Notes under the pieces: generated by a model
Database searches by the model: none
What the model was told of the DNA's origin: nothing
The model's input: the letters and a program-made list of their open reading frames with translations, nothing else
Assembly (NCBI GenBank): GCA_963665095.1
Contig: OY762069.1
Span: 5,056,001 to 5,120,000 of the forward strand
Reading direction: 5' to 3'
Length of the DNA: 64,000 bases
Origin: an uncultured Desulfobacter sp.
GTDB taxonomy: Bacteria; Desulfobacterota; Desulfobacteria; Desulfobacterales; Desulfobacteraceae
Made by a program: the position numbers and the translations under genes
In this document: piece after piece, positions 1 to 64,000 of the stretch
Layout: each line of letters begins with the position of its first letter
Numbering within the stretch: position 1 is the first letter of the stretch

Positions 1-129
1 GGCCGGTATTGCAATAATTGCCTGGAAGCATTGTCAACTTAGGGCTTATGAACTTGAGAGGCAGGGTGTATATAGTTAAGCACCAAAAGCCAGGCCCATA
101 CATCATGGAAGGGGCCCCTTATAAAAAAA

Positions 130-159
130 TTGACTTTTTATCAGTGATTTACTAAAAAT
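130..159 (+). promoter_or_regulatory. Possible sigma70 promoter for the gsp/glycan operon
   Basis: TTGACT at 130-135, 17-bp spacer, TAAAAA(T) at 153-159, A-tract upstream. The -10 match is weak. Confidence 0.3.
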
Positions 160-225
160 TCCTTCGATTAAGATAGTGGCGAATAAAGTGATTAAAAAGA
201 CTCAGCCTCATTTTTTTTATAGAAA

Positions 226-284
226 TCCCGAATCAGCTTTATAACGGTTTATTAGAAAAGGCTGGGTTCGGGAAACTGTTTTTT
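226..284 (+). terminator. Stem-loop followed by T-tract upstream of gspE (terminator/attenuator-like)
   Basis: TCCCGAATCAGCTTT (226-240) pairs with AAGGCTGGGTTCGGGA (258-273) with G:U pairs and one bulge; followed by ctgTTTTTT. Confidence 0.45.
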
Positions 285-381
285 GGCCATTCATTCATTG
301 TTTATGAATTGCTGACAGCAGCCGGTTCTGTAAAATGTAACCGACAGTGCGGAGCTATGCCCATCTGAAAGAGAGACATAT

Positions 382-1950
382 ATGATTCAAAACGATCTGA
401 AAAACGAATCAGCGGGCGAAACATCCTCTATACCAGGCATTTCATACAAAGATTATCCCAAACAGGGCGTTGAACTTGACAGCCTGTCTGTCAAGTTCAT
501 GAAACAGTTTGTTTTTGTGCCGCTGTCCCTGGAGGGCAATCTTCTCAAGCTCGCCATTGCCGATCCCGGCGAAACAGCCTATGTCAGTGAGGCTCTCAGA
601 CTTTCATACGGGCATGATGTGGAAGTGCTCCAGGGAGACAGTCAGGATATCCTGGACACAATAGACCGTCTTTACGGAAGCGGCAGCCAGTCCATTGAGA
701 ATATCATTGAAGAAGCCGGAAAAGAGATTTATGAGATTGAAACCGGAGACGGGGACAGTGTTGAGAATTTAAAGGATCTGGCGTCTGAAGCCCCTATTAT
801 CCGACTGGTAAACCGGTTAATTGTAAATGCGGTAGAGGCCCAGGCCAGTGATATCCATTTTGAGCCTTTTGACAGGATCTTCAGGATAAGGTACCGCATA
901 GACGGGGTCCTTCATGAAATTGAAACCCCTCCTATCCGGCTGCAGGCAGCTATTATTTCCAGGGTCAAAATCATGGCCAAGCTGGATATTGCCGAGCGCC
1001 GCCTTCCCCAGGATGGGAGTATCAAGCTCAAGATCGCAGACCGGGAGATTGACTTCAGGGTTTCCACGGTTCCCACGCTTTACGGGGAGAGTCTTGTAAT
1101 GAGAATCCTGGACCGGGAGTCTTTAACTCTGGATTTAAAAACTTTGGGTTTTCCGGATGATATTTACGAGAAATATCTTGACCTGATACATCAGCCCTAT
1201 GGCATGATTCTGGTGACCGGCCCTACAGGGAGTGGAAAAACATCCACCCTGTACACCACCCTTGCCATGATCAATTCATCTGAAAAAAAAGTCATCACAC
1301 TTGAGGATCCTGTTGAATATCAGCTTTCCGGAGTAAATCAGATTCATGTTAAGCCTAAAATCGGACTGACTTTTGCTGCAGGCCTGAGATCCATTGTCCG
1401 CCAGGATCCTGATATTATCCTGGTTGGAGAGATCAGGGACCGGGAAACGGCAGAGATATCCATTCAGTCTGCCCTGACCGGCCATCTGCTTTTCAGCACC
1501 CTTCATACCAACGACTCCGCAGGGGCAATCACCCGGCTTATGGATATGGGGGTGGAAAGCTTCCTGCTCAGCTCCACCTTGCTTGGTATTATGGCCCAGA
1601 GGCTGGTGCGGGTCATTTGTCCCGTGTGCAAAGAGGTGTTTCGCCCTGATAAGCGGTTGATACAGTTGATGAGGCTGTCGGAAAAAGAGTTAGACGGAAT
1701 GCGCTTTTTCCATGGTGCCGGCTGTGATGCCTGCCATAATACCGGGTTTAAAGGTCGGACGGCCATTTTTGAGTACCTGCCAATTAATGAGACGATCAGA
1801 AGGGAAATTGTGAATCGGTCCAGTACCGAAACGATAAAAAAGCAGGCAACCCAATTTGGTGTCAGAACCCTTAGGGAGGATGGCTGGGAAAAGGTTAAAC
1901 AGGGGGTTACAACGATTTCAGAAGTACTCAGGGTGACGTTGGAAGCTTAA
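382..1950 (+). CDS. gspE: Type II secretion ATPase GspE
   Basis: ASDIHFEP, RLPQDG, Walker A GPTGSGKT, LRQDPD-like VRQDPD, STLHTND, tetracysteine CPVC..CDAC motif. Confidence 0.95.
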   Translation: MIQNDLKNESAGETSSIPGISYKDYPKQGVELDSLSVKFMKQFVFVPLSLEGNLLKLAIADPGETAYVSEALRLSYGHDVEVLQGDSQDILDTIDRLYGSGSQSIENIIEEAGKEIYEIETGDGDSVENLKDLASEAPIIRLVNRLIVNAVEAQASDIHFEPFDRIFRIRYRIDGVLHEIETPPIRLQAAIISRVKIMAKLDIAERRLPQDGSIKLKIADREIDFRVSTVPTLYGESLVMRILDRESLTLDLKTLGFPDDIYEKYLDLIHQPYGMILVTGPTGSGKTSTLYTTLAMINSSEKKVITLEDPVEYQLSGVNQIHVKPKIGLTFAAGLRSIVRQDPDIILVGEIRDRETAEISIQSALTGHLLFSTLHTNDSAGAITRLMDMGVESFLLSSTLLGIMAQRLVRVICPVCKEVFRPDKRLIQLMRLSEKELDGMRFFHGAGCDACHNTGFKGRTAIFEYLPINETIRREIVNRSSTETIKKQATQFGVRTLREDGWEKVKQGVTTISEVLRVTLEA

Positions 1951-1951
1951 A

Positions 1952-3181
1952 ATGCCGTTGTATGCCTATAAAGCAGTAGATCCATCCGGCAAAGTATCAA
2001 ATTCCGCCATTGAGGCCGGAAGTGAGAAGGAGGCAGTAAATCTTTTACAGAATGCCGGCCTGATGCCCATTCGTATTAGCGTCTCCTCCCAAAAAGAGTC
2101 AAAGGTTTCCGGCCTTTTATCTATTGATCTTTTATCTTTTTTTCAACGGGTTTCATCCAAAGATGTGATGCATTTTACACAGGATTTAACCGCACTTCTT
2201 GAAGCAGGGCTGCCGGTTGACCGGTCTCTTGGCATTCTTCTGGAAGCTACTGAAAATCCGAAATTTAAAGAAACCATTAAAGATATTCTCAAGGCCATTG
2301 AAGGCGGGGTGAGCCTTTCCGAAGCATTGGGACGTCATCCCAAAGCATTCTCCGATTTTTATATCAACATGATTAAGGCCGGGGAGGCAGGCGGAATTTT
2401 AAGCAAGGTTCTGGAGCGTCTGGGTATTTTCCTTGAAACGTCCCAGGAGCTTAAAGATTATATTAAATCCGCCATGATTTATCCCTTGTTCCTCCTGGGG
2501 GTCGGGGGACTGTCTATTATTGTGCTGATGACCTATGTAATTCCTAATTTCAGCGTTATTTTCGCAGATATGGGAGATGCTATTCCCTGGTCAACCAGAC
2601 TCCTTCTGGATGCCAGCCATGCATTTCGGGCATACTGGTGGGCGGCACTCATTGCCCTGGTATTGATCTATTTAGTCATAAGAAAACTGATTAAAAGTCC
2701 GAAAGGCAAGATCCGGTTCGATGCCTTAAAAATGAAATTACCCCTTGTGGGGGACCTTATCCGGAAGGTTGAGGTCGGTCGGATTTCCCGGACATTGGGG
2801 ACCCTGATTGAAAGCGGTGTGCCAATTTTAAATGCGATTATACTGGCAAAGGATATTGTGAGCAACCAGACAATAGCCATGACCATGGACGGTATATACA
2901 GCAAAGTAAAGGAAGGGGAAAGTCTTTCCCATCCTTTAAGCCAGACGGACATTTTTCCTTCCCTGGCAATTCATATGATCCGGGTGGGGGAAGAAACAGG
3001 AAATTTATCCGGGATGCTTCTTAAATTGTCGGATAATTATGACAAGGTAGTTAAAAACCTGGTGAAAAGGGTTGTCAGCCTTATGGAGCCGGTTATGATT
3101 CTGATCATGGGTGTTGTTATCGGATCCATCGTGGTGTCCATGCTGATGGCAATTTTCAGTATGAATGATATATCTTTTTAG
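1952..3181 (+). CDS. gspF: Type II secretion inner-membrane platform protein GspF
   Basis: MPLYAYKA start, two T2SSF repeats (AGEAGG; VGEETGNL), three TM segments, directly after gspE. Confidence 0.95.
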   Translation: MPLYAYKAVDPSGKVSNSAIEAGSEKEAVNLLQNAGLMPIRISVSSQKESKVSGLLSIDLLSFFQRVSSKDVMHFTQDLTALLEAGLPVDRSLGILLEATENPKFKETIKDILKAIEGGVSLSEALGRHPKAFSDFYINMIKAGEAGGILSKVLERLGIFLETSQELKDYIKSAMIYPLFLLGVGGLSIIVLMTYVIPNFSVIFADMGDAIPWSTRLLLDASHAFRAYWWAALIALVLIYLVIRKLIKSPKGKIRFDALKMKLPLVGDLIRKVEVGRISRTLGTLIESGVPILNAIILAKDIVSNQTIAMTMDGIYSKVKEGESLSHPLSQTDIFPSLAIHMIRVGEETGNLSGMLLKLSDNYDKVVKNLVKRVVSLMEPVMILIMGVVIGSIVVSMLMAIFSMNDISF

Positions 3182-3272
3182 TCTGAAGACATTCGGCTGA
3201 ACTTAAGGATAGAGCCCTTTTACCTGATAATATGAAAGCACCAGTCTAACAGCCTGAGACAGGAGAAATTTA

Positions 3273-3716
3273 ATGAGACAAAGAAATAATAAGAATGAAA
3301 AAGGTTTTTCCCTTATAGAACTGCTCATCGTCATGGTGATTATCGGCTTGCTCGCCTCGCTGGTCGGGCCCAAGATGTTTGGTAAAGTCGGCAAGTCCAA
3401 ACAGAAATCGGCAAAAGCGCAAATTTCTCTTTTTGAAACAGCGCTGGATATGTACAGGCTGGATATGGGGAAATATCCGACTTCTGACGAGGGCCTGGCT
3501 GCATTGAGGAACAAACCGGATGATGAAGGTCGGTGGGACGGTCCATACCTGCCCAAGGAGCTCCCTGCAGACCCCTGGGGGCATCCCTACCACTATGAAT
3601 CTCCTTCTGAACATGGCGATTATGAGATAATCTCTTATGGTGCAGACGGAAATGAAGGTGGCGAAGGGGAAGACCAGGATATCGTCAGCTGGAAGGATCT
3701 TGAAAAAGAATCCTAG
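3273..3716 (+). CDS. gspG: Major pseudopilin GspG
   Basis: Prepilin G|FSLIELLIV motif; GLAAL, WDGPYL, DPWGHPYHY, SYGADG motifs. Confidence 0.95.
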   Translation: MRQRNNKNEKGFSLIELLIVMVIIGLLASLVGPKMFGKVGKSKQKSAKAQISLFETALDMYRLDMGKYPTSDEGLAALRNKPDDEGRWDGPYLPKELPADPWGHPYHYESPSEHGDYEIISYGADGNEGGEGEDQDIVSWKDLEKES

Positions 3717-4227
3717 TGCCGGCTTCACACTGATCGAGCTGATCATAGTTCTGGTCATTGTCGGGCTTTTGTCTGGGCTGGTTATGCCCCGGATGTTCCA
3801 GAGCATGACCCGTATTGAACTGAGAAAGGCTGCCGGTGATATGGTTTCCTTGTTGCGCAGCGCCAGAGACCAGGCCTACTACAGGAAACTTTTTATAAAA
3901 GTGTCATTTAACCCCGACACAGGTAAGGTCTCACTTTTCAGGTACCAGCGAGCCTCTGAGGAAGACGGGACATCCTTGGCCGGGCCAGAGATGGTGTGGG
4001 GCCTGCTAAAAGAGGTTGCCCTTCCCAAAAGCGTGTCAATAGCAAGTATTGATAAAAAAAAAGATAGCGAGTCTGAAGATGTTTATGACCTGTTTTTTTA
4101 TCCTGCAGGCACCTCGGATGGCGGCATAATTACTTTGATGGACAAAAAAGGCAGGGTTTTTAAAATTTCAGTGGACAGGATAACCGGCAAGGTGCGAATA
4201 GCAGAAGATGATAATGAAGACAGATAA
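3700..4227 (+). CDS. gspH: Minor pseudopilin GspH/FimT-like
   Basis: G|FTLIELIIV prepilin motif; FYPAGTSDGG and ITGKV C-terminal motifs. TTG start at 3700 behind GGAAGGA preferred over the ORF start at 3637. Confidence 0.85.
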   Translation: MKKNPSAGFTLIELIIVLVIVGLLSGLVMPRMFQSMTRIELRKAAGDMVSLLRSARDQAYYRKLFIKVSFNPDTGKVSLFRYQRASEEDGTSLAGPEMVWGLLKEVALPKSVSIASIDKKKDSESEDVYDLFFYPAGTSDGGIITLMDKKGRVFKISVDRITGKVRIAEDDNEDR

Positions 4228-5191
4228 CTATGCTGATGAAATGATATCGGTTACCATACCGGTTTTCAATGAGGAAGAGAATCTGGATCAGCTTTATGAG
4301 AAATTGATTCAGACTCTTGATCCAATGGGCCTGGTATATGAAATTATTTTTATTAATGACGGCAGTTCCGATAAAAGCCCTGGTATTTTAAACCAGCTGG
4401 CCAAAAAAGACGGGCGGGTAAAAGTTATTCACTTTACACGAAATTTTGGTCAGACAGCCGCAATGATGGCCGGATTTGATCATGCCTCCGGAGACATTAT
4501 CATACCCATGGACGCAGACCTCCAGAATGATCCGGAAGATATCCCCCGGCTGGTTGAAAAGCTGCATCAGGGGTATGATTTATGTTCCGGATGGCGTAAG
4601 AATCGAAAGGACGGTTCCATCAGGCGGGTTCTGGTCAGCAAAATTGCCAACAAACTGGTATCTAAAATATCGGGAGTCAGGCTTAAGGATTATGGATGCA
4701 CCCTTAAGGCCTATCGCAAAAAAATTATAAAGGGCGTTCGGCTTTACGGGGAGATGCACAGGTTTATTCCCATTTATGCCAGCTGGGAAGGGGCAAAGAT
4801 TGCAGAACTTCCGGTAAAACATCATCCCAGGCTTCACGGAAAGTCCAAATACGGTCTGGAACGGACCATTAAAGTGATTCTTGATCTCATTGTAATTACC
4901 TTTCTGGATAATTATGCCCAAAAGCCCATTTACGTGTTTGGCGGGGCAGGAATTATCAGCGCCATTATTTCTTTTGGGGTTTTCGGTTATGCCTCCTGGT
5001 TGAAATTTTTTAAGAACATTTCTTATATTGAAACACCTTTGCCGGTTCTTGCGTCCATGACCATGCTCGGGGCGTTTATCTGTATCCTTATGGGGCTTTT
5101 AGCCGAGATGATCATGAGAACCTATTATGAGGCCCAGCATAAAAGCATCTATCTGGTGGACGAGATGAAAAATATCGAGGTTCCCAGCTGA
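4208..5191 (+). CDS. GT2 polyprenyl-phosphate glycosyltransferase (ArnC/GtrB/DPM-like)
   Basis: IPVFNEE, INDGSSD, NFGQTAA, MDADLQNDP, MHRFIP; two C-terminal TM helices. Confidence 0.88.
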   Translation: MIMKTDNYADEMISVTIPVFNEEENLDQLYEKLIQTLDPMGLVYEIIFINDGSSDKSPGILNQLAKKDGRVKVIHFTRNFGQTAAMMAGFDHASGDIIIPMDADLQNDPEDIPRLVEKLHQGYDLCSGWRKNRKDGSIRRVLVSKIANKLVSKISGVRLKDYGCTLKAYRKKIIKGVRLYGEMHRFIPIYASWEGAKIAELPVKHHPRLHGKSKYGLERTIKVILDLIVITFLDNYAQKPIYVFGGAGIISAIISFGVFGYASWLKFFKNISYIETPLPVLASMTMLGAFICILMGLLAEMIMRTYYEAQHKSIYLVDEMKNIEVPS

Positions 5192-7068
5192 TGTGCGGCA
5201 TTGCCGGATTTGCAGGTGATGGTTCCCATAATGACCTTAAAGCCATGACCACCGCTCTGGCCCACCGGGGACCGGACGCAGAAGATTTTTTCAATGACCG
5301 GGAGTCTTCAGTATATCTGGGACACAGACGGCTTTCCATTATTGATCTTCAGGACGGGGCCCAGCCCATGTCCACTGCTGATAATGAGCTTGTCATTGTT
5401 TTCAATGGTGAAATTTATAATCATGTCGCGCTTCGCAAAGAACTGGAAGACAGGGGACACCGGTTTATTTCCCATCATTCTGACACAGAAGTCCTTCTTC
5501 ATGGTTACAGGGAGTGGGGACGGCGCATGCCGGAAAAACTAAACGGGATGTGGGCTTTTGCCCTTTTTGATAAAAAGGCACAGCAGCTGTTTCTCAGCCG
5601 GGACAGATTCGGCAAAAAGCCTTTGTACTACACTCTTCAGAATAAAGCTTTTGTCTTTGCATCCGAGCTGTCTGCTTTGACGATCCATTCCAGGGTGGAT
5701 GCCAGCCTCTCTTCCGGCATGCTTAAAAAGTATTTTGCCTATGGATATATCCCGGCGCCGGGATCTGTTTATGAAAGAATATACAAGCTTCCAGGCGGCT
5801 GTTCATTAATCTATGATTTACGTTCGGGCAGGCTTGAGGTTGAAAAATACTGGGAATTTAAGATAGAGCCCTTTGACCGGATTCCGTCCCGCCCGGTTGA
5901 GGAGTGGGGCGAACAGTTAAGGGAGTTAATTTCCAGGGCGGTTAAGCGAAGGCTTATTTCAGATGTCCCCCTTGGGGTCTTTCTAAGCGGGGGAATAGAT
6001 TCCTCATGCGTGACCGCCTATGCTGCCAAAGCCATGAATTCACCAGCTGCTTTAAAAACTTTTTCCATCAGTTTTGAAGAAAAGAGTTTTGATGAGTCTG
6101 AATTTTCAGAAAGAACAGCCCGGTTCATTGGCACGGACCATCACAATGAGATGCTTTCAATGGAGCGGTCCATGACCCTGCTGCCGGAGATTGTCGGCAA
6201 ACTGGATGAGCCCATGGGAGACAGTTCCATTCTACCAACCTACCTTCTCAGCCGGGTAACCAGAAAACATGTTACTGTCGCCCTTGGAGGCGACGGGGCT
6301 GATGAGCTCTTTGCCGGTTATGATCCGTTTCGGGCATTGAAATATGCAAAGCTTTATAATTCGGTAATCCCAAGACCTGTTCATATGGGAATCTGCATGC
6401 TTTGCAGCCGGCTACCGGTATCCCATCGTAATATGAGCCTCGATTTCAAGATTAAACGAACCTTAAGGGGGCTAAGCTACGATAAAAAGCTGTGGAATCC
6501 GGTCTGGCTGGGTCCGTTGTCACCGGATGAGATTTCAGATCTGTTTCATGAACCGGTTGATATTGAGGACCTTTACTCAGAAGCAATCAACCTGTGGGAT
6601 CAGTGCCAAAGCACCAGCCTGATTGATCAGGCCCTTCAGTTTTATACCCGGTTGTATCTTCAGGATGATATCTTAACGAAAGTTGACCGGGCCTCCATGA
6701 TGAACTCCCTTGAAGTCAGAGCTCCGTTCCTTGATCTTGACCTTGTTGATTTTGTAAGAAAAATTCCTTATACATTTAAATTCAGAAACGGCCAGACTAA
6801 GTATATTCTTAAAAAAGCCTTGGAACCGGTATTGCCCAGGGAAATTCTGTACCGTTCCAAAAAAGGGTTCGGCATACCGGTGGGAAGGTGGCTAAAACAA
6901 CCTTTTTTTAAACACAAACCAGCCCGGTATCAAAATATCCTGTCTGCCGATTTTATCCAGAAGCGTATGCAGGAACACATTTCAGATAATAAGGACAACC
7001 GTTCCTTTTTATGGAACCATTGGCTTCTATCCGAATGGTCTCAAGGTAAGGGATTCAGCCTTTCATAA
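5191..7068 (+). CDS. asnB: Asparagine-synthase-like glutamine amidotransferase (glycan amidation)
   Basis: N-terminal MCGIAG, HRRLSIID, FNGEIYN, LSGGIDSS, GDGADELF, KVDRASM. Confidence 0.92.
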   Translation: MCGIAGFAGDGSHNDLKAMTTALAHRGPDAEDFFNDRESSVYLGHRRLSIIDLQDGAQPMSTADNELVIVFNGEIYNHVALRKELEDRGHRFISHHSDTEVLLHGYREWGRRMPEKLNGMWAFALFDKKAQQLFLSRDRFGKKPLYYTLQNKAFVFASELSALTIHSRVDASLSSGMLKKYFAYGYIPAPGSVYERIYKLPGGCSLIYDLRSGRLEVEKYWEFKIEPFDRIPSRPVEEWGEQLRELISRAVKRRLISDVPLGVFLSGGIDSSCVTAYAAKAMNSPAALKTFSISFEEKSFDESEFSERTARFIGTDHHNEMLSMERSMTLLPEIVGKLDEPMGDSSILPTYLLSRVTRKHVTVALGGDGADELFAGYDPFRALKYAKLYNSVIPRPVHMGICMLCSRLPVSHRNMSLDFKIKRTLRGLSYDKKLWNPVWLGPLSPDEISDLFHEPVDIEDLYSEAINLWDQCQSTSLIDQALQFYTRLYLQDDILTKVDRASMMNSLEVRAPFLDLDLVDFVRKIPYTFKFRNGQTKYILKKALEPVLPREILYRSKKGFGIPVGRWLKQPFFKHKPARYQNILSADFIQKRMQEHISDNKDNRSFLWNHWLLSEWSQGKGFSLS

Positions 7069-7093
7069 ATCAGGATTTAAGAACTGCCATAAA

Positions 7094-8254
7094 ATGAACA
7101 TTCTGCTTATCAATTATGAGTTCCCTCCCCTTGGTGCAGGCGCATCAACCGCCACATGGCACATCGGCAAAGAACTTGCTGCCATGGGGCACAGGGTATT
7201 AGTGGTTACTTCGGGATTCAAAAAGAATACAGGGTATGGCCTTGAAAACGGAATGACAATTTACAGGTGCCCGGCTATTCGGAAGAAAGTGTCCCAGTCT
7301 AATTTACTGGAAATGGCATCCTTTGTGGCCTCAGCGTTTATCTGTTTGCCCCGTCTTGTACGAAAACACAGAATTGAAGGGGCAATTGTTTTTTTTTCCT
7401 TTCCTTGCGGTCCTTTAGGACTGTGGATCAATTTGTTATTCAAGACCCCATATATTGTTTCGCTCAGGGGAGGAGACGTTCCGGGCAATGAAAAGCGGTT
7501 GGATAGAATACATAAAATTCTTACACCCCTAAGACGTTTGGTTTACAGAAAAAGTCTGGCAGTGGTTGCAAACTCCCAGGGCTTAAAAAAAATGGCCGAG
7601 AAAGCAGACTTATATCCTGTCAGTGTGATCTCCAACGGAATTGATACGAATTTTTTTACGCCCGCGGAAAAAAAGTTGAATGGCAAGTATTTTCGCTTTA
7701 TGTTTGCCGGCAGGCTGTCGGATCAAAAAAATTTGTTTTTTATGCTAAGCCAGCTGGCCAAATTGAAACAAGCTGGATTTTATAGATTGAAAATTCATAT
7801 GGCAGGTGATGGGCCTCTGAAAAAAAAACTTCAAAATTTTGCCAGTGAAGCAGGGCTGTCTGAAAACATAGAGTGGCACGGATGGGTGTTCAAAAATAGA
7901 CTTCTTGAGCTTTATCAGAATTCACACTGTTTTATAAATCCATCTTTTTGCGAAGGTATGCCAAATACTGTCCTTGAAGCCATGGCATGCGGTTTGATTG
8001 TTATCGCAAGCAATGTTCCAGGGAATAACGATATAATAAAGCATGGACAAAACGGTCTTTTATTTGATCTTTCTTCCCATGAAGAGATGAGGGATTTTCT
8101 GGGTGTTGTTACCAAGAGCCATAATTTGAATGAGAAACTAAAACGAAATGCCAGAGAAACGGTTTTGAAAAAATTTTCCTGGTGTAAGGCTGCAACTGAC
8201 TTTTCCTATATGTTACTAACTGAAAAATCAAATCAATGTTTTATAAGTAAATGA
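7094..8254 (+). CDS. GT4 glycosyltransferase
   Basis: NYEFPPLGAG, FAGRLSDQKN, EGMPNTVLEAMACG. Confidence 0.9.
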   Translation: MNILLINYEFPPLGAGASTATWHIGKELAAMGHRVLVVTSGFKKNTGYGLENGMTIYRCPAIRKKVSQSNLLEMASFVASAFICLPRLVRKHRIEGAIVFFSFPCGPLGLWINLLFKTPYIVSLRGGDVPGNEKRLDRIHKILTPLRRLVYRKSLAVVANSQGLKKMAEKADLYPVSVISNGIDTNFFTPAEKKLNGKYFRFMFAGRLSDQKNLFFMLSQLAKLKQAGFYRLKIHMAGDGPLKKKLQNFASEAGLSENIEWHGWVFKNRLLELYQNSHCFINPSFCEGMPNTVLEAMACGLIVIASNVPGNNDIIKHGQNGLLFDLSSHEEMRDFLGVVTKSHNLNEKLKRNARETVLKKFSWCKAATDFSYMLLTEKSNQCFISK

Positions 8255-10074
8255 GCGATACAAGTTACTTTGCCGCATTTAAGTGGGTTTATTCCCATCT
8301 TCAATCTTTTCGGAAAAAGCAGTTCTGGTTGCTTTTAGCCGCTATGTTTATAGTTGCTCTTTTTGAAACTGGCTCTTTGGGAACCATTGCATTTTTTTCA
8401 TCAGCAGTTACGGATCCAGAAAACGTTAAATCTTCTAAATACGTAGGAGTTATAAAGCAATTTGTTGATGCAGAGTTTTTAAATTCCTCTAAGGGACTGA
8501 TATATTCATCCGGCCTGTTGATGTGCTTTCTTATGATGGTTAAAAATGTTCTAAAAGCATTATCTAAATATGGGATGGCGAGATTTTCAGCAGCAATGGA
8601 AGCCCATTTTGGAGGTCTCCTTCTTAACGGTTTTTTAAGGCTGCCTTATCAGTGGCATTTGTCCCGAAACAGTGCAGACTTGATCAATGCCGTTCAGTGG
8701 CGCGTATATTTGGGACGCAATTTTTTTCAGCCGACGTTGAATATTTTCAACGACTTGTTAATGGTTTCAATTATGCTGATATCCCTTTTTGTTATTCAGC
8801 CGGTGGTTTCTTTTACAGTTTTGATTGTCTTGAGTTCAGCCGCCTGCTTTATCTACAAAGTAATTCGGGAAAAAATTGACAGGACCGCCAAAACCTCTCG
8901 CAATTATCAAATTGCAATTAATAAAGAAGCGGCAATGGCGATTCAGGGGATTAAGGATGTAAAGGTAGCCGGTGCCGAAAATGCTTTTGTTTTGAAATAC
9001 TACGATAGAGCAATTCCTCTTTCAAAAATTTTCGGGCTTCAGAAAATGTATGCTGACGCCCCTGTGTTAATTTTAGAAACAATCGGTTTTTTCATGCTGT
9101 TCCTGTCAATTTGTATTCTGCTGTTGGTGTTTGATATCACAACTGCGTATATGATCGGAACCATGGCACTTCTTGCCGTCACCGCGTGGAAAGTTCTGCC
9201 CGCAGCTTCTCAGATTTTAAACAGTCTCAGCAGTATAAGGAATTCCATCCCCTTTATTCAAACTTTAATAGAGTATGTTGAACAGATAGAGTCTGAACTT
9301 GACGGGAAAGACAATAAAGATATAAGACCGCTCTCCTTTGCAAATGCGGTTAAGATCAATAATGTATCTTTTGCCTATGAGGGGAATAAAGCAGATACAT
9401 TAAAGAATTTGGACTTTTTAGTTAGAAAGGGTGAGACTGTCGGCATAATAGGCTCTTCAGGTGCAGGAAAGAGTACTTTGGTTGATCTAATTATCGGGTT
9501 ATTAGGGCCTATAGAGGGAACAATCAATATCGACGATCAGGTTTTGACGCCGACAGTGGTGCCTTCGTGGATAAAGATTACAGGTTATGTGTCCCAGTCT
9601 TCATATATCTATGACGGAACCCTTGCTGAGAATATTGCATTCGGTATAAAGGAGGCTGACGTTGACAGAGCTTTAATCAAGGATTGCTGTACAATGGCTT
9701 CAATGAATGAATTTGTTGAGACCCTGCCTGAGGGGATTGACACATTTATCGGTGAAAGGGGGGTTAAACTCTCCGGCGGTCAGCAGCAACGTGTTGCCAT
9801 TGCAAGGGCGCTATATAGGAAACCTGAAATTTTAATATTTGATGAGGCAACAAGTTCCCTGGACACAAAGAACGAAACATCCATACAGAAAACAATTTAT
9901 AGTTTTAAGGGGTCTCAGACCTTGATTATTATAGCCCATCGTCTAAGTACTCTTGAAAAGTGTGATAGGGTGGTCTGGCTTGAAAAGGGGACGGTAAAGA
10001 TGATTGATTCGCCTGATAAGGTTATTTCTTTATACGGGAAAGATCAAATTGAAAATAAAGGCTGGCTTAAGTGA
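8251..10074 (+). CDS. ABC exporter, PglK/MsbA-like lipid-linked oligosaccharide flippase
   Basis: N-terminal TM domain fused to NBD (GSSGAGKST, LSGGQQQR, DEATS); located in a glycan cluster. Confidence 0.8.
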   Translation: MSDTSYFAAFKWVYSHLQSFRKKQFWLLLAAMFIVALFETGSLGTIAFFSSAVTDPENVKSSKYVGVIKQFVDAEFLNSSKGLIYSSGLLMCFLMMVKNVLKALSKYGMARFSAAMEAHFGGLLLNGFLRLPYQWHLSRNSADLINAVQWRVYLGRNFFQPTLNIFNDLLMVSIMLISLFVIQPVVSFTVLIVLSSAACFIYKVIREKIDRTAKTSRNYQIAINKEAAMAIQGIKDVKVAGAENAFVLKYYDRAIPLSKIFGLQKMYADAPVLILETIGFFMLFLSICILLLVFDITTAYMIGTMALLAVTAWKVLPAASQILNSLSSIRNSIPFIQTLIEYVEQIESELDGKDNKDIRPLSFANAVKINNVSFAYEGNKADTLKNLDFLVRKGETVGIIGSSGAGKSTLVDLIIGLLGPIEGTINIDDQVLTPTVVPSWIKITGYVSQSSYIYDGTLAENIAFGIKEADVDRALIKDCCTMASMNEFVETLPEGIDTFIGERGVKLSGGQQQRVAIARALYRKPEILIFDEATSSLDTKNETSIQKTIYSFKGSQTLIIIAHRLSTLEKCDRVVWLEKGTVKMIDSPDKVISLYGKDQIENKGWLK

Positions 10075-11096
10075 TGGGTTTTATACAGAATATATCTGCA
10101 TCCTCAAAAAAGTGGGTTCAGACCACTGAAAAATGGAATTCAAAATTTGATGAGGTCCATCATATTCACAGCCCACTTGAAAAAAATTCTAATAAACTAC
10201 GTTTTATATTAGGGGCAGGCCGAAGTGGAACCTCATGGGTTGGGCGAACCCTGTCAGAGAGTACAACCCCGCTGAGATACTGTCATGAAATTTTAACGTA
10301 TATTAATCCTTTTTTTTATTATTCCTCCAAAAATGATTACACTGCAGTGCATTACAAAAGTGATTTGTCTTATTACGCACCTCTTTTCAAGATTTTTTCA
10401 TATAGCGCATGCAAGGATGTTTCATTAAAAAAATTCATTCCAAAAAGAGAGTACCAGATAAAAAGAGATGACAAGGGCTTCGAGTGTGTTCTCCATAAAG
10501 AAGTTCATTCTCTTCTTGGTGCGGAAGCCATTGTACGGCATTTCAAATGTCCGGTGATATTCATTACAAGAAACCCTGCCTATGTGATCGACAGTTTATT
10601 TGATTATCACGATTTGAAATCAACAATATGGAGAAATGAATCCAATTATATTAAAGAGCCGGAGTTTCAAAAAAAGTTTCTCGGCAAAAAGGGAAGTGGG
10701 ATTGTTGAGGCGCTTTCAAAATACCCTGATGACGGTGATGTAAGGCAAAACACAATTGTGGGAAAAGCAATTACCGTGGGAGCCATAAATAAGATGTTAT
10801 TTGATATTGCGGGCCGTTATGAAAATGTTCTTTATGTTAAATATGAAAAGCTTTGTCATAATCCCATAGAGGTTTTCAGCCAAATTCATGGTTTCTTGGG
10901 TCTTGAATTTTCAAATAGTGAAATCCAAAAACTTGAAAATACAATGAGCACGAAAGATGAAAAATATGATCCTATGTCTATTTATAGAAATACAAAGTCT
11001 CAAATTGGTAGGAAGCTTAAAAGTTTAACATCGTCCGAATTTGATAAGATTGTTTTTATTCTAAATGCGTTAGGACTTTCCGAGGATTGCTATTAG
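10071..11096 (+). CDS. Sulfotransferase family protein
   Basis: 5'-PSB motif GAGRSGTSW, 3'-PB RNP..VIDS, VKYEKLC. Confidence 0.8.
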   Translation: MMGFIQNISASSKKWVQTTEKWNSKFDEVHHIHSPLEKNSNKLRFILGAGRSGTSWVGRTLSESTTPLRYCHEILTYINPFFYYSSKNDYTAVHYKSDLSYYAPLFKIFSYSACKDVSLKKFIPKREYQIKRDDKGFECVLHKEVHSLLGAEAIVRHFKCPVIFITRNPAYVIDSLFDYHDLKSTIWRNESNYIKEPEFQKKFLGKKGSGIVEALSKYPDDGDVRQNTIVGKAITVGAINKMLFDIAGRYENVLYVKYEKLCHNPIEVFSQIHGFLGLEFSNSEIQKLENTMSTKDEKYDPMSIYRNTKSQIGRKLKSLTSSEFDKIVFILNALGLSEDCY

Positions 11097-11114
11097 GGGC
11101 TTGGCAGAAAGAGA

Positions 11115-11867
11115 ATGCCAAACTTTTTAAACCTAATAAAAGAAAAATCGATAGCTATAGTTAATAGTTGTATCGATTACATATTGGAAAAGATTGGCGC
11201 AGAGAAAATTCATTGTCTGGGGGATAGTCACTTAAAATCATTCCGGTATCTATATCAACGGCGGTATCTTTATAAGACTGTATTTGACTTTTGCATTGTT
11301 CGCGGTGCTACTGCAAGCGGTGTACTTAATCCAGGTTCCAAAACACAGGGTTTCTCGATATTTAAAAGATATATGAAAGATAGAATTCAGAAAAAAGATT
11401 GGATTTTAATATGCTTGGGAGAGGTTGATTGCGGATATGTTGTCTGGTACAGATGTCAGAAATATAATACCAATAAAGAAGATGAGTTAGCTAAAACTGT
11501 AAATAACTATATCGGATTTTTAAACTATATTATATCAAAGGGCTTTCAAAAAGTTATTGTTTATAATGCCCCTTTACCAACAATAAAAGACGGACAAAAT
11601 TGGGGGGAGATTGCTCATTTGAGAAAGGAAGTTAAAAGTCCACTAAAAGAGCGAACATTGTTGACATTAAAATTTAATGCCCAGTTAAGGTCTTTCTGTA
11701 CTGAAAACAATATTGCGTTCATAGATTTAGAACGGGATATTCTTGATACCGATAAAATGATTATCAAAAAAAAATTTTTACACCCGAATCCTTTGGATCA
11801 CCATTTAAATCCAAAGGCGACAGGACCAATAATTGCACAAAAATTAAAAGAACTTGGATTTTCATGA
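11115..11867 (+). CDS. SGNH/GDSL-like hydrolase or O-acyl-modifying protein
   Basis: GDSH block I, GEVDC, C-terminal DHH. Confidence 0.6.
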   Translation: MPNFLNLIKEKSIAIVNSCIDYILEKIGAEKIHCLGDSHLKSFRYLYQRRYLYKTVFDFCIVRGATASGVLNPGSKTQGFSIFKRYMKDRIQKKDWILICLGEVDCGYVVWYRCQKYNTNKEDELAKTVNNYIGFLNYIISKGFQKVIVYNAPLPTIKDGQNWGEIAHLRKEVKSPLKERTLLTLKFNAQLRSFCTENNIAFIDLERDILDTDKMIIKKKFLHPNPLDHHLNPKATGPIIAQKLKELGFS

Positions 11868-12459
11868 AGAATTCCTGAGCCAAATAAGAGAACTTGCCAT
11901 CGTGAACGAATTTTTTTTTCGATTATTAAATAAATTAAAAAATAGTATATTTTCATTATTCTGGAAAAATAAGCTCGGCGCTTTTGGTAAAGGCTCTACA
12001 ATAGGACGTTTTGCTTTAATCAGTCATCCTAAGAACATTTTTATTGGCAGGGCCGTTCAAATTCAGCAGGGGGTAGTCTTGCGTCCAAGCAAGAATCATA
12101 AAATTGAGATTGGAAGTGAGTCTGGAATCAATCCATATACCGCGATCTACGGAAAGGTAAAGATCGGTAAGTGGGCAATGATTGCTCCCCACGTTATGAT
12201 AGCAGGGGGAAATCATGTGTCGGACGGGAGCGGCAGGCCCCTGATAAAATGTGGGAAAAGTTCTAATATAGGTATTATTATCGAAGACAACGTATGGATT
12301 GGTGCAAATAGCGTCATAGTCGATGGGGTGACTATTGGAAAAGGTTCAATTGTTGCTGCTGGCAGTGTTGTTATTAAAAATGTCGATCCATATCAGGTCG
12401 TGGGTGGCAATCCCGCCAAGGTTATCAGAGGTGTCAACAGCACGTTTCAGAATGAATAG
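11854..12459 (+). CDS. Hexapeptide-repeat (LbH) O-acetyltransferase
   Basis: IEDNVWIGANSVIVDGVTIGKGSIVAAGSVV, GGNPAKVI. Start may be GTG at 11902. Confidence 0.88.
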   Translation: MDFHEEFLSQIRELAIVNEFFFRLLNKLKNSIFSLFWKNKLGAFGKGSTIGRFALISHPKNIFIGRAVQIQQGVVLRPSKNHKIEIGSESGINPYTAIYGKVKIGKWAMIAPHVMIAGGNHVSDGSGRPLIKCGKSSNIGIIIEDNVWIGANSVIVDGVTIGKGSIVAAGSVVIKNVDPYQVVGGNPAKVIRGVNSTFQNE

Positions 12460-12470
12460 CTGATTTAAAA

Positions 12471-13355
12471 ATGTTAGAAAAAATTCAACGAACTATTAAT
12501 TTAGTTTTACGGTTCCTTACTGCAGGTAAAGAACGTTTAAATCTTTCAAAGCTGGATCTTTCCCATTTAGATAAAACGGATAAAGCAAATTGGGAAAACC
12601 GGATAGCCGATGTAGTTTCATGTCCGGATAACCATTACATCCCCCGTCATGAATACGCGGGGAAAATCATAAATGGGAACTTGGTCCTTCACAATGGATT
12701 AATGATTTCTCCTCTAAGCTATTGTGGTTATCCAATGCTTCGGCTTTTTATGGAAAATAAAGGGGTTCACGAGCCACAGGAAGAAAGGGTTTTTCAGGAG
12801 ATATTAAAAGAGCTTCCTGATGACAGTGCTATGATTGAATTAGGAAGTTATTGGTCCTTTTATTCAATGTGGTTTAAAACCGTATTAAAAAAATCATGTT
12901 GCTACATGATAGAGCCCAACAAAAGCTGCTTAAAATTAGGGAAGAAGAACTTCAGGATAAATAGCCTTCAGGGAAAGTTTTTTAACTACACCATTGGGCA
13001 TCACCATAATAAGGGCGTGGTGCCTTCTATCTCTATCGATAAGTTCATAGAAAGGGAACAAATTGATTTTATTCATATCCTCCACTCTGATATTCAAGGG
13101 CAAGAATACAATATGCTCAGGGGAGTAGAAAAAAGTATCCAGGAAATGAAAATAGGGTATTTTATTATTTCAACCCACTCAAATAAGCTTCATTATCAAT
13201 GCAAGCAGTTTCTGGAGAGATATAAATTTGTCACAGTTGCATCCGCTGATATTGACCAGACATTCTCTTATGATGGCCTTTTGGTAATGAAAGCACCGTA
13301 TTTTAAAGGGATTGATAGGGTAGAAATTTCACTTAAAGGCAGCAATTCAAACTGA
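12471..13355 (+). CDS. FkbM-like SAM-dependent methyltransferase
   Basis: MIELGSYWSFYS, IEPN, LHSDIQGQE (FkbM-type D-x-Q/E-G-x-E). Confidence 0.7.
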   Translation: MLEKIQRTINLVLRFLTAGKERLNLSKLDLSHLDKTDKANWENRIADVVSCPDNHYIPRHEYAGKIINGNLVLHNGLMISPLSYCGYPMLRLFMENKGVHEPQEERVFQEILKELPDDSAMIELGSYWSFYSMWFKTVLKKSCCYMIEPNKSCLKLGKKNFRINSLQGKFFNYTIGHHHNKGVVPSISIDKFIEREQIDFIHILHSDIQGQEYNMLRGVEKSIQEMKIGYFIISTHSNKLHYQCKQFLERYKFVTVASADIDQTFSYDGLLVMKAPYFKGIDRVEISLKGSNSN

Positions 13356-13396
13356 GTCTACATACCACCTACCATCATGCGCTTTGGGGTAAAATA

Positions 13397-14110
13397 ATGC
13401 GAAGTTTATTAAATAGGGTAAAGCAGAAAATAATACCTCAGTTCCCCTTGCAATCATACTCTCAGAGTGGGGAAGATATTATTGTTAGCCGTGCTTTGAA
13501 TAAAATGGGAATAAGAAATCCTTTGTACCTTGATATTGGTGCCAATGACCCAGTTAAACTGAATAATACGTTCCTGTTATACAAAAAGGGCGGTTCTGGT
13601 GTGCTAATAGAGCCGGACCCTATTTTGTGCAGCAAAATCAAACAAAAAAGACGAAGAGATGCCGTGCTCAATGTCGGTGTCAGTGGTCAGGGATGCGGCG
13701 AAGCAGATTTTTTTATTTTGGATAATAATTATTTGAATACGTTTTCAAGAGCTGAAGCCGAAAGAATTCAAGAGTATGGAAAGCATAAAGTGCTTGAAAA
13801 AAGGCGGATTAAGCTGATTGATGTTAATACAATAATTTCTGAAAATTTTGATGAATGTCCGCATTTTATATCTCTAGATGTAGAAGGATTGGATTTTGAA
13901 ATTATTTCATCTTTAGATTTTAATCAACACCGTCCAGCTGCTCTTTGTGTCGAAACCATAACGTATACGGAAGATAATTCAGAATATAAGCGTATGGAGA
14001 TTATCAATTTTTTGAAAGAAAAAGGATATCTTCATTTTGCCGATACGTACATTAATTCAATATTTGTGGATTTTGTGAGGTGGAAGCACAGGGGACAAAG
14101 CCATAAATGA
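13397..14110 (+). CDS. FkbM-family methyltransferase
   Basis: SYSQSGED, LDIGANDP, LIEP, SLDVEGLD. Confidence 0.88.
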   Translation: MRSLLNRVKQKIIPQFPLQSYSQSGEDIIVSRALNKMGIRNPLYLDIGANDPVKLNNTFLLYKKGGSGVLIEPDPILCSKIKQKRRRDAVLNVGVSGQGCGEADFFILDNNYLNTFSRAEAERIQEYGKHKVLEKRRIKLIDVNTIISENFDECPHFISLDVEGLDFEIISSLDFNQHRPAALCVETITYTEDNSEYKRMEIINFLKEKGYLHFADTYINSIFVDFVRWKHRGQSHK

Positions 14111-15252
14111 AAAGAGTTCTTTTTGTTTTCACATCAGGACGAAAGAAAAGGCTGCTGAGAAAGGATGTGCAAGCCTATCCAAAAGAATTCCTATTTGGCG
14201 CTCCGTTTCTCCAGCAAAAAGGATATGTGCTGGATATTCTTGAACTTGAAGAGCTTCCATTTGAATTAAAGTCAGTTCAATACCATATCCTTTTTTTTGT
14301 GAACTGGTTTGTCTCTTTATTTACCGGCGTTGTTTCAAGCTGGCACCTATTCCATAATTCGCAGCATCTTTTAAATGATTATGATTTGATTCTTTCATGC
14401 AACGAATATGTCGCTTCTGGTGTTGCATATTTGAAGTGCAGAAAAAAAATAAAGGGCGACCATATTTTTTTTGTAATGGGAATGCTTGCTAAAGTGGCCC
14501 TGTTAAAGAATAAAAACAGAGCACGTTATTTGTTTGCAACGTCAGTGTATCAGAAACTTATCAAAGGCTCAGAAAAAATTATTTTTATCGGCGAGGGTGA
14601 GTATAAATATGCAAGGAAGGCGTTTCGTGGCTGGAGGGATAAATACAGGTTTATTCCTTTCCCTGTAGATAACGAATTTTGGTCTAAAAAAGATCAAGAT
14701 TATGAATGCTTGCCGTATAAGAACTACGTATTGTTTGTTGGCAACGACAGACAGCGCGATTTTGAGTGTGTTGTTAATATAGTTATGCAAATGCAAGAGA
14801 CAAACTTTGTTATTATTTCGAAAAACAGTAATTTTGGATGCCTTCATGAATATCAAAATGTGACTGTGATCTCAGGGGATTGGAAGAGCCAGGCATTAAG
14901 TGATGTACAAATCCGGTCTTTTTATCAGCATGCCGACTTGGTTATTGTTCCCCTGAAGAATACCTTACAGCCGTCAGGGCAAAGCGTTGCGCTACAGGCC
15001 ATGGCTTGTGGAACGCCTGTAATGATTTCAAAAACAGACGGTTTTTGGGAACCCAGTGTATTTAGGCGCCAGCAACATTTGATCTTCATTAACTCCCAGG
15101 GTCATGACGAATGGGTCCAAGCAATCAGTCAGTTTTTGGGTAACAAAGATGAACTTTGTAAAATGAGTATTCAAGCCCAAAAAGTGGTTGGAAAAAATAA
15201 TAGCCTGGAAACGTTTGGTAACAAACTGGTCTCTGTTATAAATGAGTTGTAG
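14107..15252 (+). CDS. GT4 glycosyltransferase
   Basis: FVGND.QRD, PSGQSVALQAMACGTPV. Confidence 0.82.
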   Translation: MKRVLFVFTSGRKKRLLRKDVQAYPKEFLFGAPFLQQKGYVLDILELEELPFELKSVQYHILFFVNWFVSLFTGVVSSWHLFHNSQHLLNDYDLILSCNEYVASGVAYLKCRKKIKGDHIFFVMGMLAKVALLKNKNRARYLFATSVYQKLIKGSEKIIFIGEGEYKYARKAFRGWRDKYRFIPFPVDNEFWSKKDQDYECLPYKNYVLFVGNDRQRDFECVVNIVMQMQETNFVIISKNSNFGCLHEYQNVTVISGDWKSQALSDVQIRSFYQHADLVIVPLKNTLQPSGQSVALQAMACGTPVMISKTDGFWEPSVFRRQQHLIFINSQGHDEWVQAISQFLGNKDELCKMSIQAQKVVGKNNSLETFGNKLVSVINEL

Positions 15253-16525
15253 AAAATTCAAAATTCTGTACATTCATCATGGAAACATGATAGGGGGCGC
15301 ACCAACAAGCCTTAGAAATTTGATAAAAGGCTTATTGAAAGAGGATCAAGATATAGACATAACCGTTGCCTGCATTTCTTCGTCTATGATTCCTTTTTTT
15401 CAGGAAGTAAAAGGGATAAAAGTTAAGAAATATGTATTTGCGGATACCCAGCTGGGCCGGTATCTGATGGGGTGGAGTAAACTTTCAGTTCGCGGACTTC
15501 TTTCTTTGGGGATAACGTTTATCACTGCGTTGCCTTCCATTTTTGCTCAAATCCGGTTTATCAAATCTGAAGCACCGGATATTCTTCACCTGAACTCTTC
15601 AATACTATGGTCTGCGGGTATTGCAGGAAAACTGGCTCGTGTACCCATTATCTGGCACATTCGGGAAGCTTCAGATGATTATAAATACAACTTCCTAAGA
15701 ATCCTGTATTCCAAGCTTATTAAAATGATTTCTGGAAAGGTAGTCTGCATTGGGCCGCAGGAATACAAAAAGGTCGGTGGCAAAAATTCAAAGAACGTTG
15801 TGATGATCCATAATTCATTGGATGATTCGTATTTTGAGCAAATGCAAAATGATCAGGAAGCTATTCGGAAAAGAGTCAGTTTGCCTGCAAAGCAGTTCAT
15901 TTACCTGAGTTTAGGTGGTGATTCTTTTCGGAATGGCGCATTCCAGCTGATAGAGTCCCTGAAATACCTGGATGAAGATTATGCATGTGTCATTGCCGGT
16001 CAGCCACCGAAAATTTTAAGTTCAAAACCAGGAAAATGTGTCAAGCTTATATTAAAGATTGAAGATGAATTATTCCAAAAAGGTTTTAAGAATTATTTAA
16101 TATGGAAATATCAACATCGTTTATCGGAATCTTTAAATGCAGTTGACCATAAAAGACTTTTTCTACCCGGATTTCTGAAAGATGTTAAATGTTACATCAA
16201 GGCGTGCGATGTCCTGGTCTTTCCTGGTACTTATCCTCATTCCGCAAGGCCTATATATGAAGCCTGGGCCATGAAAAAACCCGTAGTGGGATTTGATTCA
16301 GAGGTGATGAGAATGGACGTGGAAGATGGGGTTGACGGTATAATTGTCAAGGAACATACTGCCGAAGCCCTTGCAAAAGCGCTGTCATATTTAAGAAATA
16401 GCCCGGATATTTGCAGGAAAATGGGCGAAGAGGGGTATAAAAAAGCAATTACCCGTTTTTCATTAAAAGAAAATACTGTTAAGCTATTAGACGTCTATCA
16501 ATCAATCCGTGAAAATAATATTTAA
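15242..16525 (+). CDS. GT4 glycosyltransferase
   Basis: GGAPTSL, LHLNS, WHIRE, ARPIYEAWAMKKPVV. Confidence 0.82.
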   Translation: MSCRKFKILYIHHGNMIGGAPTSLRNLIKGLLKEDQDIDITVACISSSMIPFFQEVKGIKVKKYVFADTQLGRYLMGWSKLSVRGLLSLGITFITALPSIFAQIRFIKSEAPDILHLNSSILWSAGIAGKLARVPIIWHIREASDDYKYNFLRILYSKLIKMISGKVVCIGPQEYKKVGGKNSKNVVMIHNSLDDSYFEQMQNDQEAIRKRVSLPAKQFIYLSLGGDSFRNGAFQLIESLKYLDEDYACVIAGQPPKILSSKPGKCVKLILKIEDELFQKGFKNYLIWKYQHRLSESLNAVDHKRLFLPGFLKDVKCYIKACDVLVFPGTYPHSARPIYEAWAMKKPVVGFDSEVMRMDVEDGVDGIIVKEHTAEALAKALSYLRNSPDICRKMGEEGYKKAITRFSLKENTVKLLDVYQSIRENNI

Positions 16526-17651
16526 TACCCGATATCCTGAAGCACCGGCGTCTCTTTTTTATATGTCAGGTTTTTCACGATCCAGACAAGTTCGTTTTTT
16601 TGATTGGGATGGTTATGAAAAATATGAGGTCGCACTTTTCATGACATATGATCAAGATATAAAAGAGCTTGTTGCAGCGAAAAAGAAAAACCCGAATCTA
16701 AAAGTCGGCCTGATTGACCCAAGGGGCAGCCGGGTCATAGATTGCCTGCCTTTTGTGGACTTTTTGATTGTCGATAGCCTGGAGATGAAAGATTTCTTTG
16801 CCGGAACCGGACTGCCCATATTATTATATGCTGAATATCCGGATATAAAAAATATCAGCAAACAGCATGAAAACGGGGAAAAGATCCGGATTGGATATCA
16901 TGGTAACAAACTTCACCTTGCCGGTATGTACCCGTATGTTTCTTCAGCCCTTGAAAAGTTGGGGGAAAAATATCCTATCGAACTCTGGGCAATGTATAAT
17001 ATCCGGGGACTTGGGAAGTGTCGGCTTGGGCTGCCCTGTAATATTCCGGTTCGCCATATACAGTGGGATATGGAAAACTATGGTGCGATTTTGTCTGAAA
17101 CAGATATTGGGATTGTTCCAAATCTGATGCCCATCCGCAATATTGATAAAATAAAAGCGAAAGCATCCCTGTTAAAAAAATTCTTCAATGATTCTAATGA
17201 TGATTATCTGGTCCGCTATAAAATGCCGTCGAATCCAGGAAGAATTATTGTTTTTGGCAAATTGGGGATTCCCGTTGTCACTGATTTTTATCCGTCGGCA
17301 TTTCAGATTATTCAGGATGGAGTAAACGGAAATTTAGTCTGCAGTCCCGGAGGTTGGTATGCTGCTCTTAAGGACTTGATTGAAAATCCAGGTCGCAGAC
17401 AAATTTTTGCAGAAAACTTGAAACAGACAATAAATAAAAAATATGATTATGATATTCAAAATCAGAATGCTTTAATCTTTTTTAAACAATTGCTGGAAGG
17501 CAATGTACGCAAAGATGATACCCCGTATGGAATAGAGAAGAAAGTATGTTGTCAAAGGGATTTGAAATTCTGGTCTTCTGTTGCCCGAATGGAAGTCGAT
17601 AAATGGAAATATGGACTGGGAACCCTGGGCAGGAAAATCGGAATTAGGTAA
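16509..17651 (+). CDS. GT-B fold glycosyltransferase (divergent)
   Basis: IGYHG, DIGIVP, GIPVV, IQDGVNG C-terminal Rossmann motifs. Confidence 0.65.
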   Translation: MKIIFNTRYPEAPASLFYMSGFSRSRQVRFFDWDGYEKYEVALFMTYDQDIKELVAAKKKNPNLKVGLIDPRGSRVIDCLPFVDFLIVDSLEMKDFFAGTGLPILLYAEYPDIKNISKQHENGEKIRIGYHGNKLHLAGMYPYVSSALEKLGEKYPIELWAMYNIRGLGKCRLGLPCNIPVRHIQWDMENYGAILSETDIGIVPNLMPIRNIDKIKAKASLLKKFFNDSNDDYLVRYKMPSNPGRIIVFGKLGIPVVTDFYPSAFQIIQDGVNGNLVCSPGGWYAALKDLIENPGRRQIFAENLKQTINKKYDYDIQNQNALIFFKQLLEGNVRKDDTPYGIEKKVCCQRDLKFWSSVARMEVDKWKYGLGTLGRKIGIR

Positions 17652-17668
17652 CAGAAGGAAATATTTTT

Positions 17669-19396
17669 ATGAATATTCTTGGAGTTCGGTATGGTCACGA
17701 TTCCGGTGCTGCGCTGGTCGTGGATGGGAAGGTTGTTGCCAATGTTTCGGAAGAGCGCCTTACGAGGATTAAACATGATACTTCTTTTCCGATCAGATCT
17801 ATTGCGCTTTGCCTTGAACTGGCCGGAATCAATTCTGAGGAAATAGATTGCCTGGCAATTCCAAGTAACTCCATTCCAGAAGCTTTTTTTACTTTTTTTT
17901 CCATTCCTCAAAGTATTGTTCCCACTGGTGTTATTTCAATAAAAGGGAAAATTGAGGGGTATATGAAAAAGGGCCTTAGAATTGCTGAACCCAATGTCCC
18001 GATACTGCCCCTTTATCAAAAACCACTGGTGCTTTCCCCTAAATGCAGAATTCATCTGTGTGAGCATCATCGTGCTCATGCGGCATCTGCCTATTATTCC
18101 TCTGGGCTGGCTGGAGAAAAGGCGTTGATTGTGACCATGGACGGCATTGGAGAAAATGTTGCTGTTGCTTTCTGGAAAGGCGAAAAGGAATCAATCTCCT
18201 CTTTAATGAAAATGGATGGTGGGGCCTCCCTGGGATATTTTTACAGTAATGCAACAGAAGCCATGGGATGGCGGCATGGCAGCGGAGAATGGAAAGTGAT
18301 GGGGCTTGCGCCGTACGGAACTCCCCAACCAGACGCATTAAAAGGTTATTATCCGGAATTTGAAAATGGCAAACTTGTCAAACCGCGTATTTACGGCAGT
18401 TTTGGAAGATGGAACGACCATGGGGCAAACCACTACCACGGTCGCGATGCCGCACCGCTTGAAACTTTTGTAAAAAAGCTTGGCAGAGAGAACTTTGCGG
18501 CCGAAGCCCAGCGAGTTGTCGAAGAAGAGGCATTTAAGCTGATCCTTCCATGGATAAAAAAAGAGAAAACCCGTCATCTTTGCTGTGCTGGTGGATTTTT
18601 TCTTAATGTCAAGTTTAATCAAAAACTTTGGTACACCGGTGAGCTTGACACCCAGTGGGTTTATCCTGATTGTGGTGATTCCGGTCTGCCTGTGGGTGCT
18701 GCTTTTGATGCTTATTATTCCAAGTATGAAGCTCAACCTATTGAAAGAATGTCGCATCTCTATTTTGGACCTGAGTTTTCCAATGATGAAATAAAGCAGA
18801 TTCTGGATGATCGGTGCTTAAGCTATCAATATACAACAAACCCGGCAAAAGATACGGCGAAATATCTGAGCGACAACAGGGTTGTCGGGTGGTTTCAGGG
18901 TCGGATGGAATCAGGACCAAGAGCCCTTGGCAATCGTTCCATTCTTATGAGTCCCCTTAACGCGAATAATAAAGATATTATAAATGCAAAGGTTAAATAC
19001 AGGGAAAAATTCAGGCCGTTCTGTCCTTCTCTTCTGTACGAAAGAAGGGATGATTATCTGGTAAGCGCCAGGGATGAGTTTTTTATGGTTACTTCTTTTG
19101 ACGTGAAGGAAAACAAAAAAGACAAAATACCTGCTGTTGTTCATGTGGACGGTACTGCAAGGCCTCAGATGGTCCGGAAAGAAGTTAACCCCCTTTATCA
19201 CCAGTTGATTGATGAATTCGAGAAAATTACAGGAGAGGGGATTATTCTCAATACGTCTTTTAATATCCGTGGGGAACCCATTGTCTGTAATCCCCGTGAA
19301 GCCATCCGCTGCTTTTATGACACTGGGTTGGATGTGCTTGTCCTTGGCAATTATATTATCGAAAAGCCCATGCTGAAAAATAACAACGTAGAATGA
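17669..19396 (+). CDS. Carbamoyltransferase (NodU/CmcH/TobZ family)
   Basis: HDSGAAL, EERLTRIKH, HHRAHAASA, GPRALGNRS, FRPFCP, HVDGTARPQ, LNTSFN. Confidence 0.93.
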   Translation: MNILGVRYGHDSGAALVVDGKVVANVSEERLTRIKHDTSFPIRSIALCLELAGINSEEIDCLAIPSNSIPEAFFTFFSIPQSIVPTGVISIKGKIEGYMKKGLRIAEPNVPILPLYQKPLVLSPKCRIHLCEHHRAHAASAYYSSGLAGEKALIVTMDGIGENVAVAFWKGEKESISSLMKMDGGASLGYFYSNATEAMGWRHGSGEWKVMGLAPYGTPQPDALKGYYPEFENGKLVKPRIYGSFGRWNDHGANHYHGRDAAPLETFVKKLGRENFAAEAQRVVEEEAFKLILPWIKKEKTRHLCCAGGFFLNVKFNQKLWYTGELDTQWVYPDCGDSGLPVGAAFDAYYSKYEAQPIERMSHLYFGPEFSNDEIKQILDDRCLSYQYTTNPAKDTAKYLSDNRVVGWFQGRMESGPRALGNRSILMSPLNANNKDIINAKVKYREKFRPFCPSLLYERRDDYLVSARDEFFMVTSFDVKENKKDKIPAVVHVDGTARPQMVRKEVNPLYHQLIDEFEKITGEGIILNTSFNIRGEPIVCNPREAIRCFYDTGLDVLVLGNYIIEKPMLKNNNVE

Positions 19397-19532
19397 CAGT
19401 TGATAATAGAGCCAGCTCAGGGGATATCGAACATTGGCTGAATGGCTGATAAGCCTGAGTTTGGCAGGTTCTGTAAATTTGATCTGCACTTGGGCTAATG
19501 ACATTGATTAATAGTTATAGAGTTTAAAAGTT

Positions 19533-20306
19533 ATGATATTAAAAAAAAATAAGAACGTCGATATAAGTGAAAATAATATAATTGTAGCATACCCTAGAAC
19601 CGGGAGTTCATGGCTTTATCAAATGATTGTAAGGTTGTGGTGGATGAGTAAGTATAATGAAGATTGTTTTGAAAAGATTGGTATTGAGTTTAATCCGGAA
19701 GTAAGAGGAAAACTGGATTTTACAAAAACCCATTTTTTTGATCCTCACTTAAAACAACCTAAAGAAATTGTAATTCCCTCTCAAACTTATGCGCAAAAAA
19801 AGGTGATATTTCTATTTAGAGATCCGCGGGATACAATTGTCTCGCTTTATCATTTTAGAAAAGATAGAAGAAAAAATTATTCATCTTCTATTTCTTCTTT
19901 TATCAGGGAGAAGAAGGGCGGGATTGATTCGCTTATAACGTTCTATTCTATCTGGTTTGATTATCAAAAAAAATACCCCGATTCTGCCATGTATTTAAGC
20001 TATGAAATGTTGCATAAAAATACTCATAAAGAGTTAAATCGGTGCATGGATTTTTTAGGTATTAACTGTGATGCTGATTTCCTTTGCAATACTATAGAAC
20101 TTTTTTCGTTTAAACAGTCGTTTTCAAAAGAGATGGAGAATCCTCATAGAGGAACAGAAGTTGGAAATGTCAATTCTTTCCACAACAGGAAGGGAGTGGT
20201 TGGTTCTTATGAACAGGAACTGGACAAGGAATCAATTTCTTATTTGAACAAAAAATTAGAGCCGATTAAATTTTTTCAAAAACATTATATGGGGATTAAT
20301 GTTTAG
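19533..20306 (+). CDS. Sulfotransferase domain protein
   Basis: AYPRTGSSW, RDPRDTIVS, SYEML, RKGVVG. Confidence 0.85.
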   Translation: MILKKNKNVDISENNIIVAYPRTGSSWLYQMIVRLWWMSKYNEDCFEKIGIEFNPEVRGKLDFTKTHFFDPHLKQPKEIVIPSQTYAQKKVIFLFRDPRDTIVSLYHFRKDRRKNYSSSISSFIREKKGGIDSLITFYSIWFDYQKKYPDSAMYLSYEMLHKNTHKELNRCMDFLGINCDADFLCNTIELFSFKQSFSKEMENPHRGTEVGNVNSFHNRKGVVGSYEQELDKESISYLNKKLEPIKFFQKHYMGINV

Positions 20307-20352
20307 TTAGAGAGTCGAAATGCCCACTGCTTGAAAAGGATAACAGGATCGC

Positions 20353-21459
20353 GTGACCATTGATTTAAAAGAAACAGCCCAGGGTGTAGGATCTTGGCTG
20401 GATCAGATGGCTGACGGATTGGAACCCGGAAGGTTCCGTTTTTGTAGCAAAGGCTCTCTGGTTCCGGTTAGAGGCAAGGCTGGACTTATGGCTACATGCT
20501 TTGCGATGAGAAGTGCTTGGCAGTCCGGGATCTGGGACAAATGGCAGCAGGATAGAAAAGAGGCCTGTGTTCGGTTTATTCAATCCTTTCAACAGAAGGA
20601 CGGTTTTTTCTATGACCCGTGGCTGAATAGAAAAGCAGGAATTAGTCTTGAAACTATCGTTAATCTTTTGCTGGGAAGGGTTCCTATAAATATTTTGTAT
20701 CAGCAGAAAAAATTAAATATGCGTGCGGAAACCCGTCAATGTATAGGAGATCTATTTAACGTTGGTGAAAAATCGCTATCCCCTGCCCCTATTGAATATC
20801 CAGATCCTTTAAGTTTTCAAAAATATATAAGGACGCTTTCCTGGACCCAGCCTTATTCTGCTGGGAGTCATTTGAGCCACCTGATGTGTTTTCTTGCCGT
20901 AAATAAGGAATATTTCCCTCCCACGGAGAATTGCGATTTTATGATAAGTGAAATTTTAAAATTGTTATCCGAATTATATGATGAGGAAACCGGAACATGG
21001 TTCCTGGGAAAACCTGAGAACGTATTTAAAATCAATGGGGCTATGAAAATTCTTTCAGGCCTGCAATGGCTTGGACAAAAATTGGACAATCCTGAAAAAC
21101 TGATAGACTTTGCATTGGCCCAGCCTTTTCAAAATGACGGTTGCGGGATGTTGAATCGCCTGTTTGTTTTGCAACAGGCTGGTAAGAGTGCCCCAGAGGG
21201 ATACCGCTATAGGGAGATTCAAAAGATCGCTTCCCGCGCCCTTGCCTCCGTTCAAGAATTCCGAAATTCAGATGGTGGGTTTTCATTTTATAAGCATAGA
21301 AGCCAGCCTTCTTATTATGGTGCAAAAGTCTCTAAAGGGCTTGATGTCAGTGACCTTCATGGAACAGCCATGATGACCTGGGCTATTGGTGTTTCCCTGG
21401 ACCTTCTTGGCGAAAACGCGCCTGATGGCGCTGAAAACTGGCATTGTCATCGCGCCTGA
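20353..21459 (+). CDS. Hypothetical protein with prenyltransferase/terpene-cyclase-like (alpha/alpha barrel) repeats
   Basis: QW-like motifs FIQSFQQKDGFF and FRNSDGGFS; GTG start behind AGGA. Confidence 0.5.
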   Translation: MTIDLKETAQGVGSWLDQMADGLEPGRFRFCSKGSLVPVRGKAGLMATCFAMRSAWQSGIWDKWQQDRKEACVRFIQSFQQKDGFFYDPWLNRKAGISLETIVNLLLGRVPINILYQQKKLNMRAETRQCIGDLFNVGEKSLSPAPIEYPDPLSFQKYIRTLSWTQPYSAGSHLSHLMCFLAVNKEYFPPTENCDFMISEILKLLSELYDEETGTWFLGKPENVFKINGAMKILSGLQWLGQKLDNPEKLIDFALAQPFQNDGCGMLNRLFVLQQAGKSAPEGYRYREIQKIASRALASVQEFRNSDGGFSFYKHRSQPSYYGAKVSKGLDVSDLHGTAMMTWAIGVSLDLLGENAPDGAENWHCHRA

Positions 21460-21493
21460 TAATTATAACTTTCTAAAATGATCCACACCTGTT

Positions 21494-22318
21494 TTGGAAA
21501 AATATTTTGATATTTTGAATACTCGCCTTGTTTTCATCGGAAACAAGGCGAGTGAAACGTTTTGGAATTCCCATTGGGAGAAACAGGATATTAGACAACT
21601 TGTCAAATCCGCCGTTTTCAACCGATTGATTCTTGGTCCGACAAGGAAATATCTGCCTCAAGGTGGCAAAATTCTGGAAGGCGGGTGCGGCCTGTGTCAG
21701 AATGTCTATTCTTTACATAAGAACGGATACGATACCTATGGCGTTGATTATGCCATGGAAACGGTGAGGCGGGTCAATGAGGCCATGCCGGAATTGAAAG
21801 TGTTCCGGGGCGATGTGCGCCATCTGGATTTTGATGATGACTATTTTGAAGGATACTGGTCCCTGGGTGTCATTGAGCATTTTTATTTAGGGTATGACGA
21901 TATTTTAAAAGAGATGAGCAGAGTGACCAAAGCTGGGGGCTATGTTTTTTTGACGTTTCCTTGTATGTCTCGTTTCAGGCAAACGAAAGCAGGACAGTCA
22001 AAATACAGACCCTGGTCTGCGGATCATGCTCTGATTGAGAATTTTTACCAGTTTGCTTTGCCTGTTAAAGAGGTCGTTGCAAAATTTTTAAATATGCGGT
22101 TTTCTCTTGTTCAAAGCCTTCCTTTGGGTGGGCTTAAGGGGTTTAAGGATGAGATTGAATATGCCCCATTGAACAAGGTTCTTCAAACACTGTATGACTC
22201 AACATCCTTTCCTTTTAAGGCACTTGCATGGGGGCTGGATCGTGTTTTGGCTCCATATGCAGGGCACAGCCGGCTTTTGGTTTTTAAAAATATGAAAAGC
22301 AATTCTTCCAATGGTTAG
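21494..22318 (+). CDS. Class I SAM-dependent methyltransferase
   Basis: ILEGGCG, GDVRHL, SLGVIEHF. Confidence 0.85.
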   Translation: MEKYFDILNTRLVFIGNKASETFWNSHWEKQDIRQLVKSAVFNRLILGPTRKYLPQGGKILEGGCGLCQNVYSLHKNGYDTYGVDYAMETVRRVNEAMPELKVFRGDVRHLDFDDDYFEGYWSLGVIEHFYLGYDDILKEMSRVTKAGGYVFLTFPCMSRFRQTKAGQSKYRPWSADHALIENFYQFALPVKEVVAKFLNMRFSLVQSLPLGGLKGFKDEIEYAPLNKVLQTLYDSTSFPFKALAWGLDRVLAPYAGHSRLLVFKNMKSNSSNG

Positions 22319-22997
22319 AGAAGGGCTTCTTAAAATTCTAAAACATCGTCGGTTGGTAAAGTTGTTTTTAAACCTGTCTTTAAAGGGTCATAATATCTGT
22401 TATCAGCTGGCAGGGATGTTGAGCGCTGAACTTGAAAAAGACGGGCTTCATCCTAAGCACAGGTTGATGAAATACCACGACTGGTTCATGTCAAAGCTTC
22501 AAAAAGATTGGGCAGTCCTTGATATTGGCTGCGGAAACGGCGCACTGGCTTATGATATGAAATCAGTCTGTCGGTCTGTGGTAGGCATTGATATAGATCC
22601 CGGTAATATACGCCGGGCAGAAAAGCAGCATGCCAGGCCAGGGATTACTTATATATGTGCGGATGCGTTGACTTATCCTTTTGAACTAAAATTTCAGGCG
22701 GTTGTCCTTTCCAACGTGCTTGAACATATTCAATTTCGGGTGGAGTTTTTAAAGCAGATCTTTGCAGGGCAGGATTGTGAATCTCCGCCGGTGCTTCTTC
22801 TCAGGGTTCCGATGATGACAAGAGACTGGATTACCCTGTATAAAAAAGAGCAGGGGATTGAGTGGCGTCTGGATCATTCTCATTTCACAGAATATACCCT
22901 TGAGCAGGTGTTTGATGAGGTGTCTAAAGCAGGTCTTGTGGTGGCGGAATATGATATCCGGTTTGGGGAGTTTTACGGGGTTGTAACAAAGGATTAA
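22311..22997 (+). CDS. Class I SAM-dependent methyltransferase
   Basis: VLDIGCGNG, GIDID, SNVLEHI. Confidence 0.85.
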   Translation: MVREGLLKILKHRRLVKLFLNLSLKGHNICYQLAGMLSAELEKDGLHPKHRLMKYHDWFMSKLQKDWAVLDIGCGNGALAYDMKSVCRSVVGIDIDPGNIRRAEKQHARPGITYICADALTYPFELKFQAVVLSNVLEHIQFRVEFLKQIFAGQDCESPPVLLLRVPMMTRDWITLYKKEQGIEWRLDHSHFTEYTLEQVFDEVSKAGLVVAEYDIRFGEFYGVVTKD

Positions 22998-23004
22998 TTT
23001 TTAG

Positions 23005-24090
23005 ATGAAAAAAGCACTTGTAACCGGGATCACAGGCCAGGATGGGGCTTATTTAGCCAAGCTTCTTCTTGATAAAGGATATGAGGTACACGGAATCAAG
23101 CGGCGTGCGTCGCTGTTTAATACGGATCGCATAGACTATCTTTACCAGGATCCACATTTGGAAGATCGCCGTCTGATCCTTCATTACGGAGATCTTACTG
23201 ACGCAACCAATATTATTCGTATCTTGCAGCAGGTCCGGCCGGACGAAGTATACAATCTGGCAGCCCAAAGCCATGTCCGGGTATCCTTTGAGTCTCCCGA
23301 GTACACAGCAGACACGAATGCTCTGGGCACTATGCGAATCCTGGAAGGTATACGTCTTTTGGGCCTGGAAGGGAAAACCCGGTTTTACCAGGCTTCTACT
23401 TCTGAACTGTTTGGCAAAGTCCGGGAAACACCTCAAACTGAAGAAACGCCATTTTACCCCCGCTCCCCTTATGCATGTGCAAAACTTTATGCGTATTGGA
23501 TCACGGTTAATTACAGGGAGGCCTATGGCATATATGCCTGCAACGGCATTCTTTTTAATCATGAATCACCTGTCCGGGGAGAAACGTTCGTTACCCGGAA
23601 AATTACCCGGGCTTTGAGCCGGATTTATCTGGGGATGCAGGATTGTTTATACCTGGGCAATCTTAATGCATTACGGGACTGGGGCCATGCAAAAGATTAT
23701 GTTGAAATGCAGTGGCTGATGCTTCAGCAGGAGCATCCGGATGACTATGTTATTGCCACCGGTGAACAGCATTCCGTCCGGGAGTTTGTGGCGTTGTCTG
23801 CCAAAGAACTAGGGATGGCGATTGAGTGGCAGGGAACAGGGGTGGATGAAAAAGGAATCAATCCGCTAAACGGCAAAACGATTGTGGCTGTGGATCCACG
23901 TTACTTCAGACCCACGGAAGTTGAGACGCTTTTAGGCGATCCCTCCAAGGCAAAAAGAAACTTGGGATGGGAACCGAAAATCAGTTTTGAACAGCTGGTC
24001 AGGGAAATGACATTGTCTGATTTGGAAGAAGCCAGACGGGATGAACTTTGTCAAAATGCCGGCTTCCAGGTATTTGTCCAAAATGAATAG
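23005..24090 (+). CDS. gmd: GDP-mannose 4,6-dehydratase
   Basis: [49 protein letters not shown]. Confidence 0.97.
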
Positions 24091-24098
24091 AGAACGGG

Positions 24099-25115
24099 TT
24101 GGAAATGAATAAATCAGACAAAATTTTTATAGCCGGGGCCACGGGTATGGTTGGCAGTGCCATTATTCGAAATCTTGCTGCAAAAGGATTTAACAACCTG
24201 ATAGGATCCATTCATTCAAGGTCTTTAGATGAATTTAAAAATCTTCCAATCAGACTGGTGTCGATGGATCTTAGAAAGCAGGCAGATGTCAGCGAATTTT
24301 TCCAGGCGGAAAAACCTGCGTATGTCTTTCTGGCGGCTGCCAGGGTTGGCGGTATTCACGCGAACAATACGTATCCTGCTGAATTTATATACGATAATCT
24401 TGCTATGCAGAATAGTATTATCCATTCGTCCTACGAAAATCGGGTTGAGCGACTGCTATTTCTGGGATCGTCCTGCATATATCCGAGAGAAGCACCCCAG
24501 CCTATGAGGGAGGAATACCTGCTGACAGGACTTTTAGAGCCTACCAATGAACCTTACGCCCTTGCCAAGATTGCCGGCATAAAAATGTGCGAAGCCTACA
24601 ACAGGCAGTATGGCACCAGATATCTCGCCGTGATGCCTACGAATCTTTATGGCCCGAATGATAATTTTGATCTTGATAATTCCCATGTGCTTCCTGCACT
24701 GATTCGCAAATTTTACGAAGCAAAAAAAGCAAAGCAAAAGCAGGTTGTGCTCTGGGGGACCGGATCCCCTCGAAGAGAGTTTCTCCACGTGGATGACCTG
24801 GCTGATGCGGCTGTACATGTCATGATGCTCTCTCATAACGTTGTGGACAAGCACCTGGCCTGTTACCCCGCCCCTTGTTTTGTCAATGTCGGTACAGGAA
24901 TTGACTGCAGTATCAGAGAGCTGGCTCAGATGATCAAAAAGATAGCAGGGTTTGACGGGAATCTTGTTTTTGATTTGGATAAACCGGACGGCGCACCTCA
25001 GAAGTTGCTTAATGTGGATCGATTATCACAGTTAGGCTGGTCAGCGACTATCCCCCTGGAAGAAGGTGTTAGAAATACCTATCTGGGGTATCAGCACATC
25101 TGTCTTAAATCCTGA
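24099..25115 (+). CDS. fcl: GDP-L-fucose synthase
   Basis: GATGMVGSA, AARVGGI, LGSSCIYP, NEPYALAK, SHVLPALI, REFLHVDD; follows gmd. Confidence 0.95.
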   Translation: MEMNKSDKIFIAGATGMVGSAIIRNLAAKGFNNLIGSIHSRSLDEFKNLPIRLVSMDLRKQADVSEFFQAEKPAYVFLAAARVGGIHANNTYPAEFIYDNLAMQNSIIHSSYENRVERLLFLGSSCIYPREAPQPMREEYLLTGLLEPTNEPYALAKIAGIKMCEAYNRQYGTRYLAVMPTNLYGPNDNFDLDNSHVLPALIRKFYEAKKAKQKQVVLWGTGSPRREFLHVDDLADAAVHVMMLSHNVVDKHLACYPAPCFVNVGTGIDCSIRELAQMIKKIAGFDGNLVFDLDKPDGAPQKLLNVDRLSQLGWSATIPLEEGVRNTYLGYQHICLKS

Positions 25116-25147
25116 TTTCAAATTATTATACTTCTTATTCCATAGAT

Positions 25148-26341
25148 ATGTCATCGTATCACCATGCAAAGGCTGCAGTGTTCAGCCCATTTCATCTTTT
25201 GGTTTTTTTTACCTATGGAAACTGCCTTGGGACATGGGCTGATGCAGGACTTTTAAGCAGAGAACTTCTGCTTTATAAAAAAATGGTAGCGCGTGGGAAC
25301 CGGGTTACCCTGCTGACCTATGGAACAAACCGGGATTATCAATATGCAAGGGAGCTTGAAGGAATTGATGTCATACCGGTATATGCATTGTTTAAAAAAA
25401 GTAAAAACAAATGGATTAATTTTTTTAAGTCTTTTCTCTTTATTTTTCATCCAAGGTTAAAAGGAGTCATTAAAGACGCGGATGTTATTAAAACCAACCA
25501 GATGTTTGGCGCCTGGTTGGCCATTCTGGCTGCAAAGTTTTATCAAAAACCCCTGGTTGTCCGTTGCGGTTATGAGATGCTTAGAAATATGACACGAGGC
25601 GAGAGAAAGTTGTTAAAGCGCCTGGCTAATTTTTTTTGGGGTTATTTGCTTGAGCTGGCAGCCTATTTATCCGCAAACCAAATCATTATTTCAAGTGAGT
25701 CAGATTGCCAGTTCATTCATAGGATTTTTCCGGTTAATAAGTGTAAAATTTCTGTGATTAGAAATTTTATTGATACAGACCAGTTCCAGGCAGATTTGAT
25801 GGAGTCAAATGCCCGTATTGATAAACGCCTTCTTTTTGTCGGTCGTCTAGAACCCTGCAAAAATTTAGAGAGCCTTATCAAGGCTGCGGAAATGGCAGGC
25901 TGGCAGCTGGATATTATCGGAAAGGGTGTTTTAGAAGGGCCTTTGAAAGCAATGGCTGAAAACCATAAATATCATGTTAAATTCTTAGGACTTTTTGAAA
26001 ATAAGGAAATACCGTCAGTTATCAAAAAGTATCAGTTTTATATTCTACCCTCTTTTTTTGAGTGCAGCCCTAAAAGCCTTTTAGAAGCAATGTCTTGCCA
26101 AAGAGTGGTAATTGGAACAGATGTTGATGGTATAAAGGAAGTAATAAGAGATGGAGAGTCTGGGTTTCTGTGTAAGACAGATTCTTTATCCATTTGCCAG
26201 ACGCTTCATAAAATATTTAATATGCCTGAAGATATGCTTGTGAAAATCGGTTGCAAGGCCAGACAGTTTGTGGTGGATCAGAGTTCCTTGGATAGTGTCT
26301 ACAAAAAAGAGATGAACATTTATAATCAATTGTTGTCATGA
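25148..26341 (+). CDS. GT4 glycosyltransferase
   Basis: FVGRLEPCKN, PKSLLEAMSC, DVDGIKE. Confidence 0.85.
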   Translation: MSSYHHAKAAVFSPFHLLVFFTYGNCLGTWADAGLLSRELLLYKKMVARGNRVTLLTYGTNRDYQYARELEGIDVIPVYALFKKSKNKWINFFKSFLFIFHPRLKGVIKDADVIKTNQMFGAWLAILAAKFYQKPLVVRCGYEMLRNMTRGERKLLKRLANFFWGYLLELAAYLSANQIIISSESDCQFIHRIFPVNKCKISVIRNFIDTDQFQADLMESNARIDKRLLFVGRLEPCKNLESLIKAAEMAGWQLDIIGKGVLEGPLKAMAENHKYHVKFLGLFENKEIPSVIKKYQFYILPSFFECSPKSLLEAMSCQRVVIGTDVDGIKEVIRDGESGFLCKTDSLSICQTLHKIFNMPEDMLVKIGCKARQFVVDQSSLDSVYKKEMNIYNQLLS

Positions 26342-27147
26342 ACAGCTGGTGCGAATTATCCGTTGTCATGTCGGTTTATAACGGCCAGGACCATCTTGAA
26401 GAAGCGATTGACAGCATCCTGAATCAAAGCTTTACTGATTTTGAGTTTATTATTATCAATGATGGCTCTACAGATAAAACAAGGAAAATTCTTGATGAAT
26501 TCGCAGCACAAGATTTTCGAATCAGGGTTATTCACCAGGAAAATTCAGGACTTGCCGTTTCATTGAATCGGGGAATTCGAATGGCTCGGGGAAATTTTAT
26601 TGCAAGGCAGGATGCAGATGACGTCAGCCTGCCGGAGCGTTTGGAAAAACAGATGACGTTTTTACAATCCAATCCCCAGGTGGTTTTGTGCGGTACCTGG
26701 TTTTTAGAGAACAATCAGGACAAGGGTCAAATGATAAGAAAATACCCCTTGGATGATCAGACTCTGAGGAAATATATAAATTACGTAAATTTTTTCTGCC
26801 ATCCTTCTGTTATGTTTTTAAAGGAAGCCTTTATCAAATCAGGCGGATACGATGAACAGCTCCCCACAGGACAGGATTTTGAGTTCTGGATGCGTCTGTG
26901 TCGGTTCGGAGAGGTAAGAAATATTCCCCAAGTCCTAATCAAAAAGCGCATTGGTTTCGGTCAGGCCATTTCTTGGCAGCAGCGGAGCCGGAAGCTTGAG
27001 CTGTGGCAGCTCATTTTCAGAAAACACTTTAAAAAGTGGAGTAGAATAAATATAGTTTTATTTGTCCGCTTTTATCTCCCCCTCCTTGTCTACCAATATA
27101 TACCAGTTCCCATATTGAAGCTTGTTCGTGCCATAAGATATCGATGA
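26338..27147 (+). CDS. GT2 glycosyltransferase
   Basis: SVVMSVYN, INDGSTD, ARQDADD, QDFEFW. Confidence 0.9.
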   Translation: MNSWCELSVVMSVYNGQDHLEEAIDSILNQSFTDFEFIIINDGSTDKTRKILDEFAAQDFRIRVIHQENSGLAVSLNRGIRMARGNFIARQDADDVSLPERLEKQMTFLQSNPQVVLCGTWFLENNQDKGQMIRKYPLDDQTLRKYINYVNFFCHPSVMFLKEAFIKSGGYDEQLPTGQDFEFWMRLCRFGEVRNIPQVLIKKRIGFGQAISWQQRSRKLELWQLIFRKHFKKWSRINIVLFVRFYLPLLVYQYIPVPILKLVRAIRYR

Positions 27148-27159
27148 TGTGTATTTAAC

Positions 27160-29031
27160 ATGTGCGGAATAATTGCCTATTTTTCATTCTCAGGGATGCC
27201 GATAACCGGCCATCTTATAGAGCAGATGAACCATACCCAGAGATTACGGGGACCGGATCATTCTGAGCAGGTTTTAATAGAAGATGGGAAAATTGGTCTG
27301 GCCCACACCCGGCTGTCTATTATCGACCTGTCATCCCAGGCAAACCAGCCCATGTGTACAAGCGATAAAAAACGCTGGATTGTTTTTAACGGAGAGATCT
27401 ACAATTTTAAACAGGTTCGTGAAAAACTCTCCGGTGCAGGTGCTGTATTTCGGACCCGGTCTGATACGGAAGTGCTGTTGGAAGCCCTTTCTAAGTGGGG
27501 CATAGACGCCCTTGAAATGGTAGAGGGTATTTTTTCTTTTGCCTATGTTGACATGGAAAAAGGCTATCTTCTGGCCGCAAGGGACAGGGTTGGCGTGAAG
27601 CCTCTGGCTTATTTGAAAACCGATCAGTTTATCTGTTTCGCATCCACCCTGACCCCGTTGACGCTACTGCCCGGGTTTTCCAGGGAGATTGACCAGATCG
27701 CCAAATTTGAGATGCTGACATCCAAATATGTCGTGTCACCAAGAAGTATTTACAAGCAGATTCGCAAAGTTGAGCCGGGTACCTGGATGAAAATTTCTTT
27801 TTCCGGGAACGTGTCAACCGGAGAATACTGGTCACTCAAAACCTGCAAAAAAGCCCTAAGCATTAAGGCGCGGAATGAAATCTCAGGGATTAATGCTCTG
27901 AAATTTGCCTTAAAAAATGCCGTTCAACGGCAGTTGACGGCCGATGTCCCTGTGGGCGTATTTCTTTCGGGAGGAATTGATTCTGCCCTTATGGCGGCCA
28001 TTGCAAGTGAATATGATGGTAACTTGAAAAGTTTTACGGTGGGGTATAAGGAACCGGGGGTGGATGAGTCAGAAGATGCCAGGGCTACGGCAAAGATTCT
28101 GGGAACAAACCATCAGGAGCTCATCGTCACCCCGGATCAGGTCATCGATATTGCCCAGTCTGTTTTCCGGGTATATGACGAACCCTTTGGCGATGCCTCG
28201 GCAATCCCAACCTATCTGGTGAGCCGGTTTGCTTCACAGCAGGTAAAGGTGGTACTTTCCGGTGACGGGGGAGATGAGCAGTTTTTCGGGTATTTAAGAT
28301 ATCACAGGATGGCACTGATAGGCCGGTTGATACGGCAACGACCGGATTGGCTTAAGAAAATACTTTTGCTGTTGGATAAAGCGCGGCCCAGGCCTGTTGT
28401 CTGGCATGCCCTGACGGCTGCCTTAGGATTTCCCGATGAGGAGACTCGATACACTCATTATCTGCTTGATAATTTTGCATGTCTGGCCGAACTGGCCGGG
28501 GGCGGACCTGCATCCACTCTCTGGCAATGTGGCCATTATGATAAAAACAGCCGGGGGCATTTGGCCGCAGATAGTTTACAGGAAGGAATGATGTTTGCGG
28601 ATATTCTGAATTACCTTCCTAACGATTGCCTCACAAAAGTTGACCGGGCCTCCATGGCCAATTCTGTTGAAGTTAGAGTTCCCTTGCTTGATGAATATGT
28701 GCTTAATGAAAGCCTTACCATTCCCATATCCATGAAGTGGAGAGCAGGACAGGGAAAATACATTACAAGGCGAATCCTGGAAGAGTACCTCCCGAAAGCA
28801 TATCTAAACCGGCCTAAAAAGGGGTTTGGTGTCCCTTTGAATAAGTGGCTGTTCAATGAAATGGAAGATTTTACCATGGCGCTTTTGACAAAAAAAAATC
28901 TGGAAAAGGCAGACCTGGATTATACTGGGGTGCAAAAAATAATCAAACACCACCGCTCCGGGCGGTACGACCACCAGTATTTTCTCTGGCCTTTATGCTG
29001 TTATGTTTCGTGGATACTTGCCGGTGCATAA
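27160..29031 (+). CDS. asnB: Second asparagine-synthase-like amidotransferase
   Basis: MCGI, RGPD, RLSIID, FNGEIYN, LSGGIDS, SGDGGDE, KVDRASM. Confidence 0.92.
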   Translation: MCGIIAYFSFSGMPITGHLIEQMNHTQRLRGPDHSEQVLIEDGKIGLAHTRLSIIDLSSQANQPMCTSDKKRWIVFNGEIYNFKQVREKLSGAGAVFRTRSDTEVLLEALSKWGIDALEMVEGIFSFAYVDMEKGYLLAARDRVGVKPLAYLKTDQFICFASTLTPLTLLPGFSREIDQIAKFEMLTSKYVVSPRSIYKQIRKVEPGTWMKISFSGNVSTGEYWSLKTCKKALSIKARNEISGINALKFALKNAVQRQLTADVPVGVFLSGGIDSALMAAIASEYDGNLKSFTVGYKEPGVDESEDARATAKILGTNHQELIVTPDQVIDIAQSVFRVYDEPFGDASAIPTYLVSRFASQQVKVVLSGDGGDEQFFGYLRYHRMALIGRLIRQRPDWLKKILLLLDKARPRPVVWHALTAALGFPDEETRYTHYLLDNFACLAELAGGGPASTLWQCGHYDKNSRGHLAADSLQEGMMFADILNYLPNDCLTKVDRASMANSVEVRVPLLDEYVLNESLTIPISMKWRAGQGKYITRRILEEYLPKAYLNRPKKGFGVPLNKWLFNEMEDFTMALLTKKNLEKADLDYTGVQKIIKHHRSGRYDHQYFLWPLCCYVSWILAGA

Positions 29032-30163
29032 AAATAACACTGTAGCAGCAGCAAAAGGAAATAAGGGAAAGAACATTCGACTGGTTTTTGTGTCTACCCT
29101 TGTCTATAACTATTTTTTTCCAGGCAGAGTAAAACAGGCAGGTGGGCAAACCCGTATTTATAATCTTGCCAGAAGTTTTGCCCGTTTAAAAGGGTATGAG
29201 GTATTTTGTCTGGTTGGCGATTTTGGCCAGCCTGAGCGGGTTGTCCGGGAAAACGTCACCCTGGTAAAGTCCAGGATCGACCAGCCTTTGGCTGTATTCC
29301 AGGTCGCCAGGGTTTTAAAATTATTAGACCCCGATATTATCCTGGATTTCTGTGCCTCCCCAAGACTGTTTCTTTATGCCGTGCTGAAGCGGATGTTGCA
29401 AATAAAAATTGTATTTTTTACCGGTAGTGACAACGATGTGAACGGCGGGTATAAAAAGGTTGAGAATCCAGTTTTTGACCTTTTTTACAGGATCGGATTA
29501 AGGCATGCAGATGATATTATAGCCCAGGTACCGCTTCATCAAACGCTTCTAAGAAAAAAATTTGGTTTGAAGTCCAGGCTGGTCCTTTCTCCTTATCTTG
29601 AGATGCCACCTTTGGAAAGAGTGGATAAAGATATAATTCTCTGGGTTGGCAGAGCCGCATATTATAAGAACCCAGAACTCTTTGTTCAGCTTGCCCGGGC
29701 GCATCCCGGGGAAAAATTTGTCATGATTTGCAATACCAGCCCATATGATAACGGATTCATGGATAGTATAAAGAAAAGGCTGGATGACATACCGAATCTG
29801 GAATTCTATGAATATGTCCCTTTCCCCGCAATGGAAAGCTATTACAGCCGTGCAAAACTTCTTGTGAATACATCTGATTTTGAGGGATTTCCCAATACTT
29901 TCATTGAAGCTGCTGTCAAGGCCACTCCGGTCTTGTCCCTAAATTCAGATCCCAACGCAATGCTATCCATCCGTGGCGGTGGGCGCTGCTGTAACGGAGA
30001 TGTCCAATGCATGGGACGCCAGTTAAAACAGATGCTGGCCAAGGAGTCAATGCTGGCAGAGATGGGGCGCTGCATTTTTAATTATGCCAACCGGTTCCAC
30101 CGTCTGGAAAGCGCTGTCAGGAAGCTGGACATGTGTTTCAGGAAGGTTCTGTGGGAAAGTTAA
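29003..30163 (+). CDS. GT4 glycosyltransferase
   Basis: LWVGR..YKNPE, FEGFPNTFIEA. Start uncertain (GTG at 29024 possible). Confidence 0.85.
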   Translation: MFRGYLPVHKNNTVAAAKGNKGKNIRLVFVSTLVYNYFFPGRVKQAGGQTRIYNLARSFARLKGYEVFCLVGDFGQPERVVRENVTLVKSRIDQPLAVFQVARVLKLLDPDIILDFCASPRLFLYAVLKRMLQIKIVFFTGSDNDVNGGYKKVENPVFDLFYRIGLRHADDIIAQVPLHQTLLRKKFGLKSRLVLSPYLEMPPLERVDKDIILWVGRAAYYKNPELFVQLARAHPGEKFVMICNTSPYDNGFMDSIKKRLDDIPNLEFYEYVPFPAMESYYSRAKLLVNTSDFEGFPNTFIEAAVKATPVLSLNSDPNAMLSIRGGGRCCNGDVQCMGRQLKQMLAKESMLAEMGRCIFNYANRFHRLESAVRKLDMCFRKVLWES

Positions 30164-30576
30164 ATCATAGCGGGTTCACCCTGATAGAGACGCTTGTAGC
30201 CGTCATTGTGCTTTCCATTTGTATTGTAGTTATTATGCAGGTCTTTTCCTCCGGCCTTAAAGCGCTTCCATCAACCCAGAACTATTTGAAGGCTTTTCTT
30301 TATGCCCGGAACAAAATGGAGCAGGTCCTGTTGACAGGGAACTTTCAGCAGGGTGAGAGCTCCGGCTCCCAGGCCGACGGTACTTTTTCATGGCAGATGA
30401 ATATCAGTGAAGAGTCCTTTGATACCGACGATGAAGAAAGTGACCAAAGCTCAGGAAAAACGAATAAAGGCAGTTCGAATTTTCTTTTTTACAGGATTGA
30501 CCTCAGCGTATTCTGGCATCAGGGAGACAAAGAAAAAAACTACAGTCTGTCAACGCTGGTGACTAAAGAGAAGTAA
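30151..30576 (+). CDS. gspI: Minor pseudopilin GspI
   Basis: G|FTLIETLVAV prepilin motif, VFSSGL. GTG at 30151 behind AGGAAGG; ORF also open from ATG 30133. Confidence 0.82.
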   Translation: MGKLNHSGFTLIETLVAVIVLSICIVVIMQVFSSGLKALPSTQNYLKAFLYARNKMEQVLLTGNFQQGESSGSQADGTFSWQMNISEESFDTDDEESDQSSGKTNKGSSNFLFYRIDLSVFWHQGDKEKNYSLSTLVTKEK

Positions 30577-30580
30577 AAAT

Positions 30581-31195
30581 TTGTCTTTAAACCGGGCCAA
30601 TATCAGCAACGCTGGCTTTACCCTGATGGAGCTTTTGATCTCAATCAGTGTAATTATGATGATCATGGCGGTCGCAGCAGGCGCCTTTCGACTGGGATTT
30701 AAAGCCGTGGAAAAAGGGGAAACAGCCATTGATGATCAGCAGCGGCTTATTATTGCGGTAAATTACATATCTGACCAGTTACAGGCTGTCTGTCTGGATA
30801 AAAAAGCTTTGTTCCAAGGCTCAAAAGATAGTCTTGTTTTTCAGTCTAAGGTTGTCAGTTCCTATGAAGACCAGTCTTTAAGACAGGTCGAATTCGGGCT
30901 GGCCAAGAAAGAGGGCGATAAAGAGGGGTGTGGTGACGTTCAGGTTTCAACCAAAAAGGCATTTCCGTTGACAGAGGATGAAAAAGAGGCTGATAAAGAG
31001 ACACTGCTTTCTGGCGTAGAATCGTTTTCGATCGCTTATCTTCAGAGTCCTGACCTGGAAAAAGGCTGGCTGGATACCTGGGAAAATGAGATATATTTCC
31101 CCCTGGCAGTTAAAGTTGAATTTATATTTGAGGCACAGCCGGTGACCATACTGGTGAGAATATTGAGGAGATCAAAAAAGCTTGAAAATGCTTAA
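30581..31195 (+). CDS. gspJ: Minor pseudopilin GspJ
   Basis: G|FTLMELLISI; C-terminal W..TW....PLAVKV motif. Confidence 0.85.
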   Translation: MSLNRANISNAGFTLMELLISISVIMMIMAVAAGAFRLGFKAVEKGETAIDDQQRLIIAVNYISDQLQAVCLDKKALFQGSKDSLVFQSKVVSSYEDQSLRQVEFGLAKKEGDKEGCGDVQVSTKKAFPLTEDEKEADKETLLSGVESFSIAYLQSPDLEKGWLDTWENEIYFPLAVKVEFIFEAQPVTILVRILRRSKKLENA

Positions 31196-33701
31196 AAGTG
31201 CTGTAAAAGGAACATCGGATTTCTTGTCCGATATGCCGGGATGGTTTTTCTGGAGTTTTCTGTTCATCCTGACCTGGACCCTGACCCTGACAAAAATTAT
31301 TAACCTGGATTTATGGTGGCACCTGGCCTGCGGGAAATTCTTTGTGGAAAACGGATTCTATCCACCCACAGGGACTTTTACGTTCTCCCCGGTAAATCCA
31401 ACCACATCAAATATTAAAACATGGTTTGGGGATATCGTTTTCTACCTGGTCTATTTTGCAGGGCGTGAAACAGGGCTTCAGGTTTTCAGAGTGGTAATGA
31501 CTGCGGTTCCTTTATGCCTTGCCGCATTGATAGCCAGAAAAAAATATAATTTGTGGCTGGTGGCGTTTGGGCTCCTTCTGATATCCGGAACGCTTCAAAT
31601 GCAACTGTTAAGGAATTCAATATTTATTTTGCTTTTCATGCCTCTGATTATGGGAATCTGGTGGTACATCAAGAAAAAGAATAAGCCTAAATATTATTAT
31701 CTGGTGCTGTTGTATATCCCCATCATGGGGCTTTGGAGCATCATGCACGGATACGCCTTGGTCGGGTGCTACATTGTCTTCATCATTTTTATCGGAGATG
31801 TTCTGGATGGCGTTATTCGGAAGTCTTCACATCGCCTTTTTAAAACAGGCATTTTTCTGGTTGCTGTGGTTTGCATGGCTTTTGTTGTCAATTTAAACCT
31901 TTCATTGGGTTTAAAACACACTGTAGTCTCTTTCTGGGGGAGTCTTTCCGATCATCCGTCACAGGGGACTGAAACAATCAGGCCGGACTCCAAAGATGAG
32001 GCTGGTACGGCAGTTGGAAATTTAATAAAAACTATTGCGGCGAAACCAGAAGTCAAAGATGGCATTCATCCGGGCCAGCTGTTGAAAAATGCGTCAAGAT
32101 TCCTGCTTAAAGGCGGTGATGTCGGTTTTGTCGGGGAGTATGCATATCCATTTGACTATCCGAATCTGCTATTTGTCCGGGCGTTAAAAGTTCTCATTGC
32201 CATTTTTGTTTTGTATCTGGGTGTTGCTGCCTGCTATGCCCCACGACATTTGCGCTTTTCGTTTATTCTTCCATCACTGGCATCCCTACTGATTGGAATG
32301 GGGTATATTCGGACTGTGGGGCTTCCGTTCCTGGTGGCAGGCCCTGTTCTCCTTTCCGGCATAATGGAGATGTCAGCAACTGCCAGGCAGAGTCTGCCAA
32401 AGATGTTTTTAAAAGTCCCTGCGGATTATATCAATGTGGGACTGCTTTCTTTGTTGCTGTTTTTTTTCTGCCTATCCAATTATTTTGTGTTCACAAACAA
32501 TTTTGTCGCATTTACCGGTATCATAAGCGGTGAGCCTGGTTTCGGGCGGGCGGATCGCCACAAAAGCAGAGTACCGGAATATGTTTTAGAACATTATCCC
32601 GATGAAGAGATGTACAACTCGTACAATATTGGTTCTTTGCTGATCTGGGAGTGGTATGGCAAGAAAAAGGTCTTTATTGACGGCAGATCCGTAACTTACA
32701 AAAAGCAGTTTTATGATGACTATAAATATTCTTTTTCCCTGAATTCGTTTGAGAACATGGATATTCGGCATGCCATTCTTGGTATATCTGATGATTTTGA
32801 CTGGTTTGAAAATTATTTAAGGCTGAACTGGGATATTGAGGCCTTTGATACCGGAATGCTGCTGCTCAAAAGGCGTGTAAAAGAAGGGTATGATAATTTC
32901 TATGGAAATGTACCGCAGTTTATAGGCAATATTGATGATTTCAGGCGGTTACAGCGGGACTCCAAAGTCAGGTTCGGTCGATTTGTAAATATCATGGTGA
33001 AGTATATGCTGATTTTTGGCAGACTTGAGGATGCTTCAAAGCTCTATCATTCTCTTGAACCAATTATTAACGCATTGCCCGACGGCATTAACAAAAAGGT
33101 TCTGCACAATAAAAAACGCCTGATGGATGACGTTCAAGAAGAGTTCGGTTTGCAAAACAGAACGGTTCTGGTCGATCTGTTTAAAGAGATTTTCCTGGAT
33201 GATAAGGATGACCGCAGAGACGCCAAACTGGCCAATGAACAGAGTCCTGTGACGATCCATACGGCGTTTGCCAATGCGCATTTCAAGCTGGGAAACAAAA
33301 AGATGGGCGTTGATCACCTGAGCGTTGCTGCTGATTCCGATAAAAATAATGTGATGCTTCAGGTCCGGATCGGGGATTACTTTTATGAAATGAAGGCCCT
33401 TGGACCGGCCATAAAGCATTATAAAAGAGCTGTGGCTCTTGATCCTAAAAGAGTCCATGAGTACAATAAACTTGGTGCGCTTTACTATCAGAAGGGGGAT
33501 TTGAAACTTGCCCGAAGCAGTTTTGGGCAGGCGATTGAAGCAGATCCCAAAGTCATTGCATCCTATATTAATCTTGCCGCGGTATTAATGTCACAGGGTG
33601 AGTTTCGCAACGCCCTGGAAGTCAACAAAAAAGGGTTGGCAGTTGAACCGGAGAATGCCGATCTGCTGGAGATGAAAAAGGATCTTGAGACTAGACAATA
33701 A
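31182..33701 (+). CDS. Polytopic membrane protein with C-terminal TPRs; candidate GT-C glycan transferase
   Basis: DLWWHLACG after TM1, about 10 TM helices, WSIMHG, YNSYNIGSLLIW...VFIDGR periplasmic motifs, 3-4 TPRs at the C-terminus. Confidence 0.6.
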   Translation: MKMLKSAVKGTSDFLSDMPGWFFWSFLFILTWTLTLTKIINLDLWWHLACGKFFVENGFYPPTGTFTFSPVNPTTSNIKTWFGDIVFYLVYFAGRETGLQVFRVVMTAVPLCLAALIARKKYNLWLVAFGLLLISGTLQMQLLRNSIFILLFMPLIMGIWWYIKKKNKPKYYYLVLLYIPIMGLWSIMHGYALVGCYIVFIIFIGDVLDGVIRKSSHRLFKTGIFLVAVVCMAFVVNLNLSLGLKHTVVSFWGSLSDHPSQGTETIRPDSKDEAGTAVGNLIKTIAAKPEVKDGIHPGQLLKNASRFLLKGGDVGFVGEYAYPFDYPNLLFVRALKVLIAIFVLYLGVAACYAPRHLRFSFILPSLASLLIGMGYIRTVGLPFLVAGPVLLSGIMEMSATARQSLPKMFLKVPADYINVGLLSLLLFFFCLSNYFVFTNNFVAFTGIISGEPGFGRADRHKSRVPEYVLEHYPDEEMYNSYNIGSLLIWEWYGKKKVFIDGRSVTYKKQFYDDYKYSFSLNSFENMDIRHAILGISDDFDWFENYLRLNWDIEAFDTGMLLLKRRVKEGYDNFYGNVPQFIGNIDDFRRLQRDSKVRFGRFVNIMVKYMLIFGRLEDASKLYHSLEPIINALPDGINKKVLHNKKRLMDDVQEEFGLQNRTVLVDLFKEIFLDDKDDRRDAKLANEQSPVTIHTAFANAHFKLGNKKMGVDHLSVAADSDKNNVMLQVRIGDYFYEMKALGPAIKHYKRAVALDPKRVHEYNKLGALYYQKGDLKLARSSFGQAIEADPKVIASYINLAAVLMSQGEFRNALEVNKKGLAVEPENADLLEMKKDLETRQ

Positions 33702-34725
33702 AGGCCTTGCCCTGGTATTTGTTCTCTGGGTGCTGGTTTTTCTTTCTGTTGTGGCCGGCAGTTTCAGCTATTCTGCAAGCCGGGCCAGGCGTACTGTTTT
33801 TGCCCAGGGCATCCAGGAAAAGGCCTATTATATCGCTCTTGCAGGATTCAACCGGGCGGTGGCCGCTTACATTCAGTCAAAAAAAGATGAACAACCTGGT
33901 ATATGGCGGATTAATTCCGATATTCCTTCCCAGAAATTCGGGGAGGGTTTTTACCAGGTGTTCATTTCCAATGAAAGCGGTAAAATAAATTTGAATGAAG
34001 CAGAGGCAGATTTGTTCAATATGCTTTTAAGCAAGTCGGATCTGGGTGACCGTGATAAAGCGATGATTGTCAACGCTATTCTTGACTGGCGGGATGAGGA
34101 TGATCTCGTAAGGATTGATAGTGCGGAAAAAGACTATTATTCGGCCCTCCCCAAACCGTATGCGCCTAGGAACGGTGATTTTAAGGCCCCCACGGAGTTG
34201 CTGAAAGTCAGAGGTATCACGGAAGAAGTTTTCAACACGTTTTTTAAAGACAGGATTACGGTTAAAGCAGATGAAAATGACCTGCTTCCGAAAAAATCAT
34301 CAATACAGGAGTACCTTCAGCTTGAGAACAGGGAGACGACCAATGGAATACAGACCTTCCTGACCCTTGAAAAAAGGGATGAGCTTAACCGCGTAGGGAA
34401 ATCGTACGATTATTCGAAAATAAATATCAATGCAGCTTCTCCGGGCATGCTGCTTTCCCTTCCTGGGATGACAGAGGCCCTGGTGAGTCAGGTTATTGAA
34501 TTCAGGAAAGAAAAAGATTTCTCGTCCTTGTCAGAATTTTCAAATATAGTCGGTCCTCAGGTATTTGCAGGGTTACGGCAATACATCTCCCTGGCGTTAA
34601 GCCGGTACTATACCATTTCGTCGGTGGGATGGGTGGCAGGGTCTGATATTATCCAGCGGGTAAGGATGGATATTTGGGTTGATAATCAAAAATATGATGG
34701 GTATAAAGTGGTCCAGCGGTATTAA
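33685..34725 (+). CDS. gspK: Minor pseudopilin GspK
   Basis: G|LALVFVLWV (no Glu5), ESGKINLN, ILDWRDED, ELLKVRG, KININAA. Confidence 0.9.
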   Translation: MRLDNKGLALVFVLWVLVFLSVVAGSFSYSASRARRTVFAQGIQEKAYYIALAGFNRAVAAYIQSKKDEQPGIWRINSDIPSQKFGEGFYQVFISNESGKINLNEAEADLFNMLLSKSDLGDRDKAMIVNAILDWRDEDDLVRIDSAEKDYYSALPKPYAPRNGDFKAPTELLKVRGITEEVFNTFFKDRITVKADENDLLPKKSSIQEYLQLENRETTNGIQTFLTLEKRDELNRVGKSYDYSKININAASPGMLLSLPGMTEALVSQVIEFRKEKDFSSLSEFSNIVGPQVFAGLRQYISLALSRYYTISSVGWVAGSDIIQRVRMDIWVDNQKYDGYKVVQRY

Positions 34726-34758
34726 GCGGCTTCGGCGGCAGGAGGGGTATAGGTAAGC

Positions 34759-35895
34759 GTGTTTTCACAAAACAGCATAGGGGTGGATATTCAGCAAGAG
34801 AGGATATCCATCGGGTGGATTCAAAGTTCGATAAACGGGCTTAGTTTATCCGCTTTTGAAACCTGCGAGCATGACAAAGAGAATAAAGAGGGTACTCTTT
34901 TCCATGTTGATGAACTGATAACCAGATTCATTGATAAGCATTCCATTAAAACATTTGACCTGTATATAGGTATATCCGAAAGAAACTGTTTAATAAAATC
35001 CATTGAAGTTCCTTTATCTGTCCGGGATGAGATTGATTCGCTGTTAGGGTATGAAATTGAAAAATATGTTCCCATACCTGCATCAAAAATTATCTTTGAT
35101 TATCGGATTTTAAAGGAAGATAAGTCCAAAGATACGCTTGACATTCTTTTACAGGCATTTAAGAAAGATGACCTTGCTCCGTTTATCGGTCTGAAGGATT
35201 TTATTCCAGGTGGCATCACCGGCATTATGCTGACGGAATCAGCCATTGAAGAGTATGAGTACTTTCGGACTTCAAAACGTAAATTCCAAATCAGAGGGGT
35301 TGACAGCCAGGCGGATGATTATTTTCAGAAATTAAGGCCCCTGGCACTTGGATTTCAAAAGTTTAATCCAGACAGAGGACGGATAAACTTTTTGCCCCAA
35401 AGGTTCAGAAAGCAGCCCTCCCGTCTTCCCCTTTTAATTTTTATTTCTTTTATAGCCTTGAATATTATTGCATTGTTTGCAATGGGAGCCAGCTATCTGA
35501 TTCAGAACAGTGTTCAGAACAGCCAGCTGGATGGACGGCTTTCCCAATTGAAAGAAAAGCTGGTAAAGGTGGAAACACTTGAAAAGAGGGTGGGAAGCCT
35601 TGAAGCAAGGGAGATGGAAGTCAGGGGTATATTCCAAAACCGCCCATCCATGCTGGAAATATTGACTGAGCTGACCCGAATCATGCCCCCGGATACACAT
35701 CTGAAAGAGTTTGATTTTAAAAAAAATACAATATGGATAAAGGGATACTCCAACCAGGCATCCCGCTTAATTAAAATTTTTGAATCTTCGGGGTTGTTTA
35801 CCAACGCTGAATTTGAAACAAAAATTACCATTGAGAAAGATCATGAGGAAACATTTATAATTAAGATGCGTCTTGAGAAACAAAATGAAAGTTAA
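34759..35895 (+). CDS. gspL: GspL-like protein (PilM-like cytoplasmic domain, TM, PilN-like domain)
   Basis: IGVDI actin-like start, YEIEKYVP, INFLP + TM, LEILTELTRIMP...IKGY. Confidence 0.75.
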   Translation: MFSQNSIGVDIQQERISIGWIQSSINGLSLSAFETCEHDKENKEGTLFHVDELITRFIDKHSIKTFDLYIGISERNCLIKSIEVPLSVRDEIDSLLGYEIEKYVPIPASKIIFDYRILKEDKSKDTLDILLQAFKKDDLAPFIGLKDFIPGGITGIMLTESAIEEYEYFRTSKRKFQIRGVDSQADDYFQKLRPLALGFQKFNPDRGRINFLPQRFRKQPSRLPLLIFISFIALNIIALFAMGASYLIQNSVQNSQLDGRLSQLKEKLVKVETLEKRVGSLEAREMEVRGIFQNRPSMLEILTELTRIMPPDTHLKEFDFKKNTIWIKGYSNQASRLIKIFESSGLFTNAEFETKITIEKDHEETFIIKMRLEKQNES

Positions 35896-36436
35896 TGCCA
35901 TATTGACACGGGAACGGGTAGTCCTGCTGGTGGCAGGCTCCATCGTTCTGCTGGCCGGCCTTCTATACAGGTTTACCCCTGATATCCGATTTTCTTCCCA
36001 TTCCCAAAAACTCAGGCAGGTTGAGAAATACCAGCACCGGGTAGACGGACTGCCTGTACTGGAAGACAGAAATATTTTTTTAACAGGTCAGGTTGAGCGG
36101 GCAAATAATCTTCTTATTTCTGCAGGGTCATTAAAGATTGCAGGGGCAGAAATTCAGAATATGCTGCGGGAAATGGCGGGGCAGGACAATATTTCTTTTA
36201 AAAGCGTCAAGGCATTGAAGGAAGATGTGAAAACGTACGGCTTTGTGTCCGTCATCCCGGTGGGGCTCGCCTTTAAGGCAAACATCCGCCAGTTGAAAGA
36301 TTTTCTTTATAGAATTGAAACATCATCCAAAATGCTTGCTGTCACGGAATTAAGAATCATTAAGCCCGGAAGAGAGGATACTGAAGAGCTGAACGTAATG
36401 ATAACAGTGCAGGGCTATTTTAATGGCAAAAGCTGA
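35885..36436 (+). CDS. gspM: GspM/PilO-like protein
   Basis: LTRERVV + TM, coiled coil, LKDFLYRIE; position after gspL. Confidence 0.75.
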   Translation: MKVNAILTRERVVLLVAGSIVLLAGLLYRFTPDIRFSSHSQKLRQVEKYQHRVDGLPVLEDRNIFLTGQVERANNLLISAGSLKIAGAEIQNMLREMAGQDNISFKSVKALKEDVKTYGFVSVIPVGLAFKANIRQLKDFLYRIETSSKMLAVTELRIIKPGREDTEELNVMITVQGYFNGKS

Positions 36437-36453
36437 GTTTAAGAGGGAGTGAA

Positions 36454-37227
36454 ATGATTTCCAAATTTTGGTGGGTTAATTTTCTGCTTGTGATTACACT
36501 GGTAATTATCGTTGCCGGCATAATCATGATCTGGCAGAACAAAATAGTTTTACCAGGCTCTGATGCCCGGAAAACTGAAAAGCAATGGCCCGAAATATCC
36601 TCTTTTGAACCGCCTGTGAAAGCAAAAGATCAATATGATATGATTGCCGCAAAAAATATGTACAACTCCGCAAGAAAGGAACATATTCTCAAATCAGAAC
36701 CTGAAAAAAGACACCAGGACCCCGTAACACCTGCCAAAAAAGAAGAAAAGCCTAAACAGGCCATTGCTCCGGAGCAGGTGGAAATACTGAATAAGAAAGA
36801 TTTGATCCTTTATGGGGTGATCTTAATGGCGGATTATAGATTTGCCTTTGTCAATGATTTGGACAAAGGGGATAAAGGCGCCCAGATAAAGGTCAAAGAA
36901 ACTGACCGTATCGGCGAGTACGCCATTAAGAAAATTTTTCCGGAGTTTATTATTGTCTCCTATCAGGGCACGTCTTACAGAGTGCCGCTTTTTAAAGAAA
37001 AAGAAGGCAAGAGTACTCAGAAAAAGGTTGCAAAAAACAATGGGCCAGCGCCAAAAGAATTTCCGGAAAAAAAAGGGGCGTCTGATGCTTCTCCCAGGAT
37101 TTTTGACACAAAAGCCAAAAATATGCTGGAGCCGGAGCGGACCGCGTCAAGCAGCAATGATGACGAATACGAGTGGGTAACCCTGAACACACCGTTTGGA
37201 AAAAAGAGGATAAAAAGAAAGAAATGA
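36454..37227 (+). CDS. GspC-like inner-membrane protein
   Basis: N-terminal TM, KNMYNSAR, LILYGV, HR-domain-like VKETDRIG; position before the secretin. Confidence 0.6.
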   Translation: MISKFWWVNFLLVITLVIIVAGIIMIWQNKIVLPGSDARKTEKQWPEISSFEPPVKAKDQYDMIAAKNMYNSARKEHILKSEPEKRHQDPVTPAKKEEKPKQAIAPEQVEILNKKDLILYGVILMADYRFAFVNDLDKGDKGAQIKVKETDRIGEYAIKKIFPEFIIVSYQGTSYRVPLFKEKEGKSTQKKVAKNNGPAPKEFPEKKGASDASPRIFDTKAKNMLEPERTASSSNDDEYEWVTLNTPFGKKRIKRKK

Positions 37228-39536
37228 GCAATAACGGAAAGCGTATCTGTTGGGGAATCTGTCTGGCGGCAATGTTTTTGGTGAGCGGCTGCAGCCTGAT
37301 CAGTGAAAAAAGCGTACCCGAAAGCGAGGCGTATGACTCTGCCTTTCAAACGGAAACAATGACACATAAAGCCGGAACTGATGGGGTGCCTGAGCCTTCA
37401 GTGCCTGAAGAACCTGAGGTCAGCAAGGCGACGGATGAAAAAAAGTTTGTTACAGATAAGCAGATTGAAGCCAGGCTTTATCCCGGGACCCAACCCGGAC
37501 AGGCCGGGCAGAAGACAGTTACGAAGATTCAGAGGCCGGTGCGCCTGAATCAATCCCGGACGGACGGTAACACCAGTCCCGGAAATATTATTCTAAATTT
37601 CGACGAAGCAGACCTTAATGAGGTGATTCGTGCAATTGCGGAGATCCTTAAGCTGAATTATGTTATTGAAACACAGATAGCCGGGAATGTGACCGTCCAT
37701 ACCGCAGGCGGGTTGAATCCGGAGGAGGTTTTTTCCGTATTTTTCCAGCTCCTGGAAGCCAACGGGCTTACAGCGGTTAAAGCTGAAGGGCTTTACCGGA
37801 TTGTCAGGATGGAAGGTGCGTCCAGGCTTCCCATGAATATTCATCTGCGCTCCGATATGTCAGACGTTTCTGCTGGGGAACGGATTATTATTCAGATTAT
37901 CTCCCTGGAACATATTGATGTCCAGGAAATGGTTAAAATCATTGAACCGGTTATGTCAGAGCAGGGAACCATTATCTCCCATGCCAACTCAAACACCTTG
38001 CTGCTTATTGACAAAGGCATCATCGTTTTAAAGGCGTTGAACCTGGTTAAAGTTTTTGATGTCGATACCTTTAAATTGAAAAATCATCGAATCTACCAGG
38101 TCAAATTTACAGACGTGGAAGAGACGGTGTCGCTGATAGAAAGTCTTCGTCAGGCATACGGGGAAACAGACAAAAAACTTTCCCTGATCCCCATTAAAAA
38201 GTTAAATGCCTTTATCGGGGTGAGCCCAGAACCGGCCGCTCTGAAGTGGGTCGCAGACATTCTTGGACAGGTGGATGTCCCAGGATATGACGCTTCCCCG
38301 AAAATCTATGTGTATAAAGTCCAGAACGGGACCTGCGATGAGTTAAGTTCAATTCTGACCAGTGTGTTTTCCAATGCCGCAGCCTCTGCCACCAGCGAGA
38401 AATCATCCAAAAGTGAAAGCGCTAAAATTCAGAACACCAAAAAAGATCAGCCGGATACTGAAACCATCAACCGGTTGCTTAAAGGGGGGAGTTCTAAAAC
38501 CGCAGCGGCGGATGCGTCCGGCTCCGGTACTACAGCAAAGGGGCTGCCTGGGCCCGAAGGCTCAACCGGAAGCGAATCAGCCCCGGCAATGTTGGTAACG
38601 CGCCCGGGTGCTTCAGGAGATACAGCCGGAGCTGATACTTTGAAGGGCACCATTAAAATCACCACAGATACAGTTCGAAACGCTCTGATAGTCGAGGCCT
38701 ATCCATCTGATTATCAGGTTGTGACAAAAATACTTGAGCAGCTAGACGTTCTACCCAGGCAGGTACTGATTGAGGTCACCATTGCCGATATTACATTGAC
38801 GGATACAAACGAACTGGGCATTGACTGGACCAAATATCTTTCATCCCAGGGAATGGGAGGAGATGTTTCCGGCACTATCGGCTCAAGCGGTCTGAATTTC
38901 ACAATCGGCCTGACCGATAAATGGCAGGCAGCCTTATCTGCCATGGCCAGTGAAAACAGAGTCAATATTTTGTCTACGCCGGTAATACTTGCTACGGACA
39001 ACATAGAGGCAAGTATTGATGTCGCCGAGGAAATTCCTGTGGTAAGCACTTCGTATACAACGGTCACAGACGGAAACAATGTCGTGACCAATACCGTACA
39101 ATATCGGGAGACAGGTATTCTGCTGACAGTAACGCCCCATATCAACGACGAGGGCTTTGTGACAATGGAGATCAGCCAGGAGGTGAGTGAAACAGGCGAC
39201 CCGGTGGAAGCCGGCGGAGAAACGTATCAGTCCTTCAGTTCCCGAAATATTGATACCACATTTACAGTCAGCCATCAGCAGACCATTATGATTGGTGGTC
39301 TTATAAGGCAATCCGATACAGGCAACTCCTCCGGGCTGCCCTTTTTATATAAAATTCCGGGATTGAAATGGCTCTTTGGGAGTGATTCGGTTACAACGGC
39401 AAAAACAGAGCTTGCCGTCTTTATCACTCCGTATGTCATCTATTCAATGGAGGATGTTGCCGAAATAACCAGGGAGTTCCGCCAGAGAACCAATAAGGCC
39501 AGAGGAGAGAATAGTTTGAAGGGCACTTCAAACTGA
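37224..39536 (+). CDS. gspD: Secretin GspD with lipoprotein signal
   Basis: Lipobox LVSG|C, LNFDEADL N0 domain, QVLIEV, ILSTP, VTPHIN, IGGLI, IPGLKWLF, ITPYV. ATG 37224 overlaps the previous stop. Confidence 0.93.
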   Translation: MSNNGKRICWGICLAAMFLVSGCSLISEKSVPESEAYDSAFQTETMTHKAGTDGVPEPSVPEEPEVSKATDEKKFVTDKQIEARLYPGTQPGQAGQKTVTKIQRPVRLNQSRTDGNTSPGNIILNFDEADLNEVIRAIAEILKLNYVIETQIAGNVTVHTAGGLNPEEVFSVFFQLLEANGLTAVKAEGLYRIVRMEGASRLPMNIHLRSDMSDVSAGERIIIQIISLEHIDVQEMVKIIEPVMSEQGTIISHANSNTLLLIDKGIIVLKALNLVKVFDVDTFKLKNHRIYQVKFTDVEETVSLIESLRQAYGETDKKLSLIPIKKLNAFIGVSPEPAALKWVADILGQVDVPGYDASPKIYVYKVQNGTCDELSSILTSVFSNAAASATSEKSSKSESAKIQNTKKDQPDTETINRLLKGGSSKTAAADASGSGTTAKGLPGPEGSTGSESAPAMLVTRPGASGDTAGADTLKGTIKITTDTVRNALIVEAYPSDYQVVTKILEQLDVLPRQVLIEVTIADITLTDTNELGIDWTKYLSSQGMGGDVSGTIGSSGLNFTIGLTDKWQAALSAMASENRVNILSTPVILATDNIEASIDVAEEIPVVSTSYTTVTDGNNVVTNTVQYRETGILLTVTPHINDEGFVTMEISQEVSETGDPVEAGGETYQSFSSRNIDTTFTVSHQQTIMIGGLIRQSDTGNSSGLPFLYKIPGLKWLFGSDSVTTAKTELAVFITPYVIYSMEDVAEITREFRQRTNKARGENSLKGTSN

Positions 39537-39632
39537 TTATTGTACATAGATCGTGTACAGGGATGGGAATATGAAAAGGGCCACCACCACTTACAGCCCC
39601 TGAAGGTTAACCAGATCAATACAAAGAATCAC

Positions 39633-40547
39633 ATGGTTCAAATCATGAAACAGCTGCTTTTGGCGATGATCATTTTCATCAGCCTGGTTCCCGCGATACC
39701 TGCGCTGGAAAGTAAAAAAGCGGCTGTTTTTATTTCAGATACCATTAAGCCTTACTTTGAGGCGGTTAAGGGCCTTGAAGCATACTTTGAAAACAAAGAG
39801 GTGATGCTGAAAATAGTCGAGCTTAAGGACCAGGACCAGGCAGAGTTTGATGACATAGGCAGGGATTTGCTGGAGAAGGGATATGTGTACTGGGCAGCCA
39901 TTGGGCCAAAGGCCACGGAGATAATATATGCCTGCCGGCTTCCCGATGTTTCAGCCAGAGTCTACTCCATGGTGCTTGACCCCGAGGTTATCTTGGTAAC
40001 AAAACCGGTAGATTTCTGTGGCGTGAGTCTTCAAATTCCCCCTGTTGCCCAGGCAGAAGAAATAGCCGGCCTTTTTTCCCCGCCTGCCAGAGTTGGGATT
40101 ATTTTTGATCCGGCATACAATCAGGCCTTTACCGCGCAGGCTGTTAAGGCCTTTGAGGCCAGAGGCCGTATTCTGGAACTGTTACCGGTGGCGTCCAGGC
40201 GCGAGGTTCCCTATGTTCTTGCCCAGGGAGTAAAAAAAATAAATCTGCTGTGGATGATCCCGGATCAGACGGTAATCAGTGAAAGCATTATCCAGTATAT
40301 CATTAAACAGGCCATGCAACAGGGTATCGGGGTTATCGGGTATAATCGGTATTTTTTGAACCAGGGGGCTGTAGCCGCTTTTGTTATTGATTATGAAAAG
40401 GTAGGGGGGCAGACCGGAGAAATCTTGGAGAAAATAATGGATTACGGCAGCTGCAAATCATCAGACCCCTTGTTTGTTTTAAATGTGAATTCCAGGCTGA
40501 TGAAAATTCTGGGATTGGGAAAAAGTGATTCGAATAGGGAACCATGA
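39633..40547 (+). CDS. Periplasmic ABC-type substrate-binding-like protein
   Basis: Signal peptide, AIGPKA, GIIFDP, LWMIPD, G..AA..IDY..VG motifs; no ABC permease nearby. ORF open from 39540. Confidence 0.7.
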   Translation: MVQIMKQLLLAMIIFISLVPAIPALESKKAAVFISDTIKPYFEAVKGLEAYFENKEVMLKIVELKDQDQAEFDDIGRDLLEKGYVYWAAIGPKATEIIYACRLPDVSARVYSMVLDPEVILVTKPVDFCGVSLQIPPVAQAEEIAGLFSPPARVGIIFDPAYNQAFTAQAVKAFEARGRILELLPVASRREVPYVLAQGVKKINLLWMIPDQTVISESIIQYIIKQAMQQGIGVIGYNRYFLNQGAVAAFVIDYEKVGGQTGEILEKIMDYGSCKSSDPLFVLNVNSRLMKILGLGKSDSNREP

Positions 40548-41974
40548 GTATATATCGAAAAAGTGGAATACAGGTCCGGCTGCTTGTGGCAGCATTAGTC
40601 ATGGTCACCAGTGTCGCCTTTGCCCTGCAGCTTGCCGGACTTAAAATAACCAAAAATTTTATGGAAAAACGGTTTGCCGACCGGATTTCTTTTCTGGCCA
40701 AATATCTGGCGCTGAATGCCGAAGTCGGGGTTTTGATTAATGACCGGGACGGTCTTAGAAGTCTGGCTTTGAATCTTCTCGGGGAAGAAGACGTGGGACG
40801 GGTTACGATCATGGATAATCAGAACACAAAGCTGGTTGATATCGAGAGGGAAGTGCTTTCTCCGGTGTCCTATGTGGAAACCCCTGTTGTGTTTAAAAAA
40901 GCGGGAGGGGAAAATGTCCTTTTCGCAGTTCCGAAACATAATCCATTTGTCAGAACGGACGGACAGGAAAGCACACAAACCATAGGAAAGGTTAAAATTG
41001 TATACTCCACCCATGGCATCAACTCTCTCATGAGTGAGATCATGGTGAAGTTTTTACTTTTGTCCGGACTTCTGGCAATGGTCGGGGGCGGGGTTTTCTT
41101 TTTTATATCACGTCCCATGGTGAGAGAGGTGCGAACACTTGCTGACGGGGCTGAAAAAGTGGGTCAGGGAGATCTTGAATATCGGGCGGCGCTGGGCTCA
41201 TTTCCTGAAACACGGAAGCTGTCGGTTGCGTTTAACAAGATGCTGGATTCCCTGAAACAGAACCGAATCAAGCTTGATGAGGCAAATACCAGAATGGTTC
41301 GGCATCAGGCCCTGGCAGAAGTGGGGAAATTTTCTTTAATGGTGGCCCATGAGTTTAAAAATCCCCTTGGAATTATTAAAAGCTCCTTTGATATGTTAAA
41401 AAAGGATTTTAATGTACCAAAAGAGAATGCCTTTGCTTGGTATATCGAAGATGAGATTCGCCATGTCAATACGCTTGTGGAGGATTTTCTTGCATTTTCA
41501 AGACCCAGCAAAGGGGTTTTTAAGAAAACCGATTTAAACGGAATGGTCAGTGATGTCTGCGCCAGGTTCAGTGTGATGTATAACGACAGTTCTAAGGTGG
41601 TTTTTAGCTACAGCGACATTCCCGGCATTCCGTTTTATGCTGAGGCAGATGAGGCGTTGTTGACAAGAAGTATTACCAATCTATTGAAGAATGCCTTTGA
41701 ATCCGTGGAAGATCAGGGGTCGGTCACGGTCTGCGTTGAGATTATTCCCGAAAACCTGTGGCAGATTAATGTCATGGATTCAGGCCAGGGCATCTCCCCT
41801 GATGATATGGAGCGGATATTTGATCCGTTTTATACAACAAAGACCAAAGGGTCAGGTTTGGGACTGGCTTTCGTGAAACAGGCTGTATTGGCGCACGGGG
41901 GATCGGTTACGGCCGTGAACAGGCGTGAAGGCGGCTCGGTTTTCAGCCTGACGGTTCCCGGGATGAAAGAGTAA
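40544..41974 (+). CDS. Sensor histidine kinase (2 TM, HAMP, HisKA, HATPase)
   Basis: VAHEFKNPL H-box, NLLKNA, DSGQG, FYTTK, GSGLGL. Confidence 0.95.
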   Translation: MSIYRKSGIQVRLLVAALVMVTSVAFALQLAGLKITKNFMEKRFADRISFLAKYLALNAEVGVLINDRDGLRSLALNLLGEEDVGRVTIMDNQNTKLVDIEREVLSPVSYVETPVVFKKAGGENVLFAVPKHNPFVRTDGQESTQTIGKVKIVYSTHGINSLMSEIMVKFLLLSGLLAMVGGGVFFFISRPMVREVRTLADGAEKVGQGDLEYRAALGSFPETRKLSVAFNKMLDSLKQNRIKLDEANTRMVRHQALAEVGKFSLMVAHEFKNPLGIIKSSFDMLKKDFNVPKENAFAWYIEDEIRHVNTLVEDFLAFSRPSKGVFKKTDLNGMVSDVCARFSVMYNDSSKVVFSYSDIPGIPFYAEADEALLTRSITNLLKNAFESVEDQGSVTVCVEIIPENLWQINVMDSGQGISPDDMERIFDPFYTTKTKGSGLGLAFVKQAVLAHGGSVTAVNRREGGSVFSLTVPGMKE

Positions 41975-41986
41975 AAAAGGATAACC

Positions 41987-43333
41987 ATGGATAAAGCAAC
42001 CATACTGATTGCAGACGATGAAGAGCGAATGCGCCATCTTCTCGCGTTGATGCTTGAAAGAAACGGATACCAGGTTGATCAGGCCAAAGACGGGGCAGAT
42101 GCCCTGGAAAGGCTGAAGGAAAATCAGTACGACCTGTTGGTCAGTGATATAAAAATGCCCAACATGGACGGAATGACGCTGCTCAAACGGTTGAGGGAGG
42201 AGGATATTCTGCTGCCGGTGGTTTTTATCACAGCCTTTGCCACAGTGGACGCTTCGGTGGAAGCCATGAAGGCCGGAGCGTCTGATTATATTACCAAGCC
42301 GTTTGAAGAGGAACGAATTATTATGACGGTGGGCCGGTGCCTTGACCTGGGCAGGGTTCTGGCCGAAAACAGGCGGCTTAAAGAGGAAATAAGAAGCATT
42401 TCCTACAAACGAAGTATTATATATGAATCAAGGCAGATGAATGATGTGATGGGGCTTGGTTCACGGGTGGCGCCGACTTCCTCCGCAGTAATGATCACCG
42501 GAGAATCTGGAACTGGAAAAGAGCTGCTGGCCAGATATATCCATGAGAACAGTGAGCGCAAGGACAGCCGGTTTGTTCCATTGAACTGTGCCGCCATCAC
42601 CCCCACCCTGGTTGAATCTGAACTTTTCGGGTATGAAAAAGGCGCGTTTACAGGGGCGGAGTCCCGGAAAAAAGGCAAGTTCGAATATGCCACAAAGGGA
42701 ACCTTGTTTCTGGACGAAATCGGAGATATGCCGTGGGAGGCCCAGGCCAAACTGCTGAGGGCGCTTCAGGAACAGCGGTTTCAACGGGTTGGCGGTAACA
42801 GGGAAATCCCTGTTGATGTAAGGATTATCTGCGCCACAAACCAGAATTTAAAAAAGATGGCCGAGCAGGGGGATTTCAGGAGTGATCTGCTTTACAGGAT
42901 CAATGTATTTCCCATTGAAATGCCGGCGCTTCGGACCCGGCAGGAGGATATTGTTCCCCTTGCAAAACATTTTCTCTCCCTTCAGACCCGGAAAGGGGAT
43001 ATGGAATTGACTCAGGGTGCCTGCGATATGCTGTTGCAGTACCGCTGGCCTGGAAATGTCAGAGAGTTGCAGAATGTAATTGAACGGGCGGTTATTCTGG
43101 CAGGTGATGCCAAAATTATTACATCTGACATACTGTGTTTTCTTGAAGACAGTACGCCCATGCCTGAGGATGAAACCGGGTTTGTCCTGCCGGAAAGCGG
43201 TGTCTCCCTGGAAAGCATCCAGCTGGACCTTGCCAGGCAGGCCCTGGAAAAAACCGGGCATAACCAGACCGCAGCCGCTAAACTTTTAGGGATGACCCGG
43301 GCAAAATTCAGGGTATTGATAAAAAAAACATGA
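41987..43333 (+). CDS. Sigma54-dependent response regulator (NtrC family)
   Basis: Receiver (ADDE, SDIKMP), GESGTGKE, GAFTGA, FLDEIG, WPGNVREL, Fis-type HTH. Confidence 0.95.
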   Translation: MDKATILIADDEERMRHLLALMLERNGYQVDQAKDGADALERLKENQYDLLVSDIKMPNMDGMTLLKRLREEDILLPVVFITAFATVDASVEAMKAGASDYITKPFEEERIIMTVGRCLDLGRVLAENRRLKEEIRSISYKRSIIYESRQMNDVMGLGSRVAPTSSAVMITGESGTGKELLARYIHENSERKDSRFVPLNCAAITPTLVESELFGYEKGAFTGAESRKKGKFEYATKGTLFLDEIGDMPWEAQAKLLRALQEQRFQRVGGNREIPVDVRIICATNQNLKKMAEQGDFRSDLLYRINVFPIEMPALRTRQEDIVPLAKHFLSLQTRKGDMELTQGACDMLLQYRWPGNVRELQNVIERAVILAGDAKIITSDILCFLEDSTPMPEDETGFVLPESGVSLESIQLDLARQALEKTGHNQTAAAKLLGMTRAKFRVLIKKT

Positions 43334-43410
43334 CCGCCGGGTGTGGGGCCGGGGAATTCAGGTTAAGCGTCTGATGGGCCCTGAACAATGAGTGGGAACA
43401 TGCAACTGCA

Positions 43411-45519
43411 ATGAAGAATAAAAGGAAACAAACAATCTGGAAGATGATGAAGCAGTTCCGGCTGGTAAAGACCGGCGTGCAGTCGTTTTATTTTGTCGCC
43501 TTTTTATTGTTTGGCTGGCTGGGCTGTTGCACTGTTTTTCAGCCGGCAAATATCTGCCGGGCCGAGGATAATACAGACCTCATGTTTGTGGGCGAGGCGC
43601 TTGACGTTATTACCACTGCCTCAGGGCGGGAGGAAGGCGCGTGGAAAGCGCCTGTTATCGCAGATGTGATTTCCCTTGAGCTGATGGAACAAAGCTGTGC
43701 ATCCGATCTGGCCGATCTGCTGGAATCGGAACCTGGTTTTTTTATATCTCCCAGCGAAGCGGGATACAGCGTTGAGTTAAGGGGGATTCCTGACTCTGTT
43801 TTGTTTTTATACGATTCTGTGCCCACCGGTGCCGGACTGAATAAAACATTTAACAGTATTAATCCCTACCTCTCTTTGGAATCCATTAAACGAATTGAGA
43901 TCGTTAAAGGTCCGGGATCTGTTTTGTGGGGACCGGACGCCTTTGCAGGGATTGTGAATATTGTACCGCTGACCGGAAAAGATTTTCAGGGTGTTGAAAC
44001 AGGACTTCGCTGGGGATCCTCCCAAATAGAAGAAAGCGCCTATGTCCGCTGGGGCGGGAAAAAGGGAGACAGAAACTGGTTTTTGGCTTTGAACGGCGGG
44101 CGGGGACAAAAGGACGACAGGGATGAGTACAATGTTGTCCGTTTCTGGGGAACAGACAACGCTTCGGATCCTGTAAGTCCTGAATCGCGATATGGAAACG
44201 GTACGGTAGATAATCCGGAATTTCTGGAACTGGTTGGAAACTCAGGCGTTGGGGATTTGTTTAAGCTCAGCACCAGTTTTTCCTTTTATAATATGCCCTA
44301 TACCCGGTCCACCGAAGACGATGCCTGGGTATGGAAGGAAGAAAATACGGCATTTTCTGGGTTTATAAAGCTTGAAGGCAGCAAAAAATATAATTTCAGT
44401 TCAGGGTTCAGGTGGACGGCGTATATGTCCTGGTTCAACACCTCTACGGAAATTGTGGACCTGGACCTTGACAGCCGGGACCGGGTTCTGTTTGGTGAAC
44501 TGGTGCATGAAAAAACAGTATGGCGCGGCAATGGCCTTCTGACAACCGGGCTGTCCATCCGGCATGAGGATGTGGAAGATCTGCCGGTGTGGAACCACTA
44601 TTATCCGGATTATTTCTCAAGTGACAACACCTCCTTCCTTCCCTCCTGGGATGCATATGATTATTCAATTTTAACCACATCGGTTTTCAGCCAGTACCAG
44701 CATACCATAAAGCAGATGGATTTCTGGGCCGGAGTCAGAGGGGATGACCATGAAGCCTCCGGCAGCAATATCTCATATAATATCGGGGGGGCATGGAATC
44801 CATCTGATCAGTGGGGTATTAAGACCTTGTACGGGAATGCATACCGGACACCTGTGGCAAAACAGCTCCAGGAGGGAAAAACAGATATGGAAAATATAGA
44901 AACCCTGTCCGTTCAGACCGAGTGGAAGCCGGATAAAAAATTTTCCTTGGGTATCACCGGGTTTGTCAGTGATATGAGTGACGGGTATGTGGAAGACCCC
45001 GCCTTAGGGCTTTCAGAACCTGTAAACAGAAGATTTTATGGTACAGAGTTGAAAATCCGGTATTCACCGCTCCTGGATCTTGTGCTTAAATCCGGTCTCT
45101 CCTGGGTTAAAAGCACTGGTGAAGATATCCATTTCAGATACCATGATTACTCTTACTGGCAGGACGGGGAAATTGTTGACCATTACAAGGATATTTATGA
45201 ACCCTATGATGGCGGACCTGAGCTGCAGTTCAATACAGAAGTATCATATCAGATAAATGAAGATATTAGCATCAGGGCGGAGTGCCGGTATATTTCGGAA
45301 CGAACGGCCAGATATCTGGTGGAGGAGACTATTCACACCTATGAGGATGTCTGGCTGCTGGATGTCGGTTTAAAAATAGCCAATTTGCCGGTATGTCACC
45401 TGGATGCAGACATATCTTTTAAAAATGTTTTTAATACACAGTATTGGCAGCCAGGGATCTATGGACCTGTAAAGGGAGACGGATTCAGTGTGGAAATCGG
45501 AATCGGAAAACGGTTCTAG
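43411..45519 (+). CDS. TonB-dependent receptor-like outer-membrane protein
   Basis: Plug motifs (ITTASG, RIEIVKGPGSVLWGPDAFAGIVNI), amphipathic beta strands, KNVFN, C-terminal Phe. True start may be downstream. Confidence 0.85.
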   Translation: MKNKRKQTIWKMMKQFRLVKTGVQSFYFVAFLLFGWLGCCTVFQPANICRAEDNTDLMFVGEALDVITTASGREEGAWKAPVIADVISLELMEQSCASDLADLLESEPGFFISPSEAGYSVELRGIPDSVLFLYDSVPTGAGLNKTFNSINPYLSLESIKRIEIVKGPGSVLWGPDAFAGIVNIVPLTGKDFQGVETGLRWGSSQIEESAYVRWGGKKGDRNWFLALNGGRGQKDDRDEYNVVRFWGTDNASDPVSPESRYGNGTVDNPEFLELVGNSGVGDLFKLSTSFSFYNMPYTRSTEDDAWVWKEENTAFSGFIKLEGSKKYNFSSGFRWTAYMSWFNTSTEIVDLDLDSRDRVLFGELVHEKTVWRGNGLLTTGLSIRHEDVEDLPVWNHYYPDYFSSDNTSFLPSWDAYDYSILTTSVFSQYQHTIKQMDFWAGVRGDDHEASGSNISYNIGGAWNPSDQWGIKTLYGNAYRTPVAKQLQEGKTDMENIETLSVQTEWKPDKKFSLGITGFVSDMSDGYVEDPALGLSEPVNRRFYGTELKIRYSPLLDLVLKSGLSWVKSTGEDIHFRYHDYSYWQDGEIVDHYKDIYEPYDGGPELQFNTEVSYQINEDISIRAECRYISERTARYLVEETIHTYEDVWLLDVGLKIANLPVCHLDADISFKNVFNTQYWQPGIYGPVKGDGFSVEIGIGKRF

Positions 45520-45526
45520 TCCGGGT

Positions 45527-45562
45527 GGTGGTTAAAAATAACCGCCGTGGTTTGTTATAGCC
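45527..45562. promoter_or_regulatory. Tandem palindromic candidate upstream activator sites (GGTT-N6-AACC)
   Basis: GTGGTT-AAAAAT-AACCGC (45528-45545) and GTGGTT-TGTTAT-AGCC (45547-45562), 19 bp apart. The first could alternatively be a terminator hairpin. Confidence 0.5.
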
Positions 45563-45631
45563 TTTATCTCAGACATACCTTTGAGTGAAATTTCTAAAAT
45601 AGTTTTCTGGGAAACAAAAATAACGTTTAAT

Positions 45632-45644
45632 TTTCAATCTATTA
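45632..45644 (+). promoter_or_regulatory. Candidate IHF site
   Basis: TTTCAATCTATTA vs WATCAANNNNTTR (1 mismatch), in AT-rich DNA between the UAS and -24/-12. Confidence 0.4.
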
Positions 45645-45682
45645 GAAATTATTTTGTTGTGTGTTGTAAAAATGGAGAATAT

Positions 45683-45698
45683 GGGTATGGTGTTTGCA
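45683..45698 (+). promoter_or_regulatory. Candidate sigma54 (-24/-12) promoter
   Basis: GGGTATGGTGTTTGCA: GG(45684-5)-N10-GC(45696-7), TTTGCA at -12. Confidence 0.6.
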
Positions 45699-45711
45699 TT
45701 GAGTGTTTCCT

Positions 45712-46812
45712 ATGATTAAACTGTGTATAAAAATAGCTTTGATTGCGCTGGCAGGTATCTTTTCGGTTTGGCCCGGTGTCTGTCCTGCGGTTGAGCTCAG
45801 CGTGGTTGAATATAAACTGCTTGAGCAGATCAATCAGAACCGGGAAACGGAATTGATTGTCAACTCAAAGCTGACCCAGGTTGCTCAAAGCCGTGCTGAA
45901 CAGTTTTACGAGGATGAGTTCGGTTCAGGGTCACAGGAAAATCAGGCGGTGACCATACAGGATGCCGGATACTTCGCTATAAGAACAGGTTTAAGTAACG
46001 GGCTTATTTTGTTTTCCAATTACATCTCCAGCGATAACGCAGCCGGTCTGCTGTATGAATCCCTGGTCAGAGAAGCAGAGTATGACGGGGAAGACTCCAA
46101 CCTTTTTTCCGAAAAAATTCTGGAAGCCGGGCTCTGTGTGTATGAAACCCAGGTGGCGATAAGCAGTATGCGGTTTAATGTATATATCGGCTCCCTGGTC
46201 TGGGCACAGCCGGTCATTGCGGAGAACTCTGATGCAGCCATCATTAAGGCCCAGGTGGAAAATCTCATTGACCAGCAGCGCAGTCTGCTGTCCCAAGGCC
46301 CCTTGTTCCAAACCGACATGTCAGAAGAGAGTGACGTGATCCAGGTGGCCTGTATCCTGAATGGTGAGGATGCCAATGCTTATTCAGAACAGATTTTCAG
46401 TCTTTTACAGGAAAATGAAAGGTTGTTTGAATCCAGTATTAATGCCATGGATCTCGCTGTGGATATCTGTCTGGTCCAGGCGGATACGGGGTATAAGCTG
46501 GAGGGGCGCGCAACCATCCGGTTGGCGGAAACAGATATAACAGAAAATTGGATCAAGGGCCTGGTCTATTCGGATACCAATTCAAATGGCATATACGACC
46601 CGGGAGAAGGGGTTGCAAATATCCCGATGGTGGTATATGATGCCGGCATTCATTCAAAAACCGGCATGGCAGGTAAAATCTTAGAGGCTGTAAGCACTGC
46701 CGGAAAAGGGTATCAGCTGGTTCTATTTCCCAGGGGATCAGGAACAATGATATATGAGGCAAATCAATCCAATATCGAATTTAATATCATTAATATTAAT
46801 AATATGTATTAA
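45712..46812 (+). CDS. Secreted protein with degenerate CAP/SCP-like domain and C-terminal SdrD-B-like Ca-binding motif
   Basis: Signal peptide; LLEQINQNR..L..VAQSRA..AGY; KGLVYSDTNSNGIYDPGEG. Confidence 0.55.
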   Translation: MIKLCIKIALIALAGIFSVWPGVCPAVELSVVEYKLLEQINQNRETELIVNSKLTQVAQSRAEQFYEDEFGSGSQENQAVTIQDAGYFAIRTGLSNGLILFSNYISSDNAAGLLYESLVREAEYDGEDSNLFSEKILEAGLCVYETQVAISSMRFNVYIGSLVWAQPVIAENSDAAIIKAQVENLIDQQRSLLSQGPLFQTDMSEESDVIQVACILNGEDANAYSEQIFSLLQENERLFESSINAMDLAVDICLVQADTGYKLEGRATIRLAETDITENWIKGLVYSDTNSNGIYDPGEGVANIPMVVYDAGIHSKTGMAGKILEAVSTAGKGYQLVLFPRGSGTMIYEANQSNIEFNIININNMY

Positions 46813-46833
46813 ATCTTCACTTTAGATATTTCT

Positions 46834-46845
46834 AAAGGAGGTGAT
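46834..46845 (+). promoter_or_regulatory. Orphan extended Shine-Dalgarno (STAB-SD-like) element
   Basis: AAAGGAGGTGAT, complementary to the 16S 3' end, ~90 nt upstream of the ATG with no start codon at RBS spacing. The real RBS is TAGGAG near 46921. Confidence 0.55.
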
Positions 46846-46933
46846 TACCGGAGTTTAAACTGAATCACGTAAGCTTTTTGGGAATGCAGTAAAAAAACAA
46901 ATCGTCAACAAAAACAATTTTAGGAGAAAAACG

Positions 46934-48754
46934 ATGAGAAGAATTTTTGTAGTGGCGGTAGCTCTGATGAGTGTAGCTCTTTTTGCTAATTCATCTTATG
47001 CTATCAACAAGGTTCAGATGACCTTGACCTCACCTACTATCTACAAATCTGGTTGCGAGAAAGCCGGTTCTACAACCTATGAATTTGACGCCGGTTCAGT
47101 TATCAATGCAGGCGACTGGTGGTACATGGATCTGCCTGAAAACATTACCCTTTGCAAAAATTATGATTTCGTAATTGCTGCAGCAGGTACTGCTAGCCCT
47201 GATGTTACCATCAATGCTGCATTATTGCCTTATCAGAATGTTGTTTTTAATAACGCAGCCGGAATTACCGCTGGCGGACTTAGCTCTCTTGTTCCGACTA
47301 CTGGTCCTGTCACAATCGGTGGGGATACAGCCGCTGCGGCTACGATTGTCAATAATTTTGCTTTTCTGGTAAAGGGAACTATCGGACAGAGAAGAATCAC
47401 CATTTACGCGTTGACAGACACTGCTGTGGCCGATACTCCTTCGATTACAGTTACCGCGGATACAACCCTGCAGATTAAATTGTTCGACGGCCAGGCATGG
47501 AGCTTGACTGACGGTACTCTGGCTGCTACTGACAACCGTATTCTGACCGATGCTGACGGTGACGGCACATACGGTGAAATCGGAGCCCTTGTGGCACTGG
47601 CAGGCAACGAAGTAATCGGAAATGTAAACACCGCTGATGTTACCCTAGGTGCCCCCTATGTTGAGAACACTCTGTGTATCAACGCAGAAGCAATGTCAGG
47701 ACAGTATGTATATACTTCCTATGCTTCCAAGCTTGACAAGTTCACCTTCTCCGGTGACTCCCAGATTGCTCATACTGCAACTGCCGGTTCCATTGCCCTT
47801 GCTTCCTGCAAAGACAGTGACCAGTTTGACATTGAAGTGGATTCTGCTCAGGGCGCAACCCAGTGCTGGTTTGACTATGAAGCAACCACTTCAGGTACCA
47901 ATGGTAACTACTGCAATACCGGATGGCCTTCAGTTGAAGAGCAGAGATTCCTGATCGAAGCAACTTCTGGGGCTTTCGGGGACATCGGCGACAAATACAC
48001 CATCACTGCTGAGATTACTTCTCCCAGCAACGGTGTTTACTTTGGCGGCGTTCCTGCTGTTACCCTGATCAAGAGCACACAAGACGAATGTAATGTGGCT
48101 GGTTCTGCTCCCACTACTGCTCCTGTATGGGTAGGAACTGATGATTCCGGTGATACCGTCACAGCCTATAACGGTGGTGATTGCTCAGTGGATGATAACG
48201 AAATGGCAGTGAAGCTGACCCAGACCGGTACTTCCGCTATTACTCTTGACGGTTATGATACCATTTATGTCAACTTTGCAGACTTTGTTTTCATGAATAC
48301 TGCTGTTGACGTTGGGGAAGAAGTAACTGTAGAGCTCACTCTGAACAGATATCCCTGCGGCGAAATTTTCTCTGATTCCAGAACAATCGGTACCTTTGTT
48401 GCCGAGTGTGGCACTGTTGCCGGTACCATGACTATCCGGTTCCCGTGGCTGCCTGGTTCAGATGCTGCCGGATGGTGGGGTGGTTTCGTTATCGCCAACT
48501 TCGGCGCTTCCGAAGGTACTGCTACTCTGACTTACAGGGATTCTGCAGGTGCAACTGCTACCTACACAACAGATGCGATTGCTGCCGGCAGCCAGTGGGT
48601 TTCCACTGCCATCACTGAGGCTGATCTGACCGACGTTGACGGTTATGATGCAGCCCTGAACTTCAGTGTTCAAGCTGTATGCGGTTTTACTGCAAGAGGC
48701 TTTGCCTTTACCGGAAACGGTGAAGAGGGTACTGGCTACGTTGTTAGCGATTAA
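46934..48754 (+). CDS. Putative surface-layer / major secreted envelope protein
   Basis: Sec signal (SSYA|), acidic and T/A/G/V-rich beta-strand sequence with several Cys. Codon usage is strongly biased (GCT/ACT/GGT/GTT/AAC/TTC); strong RBS; double hairpin downstream. Confidence 0.65.
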   Translation: MRRIFVVAVALMSVALFANSSYAINKVQMTLTSPTIYKSGCEKAGSTTYEFDAGSVINAGDWWYMDLPENITLCKNYDFVIAAAGTASPDVTINAALLPYQNVVFNNAAGITAGGLSSLVPTTGPVTIGGDTAAAATIVNNFAFLVKGTIGQRRITIYALTDTAVADTPSITVTADTTLQIKLFDGQAWSLTDGTLAATDNRILTDADGDGTYGEIGALVALAGNEVIGNVNTADVTLGAPYVENTLCINAEAMSGQYVYTSYASKLDKFTFSGDSQIAHTATAGSIALASCKDSDQFDIEVDSAQGATQCWFDYEATTSGTNGNYCNTGWPSVEEQRFLIEATSGAFGDIGDKYTITAEITSPSNGVYFGGVPAVTLIKSTQDECNVAGSAPTTAPVWVGTDDSGDTVTAYNGGDCSVDDNEMAVKLTQTGTSAITLDGYDTIYVNFADFVFMNTAVDVGEEVTVELTLNRYPCGEIFSDSRTIGTFVAECGTVAGTMTIRFPWLPGSDAAGWWGGFVIANFGASEGTATLTYRDSAGATATYTTDAIAAGSQWVSTAITEADLTDVDGYDAALNFSVQAVCGFTARGFAFTGNGEEGTGYVVSD

Positions 48755-48780
48755 TCATTACGATTAACAAAATGTACAGC

Positions 48781-48808
48781 GGCGTCCGTTCCTTAAGGAG
48801 CGGACGCC
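48781..48808 (+). terminator. GC-rich stem-loop after the putative S-layer gene
   Basis: GGCGTCCGTTCC-TTAA-GGAGCGGACGCC, 12-bp stem. Confidence 0.7.
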
Positions 48809-48842
48809 TTCCCAAAACTTGATTCAGTTTAACTTACATATT

Positions 48843-48872
48843 AAAGGGGAAGGGGTAACCTTCCCCTTTTTT
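48843..48872 (+). terminator. Intrinsic terminator
   Basis: AAAGGGGAAGG-GGTAA-CCTTCCCCTTTTTT. Confidence 0.85.
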
Positions 48873-48901
48873 ATTGCCTGTATTAAATTCGGAGTTCACT
48901 A

Positions 48902-51328
48902 ATGAACAGGGTTCTACTATTTCTTTTGTTTATTCTGGCCTTATTCTCTTCTACGAATGTTATTGCTGATGAAGCTGCCCAATCGGATCATATCCCATGG
49001 TCGGGGTGGTGGTGGCCGGATAATGTCGGTTCCCTGGCAACTGGAGACGATTACAGAGGCAGTCCGGCACCTTTGGAAAAATATGATCTGGTTACATCCG
49101 ATGAGCAGCAAGGGCCTGCGACAACCTATTATTTAACTTATAGATATGATGCCGACGCTCAAACCTGGGAAGGACTTTGTGACGCCTGGTCTGCTGCTTC
49201 TATTCTTGAGGATATTGATTTTGCGGTGTCAACAATCAGTAACCTGTATTTTTATATAGGAGACAAGAAAGGGCTGGTTACCCTGGCCTATGAAAGGAGC
49301 TTTAATACAGGGGTGGCTCAAACATCCACTTCTCCCCTGGTTTTCCATGAATGGCTCCAAAACTATATACGGGACGCTGGTGTTCCGTTTTATGCAGACC
49401 TGGACTGCAGTGCCCAATCCTGGAATTATCCTATTTTTGAATATAGCATGGATATTACAGACATGGGTGATGAGACCTATGTATCCTGTACAATCTGGTA
49501 CGCGGACGACGGTGTGGATCCGGACTATTCCGGCACCAAGGTGCGAACCAGGGCCTATGAGTATACGTTGTATAACGACGGAACCGGATATTCCGGCGGA
49601 GAATGGGGACTGGACAATACTTCAAACCATCCTGAAATACTAAACCGTCCGGCTGAGGCGGTCGCGGCCAATCCATACCTTGATTATGACACTATAAAAA
49701 CCATTGCTGAATCCGTTGATGACGCTATTGAATCAGATCTTGCAGTGGCGTTGAATCCTGGTATGTACAATTTGATTCTTATGAACAAGGACCAGTACAT
49801 TGTTGATGCGGAAGACTCGGATACGGCATATATAGAGATAGAACGGCTTGACGATACTGACGAGTATATCAACATAGAGATCACTGATGCTGCCGGAGAT
49901 TCGATTTATACCGGCACCATTACCGAGACCAAATCAATCCCCCTTGATTACGGAACCCCTCCCTATGACGTTGTCTTAAGTAAAGACAGCTATGATAATC
50001 CCGGCCTTTACAGAATTCAATATGATGTGAGAAAAAACTTTGAGTTTGTGCGCCCTAAAACCCAGAAAGGATATGGGTGGGGGGGGTATGCACTTGTTAA
50101 TACCTCAGAAGATACAATTTCTGATATTATTATCAGTGGATATACCGATGACGGAACGCCGCTGGACTCATTTATTGGCCCGTTTTCGCTGAATGCCGGA
50201 GAAAAGAAAGTTGTTCTTACTTCGGATTTCTCTTATCGTAATCAAATCGAAAAAGAGAATTTTTACGGCATTAAAATACAAAGTCCTGAAAATTTATCAA
50301 TTGTTAATCTTTCAGGATCCCTTGACAGCCATATGGCCCTTGTATCATCCCAGGATCTGGGTACAAAATTAATAATTCCGGCATATCCTCAGTCTACCGA
50401 TTTTTCTGAGATCAGGAACTGGGGGGTTTATAACCCATGGGTCCGGTCAGCCCAGACAACCATGACATTGTACTCTGAAAGCGGGGACGAAGAGGAAAGT
50501 GTGGATGTAGAGATAAGCCCCATAGGGATTAACCATTACGGGAATTCCGATGGGCCCTTTGAATCTTCGACAGGCAATGGGTGGGTATCCATTGAATCCA
50601 ATAAAGATATTTCGTGTTATCAGGAATGGCTATCAAGCCGAAGCGACTTTAATGACGTTCTTCCAGGACTCATACCTGGGCTTTTATTTTATCTTCCTAA
50701 CATTTCCGTCAGTGGTGGTTGGGATACAACCATTACTTTAATTAATACCTCGGAAAATGAAAACCAGGTTTCCTTTCAAATTCTTAACCCTGAAATCAGT
50801 GAAACTCTTCTTGTCCGGATAATGCAGCCATTCGAAAAAATAGAGATAGATGCCGCTGACCTGTTTTCCGGATACTCCAATCAACAGGTGACGGCCTCTT
50901 CACTTAGGATCACATCTGACAGCCAGATAGCCGGATACTACACCTACACTGCTTCCGGCTCATCGGAATTTATGGCCATTCCTCTGTCAGCTGAAACCGA
51001 CATAAAGCGTCAGCTGACTCTTCCCCATGTTGCTTCGGGAGACGGGTGGTGGACCGGCGTCAATCTGTTTAATCCTGGCTCAAATAACTCCGTACTCAAC
51101 CTTTTGCCTTATGACAGCACTGGCCTCCTTTTGGAAGCAAAAAAAGTCATGATCACTCTTGAAAAGAATCAAAAGCTCACTACATTGCTTTCAGATATTT
51201 TTGACCTTGAGTCCGGATCTGCGATAGATTATGTAAGGATAGAAGTTGAGGAAGGAAGCGCTGTGTTCGGAACCTATGGATATGGATATACCGGCATGAA
51301 GATGCTGGCTGCATCACGGTTAAATTAA
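48902..51328 (+). CDS. Secreted GP42/transglutaminase-elicitor-like protein with four C-terminal beta repeats
   Basis: Signal peptide; PWSGWWWP, PLEKYD, WEGLCDAWSAASI, GDKKGL, WNYPI motifs; C-terminal ~100-aa repeats containing P..GW...N. Confidence 0.65.
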   Translation: MNRVLLFLLFILALFSSTNVIADEAAQSDHIPWSGWWWPDNVGSLATGDDYRGSPAPLEKYDLVTSDEQQGPATTYYLTYRYDADAQTWEGLCDAWSAASILEDIDFAVSTISNLYFYIGDKKGLVTLAYERSFNTGVAQTSTSPLVFHEWLQNYIRDAGVPFYADLDCSAQSWNYPIFEYSMDITDMGDETYVSCTIWYADDGVDPDYSGTKVRTRAYEYTLYNDGTGYSGGEWGLDNTSNHPEILNRPAEAVAANPYLDYDTIKTIAESVDDAIESDLAVALNPGMYNLILMNKDQYIVDAEDSDTAYIEIERLDDTDEYINIEITDAAGDSIYTGTITETKSIPLDYGTPPYDVVLSKDSYDNPGLYRIQYDVRKNFEFVRPKTQKGYGWGGYALVNTSEDTISDIIISGYTDDGTPLDSFIGPFSLNAGEKKVVLTSDFSYRNQIEKENFYGIKIQSPENLSIVNLSGSLDSHMALVSSQDLGTKLIIPAYPQSTDFSEIRNWGVYNPWVRSAQTTMTLYSESGDEEESVDVEISPIGINHYGNSDGPFESSTGNGWVSIESNKDISCYQEWLSSRSDFNDVLPGLIPGLLFYLPNISVSGGWDTTITLINTSENENQVSFQILNPEISETLLVRIMQPFEKIEIDAADLFSGYSNQQVTASSLRITSDSQIAGYYTYTASGSSEFMAIPLSAETDIKRQLTLPHVASGDGWWTGVNLFNPGSNNSVLNLLPYDSTGLLLEAKKVMITLEKNQKLTTLLSDIFDLESGSAIDYVRIEVEEGSAVFGTYGYGYTGMKMLAASRLN

Positions 51329-51421
51329 TATCAGGATGAAGCTATATTCCGCAGGGCTTCGGATCATCTTTGCGTGTGGTTGAGCGCTTCACTCAGCCTA
51401 AACGTTAATAAAAGGGAAAAA

Positions 51422-52474
51422 TTGAAATTGTTTAAGATTGTCAGATGTATTTTTTTAGCTTGTTTACTTGTTATGCTGGCTGCAACTTTGCCGGCAAGTG
51501 CAAAAGAGCTTGTTGTTGCCTTCACCAGTGATACGGCAGGGTTGGTTCTGCCCTGTGGTTGAGCCGTTAAAAAAGGAGGACTGGCCCGTCGGGCCGGTGC
51601 AATTGAAGATCTCAGGAAAAAGAATCCCAATTTTATTCTGGTGGATGCCGGAGATATGTTTTTCAACACCAGGACGATTCCGGAACAAAGAGCCAGTCTG
51701 ATTCTTCGCAGTATGGATTACATGAAGTATGATGCGGTTACTTTGGGTGAAGGGGAGTTCGGGTTGGACTTTAAGTTTTTAGTCAAGGCGCTTTCCCGCA
51801 CCTCTATGTCTTATGTGTCTTCAAATCTTCAGATATTATCTGATGATAATAAAACAATTTTTACACCATACATTTTAAAAAAGATAGATGGCATAACGAT
51901 AGGTATAACGGCGGCTACACCCGGCGTAATGATGAATGATTCTGTCCGACAGAATCGCAGGATCACGATTAATAAGCCTATTCCTTCCCTGAAGAAGATT
52001 GTTGAAGAGCTGAAGGGTAAGAGTGATTTCATCATTGTGCTTTCACATTTCGGCAAAAGTGGCACTCAGAATCTATTACGGTATAATGATTTTTCTGATG
52101 TTTCTCTGGTTGTTGCCGGGCATGGGAGGGGCATTACCAATAAAGCAGAGAAACAGGGCGATACCATCATTGTCCGGAACAGCATGGGTGGAGAGTATCT
52201 TGGTGTAATTAGATTTAACCTTGAAAATACAGGAAAAGTAAAAGATTTCAAGATTGAAAATATTCCACTTAGCGACAATCTGCCGGAAGATAAATTCATT
52301 GCTGGAGAGATTGAAAAATTTACAGCTTTGGATGTAAAGGTCAAGCAAAAAAAAGAGAAACAGGATCGCTTGGTAAAAAAAGAGAAGGAGCGTGCAGAGG
52401 AGGCAAAAAAAGCAGATGAAATTCTACAGCTTTCTCCGGAAGCATTCATCAAAATGATGGATCAAAATAAATAA
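51422..52474 (+). CDS. UshA-like (5'-nucleotidase fold) periplasmic selenoprotein, CxU motif
   Basis: ORFs 51374-51562 and 51641-52474 are in one frame joined by TGA 51560-62: signal peptide...FTSDTAGLVLPCG-U-AVKKGGLARRA...LVDAGD. TTG start behind AAAGGGA. Confidence 0.85.
51580..51598 (+). promoter_or_regulatory. Bacterial SECIS element
   Basis: ACTGGCCC-GTC-GGGCCGGT 8-bp stem; apical loop begins with G, 25 nt after the UGA. Confidence 0.75.
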
Positions 52475-52480
52475 ATTGCC

Positions 52481-52517
52481 AGGACCAACAAATCCTTTAG
52501 AAGGGTTTGTTGGTCCT
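52481..52517. terminator. Hairpin between convergent genes (probable bidirectional terminator)
   Basis: AGGACCAACAAATCCTT-TAG-AAGGGTTTGTTGGTCCT, 17-bp stem with one wobble. Confidence 0.7.
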
Positions 52518-52955
52518 CATTTTTGATTTGTTCAGAACCCAGTTTCCTGATTCGAAAAGCCAGAGTTCACTAACGGTCGGATTGAGGGGATACCCCATTT
52601 TGATAATCTTGAATCTCAAGGACACTTCATATTCATTCTTCGTTCCTGGGATCGGTCTGATACTCAAAATGTCATAGTCTGAAACATTTTTCATTTCACC
52701 CCGGGAAACAAATTTTTCTTGTTTGACTGAGTTGCGAAAATCTTTGTTGGTCATATTGTAAACTGTTGCCCAGTCTCTTTGGCTTCTGGCTTTCCATAGC
52801 TTATATACAGCTTTCTTCAGTGTTGCTGTGCCGTTATCATCGCCAGGTGTAACAGACGAATTCTTTGAAATTACCGTACAGGAGGAAAGTAAAAAAATCA
52901 AAATTACAGAAAGACCTGTAATACCTACTGTGTAATAGCTGGCAGACTTATTCAT
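52497..52955 (-). CDS. Small lipoprotein (NTF2-like fold suspected)
   Basis: Lipobox LLSS|C; LWKAR..DW..VY; C-terminal W.FE.GNW. Confidence 0.7.
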   Translation of the reverse strand: MNKSASYYTVGITGLSVILIFLLSSCTVISKNSSVTPGDDNGTATLKKAVYKLWKARSQRDWATVYNMTNKDFRNSVKQEKFVSRGEMKNVSDYDILSIRPIPGTKNEYEVSLRFKIIKMGYPLNPTVSELWLFESGNWVLNKSKMRTNKPF

Positions 52956-53931
52956 TCTTCTCCTGGCTGGTTTTTGTATTTTTCATTTTCCGGTCTATAC
53001 TTCTCAGAAGGCTTTTTGCGGTTTTATAACCAAGTTGATCTGCCTTTTTTGCATACTTTATCGCAGAGTCAAAATTGTTGATATCTCTGTATGCCACAGC
53101 CAAATTAAGATTGGCCTTTGCCATATCCGGTTTAAGTTCTACCGCTTTTTGGAAATATGGCACTGCCGTTTCCGGTTCTTTTTTTATCATGTAGAGACTG
53201 CCTAAATTTACGTAGGCTTCAGCAAATTGCGGGTCAATTTTAATGGTCTGTTCAAAAAATTTGAGGGCCTCCGTCCTTTCTCCCTTTTTGCCGTGCATCA
53301 CGCCAATGTTGTAATATGCCTTTGCAAATTTAGGGTCAAGGTTGATAACGGTCTGGTAACATTCCAATGCTTTATCGTCCATGGTTATCATTTCATACAA
53401 GGTACCCAATTGAAAATGCGCTGTTGGAAGTTTATGGTTAATTTTAATCGCTTTTTTGCAATGCACAATTGCCTGTTCCAGGTTGCCCTGCTGCCAGTAA
53501 AAAGTACTTAGATTGAATTCAGCCCAATCCTGTCTCGGATCAATTTTAAGTAACTTTTCATACTCTTCTATCGCCTTTTCAGGTAGGTTCATGGCCGAGT
53601 AAACATTGGCCAGATTGAATTTAATCAAAATGTTATTAGGGTCAAGTTTGGCTGCCTCGTCAAATTCATCAGCAGCCTCTATCCACCTTTGGTTCTGGGC
53701 CATGATAACCCCTAACCTTACCCTTAATACGGATTCCAGGGCCGGATTGATATCCCAGGCCTTCTCATACTCAGACTTGGCAGATTGAAATTCAAGTTTT
53801 TTAAGAAAATCATCCCCTTTTGAGACATAGTCCTTAGCAGCATCGGCGGCGATCAGTAAAGACGGGCAAAAGAAAAGTATAAAAAACAAAGGAAAGAAAA
53901 TTCGTGTGGCTGTTGTTCTGCCAAAACACAT
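52948..53931 (-). CDS. Exported TPR protein
   Basis: Signal peptide plus ~8 tandem TPRs (e.g. AKAYYNIG, AEAYVNLG). Confidence 0.88.
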   Translation of the reverse strand: MCFGRTTATRIFFPLFFILFFCPSLLIAADAAKDYVSKGDDFLKKLEFQSAKSEYEKAWDINPALESVLRVRLGVIMAQNQRWIEAADEFDEAAKLDPNNILIKFNLANVYSAMNLPEKAIEEYEKLLKIDPRQDWAEFNLSTFYWQQGNLEQAIVHCKKAIKINHKLPTAHFQLGTLYEMITMDDKALECYQTVINLDPKFAKAYYNIGVMHGKKGERTEALKFFEQTIKIDPQFAEAYVNLGSLYMIKKEPETAVPYFQKAVELKPDMAKANLNLAVAYRDINNFDSAIKYAKKADQLGYKTAKSLLRSIDRKMKNTKTSQEKNE

Positions 53932-54064
53932 ATTATGGGACCTCCAATATTGGATGCAAGATTAAAAAAATAGAAAATAATTTTTATATGATTTTCATTG
54001 CAATTGCAACCTAAAAATTATATGAATGGCCTGATTTCCGAATAGGTTATATATGGAGGACATA

Positions 54065-55024
54065 ATGAAAAACGGCTTTCAAATCGGTAGGTTGACTCTT
54101 ATTTTCTGGGTATGTCTCAGCTTACTGTTAGGTGGTCTGGCCATCGCCGGTGCTGCTAAAAAATCTAATCCTGCCGCCAACACTGAGGAACGGCAAAAAG
54201 TCACCGATACGGTGCAGGATGGTGAAAAACAAAACAGGACGGTTCCAGGTCCGGTTAACAAGCCTCTTACAGAGGCAGAAAAATGGGACGCTTTGAAAAA
54301 AGCGGCTGAAAGCGGAGATGCGGAAGCCCAATACAATATAGGTTTGAGTTATGAAAGGGGAACCCTAAGTGTCCCCAAGAATCTGGTCACGGCGGCCGAG
54401 TGGTATGAAAAGGCCGAAAAAAATGGCCATAGAGGCGCGCAAAATAAGCTTGCGGTTATTTATTACCAGGGGTTGGCAGGATATAAAAAAGATCAGGCCA
54501 AAGCGGCAGAGCTATTTGAAAAATCAGTGGAACAGGGAAGCAGTGATGCCATGTTCATGCTGGGCAGGATTTATATGAATGGTGCCCAGGGTGTTGAGCG
54601 CGATTTCAAGCGCGGGAGTGACCTGCTGAAAAATGCCGCATCCATGGGCAATGAAATGGCCATGGATGATATCGGTGTGATGTATTACAACGGCAATGAG
54701 ATTCTTTCAAGGGACAGGGGCAGATCCTTTCTCTGGTATAGGCGGGCAGCCCTGAAAGGATATACCCCGTCAATGGTGCATTTAGGATCCATGTTTTACT
54801 ATGGCATTGAACCGGTGGATAAGGATGAAGATAAAGGCATTGAGTGGGTGGAAAAGGCAGCCAACAAAGGAGATGAAAGGGCATATAATCTGCTGGTGGA
54901 ATGGGGCGGTGGAAAAGAAATTGAAAAACAGGCGACCTTTGAGCTGAAAAAAGGCGGCAACCTGTACGAAGACAAAAAAGAACAAGCGGAGACGTCTGGA
55001 GACGATTCCGGTAAAAAAGAATAA
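54065..55024 (+). CDS. Exported Sel1-repeat protein
   Basis: Signal peptide; AESGDAEAQYNIG-type Sel1 repeats (~5). ATG 54065 behind GGAGG. Confidence 0.88.
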   Translation: MKNGFQIGRLTLIFWVCLSLLLGGLAIAGAAKKSNPAANTEERQKVTDTVQDGEKQNRTVPGPVNKPLTEAEKWDALKKAAESGDAEAQYNIGLSYERGTLSVPKNLVTAAEWYEKAEKNGHRGAQNKLAVIYYQGLAGYKKDQAKAAELFEKSVEQGSSDAMFMLGRIYMNGAQGVERDFKRGSDLLKNAASMGNEMAMDDIGVMYYNGNEILSRDRGRSFLWYRRAALKGYTPSMVHLGSMFYYGIEPVDKDEDKGIEWVEKAANKGDERAYNLLVEWGGGKEIEKQATFELKKGGNLYEDKKEQAETSGDDSGKKE

Positions 55025-55047
55025 TAAATGATCCGGCAGCCATTGTT

Positions 55048-55866
55048 GTGTATAATAGCTTAAATCCATTTAAGGTTTTTCGTCACCTCTGGAATTATAA
55101 AGATCTTATATCAAAACTTTCCAAAAAAGCGATCCTGGTCCGGTACCGGGGGTCGCTTTTAGGGCTTTTATGGGCCTTTGTCCAGCCGTTGATGATGCTG
55201 GCCGTATATACCTTTGTGTTTTCGGTTATTTTTGAGGCCAAATGGGGGCAGGATCTGGATCAGGGACGTCTCTCCTTTGCCCTGGCCCTGTTTGTTGGAA
55301 TTTTGACCTTTAACATCATTGGGGATACGGTGAATGCCTCTCCCCAACTCATACTGGGGCATGCCAATTTTGTCAAAAAAGTGGTATTCCCTCTTGAGGT
55401 GCTGCCTCTGGTCAAGTTGATCGAATCCCTGGTTTTTTCTTTTCTGGGGCTTGTGGTTCTTCTGGCTGCCCAGGTGCTCTTCGAACATAGTGTGAGCAGG
55501 ACATTGGTCTTTTTGCCGATAGTCTGGCTGCCGGTCAGTCTTTTTGCACTGGGGTGGAGCTATCTGATTGCTTCTCTTGGGGTATTTATCAGGGATATTG
55601 GATCTATGACCGGCGTGGTGGTTACCATGCTCTTTTTTTTAAGTCCTATATTTTATCCTTTGAGTGCTGTGCCCGAGAACTTAAGAATATACTGTCAGAT
55701 GAATCCCATTGCCATGTTTGTTCAGGATGCCAGAAGGGTTGTGTTGTGGGGACAGATGCCGGACTGGTGCTGGTTTTCAATTTATTTCCTGATTTCCCTG
55801 GGGGTATTTGTTCTCGGTTTTGCCTGGTTTATGAAATCCAAAAAAGCCTTTGCTGATGTCTTGTGA
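55048..55866 (+). CDS. wzm: ABC-2 polysaccharide exporter permease Wzm
   Basis: RYRGSLLGLLWAFVQP, VKKVVFP, FIRD, SPIFYP, NP, FADVL. Confidence 0.92.
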   Translation: MYNSLNPFKVFRHLWNYKDLISKLSKKAILVRYRGSLLGLLWAFVQPLMMLAVYTFVFSVIFEAKWGQDLDQGRLSFALALFVGILTFNIIGDTVNASPQLILGHANFVKKVVFPLEVLPLVKLIESLVFSFLGLVVLLAAQVLFEHSVSRTLVFLPIVWLPVSLFALGWSYLIASLGVFIRDIGSMTGVVVTMLFFLSPIFYPLSAVPENLRIYCQMNPIAMFVQDARRVVLWGQMPDWCWFSIYFLISLGVFVLGFAWFMKSKKAFADVL

Positions 55867-55987
55867 ATTTTGGCTAAAGAGATTAGATTGCTATTCATAA
55901 GTTTTGTTTGACTTATTGCTTTCGATCTCTGTTCAGGACTGAAGCGGATAAACCATTGGGTCGCTCGTGGGAGCTATAGGGGAAAAT

Positions 55988-56602
55988 GTGCATAAAAGTT
56001 CTTTTGATAAAATGTTGTGCTTTCGGCGCAAATACCTTTCCGGGAAAGAGAATGAGCGTCTTTTGATCATGGATCTGGGCAGCCAGGATGTAAACGGGTC
56101 ATATAAACCCTGTTTTGAGAACGAAAACTGGTGCTATAAGGGGCTGGATATGGCCCCGGGCAAAAATGTTGACATTGTGCTGGATGATCCATACTGTTGG
56201 AAAGAGGTCCGGACTTCCAGTGTGGATGTTCTGGTTTCGGGACAGGCGTTTGAGCATGTGGAGTTTTTCTGGGTTACTATTATGGAGATTGCGCGGATAC
56301 TGAAACCCGGTGGGTTGGCCTGCATCATTGCGCCCTCCGGAGGGTATGAACATAAGTATCCTCTAGACTGCTGGCGGTTTTACCCGGATGGATTCCGGGC
56401 TCTGGGAAGATATGCCGGGCTTGTAGCGCTGGAGGCATTTGCCCAGTGGGAGAATGATCCGGATTACAGGGATGACAGTAATTTTTGGCATGACTGCGTG
56501 CTGGTTGCCGAAAAACCAAAGCTATCTCTTATTGAAAGAATGAAATTTGAAATGCGAAGCCGGGCTGGCAGGATACTGATTCGCGGGCTTGGAAATAAAT
56601 AG
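55988..56602 (+). CDS. SAM-dependent methyltransferase
   Basis: DLGSQDVNG, GQAFEHVEFFW, ILKPGG, YPLDCWRF. GTG start at 55988; ORF open from 55967. Confidence 0.85.
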   Translation: MHKSSFDKMLCFRRKYLSGKENERLLIMDLGSQDVNGSYKPCFENENWCYKGLDMAPGKNVDIVLDDPYCWKEVRTSSVDVLVSGQAFEHVEFFWVTIMEIARILKPGGLACIIAPSGGYEHKYPLDCWRFYPDGFRALGRYAGLVALEAFAQWENDPDYRDDSNFWHDCVLVAEKPKLSLIERMKFEMRSRAGRILIRGLGNK

Positions 56603-56628
56603 GAAGAGCGGTAAGGCTTTTCTCTGGA

Positions 56629-57966
56629 GTGAAGGCAATGAAAGTTCTATTTGTATATTTGAATCTTGAGACCTCTAATGTCATGCATTTTCCCCCGGGT
56701 ATCGGGGTGCTGTCTGCAATGGCTAAGAAGTACGGGCACGAGACTAAATGCCTATATGTGAACAGTGAGATGTCCGCCGATGAAGTTCTGGCCTTTATCG
56801 GAGAATATGATCCCAATTTAATTGGATTTTCCGTGGTGACCCATCAGTGGGCCCATGTAAAAGAGTATGCGGCGCTGATAAAAACAAAGTTTAAAGCGCC
56901 TATAATATGCGGTGGTGCCCATCCCACTTTTCATCCGGAAGAGGTGGTTGCAGATCCAAGTATTAATTTTGCCTGTGTGGGGGAAGGGGAGTTTGCGCTT
57001 ATTGACGTGCTTGAACGGATGGAGAACGGTGGGGATCTGGCCTCTATTCCCAATATCTGGGTAAAAAATGAAGACGGTACCATTTTCCCCAACGAACCCA
57101 GACATCTCATAGAGGACCTGGATATCGTTCCCTTTCCGGACAGGGATATTCTTCCTTTCCAGAAAATTGTGGATTCCTGCAATACCGAACCTGTGATCAT
57201 GGCATCCCGAGGGTGCCCTTACAGCTGCACGTTTTGTTCTAACAGCGCCTTTAAAGCTCTGTACAGGGGAAAAGGCCACTGGGTGCGGCAGCGGAGCCCG
57301 GAAAACGTTATTGCTGAAATCCGGGAAATGAATGAAAAGTTTAAAATTAATACGTTAAACTTTTATGATGAGTGTTTTGGATATCAACGCAAGTGGATTA
57401 AACGGTTTTGTGAACTGTATAAAGAGGAGTTCGGATTTCCCTTTGGCTGTTTTATCCGGGCGGAGTCCATGGACCGGGAGACCTTTCATCTCATGGCCGA
57501 AGCGGGGTTGAAACTGATCTACCTCGGCGTGGAATCAGGCAACGAGAATCTGAGAAGAAATGTGATGAACCGGAAAGTCGGGGATGACAGGATCATCCAG
57601 GCCTGCCGGGATGCCCAGGCAGAAGGCATCCAGGTCTGGACCTATAATATTGTCGGCATCCCCGGGGAAACCGTGGAAACCATTGATGAGGCCATGGAAT
57701 TGAACCGGAAAATCAATCCGCATTTTGTCAGTATCTCTTTGTTTCAGCCGCTTCCCGGAACAAAGCTCCATGATCTGTGTGTGGAAAAGAATTATTTTTC
57801 CGGAACAACAGAATCCAAGAGTTTTTATGATGACTCTTTTTTGAACCTGCCCACCATCACGCATAAAGAACTTATGGCCAAATTCAGGGAATTTCAAGCC
57901 CTGTCGAACGAGATCCGCCTGGCCCATGAGGCCAAAGGGGAGAAGATTTTTCTGGCTGATATATAG
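56629..57966 (+). CDS. Cobalamin-dependent radical SAM enzyme (class B methyltransferase-like)
   Basis: B12-binding N-domain (GGAHPT, GEGE), SRGCPYSCTFC, GVESG. Confidence 0.88.
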   Translation: MKAMKVLFVYLNLETSNVMHFPPGIGVLSAMAKKYGHETKCLYVNSEMSADEVLAFIGEYDPNLIGFSVVTHQWAHVKEYAALIKTKFKAPIICGGAHPTFHPEEVVADPSINFACVGEGEFALIDVLERMENGGDLASIPNIWVKNEDGTIFPNEPRHLIEDLDIVPFPDRDILPFQKIVDSCNTEPVIMASRGCPYSCTFCSNSAFKALYRGKGHWVRQRSPENVIAEIREMNEKFKINTLNFYDECFGYQRKWIKRFCELYKEEFGFPFGCFIRAESMDRETFHLMAEAGLKLIYLGVESGNENLRRNVMNRKVGDDRIIQACRDAQAEGIQVWTYNIVGIPGETVETIDEAMELNRKINPHFVSISLFQPLPGTKLHDLCVEKNYFSGTTESKSFYDDSFLNLPTITHKELMAKFREFQALSNEIRLAHEAKGEKIFLADI

Positions 57967-57980
57967 GAAGGGTTGTAAAT

Positions 57981-59285
57981 ATGGACGTTCCAATTCAGGT
58001 CCACCATGTTTCCAAGGTTTATAAACTGTATGATGACCCTTCCGGCCGTTTAAAAGAGGTTATTTTCAGAGGAAAAAAAAGGCACTGTGAGTTCATTGCT
58101 CTAAACGATATTTCATTTTCTGTGGGGACGGGCGAAACCATTGGGGTAATTGGAAGGAACGGGTCCGGGAAAAGCACGCTGTTGCAGATCATTGCCTCCA
58201 TTGTGGCCCCGACTTCCGGGTCGATTGATATTAATGGCCGGATCTCCGCTCTTCTGGAACTTGGGTCCGGGTTTGATCCTGAATTCACCGGCAGGGAAAA
58301 TGTTTATCTTAACGGCGCCATCCTGGGAATCACCCAGGAGGAGATCAGGGAACGGTTTGATAAGATAGAGCAGTTTGCCGGTATTGGTGCCTTTATAGAC
58401 CAGCCTGTCAAAAATTATTCAAGCGGCATGTATGTTCGGTTAGCCTTTGCTGTGGCTGTAAATGTGAATCCGGACATCCTGCTGGTCGATGAGGCCCTGG
58501 CTGTGGGGGATGTCTATTTTCAGCACCGGTGTATGGCAAAGATTCGGGAGTTTCAGGAACAGGGAAAAACTATTTTTTTTGTTACCCATGATACCGGGGC
58601 CATTGTCAAGCTGTGTACCAAAGCCATGCTGCTGGAAAAGGGTGAAATGATCGCCTTTGGAAAGCCCGATGATGTGGTTCAGGAATATTACAGAATCATC
58701 TGGAACGGGAATGATACCAGCCCTGAGCCGGAGACAGGAGATGCCGACGCCGATGAGCGCCTTGAGGCGGAAGCTGAAGAAGGGATAGAAGCATGGCAGG
58801 CGCATGGAAAGTTTGAAAAAATATCCCATTTTGATAAACGGTTTGGAAATGACAAGGCTGAGATTACAGGCTTCTTATTGGCCGATCATCGGGGAAAAAA
58901 AAGAGATACCTTTAAAACAGGCATGGAGATATGCCTTTCCCTCAGGATACTTGTCCATGAAGATATTGAGATGCCCCTGGCAGGATTTATCGTTAAGGAT
59001 TTGCTGGGCAATGAGCTGATTAAAACCAACTCAGATGTGACCGGAAATGTGCTGAAACCCTGCCGAAAAGGGGATAGTATTCATGTCAGCTTCGTTTTTA
59101 CCATCCCGAGTCTGAGGTCTGGCAGTTATTCTATTTCTGCCGGATTTGGTCTTGGGACCATAGAAAATCATATTGTATACGACTGGCTGGATAATTTTGC
59201 CGTTTTTACTCTGGATACGCCTGAGCTCTCATTCGGCATGCTGGATATACCGGTGAAGACATCGGCAAAGGTTTGGAGGGGTTGA
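57981..59285 (+). CDS. wzt: ABC polysaccharide exporter ATPase Wzt with C-terminal carbohydrate-binding domain
   Basis: GRNGSGKST, YSSGM, DEALAVGD, RFG... C-terminal extension. Confidence 0.92.
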   Translation: MDVPIQVHHVSKVYKLYDDPSGRLKEVIFRGKKRHCEFIALNDISFSVGTGETIGVIGRNGSGKSTLLQIIASIVAPTSGSIDINGRISALLELGSGFDPEFTGRENVYLNGAILGITQEEIRERFDKIEQFAGIGAFIDQPVKNYSSGMYVRLAFAVAVNVNPDILLVDEALAVGDVYFQHRCMAKIREFQEQGKTIFFVTHDTGAIVKLCTKAMLLEKGEMIAFGKPDDVVQEYYRIIWNGNDTSPEPETGDADADERLEAEAEEGIEAWQAHGKFEKISHFDKRFGNDKAEITGFLLADHRGKKRDTFKTGMEICLSLRILVHEDIEMPLAGFIVKDLLGNELIKTNSDVTGNVLKPCRKGDSIHVSFVFTIPSLRSGSYSISAGFGLGTIENHIVYDWLDNFAVFTLDTPELSFGMLDIPVKTSAKVWRG

Positions 59286-59333
59286 GGCAAGCGCCTTCAG
59301 ACAAAACCTTTAATTCAAGGATAATGAATCATA

Positions 59334-62300
59334 GTGTCAGAATTGAAATACAATTATGATCTGGATCCGGGCAATCTTGATTCAAGCCATGGAAAGCTTC
59401 TAAATTTGGTGGTTGAAGAGAGCCGGGTGCTTGAGCTCGGGTGTGCCACCGGATACATGACCCGGTATATGAAAGAGATCCTCCATTGCAGGGTAACATG
59501 TGTGGAGATCGACCCAAAGGCTGCTGAACTGGCCCGGGCCTTTTGTGAGAAAATGATTATTGGGGATGTGGAGAGCCTGGACCTGCCGTCCGGCCTGCCG
59601 GAAAAGGCCTATGATATTATCCTGATGGCTGATGTACTTGAGCATCTTAAAGACGCCAAAGGCCTTTTAGTGCGGTTAAGGGAGATTCTGGCCCCGGGAG
59701 GCTTTCTGCTGATTTCCATTCCCAACGGGGTGCATGGCTCTGTGGCCCTGGAGCTTCTGGACGGAAAGGCCGATTACCGGGATACGGGCCTTTTGGACAA
59801 CACTCATCTTCATTTTTTTGATAAGCAAAGCTTTGCTCAGACTTTGGATGCGGCCGGGTATCTCATATCCCATCTTGACCGGATCATTGTGCATCCAAAA
59901 GACACGGAACTGAAAACCCTTTGGGAAAAATACCCCCGGGAGATTACGGCCTACATGGAGAAGGTGAACCCGGAGTTCAAAACCTACCAGTTTGTTATCA
60001 AGGCGTTTCCCACCACCCTTGATGGCTGGAAAACGGGGCTTGAACATGCCGTGGCATCACAGAAGACAATCCGAAGAGATATTGAAAACAGGATGGATGC
60101 CGTTCAGAAGGATCTGGACTGGCATAAAAATGAGATCCAGCGCCTGAACCGGGAACTTGGAGATAAAGAGGAAAAATACAGCCGACTTTTAGCCGGGGAG
60201 CGGACCCGGCTGGAGACTGAAATTAAGGCGCTTCATAAGGCGTATAAAGGAGAGATTCAGCGTTTGGAAAAAGAGCATGCGCTGACTGTTGAGGGATATT
60301 CCCGTGAGATGGAGAGGGTTGGAAAAGAGTGGCAGGGCCGGATGGAACAGGCTAAGAGAGGATGGCAGGCTCAGACAGACCGGATTTCGAACGAATTTAA
60401 GGCTGACAAAGAAGGGTATGAATCACAAATCCTGAACCTGGAAAAGGAGATGGAAACGGTCCATCAGGGCTACCAGGCTGAAATAGACCGGATGCACCAG
60501 GAAATTAAAAAGCGGATCCGGGCGTATGATGCGGCGAAAAATGATTTTAACGGGCTTGAAGCCCATGCCGGACTGCTGCAGCAGGAACTGGATCTGGTAC
60601 ACGGGTCCCTGGCCTGGCGGCTTTTAAACAGGTACAGGCGGATGCTGGACAGGTTCCTGCCGGAAAACAGCCGCAGAAGACGTCTGTACAGGCTCTCGAT
60701 TCTGGCCCCGGTGGTCCTGTTCCGGGAAGGACCTGGCGCCTTTTTCCGGAAAATTGCCCAAAGAGTTCCGGGCAGGCGGGAAAAACAGCGGCCAGTCGTA
60801 TCTTTTGATCTTGAGTTTCCAGTCCAGGAATCCGTAGAAATCAGTATCGTCATACCGGTTTACAATAAGGTGGATTATACATACCGATGCCTGAAATCCA
60901 TTATTGAGGACTCCCATACCCAGATTCCCTATGAAGTAATTGTGGTGGACAATGCATCCTCAGACAATACAGCAGACCTGTTACGGAATACAAAAGGGCT
61001 TATTCCCATCATCAACCAAGAGAACAAAGGCTTTGTCGGAGCATGTAACATGGGTGCAGACAAGGCCCGGGGGCGCTATATTCTGTTTCTGAACAACGAC
61101 ACCCAGGTAACGGAAGGCTGGCTGGACAGCCTGCTAAAACCATTTGAAGAAGACAAAAACGTAGGTATAACAGGCGCTAAACTGTTGTATCCCGACGGCA
61201 CGCTTCAGGAGGCCGGAAACATTATCTGGCAGGATGCCTCCGGGTGGAATTATGGACGGGGTGGAGACCCGGATTGTCCGGCATATTGTTATGAAAAAGA
61301 GGTGGACTATTGCTCCGGTGCCTGTCTGATGATCCCTGCCGTGTTATGGCGGAAAGCAGGCGGTTTTGATCAGCGGTATGCGCCAGCTTATTATGAAGAT
61401 ACCGATTTGTGTTTTACCATCCGAAAACTTGGGTACAAGGTAATTTATCAGCCCCTGGCAAAGGTGGTCCATTACGAGGGAATCACTGCCGGAACCGATA
61501 TCAATACCGGGTTTAAACGGTTCCAGCAGGAAAATCATAAAAAGTTTTTTGAAAAGTGGAAAGAAGTTCTGGCACAACAGCATTATAAAGGGCCGGATGA
61601 CCTTTTCTATGCCCGACAGAGATGCTATGGCAAAACCATTCTGGTCGTGGACCATTATGCCCCCACCTTTGACCGGGACTCGGGCTCTCTTAGGATGTTC
61701 AGTATTTTAAAAATTCTTTCCAGGTCAGGTCATCAGGTGGTTTTCTGGCCTGAAAACCGGGCCTTTAACGAATATACTCAGCATCTTCAAAACATCGGGG
61801 TGGAGGTCCTTTACGGTGATATCAGATTTGATGAATACATGCGGGAAAACGGCCGGTTTTTTGATCTGATAGTTTTTTCAAGGCCCCATGTGGCCGTGAA
61901 TATGATTTACCATGCCCGGACCTTTTCAAAGGCAAGAATCGTTTATGATACGGTGGACCTGCATTTCTTAAGGGAAGAGCGCCGGGCTAAGTTTGATGCC
62001 GCATGCGATGTCGGGTACTGGAAACAGATCGAATTCTTCCTGGCCGATATGGCAGATGATATCCTGGTTGTCAGTGATGTTGAGAAAGCAACCCTGGAAG
62101 CCCACGGGTATAAAGACAAGGTTCAGGTTATCTCCAATGTTCATGAAATTATTGGCGCTTCAAAGCCCTTTGAAGAGCGCAGGGGCCTGTTGTTCATCGG
62201 GGGCTTTATGCATACCCCCAATGAAGATGGCATGATCTGGTTTATTGAGAAGATTTTCCCTAAAATTCAACAGGCCATTGACGGCATCACCTGCACCATT

Positions 62301-62723
62301 GTGGGCAGCCATCCTACAGATGCGATACGATCCCTGGCCGGCGCCGGCATAGAGATTACCGGATATGTTCCGGATGTGTCTTCATATTTTGAGGACAGCC
62401 GGGTGTTTATCTCCCCCTTACGTTACGGGGCCGGAGTAAAGGGAAAAATCGGCCAGAGTCTCTCCTTTGGGTTGCCTGTGGTCACCACGCCTATCGGGGC
62501 TGAGGGCATGGGTGCTGTGGACGGGGAAAATATGCTGGTTGCCGAAGATGAAAACGGATTCGCTGAAAAGGTGATTCAACTTTACCATGACCAGATTCTG
62601 TGGGAAAAACTATCCGTAAAGGGCATGGACCTTATTGAAGAGCGTTTTTCACCCAGGGTGATCAAGAAAGGCCTTGATGAACTTCTTGGCCGAGTAAGGG
62701 AAAAGGGGCCTCGTGGAAATTAA
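59334..62723 (+). CDS. Multidomain methyltransferase - coiled coil - GT2 - GT4 glycan polymerase/terminator
   Basis: VLELGCATG and ADVLEHL; ~180-aa coiled coil; SIVIPVYN, FLNNDT, YYEDTD; GAGVKGK..GLPVV. Confidence 0.85.
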   Translation: MSELKYNYDLDPGNLDSSHGKLLNLVVEESRVLELGCATGYMTRYMKEILHCRVTCVEIDPKAAELARAFCEKMIIGDVESLDLPSGLPEKAYDIILMADVLEHLKDAKGLLVRLREILAPGGFLLISIPNGVHGSVALELLDGKADYRDTGLLDNTHLHFFDKQSFAQTLDAAGYLISHLDRIIVHPKDTELKTLWEKYPREITAYMEKVNPEFKTYQFVIKAFPTTLDGWKTGLEHAVASQKTIRRDIENRMDAVQKDLDWHKNEIQRLNRELGDKEEKYSRLLAGERTRLETEIKALHKAYKGEIQRLEKEHALTVEGYSREMERVGKEWQGRMEQAKRGWQAQTDRISNEFKADKEGYESQILNLEKEMETVHQGYQAEIDRMHQEIKKRIRAYDAAKNDFNGLEAHAGLLQQELDLVHGSLAWRLLNRYRRMLDRFLPENSRRRRLYRLSILAPVVLFREGPGAFFRKIAQRVPGRREKQRPVVSFDLEFPVQESVEISIVIPVYNKVDYTYRCLKSIIEDSHTQIPYEVIVVDNASSDNTADLLRNTKGLIPIINQENKGFVGACNMGADKARGRYILFLNNDTQVTEGWLDSLLKPFEEDKNVGITGAKLLYPDGTLQEAGNIIWQDASGWNYGRGGDPDCPAYCYEKEVDYCSGACLMIPAVLWRKAGGFDQRYAPAYYEDTDLCFTIRKLGYKVIYQPLAKVVHYEGITAGTDINTGFKRFQQENHKKFFEKWKEVLAQQHYKGPDDLFYARQRCYGKTILVVDHYAPTFDRDSGSLRMFSILKILSRSGHQVVFWPENRAFNEYTQHLQNIGVEVLYGDIRFDEYMRENGRFFDLIVFSRPHVAVNMIYHARTFSKARIVYDTVDLHFLREERRAKFDAACDVGYWKQIEFFLADMADDILVVSDVEKATLEAHGYKDKVQVISNVHEIIGASKPFEERRGLLFIGGFMHTPNEDGMIWFIEKIFPKIQQAIDGITCTIVGSHPTDAIRSLAGAGIEITGYVPDVSSYFEDSRVFISPLRYGAGVKGKIGQSLSFGLPVVTTPIGAEGMGAVDGENMLVAEDENGFAEKVIQLYHDQILWEKLSVKGMDLIEERFSPRVIKKGLDELLGRVREKGPRGN

Positions 62724-64000
62724 TTTTTTTGCCACGTATCGCTGCAATTCAAGGTGTGTCAACTGTTCCATCTGGAAAGGAAGTCAAGCCCCTGAAAAAT
62801 CCGAGATGCTAAACATGGAGGAGTTGAAAGCCCTGTTTTCATCACCGGCTCTGGCAGATAACCGGGCCATTGGCATTGCCGGAGGGGAGCCAACCATCGG
62901 CCCCTTTTCATGGTGCTTGCTACAAGAGGTTCCGGAAAGTAAAAATATCACCATTACCACCAACGCCTTAAGATCTGAAAAACTAATTGATTATCTGAAA
63001 CGTCAGCCCTGTAAAGACAGATTTTTAATTCAGGTTTCCATAGACGGTAACGAAGAGGTGAATGATCAGGTCAGGGGGGTGCCCGGCGGATATCAAAAAT
63101 CGGTTTATTTGCTGGAACAGTTAAAGCGCCTGAATGTCCGCTCTCTGGTGTCCTTTACGGTGAATCGGAAAAATTATCATCAGATCCTGGATGTTTACCG
63201 TTTGGCTGAGCAATATCAGGCCCAGTTTTCCACCCGGATGGCCTATTGCGGCGGCGCCTATGACAATGAGGAAAACAGAGCGCTGTTTGAATTTCAGGAA
63301 GATGAGCTGGATACCCTTGAAAAGAGTATCATTGTGATGGTCAACCAGGCTCTTGACCAGCCCGGGCATCATCCGGCCCAGCTCGTTTTCCAGGACAGGA
63401 TGGTTTCCTGCTACCGGGACAGGAGAGAGCAGCGAAAGGTTCCCTGCCTTGCCATGGAAACCGGCCTGGTTGTAGATTTATACGGGGAAGTTTTCCCCAA
63501 CTGTCCGGTAATTATGGAGAAAAAACTTGGAAACCTAAGAGATAAAAGCCTGGATGAGATCCTTAACAGCATTCAGACCCTGGAACTGAAAGATCATATC
63601 AGAAAGTTTAAATGCGGTGGTTGCTGGAATGATTGCCAGGTAGTCACCAATATTGCACGTTGTCCGGAATACCTGTTCAGGGAGTATAACAGGATCAAAA
63701 TGAGGAAAATTCAAATTCTGGGCAATATCCCTACACGAATTGATCCGGCTGAGGAAAACAATCCGTTTCTGCTTTCCGGCTGGCATCAGCCGGAGAAGTC
63801 GGATACCTTCGGGTATTGCTGGACAGAACCCGATTTTGCGGTGCCAGTCCCCTCCGGTACCCGGGCCATTGAGATGACAGTTTCCCTTCCCGAGTCCAAG
63901 CTGGGACCCTTTGGTACTGAAATTTTATTTTCCGTTGAAGACATGCAAAAAATTGCCGTATCTGTTATTAAACCGGGGTGGCAGACAATTTGTGCGGATT
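62713..64000 (+). CDS. Radical SAM / SPASM-twitch protein, truncated by the window end (absent from the ORF track)
   Basis: GTG 62713: MEINFFATYRCNSRCVNC, GGEP, TTN, SIDG; later PCLA..GEVFPNC..LGNL..CGGCWNDC; frame runs to the window end. Confidence 0.85.
   Translation, partial: MEINFFATYRCNSRCVNCSIWKGSQAPEKSEMLNMEELKALFSSPALADNRAIGIAGGEPTIGPFSWCLLQEVPESKNITITTNALRSEKLIDYLKRQPCKDRFLIQVSIDGNEEVNDQVRGVPGGYQKSVYLLEQLKRLNVRSLVSFTVNRKNYHQILDVYRLAEQYQAQFSTRMAYCGGAYDNEENRALFEFQEDELDTLEKSIIVMVNQALDQPGHHPAQLVFQDRMVSCYRDRREQRKVPCLAMETGLVVDLYGEVFPNCPVIMEKKLGNLRDKSLDEILNSIQTLELKDHIRKFKCGGCWNDCQVVTNIARCPEYLFREYNRIKMRKIQILGNIPTRIDPAEENNPFLLSGWHQPEKSDTFGYCWTEPDFAVPVPSGTRAIEMTVSLPESKLGPFGTEILFSVEDMQKIAVSVIKPGWQTICAD

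Follow-up and report, generated by a model that had tools for sequence, protein, structure and literature searches.

The gene at positions 51422..52474 (+) of the window, by which we mean the whole 64,000-nucleotide stretch of an uncultured Desulfobacter sp. analysed here, raises the question whether the stop codon within its frame is read as selenocysteine and, if so, what an exported selenoprotein does beside genes for a putative surface coat. The frame holds a single internal stop, TGA 51560..51562 (+), between PCG and AVKKGGLARRA. Read as selenocysteine (Sec47), it gives a continuous product of 350 aa containing Cys45-Gly46-Sec47, as an earlier note on this DNA had claimed. A Shine-Dalgarno-like AAGGGA precedes the TTG start (51412..51417, +; from the sequence). 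Residues 1-27, ending in ASA ahead of K (51422..51502, +), form a probable signal peptide; this assignment, also made in the note, fits on inspection, and the structure model has an N-terminal helix at residues 2-20. At the other end of this short, haem-free form, a long helix (residues 291-335) and a short one (339-348) make up an LxLSPEEF-type tail (52292..52465, +), which replaces the C-domain of nucleotidases or a tetrahaem domain.

Public gene calls begin past the UGA, so that the signal peptide and the active residue are missing; for the present gene the call is the shortened form P0002 of 272 aa. These calls favour the reading that the TGA is a true stop, caused by a pseudogene lesion or a sequencing error, and that only the downstream ORF of 272-277 aa is made. 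Model comparison shows, however, that this ORF lacks both the signal peptide and the first strand. The genome contains selA, selB, selC (tRNA-Sec) and selD, all over their cut-offs, with one TGA in selD itself. Our homologue sample comprised 301 genomes of the class, 20 of which matched the protein at E ≤ 1e-20. Excluding the present gene, 28 related places were found: 18 have a single TGA at the selenocysteine column, eight have Cys, and the remaining two are long frames without the motif. The Sec/Cys column is invariant in 26/26 alignment rows. A search for related loci gave only distant matches of 22-29% and one short fragment. The TGA and the hairpin that follows it are unchanged in contigs of all four sequencing runs (four studies), two of which differ at 13 and 9 other sites and two of which may be the source DNA. 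As selA is present in 291/301 class genomes, it does not explain the patchy distribution of the selenoprotein.

The hairpin is formed by an 8-bp stem (51580-87 with 51591-98; 51580..51598, +) and a GUC triloop (51588-90), whose G lies 25 nt past the TGA, the spacing and the G-first loop being as the earlier note had described them. The bSECIS model (PMC13188914) specifies a loop of 3-9 nt with G first or second, a stem of 4-16 bp, a spacing of 16-37 nt and an MFE of ≤ -7.5; the GUC loop, 8 bp, 25 nt and -16.5 kcal/mol found here all lie within these ranges. On its own the hairpin is not unusually stable, a point in favour of a true stop: its z is -0.25 against shuffles, with 73/200 shuffles folding as well, and genome codon usage alone would produce the hairpin core in ~17% of GGLARRA codings. 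The support it provides is for these reasons comparative. Stability was rejected as hairpin evidence, the mean local fold energy being equal in Sec (-14.75 kcal/mol) and Cys homologues (-14.78 kcal/mol); the two types of region can be told apart only by their sequence pattern and by covariation.

Across the GGLARR codons, TGA-type genes form a hairpin of one of two kinds, either GCCC-GNN-GGGC, as in the present gene, or a stem with a GGUCUN loop. One or the other pattern occurs in 20/20 TGA-type and 1/8 Cys-type genes, a difference for which a Fisher P is not a fair test, since both patterns were written after seeing the Sec sequences; the count covers 28 rows from 30 loci and missed L037, L057 and one of two L080 copies. 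The two registers follow lineage (L022, L028-L030, L032, L034, L039, L043, L064, L079), and L024 has both. In the GCCC-GNN-GGGC hairpin, 94% of cells are paired, two pairs have changed on both sides, and the covariation score was reached in 0/500 shuffles; the corresponding values for the GGUCUN-loop hairpin are 96%, two pairs and 3/500, these controls being inflated by the relatedness of the sequences. Together with the TGA or Cys at the identical column and the agreement of all runs, the covarying hairpins make a true stop exceedingly improbable. The earlier note had named beforehand three findings that would speak against selenocysteine, namely a genome without selenocysteine machinery, homologues lacking Cys or Sec at this position, and a TGA owed to sequencing error or a pseudogene lesion. 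None of these was found, and the internal TGA is very probably the selenocysteine codon of an exported protein.

The gene is a short variant of a known family lacking an assigned function. The family has been catalogued since 2008 as 'COG0737, UshA-like, CxU' in PMC2398784, which counts it with the major selenoprotein families in marine metagenomes and singles it out as having no assignable redox motif. It is also listed in tables of PMC9312934 and PMC13188914. Given this long record, the recoding itself is ordinary. The earlier note's assignment to the UshA-like family holds for the broad definition, with C45-G-U47 on a UshA/5'-nucleotidase domain, but does not extend to the closest curated model. 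The best NCBIfam match, NF041198 UshA_like_PCGU (E 1.2e-49), reaches 169.3 bits against a cut-off of 275 and spans profile positions 4-335 of 519. The C-terminal multihaem region (profile 400-519), which we took as defining from the model itself, is absent, and the protein (P0001) has no CxxCH. The uncovered end of the profile matches separate exported tetrahaem c-type cytochromes, L006 (G000:C1:2737400-2738600) and L008, which are possible electron partners of the short selenoprotein. Within our set, 18 relatives are haem-fused, and the LxLSPEEF-type tail is common to most of the short ones.

The structure model (pLDDT 96.4) finds its best matches in the N-domain of CD73/UshA. The nucleotidase ligand set is incomplete: DTAG replaces DxH and GEGE replaces GNHE, as the earlier note had pointed out, and GHGR likewise stands for GHxH. 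In the 26 short cassette-linked copies, the His of DxH and that of GNHE are both replaced; D75 is present in 25, D78 in nine, H209 in ten and H234 in 11, while the D78, H209 and H234 positions are conserved in 5/5 true nucleotidases. In the short cassette-linked copies the dimetal site has been dismantled. CxU is a correct label for the present protein but not for the conserved unit, in which only the Sec/Cys position is kept: the 26 Sec-type cassette loci comprise 11 with CxU, six with CxxU and nine without Cys in the four preceding residues. What is conserved is one selenol, placed on the loop ahead of the GGLARR helix.

The selenoprotein gene closes a series of genes on the forward strand that suggests a surface coat and its export. 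GspE/F-like genes (382-3181) and type II secretion-like genes ending in a secretin (30581..39536, +) were recognised by eye from translations, the latter with synteny in L046. They are followed by a histidine kinase and a sigma-54 response regulator, conserved upstream of the cassette (40544..43333, +), a TonB-plug outer-membrane barrel, conserved within it (43411..45519, +), an exported protein whose orthologues have CAP and SdrD-B-like domains (45703..46812, +), and a 606-aa all-beta exported protein with 11 Cys, a candidate S-layer or coat subunit (46934..48754, +). A terminator-like hairpin lies past the coat gene (48843..48869, +), with a second hairpin just before it. Next comes an 808-aa exported protein with a GP42-like transglutaminase/papain fold and an invariant Cys93 (48902..51328, +). 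The selenoprotein gene converges on a gene for a 152-aa lipoprotein (Cys26) of an unnamed, probably NTF2-like family, a constant cassette member (52497..52955, -), and a 17-bp terminator-like hairpin lies between the two (52481..52517, +). No sigma-54 promoter pattern was found upstream of the cassette genes, and sigma-70 and terminator counts are at chance level. Most relatives have an extra 220-aa unnamed gene between coat and enzyme, which is absent at the present locus. Blocks of glycosyltransferase, asparagine-synthetase-like, carbamoyltransferase-like, methyltransferase and Wzm/Wzt genes, at 4208-30163 (gene types recognised by eye) and 55048-64000, are interleaved with the T2SS-like genes and may have a role in coat glycosylation or anchoring.

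The earlier note had linked the selenoprotein to a secretion and surface-layer locus, and this link recurs well beyond the present genome. The transglutaminase-like gene is found in 31/301 class genomes (one partial) and in 12/380 other genomes of the phylum sample; its cassette is patchy, occurring in 2/10 genomes of the genus. We examined all 43 loci with a transglutaminase-like N-terminal domain. An UshA-like gene lies within 2.5 kb in 27/43 (18/30 class loci, the present one included, and 9/13 phylum loci), spread over 15 families and with varying gene order and orientation, counts in which related genomes are not independent. TGA is present in 26 of the 27 linked genes. The cassette consists of genes for the cysteine-rich S-layer-like protein, the GP42-like transglutaminase and the NTF2-like lipoprotein, and most of its members belong to no named family. 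Six cassette loci, from the two distant families f114 and f66, have the haem-fused form instead, and four more short copies lie beside the lipoprotein gene with no full transglutaminase-like gene nearby. About half of the 16 loci without a linked UshA-like gene are cut by contig ends nearby. The cassette without an adjacent UshA-like gene is seen at eight f7 loci and at one well-flanked locus (L076). The f7 coat proteins are equally rich in Cys (15-22 in seven loci), and a search of five f7 genomes turned up no short form at other places. In four f7 genomes whose cassette lacks the selenoprotein (G020:C66, G053:C23, G191:C6, G208:C1), selA lies on the same contig as the transglutaminase-like gene, 35-50 kb away. 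As f7 keeps the cassette without the gene, the selenoprotein is not required for the coat everywhere, and its role in the coat is accessory.

A midpoint-rooted tree of 69 rows, weak in its deep branches, shows at least four separate origins of non-cassette Cys paralogues, each next to Sec copies, which suggests that the cassette role retains selenocysteine; G250, with two Cys copies inside the cassette, is an exception. The Cys-type paralogues outside the cassette adjoin thioredoxin, CcdA/DsbD, MauE, rhodanese and DGC genes, and one tree group of them has thioredoxin, CcdA, MauE, rhodanese, DGC and ArsP neighbours. A Cys-type 'GCC' short branch (L052, L057, L058, L060) in ArsR/ArsP/DGC/thioredoxin/CcdA clusters forms a second conserved context. 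UshA-like selenoproteins occur widely outside the cassette too, in varied surroundings: one query (A5) matched 131/381 phylum genomes, some ordinary nucleotidases being among the matches.

The two large cassette proteins are candidates for an S-layer subunit and a transglutaminase, respectively. The 606-aa protein has a weak, all-beta model (pLDDT 60, nine sequences), which as a whole has low-TM Ig-like Foldseek matches, so that only domain-level matches were used. Its last domain matches TM1070 (Z 11.0, rmsd 3.2, 103 residues) and weakly resembles the C-terminal repeats of the 808-aa protein (probability 42%). No Pfam family matches it at E ≤ 0.001, and thus not Slr4 PF19526 either; in its nearest Atlas clusters (0.95), Slr4 occurs in 12-20% of members, a recognition below the reliability mark. 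The gene is followed by a terminator of its own and shows the strongest codon bias among eight genes compared, and 41 of its 65 homologues lie on contigs shorter than 2.9 kb, roughly the length of one gene; these features are hints of possible high expression. Two named homologues come from Desulfobacter and Desulforegula. Nearly all complete orthologues have 10-26 Cys, one having six, and this Cys content does not track the presence of the selenoprotein. The 808-aa protein matches GP42 transglutaminase PF16683 with 38.5 bits (cut-off 25) and contains a W-x-G-x-C motif whose Cys93 is invariant in 12/12.

We consider a periplasmic selenol thiol-redox catalyst that matures coat proteins to be the best reading, which we hold tentatively and at a little less than an even chance. 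In this model, SelB would read the hairpin and insert selenocysteine at UGA 47, a step with strong comparative support, and the signal peptide would direct the protein to the periplasm. The 5'-nucleotidase N-domain fold, kept after loss of the dimetal site, may then serve as a scaffold that presents the selenol on the loop leading into the GGLARR helix. The selenol would attack disulfides or oxidised thiols of its clients through a mixed Se-S intermediate, which Cys45 could resolve in the present protein; a resolving Cys would be optional in the family. Gene linkage points to two clients, either or both of which may apply: the 11-Cys coat subunit, whose disulfides would have to form or shuffle before type II export, and the catalytic Cys93 of the transglutaminase-like enzyme. 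More speculatively, electrons may be exchanged with the fused tetrahaem domain in long forms, and with a separate partner in the present short one. Coat orthologues rich in Cys, the redox genes around Cys-type paralogues outside the cassette and the lack of a DsbB or VKOR match favour this reading; the f7 cassettes that do without the gene and the many UshA-like genes in other surroundings count against it.

DsbB and VKOR gave no match in the one-contig, 97%-complete genome, but two genes of CcdA/DsbD type and one of the DSBA family are present. The latter (G000:C1:1494706-1495281, -), with one in-frame TGA, is probably another selenoprotein gene. A tRNA-Pyl lies outside the window, within G000:C1:893000-902500, where its neighbours resemble, by eye, pylB/C/D/S/Sn, methyltransferase and corrinoid protein genes; the genome thus probably encodes both selenocysteine and pyrrolysine. 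A wider proposal, which is possible but doubtful as a whole, is that anaerobic sulfate reducers without DsbB or VKOR build a disulfide-rich coat cross-linked by an enzyme, and that a dedicated selenoenzyme on a dead nucleotidase scaffold either forms or isomerises the disulfides, with c-type haems taking up the electrons, or activates the enzyme that makes the cross-links.

Two other functions have to be weighed against coat maturation. The protein could be a genuine selenoprotein with a general envelope role, such as the reduction of periplasmic peroxide, sulfane sulfur or metalloids, which merely accompanies the cassette and does not act on its products. The cassettes of f7 that do without the gene are in keeping with such a role, as is the company of other UshA-like genes, which lie by ArsR/ArsP, rhodanese, class V aminotransferase, TauE, FdhD/E and aldehyde oxidoreductase genes. 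Adjacency in 27/43 loci, in several orders and orientations and with two architectures, speaks against a passive companion, as does the repeated origin of Cys paralogues outside the cassette, G250 excepted. We therefore regard a general role as the less probable account, albeit one with some real weight.

The second alternative is a remodelled metalloenzyme or metal chaperone, in which one metal would be held by D37, D75, D78, H209 and H234, and Sec47, together with Cys45, would either complete the site or attack a phosphoester or thioester in surface glycans or proteins. The present protein indeed keeps five canonical ligand positions and scores 34.4 bits with Pfam Metallophos (cut-off 21.5), and glycosyltransferase and Wzm/Wzt genes flank the cassette. 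Yet D75 is the only one of these residues conserved among the short cassette-linked orthologues (25/26), and the C-terminal substrate domain of the nucleotidases is absent. Where the earlier note had left a redox and a metal role side by side, the lack of conservation of the remaining ligands makes the metal role less likely than the redox one, and we judge the metalloenzyme proposal improbable. Coat maturation by a selenol remains our preferred reading.

What appears to be new is the conserved surface-coat cassette context of an UshA-like selenoprotein. Among the papers covered by a literature search, none assigned a function to UshA-like selenoproteins, none dealt with a selenoprotein and an S-layer in Desulfobacterota, and none combined UshA, selenocysteine and transglutaminase; UshA is absent from the main texts of PMC13326102 and PMC5029168. 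Should the recoding alone hold, the result amounts to an annotation fix, as it corrects gene models that start past the UGA. Should the wider proposal hold as well, envelope proteins would be folded by a route based on selenium, and the UshA-like selenoproteins would have their first function. The conserved cassette names candidate clients, the 11-Cys coat subunit and the Cys-dependent enzyme, and thereby makes this function testable.

The cassette proteins share features with several known systems and depart from each of them. Slr4 is an S-layer family encoded downstream of T2SS genes (PMC7821379, PMC11094555), and like the 606-aa protein it is large, exported and beta-rich; the main text of the Slr4 paper mentions no transglutaminase or cysteine. 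GP42 transglutaminase (PF16683, PDB 3TW5) shares its Pfam family and the W-x-G-x-C motif with the 808-aa protein, which is a transglutaminase by sequence prediction. A His directly after the catalytic Cys marks GP42 (PMC10318531), whereas the 808-aa protein has Asp there, a minority of orthologues have His, and His149 is invariant instead; the 808-aa protein has about 500 residues of repeats in addition.

The selenoprotein resembles UshA and CD73, as well as SoxB, in its N-terminal metallophosphoesterase fold (Foldseek E 1e-23, TM about 0.67 by query length). In alignment, its Cys/Sec loop falls on the loop of CD73 that contains Cys and precedes GGVAR; in CD73 this loop forms a disulfide. In contrast to UshA and CD73, four catalytic or metal residues are replaced (the H39, N110, H111 and H236 positions) and the C-terminal substrate-binding domain PF02872 is missing. 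UshA-like family 2 (NF049981) likewise consists of short nucleotidase-fold selenoproteins, but has CxxU where the present protein has CxU, and the match to it reaches 71.3 bits against a cut-off of 140. The closest likeness is to the NF041198 family, which has the same nucleotidase N-domain fold, PCGU before GGLARR, an exported product and an in-frame UGA. Unlike members of that family, the selenoprotein described here ends in a helical LxLSPEEF tail, and its gene belongs to a coat cassette.
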